Part shown: positions 1 to 64,000 of the stretch, one piece after another
Layout of the letters: each line of letters opens with the position of its first letter
Position numbering within the stretch: the stretch's first letter is position 1
Assembly (NCBI RefSeq): GCF_963853765.1
Contig: NC_088859.1
Location: forward strand, 51,894,001-51,958,000
Source: Magallana gigas
Taxonomy: Eukaryota
DNA: 64,000 bases
Direction of reading: 5' to 3'
Translations under genes and position numbers: made by a program
The notes under the pieces: model-generated
Database searches by the model: none
What the model was told of the DNA's origin: nothing
What the model saw: the letters and a program-made list of their open reading frames with translations, nothing else

Positions 1-800
1 TGCTTTGTTAGCTCTAAGGTATCCCAGGAACAGCCCTGTAACAGATTTACACTATTGATTTATCTGAATAAAATGCACCTCAGATCAATTTTAAAAGCAA
101 AGAAGACCGTTGTTTTCTGTCGATATTACGTGTAACATCTGCAGATCTCAGGTACACGGTCCTTTATCAACACATGGTCTTAGCTTCATTTTTCAAAATA
201 AAGAATATGTCTTACATATTACAATGCATTTAAAAAATAACACTTACTAAACTACAGTTACATAGTACTTAGTAGACAGTCATAAATTGAGATGATATAT
301 ATCAGTACAGTTTGATTTTCTTTACATTTCTATACAAAAGATCATTCAATGTTGTATCTGCCAGGTCTGTCATGAATTGTTTAGTTACAAGATCCGAGGA
401 TCTGGTGTTGTTATAAACACTTACATTAACGTCTCATGAAAGAACTCAAGAACTTAATGAAATATTGCACCACTCTCATAATACGTAAATATAAAACTTT
501 TGGCCTTTAAGCAATAGTTAATATACAGCCAGCAAGCAGTCTAAACAGCTCAGACATTGAGATAGTAGACAAACAGACAGACAGACACAGATGGGGAGAC
601 AAGCTGACAGACAGACAGGCAACCACAAGACTTATATTTATATACACTGTCTAAATGTCAACCTTTGGATCAGTTTACTGTGCCTTTGTTAACAAAAGTT
701 TGTAAACGTGTACAATAGTACACACTCATTTCTGGGTAGCTTCCTGTTCACATAACACTGGATTATCCAGTCAGTTGTTAAGACACCCACAGCCTTCACT

Positions 801-1020
801 GACAGTCAGGACCCCGTGATATACACTGGAGACACACACAGACCCAAAGTTCCCCCGAGTGTTGACAGTCAGGACCCCGTGATACACACGGAGACACACA
901 CAGACCCAAAGTTCCCCCCGAGTGTTGACAGTCAGGACCCCATGATACACACGGAGACACACACAGACCCAAAGTTCCCCCCGAGTATTGACAGTCAGAA
1001 CCCCATGATACACATGGAGA
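801..1020. repeat. 63-bp minisatellite, about 3.5 copies
   Basis: Unit GACAGTCAGGACCCCGTGAT...CCCGAGTGTT restarts at 801, 864, 927 and 990. It explains the repetitive ORFs 771..1013, 796..1197 and 816..1025. Confidence 0.9.
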
Positions 1021-1239
1021 CGTAAAGTTTTCCCCTAGTGTCCTCTGTGACTCATACACCCTTCTGATTTTATCACCTGTGAATCTTATGCCTTCAGGAA
1101 GTTTAGTGACAAGTTTAATTTGAAATAGTAAAAGAACAAGACTTATACCTGCATATAAATTAAGTGTTTTTTTATTATGACTTTCTTCAATGCACATGGT
1201 CCATGATGTATGAATGTTAGGAATCTCTGAATCAATGTT

Positions 1240-2178
1240 TTATCCTGAATCACTATTGTCAGTCATGGTTATGACAATGATGATGACAACAATGACAATA
1301 ACGGTGATGAGGATGGAGAAACAGATGATCTTTTTCTTCCGTGCGGCACACTGACTCTTCTGGGCCTCCTCCAGTTGCTGATTTCCACTCTGAACCTCAC
1401 TAACCGCCTGCTCTACGTGTTTCTCAATATTGTCTACCATTTTGCCCTGGTCTTGTACCATGCCATGCATCTCCTTGAACAACATGTTGACCTCGTGAAT
1501 TTGGCTCTCAAGGTCGTTCAGTTCTCTCTCTCGGTCCTGGAGATCTTGAAGCTCTGAGATGGCTTTCTGGGATTCCTGAAAATATGGATCAATGAAAACG
1601 GCAGATGGGTTCTGAAAGTTCATGTCGAGGTGTACAGAGTTTGTGTTCACATCATATTGAGGGTCCCCCACGATTTGTCTCTGTTTGTTTAGCCTGGCCT
1701 TAGTTCTTTCCAAATAACTGGCTTGGCTGCTACGGAAGTCATTCATGGTTGTTCGCAGTTCATGTGAAAGTCTTTCTATCTGCAGGCTCTGGACCCTCTG
1801 TTCAGCGTTTGACATAATCAGTCCTTTTTTCTGGGACTTTTGGTCCGTGCCAGCAGACGACAACAGTTCTATGTCTTTTCTGATAGTGATGGAGCTGGAC
1901 AGAATCTGCTCAGCCAAGTTCTCCATCTTCTGGAGGTCTGATTCTAACACTTTGGGGGCGCAGTACAAAGTGTTCTGCATTTTCTTGAGTTCGCTGACAT
2001 CTGCTTTAAGCAGGGCCAGCTTTCCTTCCATTCCCTTCACTTTCTCCAGAAACCCAGGCAAAGACAGATCATCTTCTTCTTCTTTCTTTGATTTTTTCCC
2101 TTTCTTTCCTCGCATACTTTCCCTTTCATACTGATCCCTCTTGGCTTCAAACTCTAGTAACCTGTCCCGAACTGGCAT
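1240..2178 (-). CDS. Intronless syntaxin-1/11-like Qa-SNARE (312 aa) with C-terminal TM anchor
   Basis: N-peptide-like MPVRDRLLEF, Habc-like helices, SNARE motif (ERERELNDLESQIHEVNMLFKEMHGMVQDQGKMVDNIEKHV, with the zero-layer Q), then ARKKKII and a hydrophobic TM. Single uninterrupted ORF. Confidence 0.9.
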   Translation of the reverse strand: MPVRDRLLEFEAKRDQYERESMRGKKGKKSKKEEEDDLSLPGFLEKVKGMEGKLALLKADVSELKKMQNTLYCAPKVLESDLQKMENLAEQILSSSITIRKDIELLSSAGTDQKSQKKGLIMSNAEQRVQSLQIERLSHELRTTMNDFRSSQASYLERTKARLNKQRQIVGDPQYDVNTNSVHLDMNFQNPSAVFIDPYFQESQKAISELQDLQDRERELNDLESQIHEVNMLFKEMHGMVQDQGKMVDNIEKHVEQAVSEVQSGNQQLEEAQKSQCAARKKKIICFSILITVIVIVVIIIVITMTDNSDSG

Positions 2179-4404
2179 TTTATCTCACAAGAATCCACAC
2201 AACGAGACAACGTGTAATATATACTCCTCACTCAATGATCTTCTCTATCTTAATACAAGGACATTATATCAACATAATCCAAACAGAATTACAACTACAC
2301 ATGGTCTGATAGTCTCAATCCCTAGTTCACTATACTCCCAATACTCGTCGGCACTAGATTATAATATTTAATCACTATATCCAGGTAGCCTCAGTATAAA
2401 CACTGCAACACAAACCACAGTTTCACTTTCAGTATGTAGACTGTTACAGTTGATGGGAATTCCTCACCTTACTAATTTCTACCAGCCCAGAAAAAGTTTG
2501 TCATTGAATAAGACACACTACTTGAACCACTGAGCCGTGGTCTTGGGGCCCATAGAGGGTTCCAACTTGTGTCACATGAATGATAATCCACTGAATGACA
2601 AAGTGTTACACAATATTAATTATCTTCTTGATATTGCAATGGACACAAGTTTCCACCTCTGAAGACTTTAATTGGCCTGCTTAATCCAACTTCTTGCCTT
2701 ATCTTGTTTACTGGGGTGTAAGCGCTCAGGTATAAAATCCTGTTGTGCATGCATGTATTAAATGGCCGATAAAAAGTCCACATAGTTACTGTATGTAGAA
2801 GTATAAATAGAAAGCTGTACGTGACACACTCACTGCATCATAAGTCGACACAGTATGAGGAGCATAAATTCAGCACAATCACCCAGCCCCCATGGCGTGT
2901 GATACAGTGAAAAGGACTATAGCTATAAGCACAATGTTCTATTTATAGAAACAAGTCATACTGCAGCATTCAGGTACCAATGTCACTTACTAAATCAATA
3001 GATAAAAACTTAATACATTCTGTTGAAAAGATTATAAAACGTTAATGATTGTAATAAAATGTTAATTTTTTTTAAATTTAGAAAAAAATTATTGGAGTTG
3101 AAAATATCAAAATCAATTTATAAAAAATACCAAAAATCATTGATTTTTGTTGAAATTAATGGATAAAATTTTTTAAATAATTGATTTTAAGGAACACTGC
3201 TGTTTCACATCTAACATTAACATATGAACATGTACATTTCCTTGGGGCAGTTCATTATCTAAGGATAAGATCAGCTGTTATCCGGACAATCTTGTTTTAG
3301 CGGTATAAGGTACACTGGTTTATACAAGTTTATGCTATAACTACATTTTACTGTTCAGGAACTTAGCTGTATGTTTCAGTCGTAAGTTACTGTCGAGTAC
3401 ACTGCAATCATATCATAACAAAGTGACTATCATCAAATCAGGAACAAAAATATCTTCATGTTAACTCAAAGGTCGTATAAAGTAATTAACGATAGAATGA
3501 GTAAACAAAACAAATGACAACTAAATGTAAACCACTTCTGGCTATTGAAACACTGGGTTAAACAACTTTCTATAAGTTTGTGTGTTCTTCATTGACAAAT
3601 GTGAGATCAAGATTCCTACAGCAGATGGAATGGAACTAAAATAATTTTATTACATCTTATTTCTTATAATCTGTAAAATATACTTTGCTCCTTTCTCTCA
3701 ATTTTAATAAGAATAGAAAAAACAACAACATTTCTATAAAAAATACAAATTAAAAATAAGTATTCAACAAGCATAGAGTATAACAACGATATTTATATAA
3801 AGCATACTATGAATAGAGATGGGTGGTCATTCAGTCTATCTCATACTACATTCCCCTCCCTAAAAGTTAACAATGGGTACACCATGACCATTCATACAGA
3901 CTGACCTACAGGATAGGCATGTGGACGAGTGATACATGTATAAGGTTTATTTTGCTCTGACCCTGAGTCATGTAAAGATTGCAGGTGGTTTAAAATCTAG
4001 AATTAAATTGTATCCATGTCTTTCTTAGAAAGGATAAACGTTTTGTGCATAGCAAATATTGATATGCTTTTTTATGAATTTGAAGGAGCAAGAAATGCGC
4101 CTTTTGTAAAAGACAAACTACCTTTTTATAAATAGCCCAGGTCTTGAGATATAGAAAACAAACCATGCACCGGAATAATAATGTAACAGCCCAAGAGCAG
4201 TGCAACATGAATGGCGTGCAGCTACTTGAAATTATGCTCATATCTTTAGTGAACATGTATTAAAACAGCTACTGGCTGGGATTTGGGCAACATCCATTTT
4301 TTTTATCTTCATATTCAAATGTTATCGCAATGTAACCTTCAGCTTTGATGATGGAGTTAATGTGGTGCTCAAACGTTTAAATTAATATCCCTCAACTATC
4401 ACTA

Positions 4405-5865
4405 AAACAAGTGAAAAGCTGTCAATGTGACAGCAAACCGGGTTTTCTTTTATGTAAACTGTATCAATAATACATGTCAACCCTTATCCAGTGAAATGGT
4501 GTACCCTACATGTATATGCTACATTTTGCCAAAAAATGACTAAGTTCAAAAGCTAGTATTTTTTCCATAAATTATCGGAAATCAAAATCCTAGCAATATG
4601 CACACCTCTGATATATGTACAATTGATCTGCAAAAGAACAACTTCCTATCTTGAGAACTGTAGGAGGAGTTATCCGTACAATGAGGGTACCCTATATGCA
4701 ATATTTTGCCAAAAAATGACTAAGTTCAAAAGCTGGTATTTTTTCCATAAATTATCAGAAATCAAAATCCTAGCAATATGCACACCTCTGATATATGTAC
4801 GATTGATCTGCAAAAAAACAACTTCATATCTTGAGAACTGTAGGAGGAGTTATCCGTACAATGAGGGTACCCTATATGCAATATTTTGTCAAAAAATGAC
4901 TAAGTTCAAAAGCTAGTATTTTTTCCATAAATTATCAGAAATCAAAATCCTAGCAATATGCACACCTCTGATATATGTACGATTGATCTGCAAAAGAACA
5001 ACTTCATATCTTGAGAACTGTAGGAGGAGTTATCCGTACAATGAGGGTACCCTATATGCAATATTTTGCCAAAAAATGACTAAGTTCAAAAGCTGGTATT
5101 TTTTTCATAAATTATCAGAAATCAAAATCCTAGCAATATGCACACCTCTGATATATGTACGATTGATCTGCAAAAGAACAACTTCATATCTTGAGAACTG
5201 TAGGAGAAGTTATCCGTACAATGAGGGTACCCTATATGCAATATTTTGCCAAAAAATGACTAAGTTCAAAAGCTGGTATTTTTTCGATAAATTATCAGAA
5301 ATCAAAATCCTAGCAATATGCACACCTCTGATATATGTACAATTGATCTGCAAAAGAACAACTTCTTATCTTGAGAACTGTAGGAGGAGTTATCCGTACA
5401 ATGAGGGTACCCTATATGCAATATTTTGTCAAAAAATGACTAAGCTCAAAAGCTGGTATTTTTTCTATAAATTATCGGAAATCAAAATCCTAGCAATATA
5501 CACACCTCTGATATATGTACAATTGATCTGCAAAAGAACAACTTCATATCTTGAGAACTGTAGGAGGAGTTATCCGTACAATGAGGGTTCCCTATATGCA
5601 AGATTTTGTCAAAAAATGACTAAGTTCAAAAGCTGGTATTTTTTCGATAAATTATCAGAAATCAAAATCCTAGCAATATGCACACCTCTGATATATGTAC
5701 GATTGATCTGCAAAAGAACAACTTCTTATCTTGAAAACTGTAGGAGGAGTTATCCGTACAATGAGGGTACCCTTTTGGCAGCCGCCCGCCCGCCCGCCCA
5801 TCCGCCCGCCCACCATTTTCACCATTTTAATAACCGGATTTTTCCGTTGGAAAACCCGGTTAATA
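4405..5865 (-). mobile_element. Non-autonomous Helentron/HINE (DINE-1-like) element with a central 180-bp tandem array
   Basis: Perfect 12-bp subTIRs AACCGGGTTTTC (4436-4447) and GAAAACCCGGTT (5850-5861). Partial inverted copy of the subTIR at 5832-5845, (GCCC)n microsatellite at about 5781-5811, hairpin GCTGTCA-ATG-TGACAGC at 4418-4434. This matches the known HINE/DINE-1 layout. Confidence 0.8.
4507..5770. repeat. 180-bp satellite-like tandem array, about 7 copies
   Basis: GGGT(A/T)CCCT recurs at 4686, 4866, 5046, 5226, 5406, 5586 and 5766, an exact 180-bp period with few substitutions. Confidence 0.95.
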
Positions 5866-5950
5866 AAACTGGTGGAAGCAAGTCTAGATTTCAAATTTTA
5901 ATTACCAGTGTACCTCAAGAATTAAAAGTATGGTGGTATATAAATTGAAT

Positions 5951-6171
5951 ACTGTGGAATCATTAAAATTCGTGGTGGCTCAATTTTCGTGGTATTCGTG
6001 GGTAGCCCTCCCCCACGAATTTACATCATTGACGAAAACAAATTTTTTAAAGAGTTTGTTATCTTACTGATACTAAAAACTGACAAATCCACGAAATGAC
6101 ATTCCCACGAATAAGCAAAAATAACACAATCCACGAAAATTGACCCCCACGAATTTAAATGATTCCACAGT
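5951..6171. mobile_element. MITE with about 25-bp TIRs (Tc1/mariner-like, TA target)
   Basis: ACTGTGGAATCATTAAAATTCGTGG ... CCACGAATTTAAATGATTCCACAGT. A related copy lies at 27301-27520. Confidence 0.75.
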
Positions 6172-7752
6172 GGTTGCATTCATTCTGAATATTAAACATA
6201 ATTCAAAAATATACACATGTATCAAGGTAAGTTAAAATTTGGAACGAGGACTTTCTTCTGGATCTCATGCAAAACATTTAACTCGATATAATCCAAAAAT
6301 TTAATCTCAATATAATTCTGCCTAAAACTTCCTATTTTATTTCGGAGTTTATTTCCCTTTTTTTACTCATCCATGCATGATAATCCTTTCCTCAGATTGG
6401 ATTATGTTGTATGCATGAAAAAAGAAGATAACTATGCAGGAAGAAATTGTATCCAATCATTCTGCATTGCAGGAATATGTTCAAATAAAATCTATGAATA
6501 ATATTTATTTACTGGTTCATGTTTATGCATATTGTCTTCTGTCCATCTAAGGATGTAATAAAAGTAATAGGAAAGTCAACATTTTTTTTTGTTTCCTACA
6601 AAGTGAGGCTACGCAAGAAAATGGTTTACATAGTGACAGGTATTCATGTCAATCATGTGATTAGAAGATTTATGTAAAACTGTTTTCATGTCCTGAGAAT
6701 AATTCATTGAACAAAATCAGTGTGTGAGAATTAAGTCAGTATAATAATATAAACAAAATCAGTGTGTGAGAATTAAGTCATTATAATAACCTGTCCAACT
6801 CTGATATGAACTCTAGTATTACTAGTAATGGAGAAATTCTTTGGAATTCATTTAAAAGGTACCCAAATTCAACAAAGAAAACAGATTTATCTTCCTTTGA
6901 ATCGCTGTTACTATGGAATATGTACTATTGTGAATTTCCTGTCTCACATAAAATGAGAAAATGCTTGATCTAATTCTGAATCACCAATTCTTATTTTGTT
7001 CACCAAACAATTGAAAGACCCAGTGAATAGTTAATGGACATTTTGAATCAAACTGAGAAATAGGCATAGAATTTCTTCATCAACCCATAGTTCTCATTGA
7101 TTTGAAACTAGAAGACTCTCAGTTCATTGTCATATTTTCAATCAACTTTGATATATCCAATCTTTTTTCTAATCTTAAGCAGGTCCGTTGGACTTCTGGC
7201 ATTTATATTGCCGAGTCCAGATCTTTTAGTCCTCTACTTCACTCTATAGTCTGCCCAAGATATTTTTGCCGCACATTGTTTAAATTATTCCATATTTATA
7301 TATACCTCTTGATTCAGACCATGTTCATTCAATAGTACGAAAAAATCCCAAGATTTCCCTTTTGAAATGCCCCTCTAGCTTGTCAGGTTTCAATACTCTG
7401 CTAAAAATAGAAAGTCTACAAGAATTTTGCCTTGCATCAGCCATAATTAAGCCCAGATGATAACGTTGAAAAATTGTGCGAGGTATTCTGAGTGACTCCC
7501 AAATAGAGAAAAGATGTCAACATTCCCCATTGTTAATCTCCGAGGGAAATCTGTTTTCGTTCCTGTGAATTTTTACGAGGGAAAAATGATAATGTGTGAA
7601 TGATGTTATCTTGGAAATTTTCCCTTTCATCGATTTCAGTTGCATTTCTTTCACAAGTATGTGTATTTTTATTAAAAATCGTGAAATGTGCAGCATAAAT
7701 ATCATTGGACAGACCATAGAATAGTATTTACAGTAGTTCAGGGTTGACTTAC

Positions 7753-9795
<2,043 letters not shown>

Positions 9796-9803
<8 letters not shown>

Positions 9804-10018
9804 GTTTTGAGAGAAGAAAACACAAAACAGAAAGGCGCGGATCTAACACGGTTCTACAGGTTAAAGTATCGCAAAATCTGACCTTTTTCTAAATTGTCTA
9901 TGTAGTTAAATGATGATTATTTTTCAATATTTCTTTTTTATCACAGACTGAGCTGCATTGATCTTTTGAATCAACACAGACTTCTTTCTTGGTTCAACCA
10001 ATCAGAAGTCGCCATTTT
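9796..10018 (-). promoter_or_regulatory. OXCT1 proximal promoter with YY1-like and CCAAT motifs
   Basis: CCAAT at 9998-10002, CGCCATTTT at 10010-10018, and GCCGCCATGTT at 9796-9806 overlapping the ATG. CpG-enriched. Motif-level evidence only. Confidence 0.4.
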
Positions 10019-10089
10019 GACGCACCTCTTACTTGCTGACAATACGCGCCAACTGGATATTTGAAGGACTGGGGTGTCTTCTGATATAT

Positions 10090-10096
<7 letters not shown>

Positions 10097-10156
<60 letters not shown>
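10097..10156. repeat. (CT)n microsatellite
   Basis: About 30 CT units; source of the RERERE/SLSLSL ORFs. Confidence 0.95.
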
Positions 10157-10159
<3 letters not shown>

Positions 10160-10160
<1 letters not shown>

Positions 10161-11692
10161 GGCGAAACCAAATGATAAGTATAATACATTGCCAACTATT
10201 CTGCCAACATTGTCCCAGTCTTCAAAAAAGGAGAAAAACAAAAAGCTTCTAATTATCGGCCAGTCTCATTGACTTCAATCTGCTGCAAACTATTGGAACA
10301 TATTGTTCACAGCACCATCATGGATCACTTTGACCGCCACCAGATCCTTTGTGATCATCAACATGGTTTCAGATCCAAAAGATCTTGTGAAACACAACTC
10401 CTGATAACACTAGACGAAATTGGCAAGAATTTAGACCAAGGAGAACAGACAGACATCATCCTGCTTGATTTCTCCAAATCCTTTGACAAAGTGCCCCACA
10501 AGAGACTCCTCCAAAAAATGGACTATTACGGAATACGTGGAGTAACACTCAAATGGATACAAGACTTCCTAAGCAAGAGAACACAATCGGTATTGCTTGA
10601 AGGGCATAAGTTTGGCCCCCTAGACGTCATCTCAGGGGTGCCTCAGGGAACAGTCATCAGACCCCTATTATTTCTGGCTTACATTAATGACCTGCCACAA
10701 TCAACATCTTCTGAGGCAAGATTATTTGCAGACGATTGCCTAGTTTATAGGAAAATAAAGAATGTGAAGGATAGCAAGACACTTCAAGACGACCTTAACT
10801 CCAAGAGTGGGAATCACGATGGCAGATGAATTTCCATCCTGAGAAGTGCATCATGATACGGATTACCAACAAAAGAAACCCACTGATAAGGAACTACCAA
10901 CTACATGGTCACACACTAGATGCAGTCGAGCATGGGAAATACCTGGGAGTCACCATAAACCATGACCTACAGTGGAAGACACATATCAACCAGACAGTAG
11001 GCAAAGCATCAAGGACACTAGGCTTTCTGAGAAGGAACCTAGGACGGTGTAAACCAGAAGTCAAAGCCAACGCCTACATCACCATGGTCAGACCAACCCT
11101 GGAATACGCCTCCACTGTATGGGACCCTTATCAAGATAACCTTGAAAAAGACCTAGAACAAGTACAGAGGAGGGCAGCTAGGTTCGTGTACAATGAATAC
11201 CAAGACGTATCCCCAGGCTATGTCAGCTCCTTAATGGATAGACTAAAATGGGAGCCTCTTAAAGATCGCCGCTGCAAAGACCGACTCACCATGGCATACA
11301 AGATCCACAATAGATTGGTAGATATTGACCCCTCTAATTATTACAAACCCGGAGATTCAAGGACCAGAGGAGGCCACCGCATACACCAACAGCGCACTCT
11401 AAAAGATCAATACAGGTACTCCTTCTTCCCAAGATCAACCAGGGAATGGAACACTCACAACAGCAGCTACACTAGAAGATTTCAAGGCCAGCCTTACCAT
11501 CCTGCCAGAGGCTCTGACAGGAGCTTCACACTCCTAGAACTCCTTTGACCCCAGATGTACATAGTTTTATTTGTAAATAATTTTCTTGTAAATGTAGTTT
11601 TTATTAAGTGAGGAGGGAAGGCCTCATGATTTAACGAGCAAGAGTCATTTATACACTCAAGAAGAGTCCGACTCTGTACTGAAAGAAGAAGA
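10160..11692 (+). mobile_element. 5'-truncated, frameshifted CR1-clade LINE (RT region and 3' end)
   Basis: ANIVPVFKKG...NYRPVSLTS...HQHGFRSKRSCETQL...DFSKSFDKVPH...GVPQGTVI.PLLFLAYINDL...LFADD. Frameshift near 10800-10826, then YLGVTI/GFLRRNL/RPTLEYASTVWDP. Ends in a (GAA)n tail at about 11681-11692. Confidence 0.9.
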
Positions 11693-12150
11693 AATGTACG
11701 TGGTTTACATTGAGAAATCGATATTGCACCTGCTGCATGGTTAATAATTTGTATCAATGTCGATGTATAAATATTTTTTTATTAAAATAACTCTGATATA
11801 TATCTCATTATTAATTAACCTTTACATTTGCAGGCATGTAGCATCAGGGGGGGGGGGGGGGGGGGGCTCCCCCCCCCCCCCCCCACTTTTTCTCACAGCA
11901 ACTAAATCTTTAAAATTTACATATAAAAAATTGAATTATCATGGAATTGCCCCCCCCCCCCACTTTTTTGGAGGATTTTTAAAAATTGATATGAAAATAA
12001 GGAAATTAGGATTGAAATTGAAGTTATATACTATGCCAGCGCCCCCCCCCCCCCCCCCCCCTCTCCCACGGATTAGGATTTTGAAGATTTTTGGAAATTA
12101 AGTTCTACTTTCCTGACTTATGAATAAATAAGAAAAGAATGGATGGGCCT

Positions 12151-12842
12151 TCAATTTCAATTTCAATTCTTTATTCGCTCAAGACCAGTTCACTGGTATT
12201 TGAGGTTCAAAATCAGTATATACAAATGTACACGAATACAGTCAAGGATCACATGTACAGTAGAAGTAATAATGACATAAAAAAGGTTAAAATCACAATA
12301 CAATAGGTTGTTAAAGTTGGTTTCTGGAAGAACAGACTTTGAAAATTTTCTTAATAAATATTGACAAGTTTTTTAGTTTTTCTACATTAAAAGTATTCAT
12401 GAGCTCGTTAAATTTTATAATATTTGGGTTTTCATAATATCTCTTAGGTAAAAACATTTTTCTGTCGTTTACAAAATATGTACATTCTAAAATATAATGA
12501 AATTCATCCCCAATACTATTAGAATCACACACTGTACATTTTCTTAAATGTTTTTCAATATTATGCCATCTACCTGTTTCAATGGGGAATCGATGATTAC
12601 ATGTTCGTAATTTTGTAAACGTGATCCGTAGATCTGTATGTAAAATCAACAAGTACTTTTCTAAATTGAGATTTGTTTTAAAAATTCTATAATTAATACA
12701 TTTTGGTGAGTTATCTACAATACTTCTCCAATCTTGTACAAATTGATTTTGTAATATTTCTTTAACTATTGACTTAAGCCAGTTATAACTACATATTGTT
12801 TGATTTTCCCATATATATGACAACCCGCACGAGTCAATTAAG
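12151..12842 (-). mobile_element. 3' fragment of a CR1-type LINE
   Basis: C-terminal motifs LRTCNHRFPIETGRW...CTVC..IGDEFHYILEC. Tail AATAAAG(AATTGA)n on the minus strand at about 12151-12175. The first ~22 aa of ORF 12311..12907 come from the adjacent palindromic element. Confidence 0.85.
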
Positions 12843-12843
12843 G

Positions 12844-13493
12844 AATAAGGAATCATTCTTTGAGTATTATGAGGTGATAATTTTGGTCGGGGCGTGATCA
12901 TATCCAATAAAGCCCGAGGGGCTTTATGATAGATTTGATCACGCCCCGACCGAAATTATCACCTCATAATATTCAAAAACTGATTTCTTATTACTTATAT
13001 TTATATGATTTTAAGCCATCGTACGATTAAATATTCAAATATAAATAAGCAAACCCCGCTGGCGCCTCAAATTGGCGTCATTTGAAGTTATGAGTTATAT
13101 AGTACAGAATCGATACGTAGTGTTATCACAGGCAAAGACACAGCTGGGAAATGTTACAAAATATTTACTTTTTCAACTGTCTTTGTCTGTGAAAACATTA
13201 CGAATCAAATTTGAACCCTAAAACCTCCATAAAACATGAATGACACAAAATGGGTGTGCCTTATAGCATAGTCGAAAAACGGTATTGGTGCGCCGCGTAG
13301 TAATACATAGAATGTGCTACATAAAAAATGCTGCTTTTTAAAATAACGCCGTTTTAAAGAGTATAAATTGGAAATATTATAGATATTAGTAATAAGGAAT
13401 CATTCTTTGAATATTATGAGGTGATAATTTCGGTCGGAGCGTGGTCAAATTTATCATAAATCCCTTCTGGCTTATTGGATTTGACCACGCCAC
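12844..13493. mobile_element. Non-autonomous element with long, self-palindromic terminal inverted repeats
   Basis: 12844-12992 folds as ~57-bp arms around a loop containing ATAAAGCCC-GAG-GGGCTTTAT. 13391-13493 is a diverged reverse complement of that whole unit, truncated on the right. Confidence 0.7.
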
Positions 13494-14405
13494 TTAATTT
13501 TAAGTAGACAGAACTAAAAGTCTATGGGGGGGGGGGGGGGGAGGGGGGTTAAATGTAAGCAGTGTCCTCTATTATAAAGAGTGATGCATATCTTACACGT
13601 TGTCCTTTTTTTGGGGGGGGGGGGGTTAAATGTAAGCAGTGTCCTCTATTATAAAGAGTGATGCATATCTTACACGTTGTCCTTTTTTTTGGGGGGGGGG
13701 GGGTTAGAAAGAGATTCTATGAGGGTACATACATAAAAAATAATATACATTCAAAGTTATTCCATGGTGGGGGGGGGGGGAGGGGTCAATTTACCTGGGA
13801 CTGTATTTTAAATCATCTTTTTAATCCGATAAATATATTTGCTTACTGCATGCATGCATATCAACCATGATACGTGCTGCAATGCTTCTTGTAAACGTTT
13901 CATTAAACATAAGATAAAAAAGAAGATATGATTTTTGTTTCTTTAGTGTATAACGATGACACGATGGACTATAGCGACCCGCTGTGTTTACTTTTTTACG
14001 AATGAGCGATCTCTTATCGCTGTTATAGCTATTGTCATCATTCAATATATAGAACATTTATATACTTCAGTTGGAGTTTAAATGATTGCAATGCATGACA
14101 GGTGGGACATTTTATGTTCATAATGTTTCAATGAAAAAAACAACTAAAAAATACAAAATTCATTGTATGTGTAGAAAACGACGCCTGACCGGCGATTTGC
14201 TTGGATGACCGGTTTGCAGGGGCGTACATATTGTGCTGGTACATTCACCCGTGTAGGAAACTGGATCTTTAAAACACAGTGTGTGTTATTTTTATTTAAA
14301 CGATAACAACATTTTCACAGCGCTGTAGAACTCTTATTGTCAGTCCTGTAACGATTATTTCATGTTTGTAAGAACATCTACAGTTTGAGAAGGGTTTCCA
14401 CAAAC

Positions 14406-27700: not shown

Positions 27701-30700
27701 GCGGTCATAACTGTCTGCCCCTGCATCTGCGACTATCAACATAAAGTCGTTCATTTGAGCATATAGGAGGATTCAATTCTTTATAAAGTCAGATGCTTCT
27801 GACAGTGAGCTTACGGCTTGCTTACCTGGCCTGATAATGTGACCCTCGGCATCCCTGGGCATACGGAAGCTGTTCCCCAGGCCTCGCCTCTCTACTTTCA
27901 CTTTTGGGCGGTCCATTAAATCCTCCTGTTCTCGAATCTGCTTCTGTGTTCTTCCTGAATACCGGAAGCGCGAGTTAAACCTAGGAATGAGAGTACCGGT
28001 ACTGTTCTTCTCTGGTTCCTTTAATCTGTAAAAAAGGACATCCATTCATGATTAAAAAGAGGGGCATGCCTGGTAACCAAACATTATTCCATCAAATAGG
28101 CAATGAAAAATAATATATCCTGATACTAATATCAAAAGGAAGGACTTCTCAGAAATGCTATAGATCAGATTAACAAACAAACAAACCTGAAGAAGGTGTG
28201 ATGTTCTACACAGGTTTTCCATAATCTTTTGGCTAATTTATGTGAATCTAATTTAAAACATATTGTAGTCTCCTGATCTCCCTGAAAGATAAAACAGAAT
28301 AAAAAAATTTAGCACTTTTTTTATTTTACTATCGGTAGTATTTCATATTTGAACTTTATATTTGATCAGAAAAATTTCATGCCTGTAAATATGAATTAAC
28401 TCACCTCTGTTTGTCGAAGTTTGATGTAGAAGTTGTTTCTTTTATAAGTGAGTTTGATGATCTTGGGCCAGACAAATCGGTTGATCCTAAGTTTTTCTCT
28501 GTAGAGCTGAAGGCCACTTGCACACACGCCCAGCATAATGACCCTGTTCTCAGAGTCCTACAAGAATCACATCAAATATACTGACAATACACTGTAGTGT
28601 AATATACTGACAATACACTGTAGTGTTACATCAAATATACTGACAATACACTGTAGTGTCACATCAAATATACTGACAATACACTGTAGTGTCACATCAA
28701 ATATACTGACAATACACTGTAGTGTAATATACTGACAATACACTGTAGTGTCACATCAAATATACTGAAAATACACTGTAGTGTCACATCAAATATACTG
28801 ACAATACACTGTAGTGTCACATCAAATATACTGCCAATACAATGTAGTGTCTGAAGAAGACTTATACTGACAATACACTTTAGTGTCACATCAAATATAC
28901 TGACAATACACTGTAGTGTCACATCAAATATACTGACAATACACTGTAGTGTCACATCAAATATACTGACAATACACTGTAGTGTAATATACTGACAATA
29001 CACTGCAGTGTCACATCAAATATACTGACAATACACTGTAGTGTCACATCAAATATACTGACAATACACTGTAGTGTCACATCAAATATACTGCCAATAC
29101 AATGTAGTGTCTGAAGAAGACTTATACTGACAATACACTGTAGTGTCTGAAGAAGACTTATTCACACAAATCTTGGGTATTCTTATAAGATTTTTTATCA
29201 AAAGTTTATGTTATCCTTTTAGTGTTCAATGACTACCTTAATGACAGTGATTCATGTATTTACTGTTTTATTGTTGCTATGACACTAAGCCTGTCCCTAT
29301 GACACTAAGCTTGTCCCTATGACACTAAGCTTGTCCCTATGACACTAAGCTTGTCCCTATGACTCTAACCCTGTCCCTATGACACTAAGCTTGTTGCTAT
29401 GACACTAAGCCTGTCCCTATGACACTAAGCTTGCCCCTATGACACTTAGCTTGTCCCTATGACACTAAGCTTGTCCCTATGACTCTAACCCTGTCCCTAT
29501 GACACTAAGCTTGTTGCTATGACACTAAGCCTGTCCCTATGACACTAAGCTTGCCCCTATGACACTAAGCTTGTCCCTATGACACTAAGCTTGTCCCTAT
29601 GACACTAAGCTTGTCCCTATGACACTAAGCTTGTCCCTATGAATCTTAGCTTGTCCTTATGACACTTAGCTTGTTGCTATGACACTGATCTTGTCTCTAT
29701 GACATTGACCTACTCTCTATGACACTGACCTTTGCTTTGTGCAGGTCCACTCCATACATGGCAAGCTTCTTTGCATTCTCTAGGAAGTTTAACTCTGCTT
29801 CCTCTGGGGTCTGTCCTCTGTAACAAAATCAACATTCCTATTACCACAATCCCCAGATCTGGTCAATTTTAATTTTTTTTTAGAATAAACCTTACAATAG
29901 TCTGAACCTCCACTGCTAGAACCACTTACTTGTGTGTTTTGTGTAGTTCGTGAATTTTCTGTGACAGTTCTGGGGTCTGTTGTGGAGCAAAATCAAAAGC
30001 TTTCAGATAATCGTCCCCGGGGCCGTCTTCCTGTGGGTCGTAGTCGCCTATCTCTGCCTGCACTGTGTAGGAGCCCAGGATGGCGTGGGTCATGAATGAA
30101 CAGGGCAGCCTACAATCAGAGTAACGCTGTGTAACTTTGTTCACAGTTAGCAATGCCGAAGAGTAGCACTAATGTAACAAAGCATGGGAAGTCTTTACTT
30201 ACTTTCCATTGTAGATGTCTGCTCTGATCTGTAAACACAACTGGTATCTGAAAAACACAAGAATCTAATGAACATTCTGTCATCTGACTTGTTTCTGTAC
30301 TGTAGAGCGTTCCATCAAAGCAACCAATGCTTTCTTTTATACATTTACTGTATTATTTCAATTTATTTCATTTTGATAAAATTCAAAATTGCGAAAATTC
30401 TTCATTCACTACCATTGCTACCAATTTCAATCAGTGTATAGTTAAGCAGTTATACATAAGCCATGCTGTCTACTATGTATTTAATCAGTGTATAGTTAAG
30501 CAGTTATACACAAGTCGTGCTGTCTACTATGTATTTAATCAGTGTATAGTTAAGCAGTTATACACAAGCCACGCTGTCTACTATGTATTTAATCAGTGTA
30601 TAGTTAAGCAGTTATACACAAGCCACGCTGTCTACTATGTATTTAATCAGTGTATGGTTAAGCAGTTATACACAAGTCGTGCTGTCTACTATGTATTTAA

Positions 30701-32820
30701 TCAGTGTATAGTTAAGCAGTTATACACAAGCCGTGCTGTCTACTTTGTATTTAATCAGTGTATAGTTAAGCAGTTATACACAAGCCACGCTGTCTACTTT
30801 GTATTTAATCAGTGTATGGTTAAGCAGTTATACACAAGCCGTGCTGTCTACTTTGTATTTAATCAGTGTATAGTTAAGCAGTTATACACAAGTCGTGCTG
30901 TCGTCTTTGTATTTAATCAGTGTATGGTTTAGCAGTTATACACAAGCCACGCTGTCTACTATGTATTTAATCAGTGTATGGTTAAGCAGTTATACACAAG
31001 CCGTGCTGTCTACTTTGTATTTAATCAGTGTATAGTTAAGCAGTTATACACAAGCCACGCTGTCTACTTTGTATTTAATCAGTGTATGGTTAAGCAGTTA
31101 TACACAAGTCGTGCTGTCTACTATGTATTTAATCAGTGTATGGTTAAGCAGTTATACACAAGTCGTGCTGTCGTCTTTGTATTTAATCAGTGTATGGTTT
31201 AGTACAATTATGTGTCATGCTACTTTGTATCTGATAAGTTGATCAGTGAAGTGTTAGGCACAGCACTACATATTTCATTCTGTCTACTTTGCAAGGCCTA
31301 CCTTGTGACATCCTCACTCAGGTGAGACGGCTCAGGGGGATAAAACTTGACAGCGAACTCAAAAACCCAGGTCCCACCTACACACAAATCAAAATCAATT
31401 AGACATGTCAAATCTAAAATACAAGTCCCAACCAAGAAAATATGCAACATTAATTGATTAAGGCATTATCTTTCACACTACTGAAAACAAGAAAAACAAA
31501 CAAGTAGATTTTGTACAAGCTACTTTCACAAATAAAAAAATAAAATTACTTCCTACATGTCAGTGGTACTTACTTTTCACTTGTTTAGCTATTTTCTTAT
31601 CATGGTTCACCCAGTACTGTTACAAAAGAAAAATAATGATTTGTCAATTTTCTATTCCTCAATAAGGCACAGTGCAAAATCTGTTATGGTATGAATTTGT
31701 GTAAAATACTATAGCTCAATATGTATATATAAAAACTAATCATTTATATATCTATTACATTAGTCTTGATAATAGCTTTTAAAATAGAAAGTAGGATTTT
31801 TGATTAACCTGTACAGTGCTTTAAATGAACCTGTGCGGTTCAAGAGTAAAATGGTGTATATAACACATACCTTTACATCTTGTGCTCCTGTATAGGTTAA
31901 ACCAAAATATTCTTTTTCATTTATGCACAGCTTTTTGCAAACTTCATCAAACAATTCTCTTCCCTCAGCATTTCTCTGCAGGTAAAAAAACATTCAACTG
32001 TAAGTATGTAGTAAATACATCACGGATATTGGAGTTGTCTTTCTTGCCCAAATCTCTTATATATATATACATCATTGGGGAAGTACCCACTTTTGGTCGT
32101 CTTGATGGATTATTTTATATTGTATTATTGATACCGGTAATCATATGAACTATACGGAATATTTCAAACAAGTACTGACAAATCTTCATTCACAGCTGAA
32201 TTTATTCAGATGCAATAAGAATCCGGCAATGATTGTATTTCTATTGTTGTTTGTGAATATCCCTCTGAGTGATGGATGGCTTAATGTTTTATTTCTTTAT
32301 ATCCTGTCAGAATTTACAGGGCTGATTATGTGAAATAGGCAAAACATAACTTGTGATCGAGAGACCTTGAAAAACAACAAAATATGTTCAGAAGTTTGAC
32401 CAGGTTTTTGTTTGACAGGAATGAAAATTTTATATTACCGGGAATATGAAATTGTCCAAATTTTATTCTACAACAACAGCAATTAGAATCAGAATGCTTC
32501 ATTGATATTCTCTTTATAAAGAGTAATATATTAACGGGCCAAACACTGAGCAAATTTGAAGAGACAAACAACTGAAGCAACTTCAAAAGCTTGGATCAGG
32601 ATAAAGAATGTATTATTGAGGAAAGAAAATAACATGAGCCAATATCTAATGTTGTGTACTATTTCTCTAAAGATTCGCTTACATTAATGTCAGTTTCAAA
32701 ATCATTCCCATCAAGCAGCAGAACACGACACAGCACCATCTTGTTCGACTTTTGCTGCGTCGGTTTTAGAACCGATGTCTCCTGGCCCCCTTGATGCAGT
32801 GAATTCTTTCTGTCGTTATC
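18789..32820 (-). CDS. EPB41/cora: Protein 4.1 / coracle-type FERM protein (FERM, FA, long K/E-rich middle, 4.1 CTD); about 1376 aa from the first confident exon
   Basis: 23 GT-AG exons join in frame: 32820-32683, 31975-31871, 31616-31574, 31377-31302, 30247-30203, 30109-29930, 29817-29730, 28557-28405, 28281-28187, 28025-27826, 27732-27542, 27137-26916, 26716-26654, 26473-26207, 25370-23994, 23906-23862, 22879-22814, 22377-22282, 21633-21538, 21103-20942, 20786-20583, 19243-19148, 18911-18789. Motifs: [89 protein letters not shown]; [14 protein letters not shown]...[24 protein letters not shown]. The true start and some middle exons are less certain. Confidence 0.93.
19845..20250. repeat. 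Degenerate ~40-bp intronic minisatellite, about 9-10 copies
   Basis: CTGGACTCTCTATCTAGTGGTTGATGAATTATCTATAT variants. Confidence 0.8.
23640..23815. repeat. 57-59-bp intronic tandem repeat, 3 copies
   Basis: TCTGTTAACAAT(A/G)TGAGAGAGCCTACTAA recurs at about 23648, 23705 and 23764. Confidence 0.85.
27301..27520. mobile_element. MITE of the same family as 5951-6171, TA-flanked
   Basis: T|ACTGTGGAATCATTAAAATTC ... GAAATCTAATGATTCCGCAGT|A. Confidence 0.75.
28568..29160. repeat. 33/26-bp intronic minisatellite
   Basis: CACATCAAATATACTGACAATACACTGTAGTGT units directly abutting the acceptor of exon 28557. Confidence 0.9.
29279..29733. repeat. 20-bp intronic minisatellite, about 22 copies
   Basis: ATGACACTAAGCTTGTCCCT units running up to the donor at 29729. 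Confidence 0.9.
30427..31200. repeat. 54-bp intronic minisatellite, about 14 copies
   Basis: TCAGTGTATAGTTAAGCAGTTATACACAAGCCACGCTGTCTACTATGTATTTAA; produces the spurious 18-aa-repeat ORFs. Confidence 0.95.
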
Positions 32821-34245
32821 CTGGAACAAAACAGAATATTGAATTTGTTATCCCAAAAATTCACATTTACATTGCATGATTCATCTTCAATGGCATTCAT
32901 CAAAGTGAAGGAGGTAGGCTAGCAAGATCTATCACAATCAATACTCTGTAGTAAACAGACGATTGTTTAGCACAGCGTAATTCTTTAATACACTAGAGGT
33001 ACAACTTGATTATTACTGATTAATGTAAATAAATCCAAGTAAGTCTGTGCTATGGGTCCACTTCATGAAACAAAACAAGTAAGTCTGTCTATGGGTCCAC
33101 TTCTTGAAGCAAAACTCAAAAGGTCAGTGGAAGTGAGAACACACTGACAAGTTAATGACTACTCTAAGCGCTGGTAGGTGGTCTGAAAGGAGTGATAATT
33201 TGGACGACCCAAATCACTCCGCAATCATCACCCCGGGGGGCATCGCGACACCGCGCCGCTGTACCGGGGGCAGCGGCTCTGATGGGTACTGTTATAACCC
33301 TCTATGGTCAGTAATACGTATTTTATTCATACAAACAATTTTTCGACATAAAAAGAACATCCATGACTCTATATAAAACCATTATTACGTTTCATTAGGC
33401 ATACAGAGATAAGAATATTTACGACTTAAGGTATCGGGTGTATACATTGTGTATGCATACCCCGCCATGCCTCAGCAAATTCAAAATAACACAAAATTAG
33501 GTCACATTTAATCTCAGGTTAACTGAATGTTAACAATCATGTTAAATGTTCACACATATTGTAATTAAATATCAGCTACAAAACCTACCGGTAAGATTAA
33601 ATATAATGCCCGTGAATCTGTCTATCTCTCTGATCAAGCGAGATTGTTAGAAAGCTATGACATCACACCCTTCCCAAAATTCCCCGCTTCTAGGAAAGGT
33701 GAAGGTCGTGTGAAGTGGGAAATCCAAAGCGACATTCACAAGTTTCAAGTCTAGGTAAACTGTGTCCTGTTTATATGAAAAACAGAATCTGTGATTCTGC
33801 CCAATTCATGTTAATCAATAGTATGCAACTATGCTGCTGCATTAATTCGAATTTCCTCACTCACCACAACATCATGCATAGCTATACACATGTAGGCTGT
33901 TGCAGTATATTACTATGCCTACATACTCAGTAAAACGTCCCTGATTTCATCAAGGGCTTTAATCGGACACGTATCATTATGATCTTTAAAACTAGATATG
34001 GAGAAGAATTGTTTCATTTTCTGTAGAACATCTTTTAAATGTATCATTTCAACTTTTGATTATTTATCTGATAACATCTTTCATGTGTATCAAAAATGTA
34101 TAGGCCGTATATAGGCTACATTTCAGATTTGCAATATTGCAAGTTGTGTAGTTAATTAACAAAGATGATTTCTAACCAATTGATAAAAAAACAAACAAAA
34201 CAATATAAAAAAATTATCTTGATAAAGCTGATCGAGTTCATACAT

Positions 34246-34486
34246 CAGAGTATTATTTGAATTAATTTGGATATTTTGATTCTTGGAATTTTTGGCTTTT
34301 AAGAAAATTGCCCTTAGTTAGACTACTCATAAGGAAAATTCATGTTAATTGACTAAGTTAGTTATAACTAACACATCAAACAATAAAAATTCTTGTCACA
34401 TGTCAAAGGTAGTCTAACTAAGGGCATTATCTTAAAGGCCATAAATTCCAAGAATCAAAATAATTCCAAATTCAAATAATACTCTG
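34246..34486. mobile_element. Foldback/MITE-like element with about 80-bp imperfect inverted arms
   Basis: CAGAGTATTATTTGAATT...CCCTTAGTTAGACTAC (34246-34326) versus GTAGTCTAACTAAGGG...TTCAAATAATACTCTG (34409-34486). Confidence 0.7.
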
Positions 34487-34589
34487 TTATACATGCATGT
34501 GCAACTTCATACACAGAACCTCAGTAGCTTAAATTATAACAAAACTGAAACGATCTCTCTCTCTCTCTTTTAAATTGCTCACAGTAGCA

Positions 34590-36467
34590 ACTTAATTGTG
34601 AGTTATCCCTATACTGATGCATATGTGGACACATTGCACAGATATACTGATGAATGGAATTTATCTGTTAATGTACAAAAAACCAAAATTGTAATTTTTA
34701 GAAACGGAAAATGTGTTAAAGATAATGAAAAATGGGAATACAATAGCAAATACGTAGAAGTAGTGAATCAATTTAACTATCTTGGTATGTTGTTTTAACT
34801 ACAATGGTAAATTTTTATCTACACAAAAGCAATGTTCAGCATATCTAGTAAAATGAAAGATTTGAATTTTAATGTTGAAACTCAATTGAATGTTTTTGAT
34901 ACTTTAATATGTAAAAAGTGTACTTGGTTATGGTGCTGAAATTTGTGGATTCCATAAAGGTCAAGATGTAGAAAAAGTCCATATAAATTTTTGTAAGAAT
35001 TAAGGTTTTGGGTGTTAGAAAAAATACTTGCAACAGTGCAGTTTATTATGAAGTAGGCAGATTTCCATTAGAGATTTTCAGGAAACAAAAAATTTTTAAA
35101 TACTGGTTTAAATTAAGAAACAGTAAAAACTGTATTTTAAAAGCATGCTACGAAGACATGGTGAAAAATAATGACATATGGATTTCAAATATTAGGAAAG
35201 AATTGTCCATCTTAGGCTTAGCCGATTTATATCAAAGTACTATGAAAGAGTCTGTTATTTTAGATATTATATTTAAAGCTGCTTGGTCCGATTTTTTATC
35301 AAATTTTATGCACGCTTTTAAACGATGGTTATGCTTAGTATATGTATAATAATAGACATTGCAGTTGTTTTCCCAGTCAATTAAGCCAAATTTCAATGAA
35401 GAAAAATACGTACACATTATTGCTAACAAAACAAACGACATAAAAGGGTACCGCGTTATTTCGCCTCATGTTAAATTTCACCCCTGACGACGAGGCGGGT
35501 ATAGTTGTATTACGACTTTGTCATCGCTTTGAATCGCTTTGAATAAGGGTCGAAATGATCAGACAAATTACAAATAAACATGTGTACGTTTTGTTCGCTA
35601 ATATTTCTGAAGTTTGTTTTCTTTACAATCGATGCAGAGCATGCGTGTTGAATGACCCCTATCATTCGGGGGACGAAACCAAATGGTTTCTTTTTCTAAA
35701 CATTCCCGTGATGCATTTTGGTTTGTTTTTTCGTTTGCCCAAAGAGAAATTATTTTTATTTACTTTGAATATCTCTAACTTTGAAAGGAGATTGATTCTG
35801 CTGGTGTAAATAGGAGAAAGTCCATAACTTTCTACGATAAATGGTTTGTATGGAAAAAATTTTGATACTGTAATAACAAATAAATCGGACCAAGCAGCTT
35901 TAATAGAATGTGTGATGTCTTTAAACAAAAAGTTGCTAACGATATAAGCAATGCATCAAAATGTATATTATATAAACATGTTGTTGATCATTTTTGTTTA
36001 CAAGTTTACCTAAAGAAACCAATTCATGTAAAATATCGTAAATTAATTACACGCTTACGGTTGTCCTCACATGACTTAAAGATTGAAACAGGGAGGTATG
36101 ATAATTTAACACGTGATTGTCGAAAATGTGAATCTTGCAACTTAAATGTAATTGAAGATGAGTTCCATTTTTTACTTATTTGTCCATCACTTTGTAGTTT
36201 AAGAGATAAGTATATTAAAAAATACTACTCCCGAAAACCAAGTGTCTATAAAGTTATACAGTTATTATCTACCTCTAATACTAAAGAACTGTGTAATTTA
36301 GGTAAATATTTATATTATGCAAACAAGCAACGAACTCTCCATGTGAATTATCCAAATTGATTATGTACACTTTGTTTTTCTTACTGTTTATTTAATATGT
36401 ATATGTTCATATGTATAACCTATGAGACATTTGTCTCTTGGAATAAAGAACTTGAACTTGAACTTGA
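34590..36467 (+). mobile_element. 5'-truncated, decayed CR1-type LINE interrupted by a DNA transposon
   Basis: WNLSVNVQKTK, FNYLG, LGVRKNT..AVYYEVGRFPL, LRLSSHDLKIETGRY...CESC..IEDEFHFLLIC. Frameshift near 34798. Tail AATAAAG(AACTTG)n at 36442-36467. Related to the 12151-12842 fragment. Confidence 0.88.
35277..35899. mobile_element. Kolobok-like non-autonomous DNA transposon (623 bp)
   Basis: TTAA TSD at 35273-35276 and 35900-35903. TIR AGCTGCTTGGTCCGATTT / AAATCGGACCAAGCAGCT. TTAA with RR...YY ends fits Kolobok. Confidence 0.85.
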
Positions 36468-39400
36468 CAACTCATGGTACAGTATTGGCAAAGCCACTCA
36501 TGCAGGCATGTTAAATACAGATTAAAAATCTATTCAGAGTGATATATGAAAATAGATTTGCAATATGAGTTCAGCAATAATAATATACTGTCATATATAT
36601 GGTACATTAACTGAATGTATGAAATTAATTTTGACCCAACTCTTAAAATTATGATTGTCGAATGAAAATTAGATCAGCAGCTCTATATGTCATGTCATAT
36701 AATGAAATTGATAACTGCATTTATTTTGTGCTTCCACCCCCTCCCCCACCCCCTCCCCCACCCCAACACAGATGCCTCAATTCACATCAGTAATCTGATA
36801 ATTTCTAGAAGTCTCTATAATGAGTAGATGTAGTACTGCATGGGACATTTGACTTAGTACAAGAGGATCAATAGCTTACTAATGGGATTAATGGTACAGT
36901 AACTGATGAACATCATCAAATTCACAATTAACGGTAATTACGGGAAGTTCCATTTTATCACAAGATGGTACCCAGCCTATGTCACTCTGTGCTGACATTA
37001 ACCTCACCAAGACTGTGTACTCAGGTCCACCATATGTCACTCATAATTACTTTATTGATTGATTAATTATAATAATATCAAGTAATGATTTATTATATAT
37101 CTCTTAAATAATTTAAGTAATCAATCAAGAAGTGAATTTTTGAAAAGAAATGTATTTAAACACATACCTCAATGTAAGTCATGGCCTATTTTAGAACAGC
37201 CGTAATTTTTTTACTTCTTTGTGATATTGGACACTTGTTATTCAGAAAACATATGTTACATAATGTTATTATAGCTAGGGCCCTAGGGGAGATGATCATA
37301 GCCTACACAAGTTATATGTGTAGAGACTGAGAGAGGTGACGCTTACCTCGGGGTGCACAAACCATAAGGAAGTAAGAGCACCAAGGTGTTAGGATACATA
37401 CAAGTCATCTGTGTCGTGTACAGGTGGAAAATGAAATTTGGTCCAAATTCCCAAAGTCCATTGTAACAAAGCATACTTAGTAATATCACAACCTCATATT
37501 TTTATTTAGATGCAGACATTGAAGGTCAGTTATTTTTGAATGAGTACCGTACTAGCATTTTTGTTTCAACAAGTTGGAAAGTCTAAGAACTATTCTGATG
37601 TTGTTTTATAGCTTGGAGTAATATGTTTGTGGAAGTACAAATATGCTTATTTTGCATCTCTAAGTTTTCCTCAGATCATGTTATGGTTTTTGGTAAATAT
37701 AAAAAGCTGAAAATGCTTTTAGAAATATTAAAAATGGAATGGTAATGTTATGACAATATTCATGTTTCTATTGATTTTGGCAATCATGCCCTTTCTGTAT
37801 AGTTTTTGGCTGACATGCATATACGATAACAGAATTTTGTTAACTGCATGCACTCTGGATTCAGAAATTGGATGACATTAAGGATTGATGATTGATCTGT
37901 TAAATGTAACATATTGAGGTGTAAATGTTTTAGTTAAAATTTAATGAAACTAGAGTAAATATGCAGGGTATGACTGTATAGATAAGTTAAGCAGTGGGAG
38001 ATATTAATAGTTCTTTCCATCTGAGTTTATCAGTAGTTAAAAAAGTCTAAGATAACATCCTTAAAGGTTTGGAATAATTTTAGCCCCCTAACGAACACAA
38101 CATCTGATTCATGGCAGTTATAAATTAGATTCTATGATGTTTGTTTTAAGGAGTCTGTAGATAAAGCTAAAATACACAAAACTCAGAACAGAAGTAGCAA
38201 TAAAATGGGGGCATCTGGGGGAGGACTTAATCCGCAGGTATCAGAGGGAACTCGGATGTCTCCGAGAGGAGTGGGTGAAATGTCTCGAGTTACCTCATCA
38301 CAAATATCAGGTTTCAGAACAGCTGAACACCTATATCCTGGGTCTCTGGCTGACCTGATGACACCTGGTTCTGACCTATACCTGGCTGGGGTTACCTTTG
38401 ATCTCATGCTCCCGTGCTTGCAATCTGGACAAAAACATCTGTTTTGTGTAACTGAGGGGAGAACTCCTGCCAGTGATGATGATGGAGGCTAACTTTACAG
38501 TGCATTAGCTGATGGGAGAGTATAGCTGCTGAGAACCACAGGCTCGGAGGAAAATGATTGATGGCATCTCTCTATCCATCTGTAGGTTTGATCAAGATAG
38601 AGAGGAGGCTTTGGTCTTCAATGTCATGAAAATCAGCCCTTAGATAACTAGCCAGAATCATTACATGATGTTGATTACTACTAACTGTCATTTCCTGTCT
38701 ACATGCCACAACATGACATTAAAGGACATTTTGCACATATTAACTTTGAAACTATTCCTAAATCTGTCTGATTTGTGTGATATGTACTGAGCTAGTGTCA
38801 GGGTTCTCCTAGGGCTCTCCAAGCTACGCTCAGCAGACATTGAAGGTTATTCGCACCAGATGACAAACAGAGATACAGGCATATATCACGGGCTTAAATG
38901 AATTCCAAACCACGGAAGCAGGTTAAATTATGTAGATAATGGCCAGACTGTCAATTTGACGTGAAAGTAGCTGAGGAAATGACAGATTTCTGTGTATTGA
39001 ACGGTGACCCCACTAACCCCCAATCTACTGGACAAACTGTGATCATTTACGTCTCGTTCTCTATGGTATCACAATTTTGGATCTTGAGAGGATGCTGGAT
39101 CATTAGAACATCAAAGTCAGCTGGCTCCCTGATATAATTCTCTGTATCCTAACACTCTGTGGGGAGCATAAAACAGAGAAAATCCACAGACACGTACACT
39201 GCTTCCTCTAAATGTTTTGAAGGAGATTGAAAAAAAAAGTTTCAAATGAATGATTTCATTGCTAAGATTAGTATCTCCCTTTTCTTTATATGTACATCTT
39301 GAGCACCATACCAGCAAATTTCCCAAAGAACAATATTTTTAGCAGTGTTGCTGGAAATCCCCCTCTTTATGGTATTGCTCTATGGCTCTTGTATTTTTTA

Positions 39401-42400
39401 CGTTGATCAAGAGTTTGACATTTCCCATCACTGTGTTTTGTAGAATGTGTTATCTGGTAAGACTGGTTGTGTCAATCGCCCGGCTACCTGTGTGATAACG
39501 ACTCTAAATGTCCATCACTGTACAGGTGTGACTTCTGTACACCTGTACAGGTATGTTGTCTACACAGTGCACATCAGGCAGGTTACCACTGCACATGTCA
39601 TACAAGTGTCAGAACTCTGTACACAACAGAATAAATGTCATAAAACAATTAAACACTAACAGATGATAGCAGGAAGAGAAACAAGTCCACAGTCTGAAAT
39701 AAACTCACACAGTGCAGACAAATGATAGAGAACTGCTTCAGAAGATGAAAGATGTGAATACTGCATTACCTTCAGGTCTGGTCCCTCAGCTACAGACTGG
39801 ACCCTGTCAACTGGTCCCCTGTCACAGACTGGTCCACGATTAACGGTATCCCTATCTCCAGATACACACGGAGTAATACATTCAATCAATAGAGCCTTGT
39901 AACTGTAGCCAGCTACGACAAAGAGATCTGCTGGTCTGTCTGCCGTGGCTGATATCGAGTGCTGTAGCAAACAAATCGTGGATGCTGGCCCAAAGGGAGA
40001 TAACTGTCACAGATCTGAGTATTGTACTCTCATATAACCCAGCTAATGAAACAGAAGCATGTGTATTGTGTTTGTTAACATGAGTGAATAACTTGCTGGA
40101 CTCAGCTTCAGTTGCATTGTAAAACTTAAGTACTGATGGTGATTGAAGATTGACAGGATGATTGGCATGTGTAGTAGCTGGGGAAAAAACCCCAACACAT
40201 ACTATAAAACCCAATACACAAAACCCAGTACACAAAATAATGCAATACACAAAAGATGAAATCAATGCTTACAAGGGAATAAATCCACCAAATAAAGTAA
40301 TGCCTAGCTAATATGCAAAGATGAACAATGCACAGAATAATGCCAGGATTGAAATCAATACACCAGCTAGAGCACAAGTATACACAGGCTGAGGTACTTA
40401 GGTATAATCACATGCAGTACTTTGATGACAGAAAGACAGAAGGAAGCTCAGAGACAGATGGATGAACAGAAAGATGAACAGAGTAATAGACAGTCAAAAA
40501 GTTTAATAACCTCCAGTGAGGAAATTATTTACCTCATTTACATGTGATTTGAATTGCATACTAGCATGTTTTGACAAAGTGCAGCGAGACAGGAGAAAAC
40601 TTGTTAACGAAACCGGCTCGGAGATAAACTTATCCAAGTGTTTGTTTTTTAACAGAATTAGAAAATGATGGCATGCTTGAAATAACGGGAATCTCTATCA
40701 GTAATCAGTAGACAGTTTTTGGAGGGACCTGTAGAAATGAACCGCAGCGCCCTGACAGGGCCTCAGTTTTGTTTGCACCAAGTCAGGCATTTGAATGGAG
40801 TAGGTGTAGAGCTTGTCAATTTTCTGCCCACCTGATTTCTGTGGGTCCCTTGAATACCTGTGATTAATCAGGTACAGGTAAAAATAATGTCAGATTGTAA
40901 CCAAATATTTTGTTGAAAGCTGTGATTTAATGACAAAAACCCCACAATATAATCAGACCTCCACATCAGACGGTAAAGTTGAATGCTGCAATTGCAGATT
41001 TTATTAAAATATTTAGAAGTTCGGATGATCAGAGCCTTTGGCTTGGTTAGGGTCTTAGGGAGCACCCCCCACTGGTCCTTGCACCTGTAGGAGGCATGTG
41101 TGGGCGTACCAGTCAGATAAGACGAACGCTGTAAATATGCAGCGATATAAATATCATTTTCAATTCCGAGTGTATTTATTTAAAACTTTAAACTTTTTTT
41201 ACTGTCTGTTGTTGGGGTCATTGCAGTAACCTGTGGACGCTTTGGAGCCATTGTTTCTGAGGGCGTTGGTTTTTGTGTGTCACAGAATGACCTTTGAGGT
41301 CAAACTCTTTTATCTTATAGATCCTTAAAAAAATTGAAAGAAAAGATCTAAAGTAAAAATACCGATCTCCTGAGCAGCTGATAGTTATTAGGGATACAGC
41401 GGAATGGAACTGATCTTTGCAAGGGGCTAGATCCAAACTTGTAGATAGAGAGCATTACAGGGGAAGATGTCAAAATATTTGTGTCTGTTCCATATGATGT
41501 GAGATATGATATGGTAAGGGTTTACTACACAGAGGTATTAGACTGTCGGTAGAGGCTAGATCATTGTAACAAAACAGCTGAGATATCACTGAACAGCAGG
41601 GTAATTAACTAGCCAAGGTATCAGTAAAAAACGAGACCCTCCCTGACTGGCTGACCAGAGGTCAGGCTGTACCGGTACCAGTCCCATAGAGACCTGGGGG
41701 GGGGGTGTCATCACAATGTATCTATTTGTGTCTGATACAGCCAGCACTCAGACTGAATGTCATAACACACTGCTAGCTTATTCTCTTTAACAACAGTAAG
41801 TTAGCTAGTAGTTATGAAGGGAATCTTGTTTCCATGCAGCTTCCTTTGAAGAAATATACAGAGTGAAGTAAATTCCCCATTGATCCCTGGGGTAGGGGAT
41901 CCATCCCCTGAGGTAGGGGATCCATTCCCTGGGGGAGGATCCTAGGTGTTTACCTTAGGCCATTGCAAGTTTTTTCTTTGTTTAGCGTCCACCCAAAACT
42001 CAAAAACCTATCTTTCTATCAGGGAAAAAAAACCAAAAACCTTCCTAGAAACTAGAAAATAAAAAGGAAATGACTACATCACATGACCCCAACTCATCCA
42101 TCCTGTCATAATTTTGAATTTTGAGAATCTTTTTGACAGAAAAGTTTGAGACAACTAGTCTAAGACCTGACCAGGCATCACTTACAATTGTTGTTGGTTG
42201 ATGTATCTCTTGTATGTTGTATTTTACATGTCTGATTCACTCATAGACTTGAAATCTGAAGTCATGTTTATGGTGGAGAAAAGTGCTAATGTATTTCCAT
42301 TGCTGTAGGAGCAAAACTAGTGTATTTGTTATGTCTCTAACCCCTGGTTGACTGATTCAGGGTAAAGGAAATGAAGATCCTTCATTCTAGGGAAAAGTTT

Positions 42401-45400
42401 CATAAACAATCTATAGAAATCTTTTCCTTCAGTGAATAAGACACAAGCTGTGGAGTTGACTTCTACCCAGGGTCCAGAATGAATCATATCAGGGTTACAG
42501 CATTATCCCTGGTTATTGGCCTCAGGCACAGAATACCCTGGGTGATTAGCCTCAGGACCAGGAATAAGCCATAGAAAGTCTGATGAACAAACGTTATTGT
42601 TGATACTTAATCCAGGACCTATTGCAGATAGAACTCTTTAGATAACTTAGTTATATTAATTCAACCCAACATATCCAAGGGAGGCATGCATCAAGTTGAC
42701 CAAAAATCCACTGCTTAGGTCCTCGGGGTAATCCAACCACCGTCCCTTCTCAGTACCACTGTGACTGTTATGTCTCACCGTGCCTTAATGGTTCCATCAA
42801 AGGCTCATTGGTTGTTTAGATGAAATTGCCCTGCTAGATTCCTACACTCAAAGATGACTTTTTCAGACATTTTCTGGTTTCCATTTCACAGAAATAACTT
42901 ATCTCTCCTGTCTTTTGCATGCAATCTTCCTGAGTGACTGTTCTTTCCCAAGGGTTCCCCAGTTCATTGATTTATGTGAGGCAGTGCAGGCCTTTGGGGG
43001 TGCAGTACAGAACCTGACTTCTGTCTTGCTGTGTAATCAATTTTTACATCATAATTCCTAACAAGATTCATGCAAGTAAATTAAATCTTCCAGGTTTTTT
43101 TTCAAAAGATGTTTGTTTTGATTGAGTTAATATACACGTGAGGTCTAAATGAATCATTGTGGGCTATTATTAGTATAGAAGATATCAGTGTGATGTTATT
43201 GATTTTTTCCCCTCAAATTTTGAACAGTGTCCTTGGAACAAAAAAGTGGCGCATTTGTACAGGTTTCTTATTTTAGTGAATCTTAACATTCTAGAAGAGT
43301 CGACTCAACTCAAAACTCCATGATCTTAGATGGAGGGATTCTTTGAGGATTCTTTGAGGAGTTTAAGCCAGAATGTCAGAGAATAGTCATTTCCTGTGCT
43401 TATGAATTGCGTCACCCATCTGAAGATTCAGAGATATTCAGACTTGTACTGTGTCATGGGTTTGCAGAGCAGACGAAAAGCATGGGGGGGGGGGGGCATT
43501 AAAATGTCAGGTGAGCAGAAAGGAGACTTCTTAGAAAGAAGGAAGTTTCAGTCTGAAACAGACATTGTGATAAGAGGGAGTAGCCAGGTTTTATTAAAAA
43601 CTGTGTTGTTACATGACACGATTTGAAAGACTTGTTAATCACAAGAAACATGCATTTTTTTAAATACTGTAATTGAATTTTTTTCTTCATCTATCATACA
43701 GACATTTTAAGATTGAACAAAAAAGGCATTCTGAAACATTCATGGCTTAATTTTGGGCTAAGAGGGTCTTGGGCGGGAGAAAATATTGTAATACAACCCT
43801 ATTATGACAGTTGATGTTACAAATATAACTGCTCTTTCTGCTGACTTTGTACAATTTTTGTTTTATTCCATTAGGTGCTTGAGTTTGATTGTGCAACTCC
43901 AATGTTATTGTGTGCATCTCATAACTGCATGCGTAATTCATGCAAGACATATTCGTGTCTTATTGGGCGTGGCTTTATCATGATGCTTGAAGATTTGACT
44001 CTTAAGACAGGAAGACGGTGTTATGAGGATTACTCTGCAGGGTGGGGACCATTGGTATACACGATGTGAGGGTACTTGACCTTGTGGAATTTAACGATTA
44101 CAGTCTTATCAACCAGTCAAATAACCCAGAGTTTTAACCCCACACCAGTTGGGCTTTAGCTCAGTTTGGCAGAGATTGATGCTCTGATAAAATGATATCA
44201 TTATGACAAATCCACATCTAAAATTAGGTAATGATAGCAGTTTATTTAGACAAATAGACATGAGCCTCCGAAAGGAAATTACCTACTCCCTATATCCTGA
44301 TTCATTTTTTTATTTATTTACCTGGTCACCTAAAGAAAGGTGTGTAGTTCCTCTGAATCACCTGGGAACCCAGGTGAAAGGAAGAGAGGTTGATCTTGAG
44401 GAGTGGGAACAAAAGTAGGTCAATAAATAAATCAGGTATAACAATGGAGACTTGTCCGTGGACAAATTGGAGATGTGTATCCCACAGTGGCCGAACATCC
44501 AACTTAACACCTCTAACTGGGACATTAAGATTTCTGTCACCTTGTGTTTGTCGGTGTATTCATCTTAATGAAGATGTTCACATCAAAAACTATTTAAAGT
44601 CAAGGGGTAATGCACCTCTACAATTTGATCAAAATTTATACCCATTGTACTTTCAAAATCACAGGACCAGTAAATTTATGCACACCTGTATAGAGAGCAG
44701 GTAAAAGTGCATACGTGACTGAAGTTTTGGGGGATAGACGGTAGACTCTAGAAGGCATCAAGATTAATTTTGGGCAATGAACCCTTTGGACAATTTGTGG
44801 TATTGTTTCCTCTTGTCTTAAACATGTTAAATGCTGTGACATATCCGATTAATTGGAATATAGATAGAACTAACACAAAAGAATGTTGCCTTACCTGTTA
44901 TGAGCTAATTCAATGTGTACACACTCACAGAATGTCGCTTCAATTCTCGGCTATTGCCCAAAATATGCGGCAACTTCTACAAGGCGATTTTATCTCCCCG
45001 AAAGTTTCACGTTTAAATCCACAGACAGTTTAAAAACAGCCAATAAAAAATGTTGTACCTGAGCGCAATGTTATGAAGTTGTAAATGTATGAGTCAGCTG
45101 TCATGAGTTAGTTGGGGACAATCTCTGGAGAAGGCTGTATAGAGACTATCGGAGACCTGGTCATTACCCAGACTAACACGCAAACTGTTTATCCTTCAAC
45201 ACCTCGGACGGCTCTAAGAATGTTTATGTAGACTATTACTGCTCTTTTTAAATCCCTCAGACAATGGGTTTGTGATCTACCACCACCCTGCACTGTTCTA
45301 ATTCAGATTGTCAGGAGACATACCATCTCTTCCATAGGTGTCCTCTTACTGAATTAAAATATTCTGAATGAAAAAGTCCTAACCATTAGCTCATTCCAAC

Positions 45401-48020
45401 AGGATTTTCACAATAGATAACAATAAGGAAATAAAGAGGCCACATTTAGGACTTAAGAAATCTCAACAATTGCTAACAACTATTTTGCTTGCTCTGTACA
45501 TTTTACCTTTTTTAGAGTCAGTATTTCTGAGTTGATATGCTTGGATCAAATGGCCAAATTTATCAAGGGTGATGATTTATCCGTTTTAAAATCTTTTAAG
45601 AATTCCAAAGAAAATATAAAAAAAAATTGAAAATGTGTCTTCTTCATTGAGACTGCTTCTTTTTGATATTATCTTTTTTTGGAGGAAATATATGTTGCTT
45701 TATTATTGTTTGAATTTACTTTTCTGATCCACAACAGTTAAATTCCTGAAACATAATACTTGGAGATTAGATAATCTGGAGCATTTAAAGGATGATTCAT
45801 CCTGTTAATTTATATACTGCAGGTATTACAGGTTTAACAGTGTTACTTCATTCATCTCTGGAAATAATACTCATTTACCATAATGAATAAAATATACAAT
45901 TCTAAACTGTTTACAATATTAAAATTCTACAATGCAGATTTTACGAGATAAAAAATGAAGTTGATTGTGGGTATAGAGTAAGGGATCAGTTCATATAAGA
46001 CAAGTGTTTGATGTTTGTGTGAGAAAGGTGGGGGGGGGGGGGGGGGGGGGGGGTGGCAGAGTGGACACCAGCTGTGACTCCTTGGGGGTGTTTCCATTAC
46101 CGCTTCAGTTCACAGTACAGCACCAATCAACTGTTGTCTCAACCCTAGAATATGACCATAGATGTAAGGGTAGATAACTCCTCTCATTAGCTCACTTAAT
46201 CCCTCCTTTATCAGTCATCGCTTATCTCACGTTCTTTATGTTAACACATTACAAATCAAACCTCCAAGCTAAAACCTCAAGTTTAGGGTCATTCATTCTG
46301 CCCCAAGTTAGAAGTCTGTGTAATGCACATGACTTGGTTGAGGTAGGAATCTCTGTAGAGGGTTCCTCCTGATAAGATAGCATCAGCCAGTACCCCCCCC
46401 CCCCCCCCCAACATCTCTCAATACAGGCTGATAAGCTAAGGTCTATCATTTCCTGCTTTGTTGCAATATCTTATTGCAGTAAGCTGAATTTTTAATAAGA
46501 CTTGGAAACCTGATCAATCGGAGTCAACAAACTGTTGCCTTTGTTAGTGTGCAGATGTGTGCACTGGTGCAGAATTAGCTGTGCAACAGATGGGCCCTCG
46601 GCTCATCTAATTTACATGCAATTTCACACCTTCTTTGTTAGATTCTCAATAAATTTAAGGCAATGTAAATTTTGATCATTAAATCAATTCAATTTTGTAG
46701 AATTTGTGCTTTTTAGGGTCATTGATATCCAGTGAAGATTTTGTTGTTTTTATACAATTAAGAACAGTTATGTAATCTTTTTGTAGTACCGCTACATTAG
46801 ATGGATATTATACTCTGCAAGTTCATGACAACAAAAGGTGAAGTTTCCCACATTAGGAAGACTGGGTGAATTAAATCTGGGAGGACATATTTTGTTTACA
46901 CATAGAATTGAAGGCTTTACTGAAAGAGGTTCTGAAAACAATGTCAGACTTGAAAAGACACCTTAATTACCGGGTACTTGTTTTGAAACTGAGCTCCCAG
47001 GCATCAGCAGACACAATGAGGGGGAAGGAGGCTAAATAGATTTAAATTAAATTCAGCTGAATTAATGAATTAATAATTATTAATTAATAATTAGTGTGTG
47101 TGTGTGTGGAAGAGGGGGTGTTGATTGTTGACACATTATATGTTTATTTTCATTTTTATTCACCATATGTGTGTGTAAGGGGGTGGGGGTTGACCTCTGG
47201 ATCAGGGACATTATCAGTGAACCTCTACAGGGAGATCTGCTGGTCAGTTGATTCTGATTACAGAATCTATGCATTTAGGGTACATGTATATGTCTTTTGT
47301 TATTTTCTTAAAGTAGTAAATTTAAAGACTTGTCCATAAATTGCCTGTCCTGGCAATCCGTCACAAGTACAAGTACGTATCTTTAAGAGATGGAGTAACA
47401 GAGTCAAGATATCAGTACATACTTATAGCTGCTAAATTTTATTGCATACAATGTAAGTATCGTACTATACTGTTTATATAGCGCCTCTCAGAGAATAGCT
47501 TATAATCTTAATAATGATAAAGAATGGCTGGTTATAATAACTTCCTCATTGTTCACACTGGACCCTGAGATATTGTATGGATATAACTGCCACTCAGAGA
47601 CTGCTGGCCACCCCCTCCCCCCCCCCCCCCCACCCCCGGGTCAGCTGTAACTCCTCAGGCCACCGGGACGATGTTTGTGATATACGGAGCAACAGATCCA
47701 CTTTTACGTGAGTTTTATGGCGGATGTGAGCTATTTCAGGGCAGTAAAATGTACAAGGTGTTTGTGTTGGAGTCATGATAGTGTTTGGCTTCCGGATGAT
47801 CAAAGGGAGGCGATTCCTATTTGTACGAATCCGGCCTAAATTAATTCTCTTTAATTAGTGCATCAAAAGTAATATAAGAATTATTTATTCAAAAGGTCCA
47901 GTCAACACTGCTACAAATGCTAGCCTAGGGAGCGAATTTTATGTATTGTTTGCAAAATGAATAATTTATTAAATATCAATTTACATGTTTGTCTGAAAAA
48001 AAAAAATGGAATTATCATGT

Positions 48021-50290
48021 GGGTCATTCTCAAAAAAGGTGGTATTGGGTTGTTCAAGGGCACTAGAAAGTATAATCCTTGATTTTTGCCAAGTTTCACT
48101 TTTGTGCTACCTTTGGATATATATTAGCATACATATTGGCACATAAACAGTTAATTCTAACAAAATCTTAAAAATTTAGAAAGTTTATAAGTTGATTTTT
48201 TCACATTATTTGACTGTTCCCACTCAGAGTTTGCGACTTTAAATAGGTTTTGTAAGGTAGTAAGACCATTTTTTATTAAAATAATAGGGTCAAGAGATAA
48301 AAGGTAAGTAAAATACCTCTCTCAAACAAAAAGACGAAGAAAATATATGAACAATAATTTTCAGCGAGATCAAGTTTGTCTGTACATGTTTTTATATCCA
48401 TGGTGTAACGAAACAAAATATTGGTGTGTAAGAGTTGCTATTCTTAGTAATTTGAAAGATAATTGATGCCTCCTTATTCCCATCGTATAGCTATAAACAA
48501 TGATAGAAGACAAAATAGCTGAAGATGAAATTTACTCAATTTTTTTAATGATAAGTAAGTAGAAATAAATGTGTAACTTTTTATATTGTCTTTGGGCTAA
48601 CAGGAAATACTTAGGAAAAAGAAATATTTAGACACTCTGGAAAACAGACAAACTATTGCTATGTGTTGTTGTAGCAGATAATATGCTCTTTTACTCTGAG
48701 GGAGCAGTAATCATTTAGCAGAGACAAGTTAATTCACAAATATGTCCTTTGTGTAACAGTCCTTGGTGTAACAAGAACAAAAAGTTACACCATAGACTAT
48801 CACTGTTATCCCAGAGACTATAACTTACATACTTTATTTTTTTGGGAAAGATATGATGAAATTATTCAATAAATATATCACAATGTATCACATTTGTTAG
48901 TTTATGCTTATATATAATGTTGAAGCATCTGTTTGCTGTAGATCTAGATTATTTCTCAATCATGCAATATTTTGTTACTCCAAAGACACATACAATTAAC
49001 ACCAAGGACATAAGACCTAAAATATTCATTTAAAAAAAAATCAGCATTGTCAAATCAAATCAAATTTATCAATTCAAGTATAATTAATATTGAATTTGAT
49101 ATTGGACTTACAGCTTAAGCCAAATTTTCCCTAAAAAATATTATTTGACTTTAAACAAAATGTGTTACCAAGGACTTTTAATGTTACACAAAAGAGTATT
49201 TCAATTCCCATGCATATATTTTTGATAGAAAAATTAATAAAACAAGTATTGTATAAATACATTTTATGACAGATTATGCAATGTAGTATAATAAAATACT
49301 AAAATTATTCATCAACTAGATAAAATGGTGTCCATGGTGTAACATGTTGTGTCTTTTGTATAACAAACTTAAATTTTACGCCTGAACTTGTAGAGAATAA
49401 CAGTAACATGTATAATATATCCGCTGAAAAGTGCATTTGGTAATTTTGAATTCATTTAAAATACATTCAAGCTTTCAAAACAAATTGAAATATTAAAACT
49501 TTGATTCTTATAACAGACAATGTCCATGGTGTAGCATAAGTGTTCTTGGTGAAACATACTGGAACTAAATTGTGTAAATAATTTGACTTTAGGGGCACTT
49601 TTATGCACATTGATAATGATTACTGTTAAATATATGCATTCATAAGTTATAGCTATGAAAACATTCAGCTGTCTCTATTTTGAAATCTGATATTTTTGTG
49701 TTTAAATAAAGGTTGTCCTTGGTATAACATTTGGACCAACAATAATTGTCCTTAGTGTAACATCCCTTATTTTGTTTTTATTTTCAAAGATTTTTCAAGA
49801 AATATTGAGGTTTTTTCACTTAAGATTATTTTTCATGTCACTTACAAGTGTCTCCCAAAAAAAAATCAGACATTAAATGGAGAAGAAGTTTTCAGTGTGC
49901 CATACAATGTCATGAGATAGATGCATATTTCTCATTCACAAACCAAATATGAAAAATTAAGGAAAATACATTATCAAATTCTTGTTTTATGATTAAGTTC
50001 AAGAAAAACTTCAAAAAAGTTAACTTTAACACCAAACCAAATGCATGAACAATAAGATTTAATGAAATTTATGAATATTTCTTATGCGTTACACCAAAGA
50101 CTGTTTTCTTTTCATGTGGTTGTAAATATCATATTTTTATAGATTTTCATTTGATGTACTGTTGGCATATTTTAGCAAACAAACATCATGATATGCCCAA
50201 TACAAACTATGATAAATTCAATCTGGTTGTAAGTACTTTGTTTTTAAACAAGTGGTACTTGACAAAATCCACCTTTTTTGAGAATGACCC
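48021..50290. mobile_element. 2.27-kb non-autonomous TIR DNA transposon (GGG...CCC ends, 4-bp TSD; Sola2-like by termini)
   Basis: Perfect 22-bp TIR GGGTCATTCTCAAAAAAGGTGG / CCACCTTTTTTGAGAATGACCC. ATGT duplicated at 48017-48020 and 50291-50294. No transposase ORF. Confidence 0.85.
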
Positions 50291-50378
50291 ATGTAATGAA
50301 TTCTTTGCGACAAATATGGAAATAAAAACGACTGCCTCCAAACGCATAGCAGGGAAGAAAGAGACAAGTGGCATTATT

Positions 50379-50383
<5 letters not shown>

Positions 50384-50456
<73 letters not shown>
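50384..50456. repeat. (CT)n microsatellite
   Basis: Direct observation. Confidence 0.95.
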
Positions 50457-50457
<1 letters not shown>

Positions 50458-51911
50458 GCACCAATATATGTTTTCAAAAGGCACCCTTTTGGTTTCTAGC
50501 TAATCCAACCTTTTCAAATAATTTTTTTTTCATGAGTTTTTATCAAGTAATGCATATACGAGTTTTGTTATTGGCCAAAACCTACAGGAATGTATACTAT
50601 AGTATACCATCAGCATGCTGTTGTTGAAAAAGGAAATTTTGCTATGTAATGCTGAGACTGAGAGAATAAACTATCCATAGATTGCCATTGAAATACTAGT
50701 ACATCTCAGTCGCGTCATGAAGGGGTTCCAAGTACTCATTAACTGCTCTCTACATACGGGTGTGGGCAGATAAAACAATATCAGAACTGATTGATTATCA
50801 AAAAAGAGATACATCGTATAGAACTGTTGCTTGTAACAGCCAGAAGAAAGAAACGTACCCACATATTGTATTAGGAATAACGAGAATCGTTTTAATCAAA
50901 TAAAAAAGACATGAATTGGAAAATGTTGTCGAACGCTCCTTTAAAATGTTTCAAATCACGTGACCAAGGGAACAGTCATTAATTCATTTTTAATTCTTGC
51001 AGATAGTATCATGTGTTTATTTGATGATACTTTCATCTCCAGAAAATGTTTGATATTATTTCCAATGTTAATCCAGTAGTTTTAAGTTAAACTTCCACAC
51101 ACAAACATATTTTATCATGTCAACAAATATATGTATTACTCTTGTGAGTTATTAAATAAGGTTGTTTACCATGCACACCTATTTGTTTGTGATTGAACGT
51201 TTTGCATGATTTATAATGCCTTGACAATAAACACGCTTCTGACCTTGGGCTTAGCGTGCTTCAGGGCGGGGGAATATGTAATCTCCGGCTCGGCAGTTGG
51301 CGCCTTCATCGACATCACGTGATTTGATGTCATCTGAAATTATCAGAAACATACGCAGTTGTATGATATTGACGATCTATCATATGTATTAAAGCTGAAG
51401 TTTTATTCATGATGCCGTATATATAACCAAACCTGCATGGAGACTACGAGTCTAAATGCAGTTCCTAAAAGCTTTGCAATTTCAGAAATGGACCCGAGGG
51501 ATGAACAATTTCCACGCATTTTAAGCGGGGAATTCAGGCCCAAAGTAGAATCGCCAGCTTAATTACATGTTTCCAACATCTCAAACGATTCTAAATCAAT
51601 GTTGCAGGCAGTGTTTTCACAAAACTCAGTAGATAACAGGCTATTTGTGCACTTCAAACTCAGAAACAGTGCAAGTATATTGATCTGTATTTGTTGATAC
51701 ATGCAAATACCACGCATGGTTGATTGATTTTTTGGGCCGTTTGAGGTGAATTTTAAATGGAACGATTGAAATATTGCAGTTGCTGCCTTACTCATATTGT
51801 TTTTATTTCGAAAAGAACGTAGAAAGTGAACAGTTCTGATGACGAGAAAAGTAATAAATATATCAACGTAGTAAAGTTTTGAGAAGAATCGAGTCCTTAG
51901 AAAAAACTTAC

Positions 51912-52110
51912 CTCAGCATGGAAAATGACCATTCTCGGACGGTCCGGTTTCCTTGGTAACACTCCCCGCTGTCGGATACACCCGGAAGAACCGAAACATT
52001 GGTGGATCGCTGATAGAAATGTTTCTATGAGTCACGGGCCGAATCCCACATCGATTTCGATCACCTATTGATCTCCTGCTGATGTATCCAGCGAGGACTA
52101 TGCTGGTGTT
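51912..52110 (-). other. Candidate first exon of the 4.1 gene (could encode MVIFHAE, phase 0)
   Basis: CpG-rich patch ending in a strong donor GAG|GTAAGT at 51912/51911. Phase is compatible with the exon starting at 32820. Linkage across about 19 kb is inferred. Confidence 0.45.
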
Positions 52111-52294
52111 CCATCATCCAGTTGTTGCTTTTTAATGTCACAAACTATGCCATATTAATTGTGTGTGTTTTTAGAGATGGTATGGCGAGGGGGGGCCTTT
52201 CCTATATTGTTTTTGTTGTTGTTTTTTGCAATTTTGTTGTTCATGCTTGAGGTACATGTACTTCCCATTTTCTTGCATTGTACAGATAATGTTA

Positions 52295-52297
<3 letters not shown>

Positions 52298-52360
<63 letters not shown>
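52298..52360. repeat. (CT)n microsatellite between the divergent first exons
   Basis: Direct observation. Confidence 0.95.
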
Positions 52361-52365
<5 letters not shown>

Positions 52366-52598
52366 TTAAAATATTTATCTCGCGATGAAATGATATTTCT
52401 GTCGGATAAGTTTTAAAACTTTAACTACATACTACGCTAGATGAACATCGCAGTAACATAATTGGATTAAATGATTCAAATTCATGTTTACATTACACAT
52501 TTTCTGTCGATTTTTGTATCCCAAATTCTGTAATTGGCTGTCTTTGCTGTCATATCCATGACAGATCCGTAACTAACCCTTCACACCGAGCATTGTCC

Positions 52599-55500
52599 AT
52601 GCAATGGCCCACCGAGATGAAGAGGCTAGGAACTTTACAGTTTTCTTTCCTGTTCTTAAATGTGTTGTTCTGGGTGAGTCTGCAAGTTTGTTTGTTTTTT
52701 TTTGTTTTTTATCTCATAATGTCCTCTTTGCCGACCGCTCCCCTTTGCTTCAAAAAGTCTGTTTTTTAAATCAAAATCGTATGTATACTACAAAGACTAT
52801 GCATCAACAAAAATCCATTAACCTTAAGTTCTTTGATCCTAGAAATACAACTTTGTATTGATTATTATTTGTTTAAGCCTGATAACTTTATTGTCTTTAG
52901 CATTGATTCAGTTGTCAGTGTTGCGATCTAAGAGAAAAAAAGTTCACCTTATAATGAAATAACAAAACTCATCTAATATGGAATCATAAACCAGGAGAGA
53001 CCATGTACGAGCGATAATCACGTGTGGACGATACTAATCGATTGATCGATCCTATTACTGCATCCTCTGAGTCAAGTCGGAATGGAATCCGTATTTCCTT
53101 ATCTTTGATTCCATTCGGAGAGCTTGCTTGTTCCGGTCGCATCCCCTGAGCCAAAGCGGAACTTCATAAAAACCAAAACGGGAAATACCTTTCAAAAACA
53201 GTATTATAATACATTTATAAGCGGAAGGTGTTTGTATTCTATTGAGTTGATCTGTGACCCTTTTATGCAGATGGACTACATTATTTGTTGAAATTACAGA
53301 TATTTTCCGTGGCTTTTAATCTATCTCTTGAAAATAGCAGGATCGGGAATAGTTTTCAGCACTTCAGCACTACACGCAATTGTCTTCTGTTGCTGCATCC
53401 TTCATGGTTCTTGTCAGAAAACTGATTTTATTATTGCTTCAGTTGGATTAACTTTGATATTACATTACTTTGATTCGTATTGCGTGTGGGTTTTTTTTAT
53501 TGATACGATATGCCTCCCCTGATTTGACAGTCTGTATTAGTACTCGTGTTCAAATTAAGGGGGGGGGGGGGCAAAATATGATATAAAAACCATCAGATTT
53601 AGCTAAAACTAAATATGTGATTTTTCAACCTGTCAACTGATATTTGGTAAAGAAAAATTTCATATAATTTTATCATTTTCCATTATCTTTATATGGAGCT
53701 CTTCTTTAAAGGGGGTCAATATTGTCTTAAATGGCAGCCATCCCCAGCCCTTTGGTCAAATATTGAAGAATTTGAAAATTCTGCACAGATTGTATTTTGA
53801 CTATAATGTGCTTTTATCTACATGTCCTATACCACCTTAAATTCAACCTAAAACCGAAAAGTGCTGGCCTCAACGTCTTCTAACGTCTCTTACTGACCCC
53901 GTTATTAAAACGTTGAATTCAGTATCTGGTACTAACTCTGTATTTTTTTCTGTTATATTTTGTTCAGTTATTATTCATATAATGATATGTTCCTGTAATG
54001 GATTATTTTGTAACACGGCGTGTTTTGTCCCGTCAGGCGGTGGGGATCGGTATCGTGGGCTTCGTCTCATGGACACTGTCCTCCCTCCCCAGTAACACAG
54101 AGTTCCTCTCAGTGGCCTTTGTAAGTAACGTTCACCTCAACTATAGGTTGATAATTTTTTAGAAGAAATCCCAATAACAAACAATTTAAAGCAAGATTAA
54201 ATTAAAAGATTTTTTCGAGAAGGTGATAAATAAATTGTTTTCCGAAATGTTCTGAGATTGATAATTAATCGACGGGCGATTGCCTTTATTGTATTTATCT
54301 CTGTCTTCAAGTGACATCTGGCTTTTGGTCAATTTCAGGCTTTCCTGTACGTCATCTTGTTCTTGGGACTCGTCATTGCAGCCACAGGTATGTGTAATTT
54401 TTCCTGCAGTCTGACACGCTCACCTACCAGGTAGCTAACCCCCCCCCCCCCCCCGGATAAGTTAACCCTGACCTGAAGCCTGACTCATCACTCCTACTGC
54501 ATGACAGATAAACCAAGCCGCCACCCGCTCCTTACCCCCCCCCCCCCCTCCCGAAAAGTAAACCCCAATGACTGACTTCTCACCCTTATAGATAGGTTAA
54601 CGCTACCGTCATAACCCCCCTCCCCCCGAAAGGTAAACCCTGAGGTTTGATTCTTTATAACCCCTCCCCCGATAAAAAAATTTCCTGAAATCTTACTCGT
54701 CCTTTCCACTTGCAGGTAAACCCTGCCCTTCTAATAATGCATGCGATTTAGTACAGAGGCAGTAGTCGTCAAGACGGCTCTGTCCGACACCACACTCCTC
54801 CCCTTTGGTGTTGGTATTCAGTGATGTGAAATGTGTGTTAAATATTTCGCATAGTTACATCTTCTTTGTTGACGTACACCAGACTTGTAGTCGTTGGAAT
54901 TGTAGAAGAATATAATGTGTGAACCTTCACTTAAGGTGCATTTTGCCCTGTTAAGCGCAGTAACTCTCATGCTGACTTTTTAAATTTCTTACATGTATAC
55001 AACCTTATTTTTTAAGATAAATAAAATAATATTTACATTTTCCCGTGTCTTTATCTATGATAACACTACGAAGAAATTTTGCAATGTATAGATCAATACA
55101 GTTCATCAATTATGAAATGATTTATTCTCATATCAATAACATCATTAAAACAGTAGTAAATTACATATTAAATGAACATTACAGGACTTTTAGGATGCCT
55201 CGGCGGGTTGTTCAGAAGCATCTGTCTACTCAAACTTGTAAGTATTCAGAGGTAATAGAAAAATATATATAATATATAAAATGACCTGTTGTTTAACAAT
55301 TTTAGCCAATGTGTCTGTCTATCATTTAAAAGGACTAATTTTCCTTACTCGGAAGTGTGCCGAGTTAAAGGATGATCAGAATTAAAAAAAAAAAAGATGA
55401 AGTCTGTGAAAGATTAAAAAATATGTAAATTGCATGTAATTTAGAAACTTAAATATGCAATCACGTTCAAGCCGAAATAAGTCGCGTTGCATGGAATTCA

Positions 55501-57939
55501 GGCTCAGAAACCTTTCCCTGTGTAATGTTTGTTGCTTAAAAATGTACATATTCATTTTCTTTCTTTTATTTTTTTTTTCAGTATATCGGATTAATGGTGG
55601 CTTTCGTTTTCGTGGAGGTTGCCATAGCAATAGGTGCTTACACTCAGAAGGATCAGGTAGGACAGTGACGTCATATGACGCGATGAAGACGTCAAACACC
55701 GATACATCATGTCTCTATATGTCAGGATCTGTAGTGTTTGTTTGCTTCGATAAAAACTTTTCACCGACCAATGTATGAGATATCTCTGTTAACAGATTCC
55801 AACACTGATCACCTCCACGTGGCCCCAGCTCAACAACGACACAAAGTTCACACTCCAGGCCGGGGTAAGTGACGGCAAGAGGCGGGGGAGGGGGGTAAGT
55901 TTGGTAATAGTGGGGTAAGTGACGGATATAAGCGGGGGTAATAGTGGTAAATAGTGGGGTATATGATGGCAGGAAAGAGGGGGTGAGTGGGGGTAAATAC
56001 TGGGGTTAGTGAAAGGAAGCAGCGGTGGGGTGGGGGGCAAGTGTAAAATAAAAATGGGAAAGTGAGGGTGATAGAGGGACAATAACGGAAAGTAAGGGAT
56101 GTTAGTGTGAAAAATAGCGGTTATATGTGACTGCTGCGGCGTGTGTAACTGGTGGCGGACCATGGTGGGGTAAATAGTTTGGTGAGTAAATCAAAGAGGG
56201 GGAGTAAGGGACGGTAACTAGGTCGTGGTTTTATGTGTCGGGAAAGTTTGCTCAATACCCGGAGTAAAGACATAGGAAGGGGTAAATAATGGCATGAAGC
56301 GGGGGTATGGAGGGAAAGGGAGGCGGGAGGATCAAGCAGCAGGGCAAGTTGCGGGGAAAGAGAAATAAGCTGGTGGAGTCGAGTAGTCTGGCTAAAAGCA
56401 TACAAATTGTAAAGTAACAAAAATATAGTTGTCCTGTATTATGGCAGTGACTAGTATTTTAGACAGAGATGAGACATTGCCACAGTTATCAGGGAGGGGT
56501 GTTAATTTTTTCAGCTGGAGTGTTGTGGGGTCAACAACTACACAGAGTACGGCGCCCACCTAGCGGACCTCCCCCTCAGCTGCTTCAAGGTCTATGACAC
56601 CCTGTCGGTCCACACCAAATCATGGACTCTTCTCTTCACGGTGGGTCTCGACTCATCAACTCGTGACCTAACTGGTTTCAAATTATTTGCCTTTATATGC
56701 TGTAATTACTGTAAATACTGTTGTTTATGCAGTAAATGGTATCAATACGTAAAAAAATTTGGTCTATTTTAGACGCCATGCCTTCAGCAGCTTCAGCACT
56801 GGTTCGATGCCAACCTACCAGTCTGGGCGACAATACTGGTTCTCATCTGCCTCATACAAGTAAGAGATATCATATGATTGATATATTTACTGAGAATGTT
56901 TGTGTAACCAATAACCAAGTTATATATTTAGTATTTACCGACCACTACGGCCCTGGGTTTATATTTCTTGTAGTTTATGAGTATGGGGCTAAGCGTGGGA
57001 GTAATGGTGGGTATAGAAGAGAGGACCAAAGTCCACCCGGCTCCGGATCCACCTGACGAGGAACAACCTGCAGACGGCGCAACCATTGTCTGTTCCGAAT
57101 CGCCTCATCCTCAATCGTCACGCATGAGCGAGTTCTCGGACCAGCAGTCCCTGTCCTCGGGGGACACAACAAACCGGAAGTTGTCGCAAGTTCCAGAAGA
57201 AGAGGAGGATTACCTGTCGTCGGGTGTCGTCTGCTGTGACTCCAAGGACGACCTCAGCACCACAAGGTCCCCAGCGTCGTCTGTCCGGCACTTGGTGACA
57301 GAAGGCACGGAGGAGACTGGTGTTGGGAAAGATGAAGTGAACGAGGAGGAAGCGGTCATATCCGAGGGTCCAGACAAGTCCGAGGACTCAATCCCAAGTC
57401 ACAGGGACCTCCTGGTGGCTTACAGTGAAGAAACCAGGAGATATGAGAATCAGCCAACGCCAGAGACCAATGAGTTGGATAACTTCCAGTCCACAGGACT
57501 TCAACAAAACAGTGGAGAAAACGCCGCCCAGCAAGATGATGTCCGCGGCCAGACAGCGTCTCCCATCTCCTCACAACCTCCTGAAGACACCTCCGCTGGT
57601 GATAGAGATGAAGATAATATCGATGACGTCACCACTGGAAGACATGTTGATGAAGGAAGAATGGGCATCCAGACAGGACTGGAAGGAGGCGTCCAATTTC
57701 AAGAAAACGACGTCCAGCATCAGACACTGGAAAGTGATCAACACGAGACTTCGAAAGATGCAGACAACATTTCAAATGTTCAACCTAGTGAGAGCGAGAT
57801 TAAAACATGCGAACTACAGGAAGGGAGCGGTGACAAATTATCGAACAAGAACTTAAGGAATCACGAAGAAGTGACACTTTGTAGAGAGGGGACATTTGAT
57901 ATTTCAAAGGACGAGAATCGAGCATCACAGAACAATTGA
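52599..57939 (+). CDS. Tetraspanin (about 527 aa) with a very long acidic C-terminal tail
   Basis: Exons 52599(or 52617)-52673, 54037-54120, 54339-54387, 55185-55237, 55582-55656, 55796-55864, 56515-56640, 56773-56859 and 56974-57939 join in frame. TM1 FLFLNVLFWAVGIGIVGFVSW; TM2 FLYVILFLGLVIAATGLLGCLGG; TM3 YIGLMVAFVFVEVAIAIGAY; large loop LECCG...PLSC...TPCL; TM4 WATILVLICLIQFMSMGLSVGVMVGI. AATAAA at about 58075. Confidence 0.92.
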
Positions 57940-59837
57940 GTACCGTAATCCAATTACATGTACCAGCGATCTACTACGAGTTATCCCGCCTTGCGTACTT
58001 AACGAATTTACCGCAAATCGAATCAAGTCAAATATTGCACTTACTTGTTTAATTTATGCGTACTTTGCCGTAGGAATAAATCAACTGTAAATAGAATTTA
58101 GATTTTTATTGTTAATTTTACGCCAAATGTTTTGGGGTTTTGTGATAACAAGTTCATTTCGTCCAGAAGTTCCTCTGATCCTGGTGCATTGAATCGCTGG
58201 CGGGTTTTTGTCTGGCTTGAATGAGATCGTATCTGTGAGACGTATGGTAAACTCGGACACTCAAGCTTGAGATACTTTAGTCTCAGCAGTAACAGGTTCG
58301 ATATGGAGATAGCATCAAAGTGAAATCGGTGCATACTAGTCTTTTTTTTTATCTTTCTGAACGAACTATACGCAAACAACAAGATCTTCTCGATTTTTTC
58401 TGTTCGAGTTCACACGTCTCCATTGTAGAAACATTGTAGTACATCGTCTTTAAATTGGTGGTGCTAAAAAAAGAGGAAAGATAGTAGACCTCTTTTTATT
58501 TGAAAAAGGCTGTCAGTGACCGGCAGTTCACAGTAATTGCCAATAACATCGTAGCAATTACTTAAAATTGGTTCTTGATTTTTACTCAATTTGTGCGTGA
58601 TTTCATTTGACCTTGGATAATTGAATTATATCTCTGAATGTTTTCGCATTTATAAACATATCTGTGTATATATTTTATAAAATTGCGGCGATATCCTAAT
58701 CAACCCCATGCTGCCCCACAGCATGAAGTTCACATTTTTGAAAATCAACAATTCTCCAGTTACAAATTAAATTTAAGGTGTGTTAGGTTTAACAGTGTGA
58801 ATTCCAGGGAGATAATTGCTTTCTGTATCTCTTTCTGTTGTTTTTCATTGTGATAACGTTACTCCTAGATCCAACTAAACCTCGACTATCTTGTATAAAG
58901 TCAATAGGAGCCCAGATACCACCTTGTGGTGGAAATCGACCCGGCTTGTCTGTAAATCAAAAGTAAGAATAACAAAGTTTTTACAGGTTTTATCGCATAT
59001 ATACATCAAAGTACTGAAGTACTGACGGGAGTTGATTTTATCAATTATCATTTATTCAAAATCAATGATATGTGATTTTCCATGGCAAGTAGTATCAGTA
59101 ATAGAAATATTTCTGAGAAATTGTATGGATCCAGGCAAGATTGAACTCTTGTCTTGTTCAACCAAACGCTCGACCGTCTCCGTTTATCTCCGACAAGCAA
59201 GAGAGACTCTGTTTTGTCGGATATTAACGGAGCCAGCCAAGCGTCTGGTTGAACGAGACTACATTGAACTCTAGCGTAGGAATACATACGACTTTAAAAA
59301 ATATCTAAACTGTTTGTACAATTTAAAATCTAACTATTTTCCTGGTATTAATAAACAAGTTTTCTTGAAAAACAATGCTTCAGAATACAAAACATCGAAT
59401 TTATCGATTATTTTCAAGAACTAAGTGTTGTCAGCGGTATAATTGATTTGTGCTTAGGTCCAAACACTGTTTCACTTTCGCTTTGCCCGAGTAAGTGCAT
59501 AGGAGAGTTGATTAAAATCAACTCCCAAAAAGTATACTTCACACGTTGATCAATGTTTTTAATCATATACCACCCCCCCCCCCCCCAAACATCCTTAAAT
59601 AAAAAAGTTGCGCGCACATTATGTTCAGATCGCTTGTCTGTAAAGTAGCACCTCGCAAATTGTTCAACAAACAAAGGACACTGAAACTTGTGTAAAACAT
59701 TGTGTAACAAATATATAACGAATTATTCCTATAAAATGGCAAGTCAACTCCCCGTAAATTAGCGGGTGTCGTGACGTAACACCGATCTCAGTTAGACCAC
59801 AACACGTAAACTGTAACATGAAGCAGGTGTCCCTTCA

Positions 59838-62121
59838 TCACCTTCCCATAATTCCCGCTGGTGATTTCCGCCTGTCTAGTTCCGACTCTATGACATAGTC
59901 TTTGAATTTTTCAGAGTTCTCCATTTTGTCATGGATAAACCACAGAACAGCATAGCAGAAGAGAGTGAATACTATCAACACGAACGTCACCGTCACCACT
60001 GCGATAGCGAGGCTGAGGAGATGGTAATCGCAGTAATGTATTGCGTCCTTATCCTCCGTTTGGGCGATTTTTAACAAATTATACACCAGCACAGCACCTG
60101 TAAAATACAAATTGGATAATTAGCGAGCTTGTACATACCGAACACAGCTGGCATCACGGTACACGTGTTAAGTAGATGATCTAGGCGGGATAGAGTTTGA
60201 ATGTTCATGCAAGTAGTCCAAGTGAAATGAAATTTAGTATATAATGAAGTACAAATATGTATTAACGCAGTTTATGACCCCCCCCCCCCCTTACAGACCT
60301 CTTCCATTTGAGCGTAATAAGTATGGTAGAGGCATGTTGCCCATGAAAAGTACTATAGGAGAGTTTTCCAGAAACCCGCGCTGTTTTAAACATCCGTCTA
60401 TTTATCAATTTGGAAGTAATTAATGCCAAGGATTATAACGTGTAAATATTGTTTATATTTAGTAAAGTACAGACCTAAGTCACCAAACAAAACATCTCGT
60501 AAAACTGGGGGGGGGGGGGGAACTGCAATTGCAACACAACTTTCCGTATATATGGTACAATGTAAGACAGTTACTTTGGAAGAATTAGAATAGTCAGCTT
60601 GTAAAGAGCTTGATTAATTAACATACATGTATCATATCTTGCATATTATAACTCCGTGTACATTTTTTTACCCATAAATCTCCTTATGGGGATCCACACC
60701 TGAATCCCTACAACTAGAGATTAACATGTGAAACCTTAGAACTAACAATTAACATAAAATGTGAACCTCTATCCTAGAGATCTACACGTGAAGATTTATA
60801 TGTGAACCCCTAAACAAGTGATTTACATATGAAACCTTAGAACTAGAGATTTGCTGTGAACCATACGAACTAGCATGAGATTTCAAAATGGCTGAATCCC
60901 CATAATGAGAGATTCTGGCCTGTAAATCTTGGAAGAGAGTTTACCTGGCTGTGTGGGTGGAGATAAGCTCGACCAGAAAGTTTACCTGTGTGGGTGGAGA
61001 TAGCTCGACCAGAGAGTTTGCCTGTGTGGGTGGAGATAAGCTCGACCAGAGAGTTTACCTGTATGGGTGGAGATAAACTCGACCAGAGAGTTTGCCTGTA
61101 TGGGTGGAGATAAACTCGACCAGAGAGTTTGCCTGTGTGCGTGGAGTTTACCTGTGAATCCCCAGAACAACAGAAACAACGTCAGCATGTCCGTCACAGT
61201 GTAGAGACAGTGTCGCTCGCCGTCAGGGGGCGCTATCTTGAACATGATCCGGGTACCCTGGAGAACACATTTAAGTAAGAGCGCTGCTCCACTGAGAGTC
61301 AGGAACAGGGGAAGCAGGGGCTCACAGGGGCAGTTGTGGAACTCCAGGATTCCTAAAACAAGATGGTTAACCAATCAAATCACTTCGCTTTCAAAATAGA
61401 AGAACTAGATTAGAGATTGTACCCATGCAGATTTTATCCACACCCCCCCCCCCAAAAAAAAATCAACATTGTCTGTTAACGCCTTGACAACATTCATGTA
61501 CGTACACAATTTCTTTCACAAGGTATGACTTTATTCATTAGAAGGCTGTATACATGAACATTGTATCTGCCTCTGTCTCCTTCCTTTATCGTATTTACCA
61601 CACAATGAGCCCGATTATAAGCATATTCTTCGGTCGATTTGTCGGATTGTTGCTACAATCTCCGTACGTCGACTTGATGCCAACAGAAGCACAGCTAACC
61701 CCTATAGCAGGGTGATGGAGAACGGCGCCGATTGATCGAGTGTTACTCACCAAATGTCAAACACAGAACTGATATCGCCAGGCCAAGTGTCAGCATCAGA
61801 AGTCCCACCACTACAGAAAGTTGTACAAACAATTACTCGATTGATTAAAATGCATTAGACAGATAGATGACAGCAAACGTTTACAATTTAATTACTAATT
61901 GAACTGTTTGACCTTGACCTTGATGTCAACTCACCCGATTTATTGAAAGAGTTGTTAACGTGACAGATAAAGTTGTATGCATCCTCCTCCTCCATATAAG
62001 CGTTTTGAAGAACCTGGCAATGACAGCTTTTCCCGCCATTTGAATCCTCGTGTACTGTAACGGTAACCATCGGCAAATTAATGAATCTATCGTCTGCTTT
62101 CTTCATAGAAAGGTTACCCAT
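59838..62121 (-). CDS. TMEM272-like four-TM protein (about 235 aa)
   Basis: Exons 62121-61935, 61810-61751, 61352-61152 and 60097-59838 join in frame. VGLLMLTLGLAISVLCLTFGILEFHNCPCEPLLPLFLTLSG...LFLLFWGFTGAVLVY...HYCDYHLLSLAI resembles the TMEM272 pattern (CP..P.IP.YL.V.G; F...W...G..W; C...LY). A possible extra first exon 62246-62177 (MASPNDFLLQ...) could splice to 62093. Confidence 0.72.
60935..61155. repeat. 38-bp intronic minisatellite containing copies of the exon donor
   Basis: Minus-strand unit CAG(GT/GC)AAACTCTCTGGTCGAG(T/C)TTATCTCCACCCA(T/C)A, about 5.5 copies. Confidence 0.9.
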
Positions 62122-64000
62122 TAAACATTATTCCGTAGTTTACAGTGTGTGCACATGTTGAACAAGTTGTACGTACCTGTGTGTGTTTCCGCCGATGTTT
62201 CTGTACCAGTCACAGTTTGCAGTAGAAAATCGTTCGGGCTCGCCATCACGTCCTCAGTCTGAGCATGACAGCAATCGCCTACAGAGGATCTCCCTGTCTT
62301 CTGCTAGTTCACTTAATTCCGTGTAATCACACACACATACACCTTACCCACAGGCACTGAAGGCCCGATGTACAGGGTTTCCTGGTTGGCAGCCCCGTAG
62401 TAAACAGGTAGCTAGCACACACACACGGCGCACCGTGCGCTGATGGGCTACCATCTTCCCGTCATGTCAAACAGAGCGCCCGGGGGCGTGAGTCGTGTAG
62501 AGTCCTGTACACTTCCGGTGTCACACCTACAATGCTGGTGTCCCGAGTGTCGCTTGAACGGACACCTAACTAGCACCAGCCAGTGTGGGCAGTTTACTTA
62601 CATGTGTTCTATCCGGGCACCGATTTGGATTTAAGCAGCTAATTCCCATTCATTCAGACGCATTCACTTAGATTAGGGGAACGATCGCGAGACTTCTGGC
62701 GGTGTTGTCCGCCGTCACACTGAATCAATACTCCCGACACACGCATCGCGTCCCGTCACTCAATGCGACAGTTAGTTATCAAGATTAATGAATGAAAAGA
62801 AATGTCCGGCGGTGATTAAAGACAATCTTACTAATGCAAAAAGGTAAAGCAGGAGTCCAGAAGGAATATTGTGTGGATGTTACAAATTTCAAATTTGGAT
62901 GGGTGGGTTGAGGGGGAAGGTAAATTCAATTACTTAATATGTATAAGAATTGTATTGCAGAAATACATGAACATTTGTATGCACGCTAAGTAATGTAATA
63001 TACTGAGACAAGTAATTATTAAAATACTAAAATAACACGTGTGTGTTTGTGTGTATAATATAAATATGCACGTATAGAGCATTGTCGGGGGTTATCGGAG
63101 ATACAAATTCAATACTTCCACGCGGTATTTGACTAACCTACTGTGTGATCTACCTTTGTGGACTAGTAAATCATGATGTACAAACACGTGTCTCTACCTG
63201 TGTTTTGTTTATCGAGCATCCACCTAGACCTTTAAGATCATCGCTTCATGACACCCCTCCCCCTCCAACACCATCGCCACGTCTAACCGATCGTGGTGGT
63301 GAATACCCTACCCCTATCCACCCACAAAGACTACAAGAGCTCCCTGTATCCTTTCCACAACACCACAAACCGGCAATCTAATCTGACCTCCCCCCCCCCT
63401 CCGTGTAAGATCACCGCTTCATTATAACCACCACTCCACTGTCATCACCTGATCACCAACTGTCCTCTGGTAGAGCTTACCTCCACCCACACAGACTCCG
63501 CGCGAGGGCTCCTTACCTTGCCTAACACTGTAACACCATTACCGCTGTACCTAGCTAGAGAGTACACAATAAAATCCGTGTACATGTATGTATCTACTAT
63601 ACACGGGTATTGATTGGAGTGTTAACACAGGGAGGACGGCGACAGGGATTTCTCTCCGGGATCTGTCCGCTCTAACGACGTGATCGTAGTTCTTGTTTCG
63701 TCTGCAATAGACAGCTGTACAAGCCGTCAGTCCCAGTCGTGTGCTAGACAATTTACGGGGGCCTCGCCGCTCTAAACATTCCCCTGTGTTACGTCATGAG
63801 CGTTTAAGTCGATGTCAGTCTCGTTCATCCAAGTACGCGCATTTGAATGCGACTTGAAGAATGCCAGTGCACCCGACTAAGACTCAGATTTTTTTTTTAA
63901 AAATTCCATTTATATAATGATACACCATTCGGTACATGTCTTTATTGTGTCTCACCTGACAGGTGAAAATTTACTTGTACGAATTGATATCCCATTGGAA

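What the first reader, a model, noticed from the sequence alone, without database searches (positions are those of the whole stretch)
56974..57939. Tetraspanin with a ~307-aa acidic, disordered C-terminal cytoplasmic tail
Seen: after TM4 (…SVGVMVGI) the last exon continues for about 307 aa (EERTKVHPAPDPPDEEQ…DENRASQNN), rich in D/E/S/T/Q, with a KVHP motif just after the membrane and a VVCC pair. Known: most tetraspanins have short C-tails of roughly 5-20 aa; peripherin/ROM1 are longer but well under this. VxP motifs act in ciliary targeting of some membrane proteins. Inference: a lineage-specific tetraspanin that has acquired a large intrinsically disordered signalling, scaffold or ion-binding domain. 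The ORF track hides this by showing only the tail.
Basis: partly seen in the sequence, partly recalled or inferred. Interest (0 to 1): 0.7.

Follow-up and report, generated by a model that had tools for sequence, protein, structure and literature searches.

The report
Oyster tetraspanin with long acidic tail
The last exon of a Pacific-oyster tetraspanin gene really does encode a 307-residue acidic, disordered cytoplasmic tail; it is transcribed, is found only in true oysters and holds a strongly conserved 79-residue block next to the membrane, but the gene is already in RefSeq as an 'uncharacterized protein' and its function is untested.

Summary
Window 56974-57939 (+) is exon 9 of a nine-exon tetraspanin gene. 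It encodes the last 14 residues of TM4 and a 307-aa tail (pI 4.2, net charge -45).

- **Transcription:** RNA-seq contigs from two runs splice exons 2-8 into this exon through GT..AG introns and run uninterrupted past the stop codon. No joint lies inside the tail.
- **Identity:** exons 2-9 translate exactly into Magallana gigas RefSeq XP_019925306.3 and XP_065921851.1 ('uncharacterized protein', PF00335 at 93 bits).
- **Orthologues:** long-tailed orthologues (258-444 aa tails) exist in Crassostrea virginica, Saccostrea echinata and Ostrea edulis.
- **Range:** an exhaustive profile search of 1.84 billion representatives found the tail nowhere else, and it is single-copy in this genome.

The tail is modular:
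- a 79-aa juxtamembrane block, 82-86% identical across genera, with invariant HPAPD, SEFSDQ and GVVCC;
- a variable acidic linker;
- an invariant YENQ motif;
- a fast-evolving distal part (11-22% identity) that keeps its charge.

AlphaFold2 predicts disorder (pLDDT 43).

My reading is a cytoplasmic docking or regulatory platform, which is inference. It is a new variant of a known kind, catalogued but undescribed.

The parts
52599..52673 (+). Canonical first coding exon: N-terminus plus the first half of TM1 (MQWPTEMKRLGTLQFSFLFLNVLFW), followed by donor GTGAGT.
   Evidence: Located. It is 17/19 identical to the first exon of the O. edulis orthologue P0049, whose PF00335 match covers profile positions 2-219 of 225. 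No spliced RNA joint from this exon was seen in the four runs laid.
33276..33306 (+). 3' end of an alternative first exon. Its last three bases (33304-33306) are an ATG in frame with exon 2. An out-of-frame upstream ATG lies at 33282.
   Evidence: The loose end of RNA contig X14 maps here and joins canonically to 54037.
33726..33754 (+). 3' end of another alternative first exon. It is non-coding in this frame and ends in an in-frame TAG.
   Evidence: The loose end of RNA contig X13 maps here with one mismatch, with an AG|GT donor.
37510..37524 (+). Alternative first coding exon (MQTLK) of RefSeq isoform X3.
   Evidence: The peptide of P0014 was found here, followed by GT.
40462..40482 (+). Alternative first coding exon (MNRKMNR) of RefSeq isoform X2.
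   Evidence: The peptide of P0015 was found here, followed by GT.
54037..54120 (+). Exon 2: second half of TM1 and the short EC1.
   Evidence: Spliced RNA contigs X13 and X14, AG/GT borders.
54339..54387 (+). Exon 3: TM2.
   Evidence: RNA joints 54120>54339 and 54387>55185; tblastn to P0006 at 89% identity.
55185..55237 (+). Exon 4: end of TM2 and the cytoplasmic loop (GLLGCLGGLFRSICLLKL).
   Evidence: RNA contig X14 record 5; AG/GT borders.
55582..55656 (+). Exon 5: TM3.
   Evidence: RNA contigs; tblastn at 77% identity to P0006.
55796..55864 (+). Exon 6: first part of EC2, with the NDT glycosylation sequon.
   Evidence: RNA joints; tblastn at 88% identity; sequon conserved in four genera.
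56515..56640 (+). Exon 7: EC2 with the CCG motif, the NYT sequon and the third cysteine.
   Evidence: RNA joints; PF00335 E=0.005 on this exon alone; cysteine pattern conserved.
56773..56859 (+). Exon 8: end of EC2 (fourth cysteine) and the first half of TM4.
   Evidence: RNA joints 56640>56773 and 56859>56974 in contigs X13 and X14 and in raw poly(A) reads of X22.
56974..57015 (+). Exon 9, start: second half of TM4.
57016..57252 (+). Conserved juxtamembrane module of the tail, 79 aa. It holds KVHPAPDPPDEE, SEFSDQ, an S/T cluster, KLSQVPEEEE and SSGVVCCDSKDD.
   Evidence: 82-86% identical to C. virginica, Saccostrea and Ostrea. Most of the alignment's invariant columns fall here.
57253..57402 (+). 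Variable acidic linker.
   Evidence: 19-36% identity between genera, with large in-frame indels.
57403..57477 (+). Second conserved element: LLVAY..(6)..YENQ. It holds the only helix AlphaFold2 predicts in the tail.
   Evidence: L146, V148, Y150 and Y157-E-N-Q160 are invariant in all nine sequences. Helix at 152-157.
57478..57939 (+). Fast-evolving distal acidic region and the stop codon (57937-57939).
   Evidence: 11-22% identity between genera and 76-77% within Magallana. Length and sequence vary, while net charge stays at -37 to -52.
57940..58080 (+). 3' UTR reached by RNA contigs (to 58073), and an AATAAA at 58075-58080.
   Evidence: The true 3' end is not determined.

Best explanation
This is the terminal coding exon of a single-copy tetraspanin gene of the Pacific oyster (Magallana gigas). 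The gene is restricted to true oysters (Ostreidae).

**Core.** The core is an ordinary small CD9/CD81-like tetraspanin with a short EC2, a CCG motif plus two further cysteines, and two N-glycosylation sequons.

**Tail.** With the standard topology, TM4 is followed by a 307-residue cytoplasmic tail that is intrinsically disordered and strongly acidic. The tail has three kinds of part:
1. A 79-residue juxtamembrane block under strong purifying selection. It holds a proline-rich HPAPDPP box, a serine/acidic cluster around SEFSDQ, and an invariant double cysteine (GVVCC).
2. A second short conserved element that ends in an invariant YENQ.
3. Linker and distal segments whose sequence and length drift quickly but whose net negative charge is kept.

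**Proposed mechanism (inferred).** The conserved short motifs act as docking and modification sites.
- The Ser/Thr cluster would be phosphorylated.
- The CC pair would be palmitoylated, pinning the tail back to the membrane.
- YxNQ resembles a phosphotyrosine site of the Grb2-SH2 type.
- The charged, variable remainder would serve as a flexible spacer.
Together these would turn a membrane-organising tetraspanin into a platform that recruits cytosolic partners.

**Shown:** gene structure, transcription, family membership, restriction to oysters, modular conservation, predicted disorder.
**Inferred:** topology, every modification and every partner.
For: - **ORF is real:** its statistics and raised GC.
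- **Transcribed and spliced:** X13 record 2 joins exons 2-8 to 56974-57072. X14 record 6 runs from exon 5 through to 57735 without a break. X13 record 4 and X14 record 7 carry on to 58014 and 58073. All six listed joints are GT..AG and none lies in the tail. Raw poly(A) reads of X22 cross 56859>56974 and tile the tail in the orientation expected for a + strand RNA.
- **Independent cDNA evidence:** a 496-aa ORF (P0017) seen on four Logan contigs can only come from spliced cDNA.
- **Matches RefSeq:** exons 2-9 translate exactly into XP_019925306.3 and XP_065921851.1, which score 92.7 and 93.1 bits on PF00335 against a cut-off of 32.1.
- **Ordinary core:** the best solved relatives by sequence are CD9, CD81 and TSPAN7. 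The Atlas model of the O. edulis core aligns to a tetraspanin cluster at TM 0.78.
- **Orthologous tails:** 258, 259 and 444 aa in O. edulis, S. echinata and C. virginica. All carry VHPAPD, SEFSDQ, GVVCC and YENQ, with net charge -37 to -52.
- **Modular conservation:** block identities are 82-86%, 19-36%, 52-60% and 11-22%.
- **No relatives elsewhere:** 5 hits at E<=1e-3 among 1.84 billion representatives, all oyster. The tail is single-copy in this genome. It has no Pfam family and no tandem repeat.
- **Disorder:** AlphaFold2 gives mean pLDDT 43 and one six-residue helix.
Against: - There is no protein-level evidence that the tail is made.
- Expression in the poly(A) runs sampled is low (about 1x at 1% sampling in one run, none in the other).
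- The 5' end is unsettled. There are at least five alternative first exons. The RNA-supported ones give either a Met directly fused to half of TM1, behind an out-of-frame upstream ATG, or an in-frame stop.
- The canonical exon 1 has no spliced read here.
- The motifs are short. Their reading as phosphorylation, palmitoylation or SH2 sites rests on my own knowledge of consensus sequences, not on a test.
- The AlphaFold2 alignment had only nine rows, so low confidence is weak proof of disorder.
- The distal half may be close to neutral.
Confidence: 0.6

Rival explanations
1. Only the juxtamembrane block and the YENQ element are functional. The distal ~150-290 residues are a nearly neutral extension, for example an old stop-codon loss into former 3' UTR, tolerated because disordered acidic sequence is harmless.
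For: The distal region is 11-22% identical between genera and differs by about 185 residues in length. Public assemblies hold frameshifted distal variants (P0003, P0005). There is no predicted structure.
Against: The frame stays open for 258-444 codons in four genera, with in-frame indels only, and net charge and S/T content are kept. Within Magallana the last 22 residues are nearly unchanged.
Confidence: 0.2
2. The acidic tail is a low-affinity, high-capacity cation (Ca2+) binder. Because tetraspanin tails face the lumen of exosome-type vesicles, it would load or buffer calcium in vesicles, for instance for shell formation.
For: Net charge is -45 with 23% D+E and 20% S/T, and this composition is kept in all four genera while the sequence drifts. 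The gene is restricted to a heavily calcifying lineage.
Against: No calcium-binding family or repeat was found. The best-conserved parts are specific motifs, not acidic runs. No tissue information could be obtained. Other calcifying bivalves appear to lack the tail.
Confidence: 0.08
3. The membrane-proximal V-H-P-A is a VxPx ciliary targeting signal. The protein would then be a ciliary tetraspanin, as the first reader suggested and as the name 'CFAP251-like' of the C. virginica model might seem to imply.
For: V-x-P-x lies five residues after TM4 in most orthologues, inside an invariant HPAPD.
Against: A four-residue pattern is expected by chance. The V is I in one species (P0004). Known VxPx signals, from my own knowledge, sit at or near the extreme C-terminus. 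The CFAP251-like name has no domain support: the C. virginica protein matches only PF00335.
Confidence: 0.07
4. The long ORF is an annotation or assembly artefact: a separate transcript, a retained UTR or a mis-join. The real tetraspanin would end shortly after TM4.
For: None of weight. Coverage by raw reads is low and only four runs were laid.
Against: Spliced contigs from two RNA runs are continuous from the core exons into and through the ORF, in frame. The same architecture appears in four genera. The chance of such an ORF is about 1e-7.
Confidence: 0.03

Closest known systems
CD9/CD81-type tetraspanins (Pfam PF00335)
   Same: Four-helix membrane core, a TM2-TM3 junction motif (GLLGC.GG....C), CCG plus two cysteines in a short EC2, and glycosylated EC2. 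PF00335 scores 93 bits. The best solved relatives are CD9 (E 1.4e-8) and CD81.
   Different: Textbook tetraspanins have short cytoplasmic ends (PMC7140794), some tails as short as four residues (PMC2652832). Here the tail is 307 aa (258-444 in orthologues) and makes up about 60% of the protein.
Peripherin-2 (PRPH2/RDS) and ROM1
   Same: Tetraspanins whose C-terminus is longer than usual, intrinsically disordered and functionally important. PMC7140794 cites Milstein et al. 2017 for the disordered C-terminus with an inducible helix.
   Different: Their tail is several-fold shorter (about 60 aa, from my own knowledge) and their EC2 is large and cysteine-rich. Here the EC2 is short with four cysteines, and the nearest solved relatives are CD9/CD81, not peripherin. 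The tails share no sequence similarity.
RefSeq automatic models: XP_019925306.3 and XP_065921851.1 (M. gigas), XP_048764010.1 (O. edulis), LOC133174889 (S. echinata), 'CFAP251-like isoform X2' (C. virginica)
   Same: The same gene and its orthologues. The M. gigas models contain this window's exons 2-9 exactly.
   Different: They are unnamed or misnamed. No paper in the searchable library mentions them, and nothing on their tail was found.
Disordered cytoplasmic domains of cytokine receptors, e.g. growth hormone receptor (PF12772)
   Same: This is a 'works like' resemblance only: a long disordered tail with a membrane-proximal proline-rich box and distal tyrosine motifs. These were the nearest clusters by language-model features (score 0.77).
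   Different: The score is below the tool's threshold for a lead, and Pfam finds no match. It is not a member.

Membership tests
Tetraspanin (PF00335) | Match to the family profile above the curated threshold | tested here: met
   P0014 and P0015 contain the window's exons 2-9 exactly and score 92.7 and 93.1 bits against a cut-off of 32.1. The O. edulis orthologue scores 107.3 bits over profile positions 2-219 of 225. Exon 7 alone gives E=0.005. The joined model itself was not sent to any search.
Tetraspanin (PF00335) | Four transmembrane helices with cytoplasmic N- and C-termini | tested here: inconclusive
   TM2, TM3 and TM4 are clear. A canonical first exon carrying the first half of TM1 exists at 52599-52673 and is 17/19 identical to O. 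edulis. However, the RNA-supported and RefSeq M. gigas isoforms use other first exons that leave only about 13-18 hydrophobic residues for TM1. No dedicated topology predictor was available.
Tetraspanin (PF00335) | CCG motif and further conserved cysteines in the large extracellular loop | tested here: met
   LECCG plus two cysteines sit at identical positions in all four genera, with two conserved N-x-T sequons.
Tetraspanin (PF00335) | Tetraspanin fold of the core | tested here: met
   The Atlas model of the O. edulis orthologue (residues 2-216) aligns to a tetraspanin cluster at TM 0.78. Sequence matches to solved CD9, CD81, TSPAN7 and CD53.
Tetraspanin (PF00335) | Short C-terminal cytoplasmic tail (typical, not defining) | tested here: not met
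   307 aa after TM4. This is the finding itself.
Peripherin/ROM1 subfamily | Large cysteine-rich EC2 and closest similarity to PRPH2/ROM1 | tested here: not met
   The EC2 is about 87 aa with 4 cysteines. No peripherin or ROM1 chain was among the solved-structure matches at E<=1.
CFAP251 (name attached to the C. virginica orthologue) | Domains of a cilia- and flagella-associated protein 251 (WD40 repeats, from my own knowledge) | tested here: not met
   P0012 matches only PF00335 at E<=0.1. The name probably comes from low-complexity E/K-rich similarity.
Growth hormone receptor cytoplasmic domain (PF12772) | Profile match | tested here: not met
   No Pfam family at E<=1 for exon 9. The Atlas feature score is 0.77, below the level the tool calls a lead.
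VxPx ciliary targeting signal | A functional V-x-P-x that binds the sorting machinery | not testable with these tools
   The pattern V-H-P-A is present at 57031-57042. V is replaced by I in P0004.

The most novel reading that the evidence does not exclude
The tail makes this tetraspanin a self-contained signalling receptor or adaptor rather than a passive membrane organiser. A membrane-proximal proline box, a phosphorylatable Ser/Thr-acidic cluster, a palmitoylated CC pair and an invariant YxNQ phosphotyrosine site would recruit kinases and a Grb2/Drk-type adaptor directly. That architecture is otherwise known from cytokine and growth-factor receptors, and here it would have been invented once in the oyster lineage.
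Probability: 0.12. Interest if true: 0.7.

Novelty: new variant of a known kind. Interest (0 to 1): 0.4.

Why it matters
Tetraspanins are thought to act through their membrane core and extracellular loop, and their cytoplasmic ends are usually only a few to about 20 residues long. Here the cytoplasmic tail is 60% of the protein. Its first 79 residues are as conserved as the core across four oyster genera.

- **A natural experiment.** It shows a tetraspanin gaining an intracellular interaction module, and the invariant motifs are directly testable.
- **A case for IDR evolution.** It shows the typical pattern of a functional disordered region: conserved short motifs, drifting spacers and conserved charge.
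- **Annotation.** It corrects a misleading name ('CFAP251-like') and flags an oyster-specific membrane protein in a commercially important species.

The gain is limited. The gene model is already public and the function is unknown.

Tried and rejected
- **Pfam on exon 9 and on single exons:** nothing for the tail, and only a weak PF00335 hit for the CCG exon.
- **Protein Atlas on the tail:** nearest clusters are growth hormone receptor tails at 0.77, below threshold, with low recognition. I treat this as a loose analogy only.
- **Tandem repeats in the exon:** none, so the tail is not a repeat expansion.
- **Own-genome search with the tail and with the S. echinata orthologue:** only this locus, so no paralogous source for the tail.
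- **Word search with the orthologue's core (residues 1-196):** only oyster proteins. The test was weak because I set E<=1e-5 against a 5.8-billion database and candidates were limited to 249-791 aa. It says nothing about short-tailed relatives in other bivalves.
- **The look-up of encoding contigs:** No dN/dS was possible.
- **A Saccostrea-type N-terminal exon in the window:** not found.
- **Hydropathy scan for TM1:** it did not single out exon 1. The exon was recognised only after the O. edulis protein was in hand.
- **Minus-strand neighbour at 59667-60119:** looks tetraspanin-like by eye, but Pfam gave no match.
- **Literature:** searches by topic and by accession found nothing on this gene.
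- **Joined model:** Searches used exon 9 by reference and public protein ids. Joining was done only locally, to check frame and composition.
Full report
**Observation**

The ORF listed at 56977-57939 (+) is real. The open frame starts at 56974, right after a polypyrimidine tract and an AG. It reads FMSMGLSVGVMVGI, then EERTKVHPAPDPPDEEQ and so on to DENRASQNN and a stop.

- The tail after TM4 is 307 aa, with 70 acidic against 25 basic residues, pI 4.23 and GRAVY -1.23.
- KVHP lies at 57028-57039 and VVCC at 57226-57237.
- The frame has no stop, while the other five frames have 6-23.
- The chance of 321 open codons at this composition is about 1.6e-7, and none of 20,000 shuffles stayed open.
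- GC rises to 0.50-0.57 against 0.38 for the window.
- There is no tandem repeat.

**Gene structure and transcription**

I laid two RNA runs kept as contigs (X13, X14) and two poly(A) raw-read runs (X22, X23) on 52420-58400. The contigs are spliced at six listed GT..AG joints. After correcting for the aligner's ambiguity, these define the exons:

| Exon | Coordinates |
|---|---|
| 2 | 54037-54120 |
| 3 | 54339-54387 |
| 4 | 55185-55237 |
| 5 | 55582-55656 |
| 6 | 55796-55864 |
| 7 | 56515-56640 |
| 8 | 56773-56859 |
| 9 | 56974 onwards |

- X13 record 2 links exon 2 to 57072 in one contig.
- X14 record 6 runs from exon 5 to 57735 without a break.
- X13 record 4 (57309-58014) and X14 record 7 (57733-58073) pass the stop codon.
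- No joint lies inside the tail.
- X22 raw reads cross 56859>56974 (2 reads) and 56640>56773 (1 read), and tile the tail at about 0.5-1.7x with roughly 1% of the run read. Their orientation is the one expected for a + strand RNA. X23 shows none.
- An AATAAA lies at 58075. The exact 3' end is not settled.

Splicing itself shows that the contigs derive from RNA.

**Identity**

The word search with exon 9 found a 100%-identical Logan cluster of 542 sequences, ~82% relatives, and 41-55% relatives that include an NCBI protein of Saccostrea echinata carrying PF00335.

Listing that cluster gave two RefSeq proteins of Magallana gigas, XP_019925306.3 (507 aa) and XP_065921851.1 (509 aa), both 'uncharacterized protein'. 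It also gave XP_048764010.1 of Ostrea edulis (477 aa). A local translation of exons 2-9 (502 aa) is contained exactly in both M. gigas proteins. These score 92.7 and 93.1 bits on PF00335, and the O. edulis protein scores 107.3 bits over nearly the whole profile.

- The best solved relatives by sequence are CD9, CD81, TSPAN7 and CD53.
- The Atlas model of the O. edulis core matches a tetraspanin cluster at TM 0.78.
- The EC2 is short, with CCG plus two cysteines and two N-x-T sequons, all conserved in four genera.

Searches used exon 9 by reference and public protein ids, and joining was only a local frame and composition check.

**The 5' end**

The loose ends of the two RNA contigs map about 20 kb upstream.

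- **33276-33306.** Its last three bases are an ATG in frame with exon 2. It is preceded by an in-frame TAA and by an out-of-frame ATG at 33282 that opens a 27-codon upstream ORF.
- **33726-33754.** This one ends in an in-frame TAG.
- **37510-37524 and 40462-40482.** The RefSeq isoforms start at these small exons, MQTLK and MNRKMNR.
- **52599-52673.** This is the canonical first exon, with the N-terminus and first half of TM1. I recognised it from the O. edulis protein (17/19 identical). No spliced read from it was seen.

Hence a full four-helix product is encoded and conserved, but the isoforms seen here have a shortened TM1. This does not change the topology argument for the tail. EC2, with its disulfide cysteines and glycosylation sequons, should be outside, and the basic TM2-TM3 loop inside, so the C-terminus is cytoplasmic (inference).

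**Anatomy of the tail**

I aligned nine sequences from four genera and counted identity by block against the window's sequence.

| Block | Coordinates | Identity to C. virginica, Saccostrea, Ostrea |
|---|---|---|
| First 79 residues | 57016-57252 | 82-86% |
| Linker | 57253-57402 | 19-36%, with large in-frame indels |
| LLVAY..YENQ | 57403-57477 | 52-60% |
| Distal part | 57478-57936 | 11-22% |

- The first block is at least as conserved as TM4 (55-82%) and comparable to the core exons (71-89% by tblastn).
- In the LLVAY..YENQ element, L, V, Y and Y-E-N-Q are invariant.
- The distal part is 76-77% identical within Magallana.
- Invariant features of the first block include HPAPD, SES.HP.SS, SEFSDQ, an S/T cluster, KLS.VPEE and SSGVVCC.SKDD.
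- Tail length is 307, 258, 259 and 444 aa in M. gigas, O. edulis, S. echinata and C. virginica. Net charge stays at -37 to -52, pI at 4.1-4.5 and S+T at 17-20%.
- AlphaFold2 on exon 9 with this shallow alignment gives mean pLDDT 43, pTM 0.12 and a single helix at residues 152-157, inside the second conserved element.

**Distribution**

A profile of the alignment was scored against all 1.84 billion representatives. Only five scored E<=0.001. Four are the oyster sequences. The fifth, P0013 (79 aa), reads like a C-to-T converted copy of the M. gigas sequence and is probably from bisulfite data.

The tail is single-copy in this genome, with no paralogous source, and the core has no close paralogue at exon level. 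The tail has no Pfam family.

The family therefore looks confined to Ostreidae. Two caveats apply: a diverged tail in other bivalves would escape detection, and my core-based search was weak.

**Interpretation**

The pattern of conserved short motifs, drifting spacers and conserved bulk charge is that of a functional disordered region that works through linear motifs.

From my own knowledge of consensus sequences, and not tested here:
- An invariant CC pair in a cytosolic tail of a tetraspanin is a plausible palmitoylation site.
- The Ser/Thr-acidic cluster is a plausible multi-site phosphorylation region.
- Y-x-N-Q is the form of the Grb2-SH2 sites of the EGF receptor.
- The P/E/S/T-rich stretch between H21 and H45 resembles a PEST turnover signal.

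I therefore favour a docking or regulatory platform. The rivals are listed with the results that would refute them:
- a mostly neutral distal extension;
- a calcium-binding tail facing the lumen of vesicles;
- a VxPx ciliary signal;
- an artefact.

**Comparison and novelty**

Reviews describe tetraspanin cytoplasmic ends as short (PMC7140794), some tails with as few as four residues (PMC2652832). Peripherin-2 has a longer, disordered and functional C-terminus (PMC7140794, citing Milstein et al. 2017). It is several-fold shorter, and this protein is not of that subfamily.

The name 'CFAP251-like' given to the C. virginica model has no domain support. I found no paper on this gene or its accessions.

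I class it as a new variant of a known kind, of moderate interest.

The scan's index holds this same stretch only as the present finding, plus one note on another tetraspanin with an unusual tail elsewhere in the genome, which I did not test.

Noticed in passing
window 59667-60119 (-): Two open frames on the opposite strand, convergent with this gene, read like tetraspanin exons: a TM3-like hydrophobic stretch followed by HDKMENSEKF..., then ...LQFTCCGLTEIG. Pfam gave no PF00335 match on the single frames.
   Followed up: partly
window 54437-54552: Poly-C tracts in intron 3 collect hundreds of raw poly(A) reads (depth about 50 on both strands) whose loose ends are long C runs. This looks like a homopolymer or sequencing artefact, not expression.
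   Followed up: partly
window 33282-33306 and 54037-54095: In the RNA-supported first exon, an out-of-frame ATG at 33282 precedes the in-frame ATG at 33304. It opens a 27-codon upstream ORF that runs into exon 2. Together with at least five alternative first exons, this suggests regulated or leaky translation start.
   Followed up: partly
protein P0013 (public library), matches window about 57226-57450: A 79-aa 'protein' whose differences from the oyster tail are those of C-to-T conversion (S>F, T>I/M, P>L). It is probably a gene call on bisulfite-sequencing contigs, so an artefact in the protein library.
   Followed up: no
protein P0012 (C. virginica orthologue): It is named 'Cilia- and flagella-associated protein 251-like isoform X2', yet it matches only the tetraspanin family. 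It starts at TM3 (MQYIGLMV...), a two-helix isoform model.
   Followed up: partly
window 57110: RNA contig X13 and the public variant P0003 carry C>T, which changes Pro46 to Leu in a column that is invariant between species. The change at 57774 (A>T) is synonymous. The P0001 cluster representative has Asn>Ser in DEDNIDD.
   Followed up: partly
proteins P0003 and P0005: Public assemblies hold frameshifted versions of the distal tail, after about residue 245 in M. gigas and right after the YENQ element in a related species. These may be alleles or assembly errors.
   Followed up: no
window 34987-36357 (+) and 10799-11545 (+): Open frames that look like retroelement remnants, for example ...RLRLSSHDLKIETGRY... 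The first pair lies inside the 20-kb first intron of the tetraspanin gene.
   Followed up: no
window 23931-25529 (-): A 533-aa open frame on the minus strand, rich in Ser, Glu and Lys. It is probably a large exon of another gene with a low-complexity region.
   Followed up: no
window 10085-10160, 50380-50460, 52290-52350: Long (CT)n/(GA)n microsatellites.
   Followed up: no
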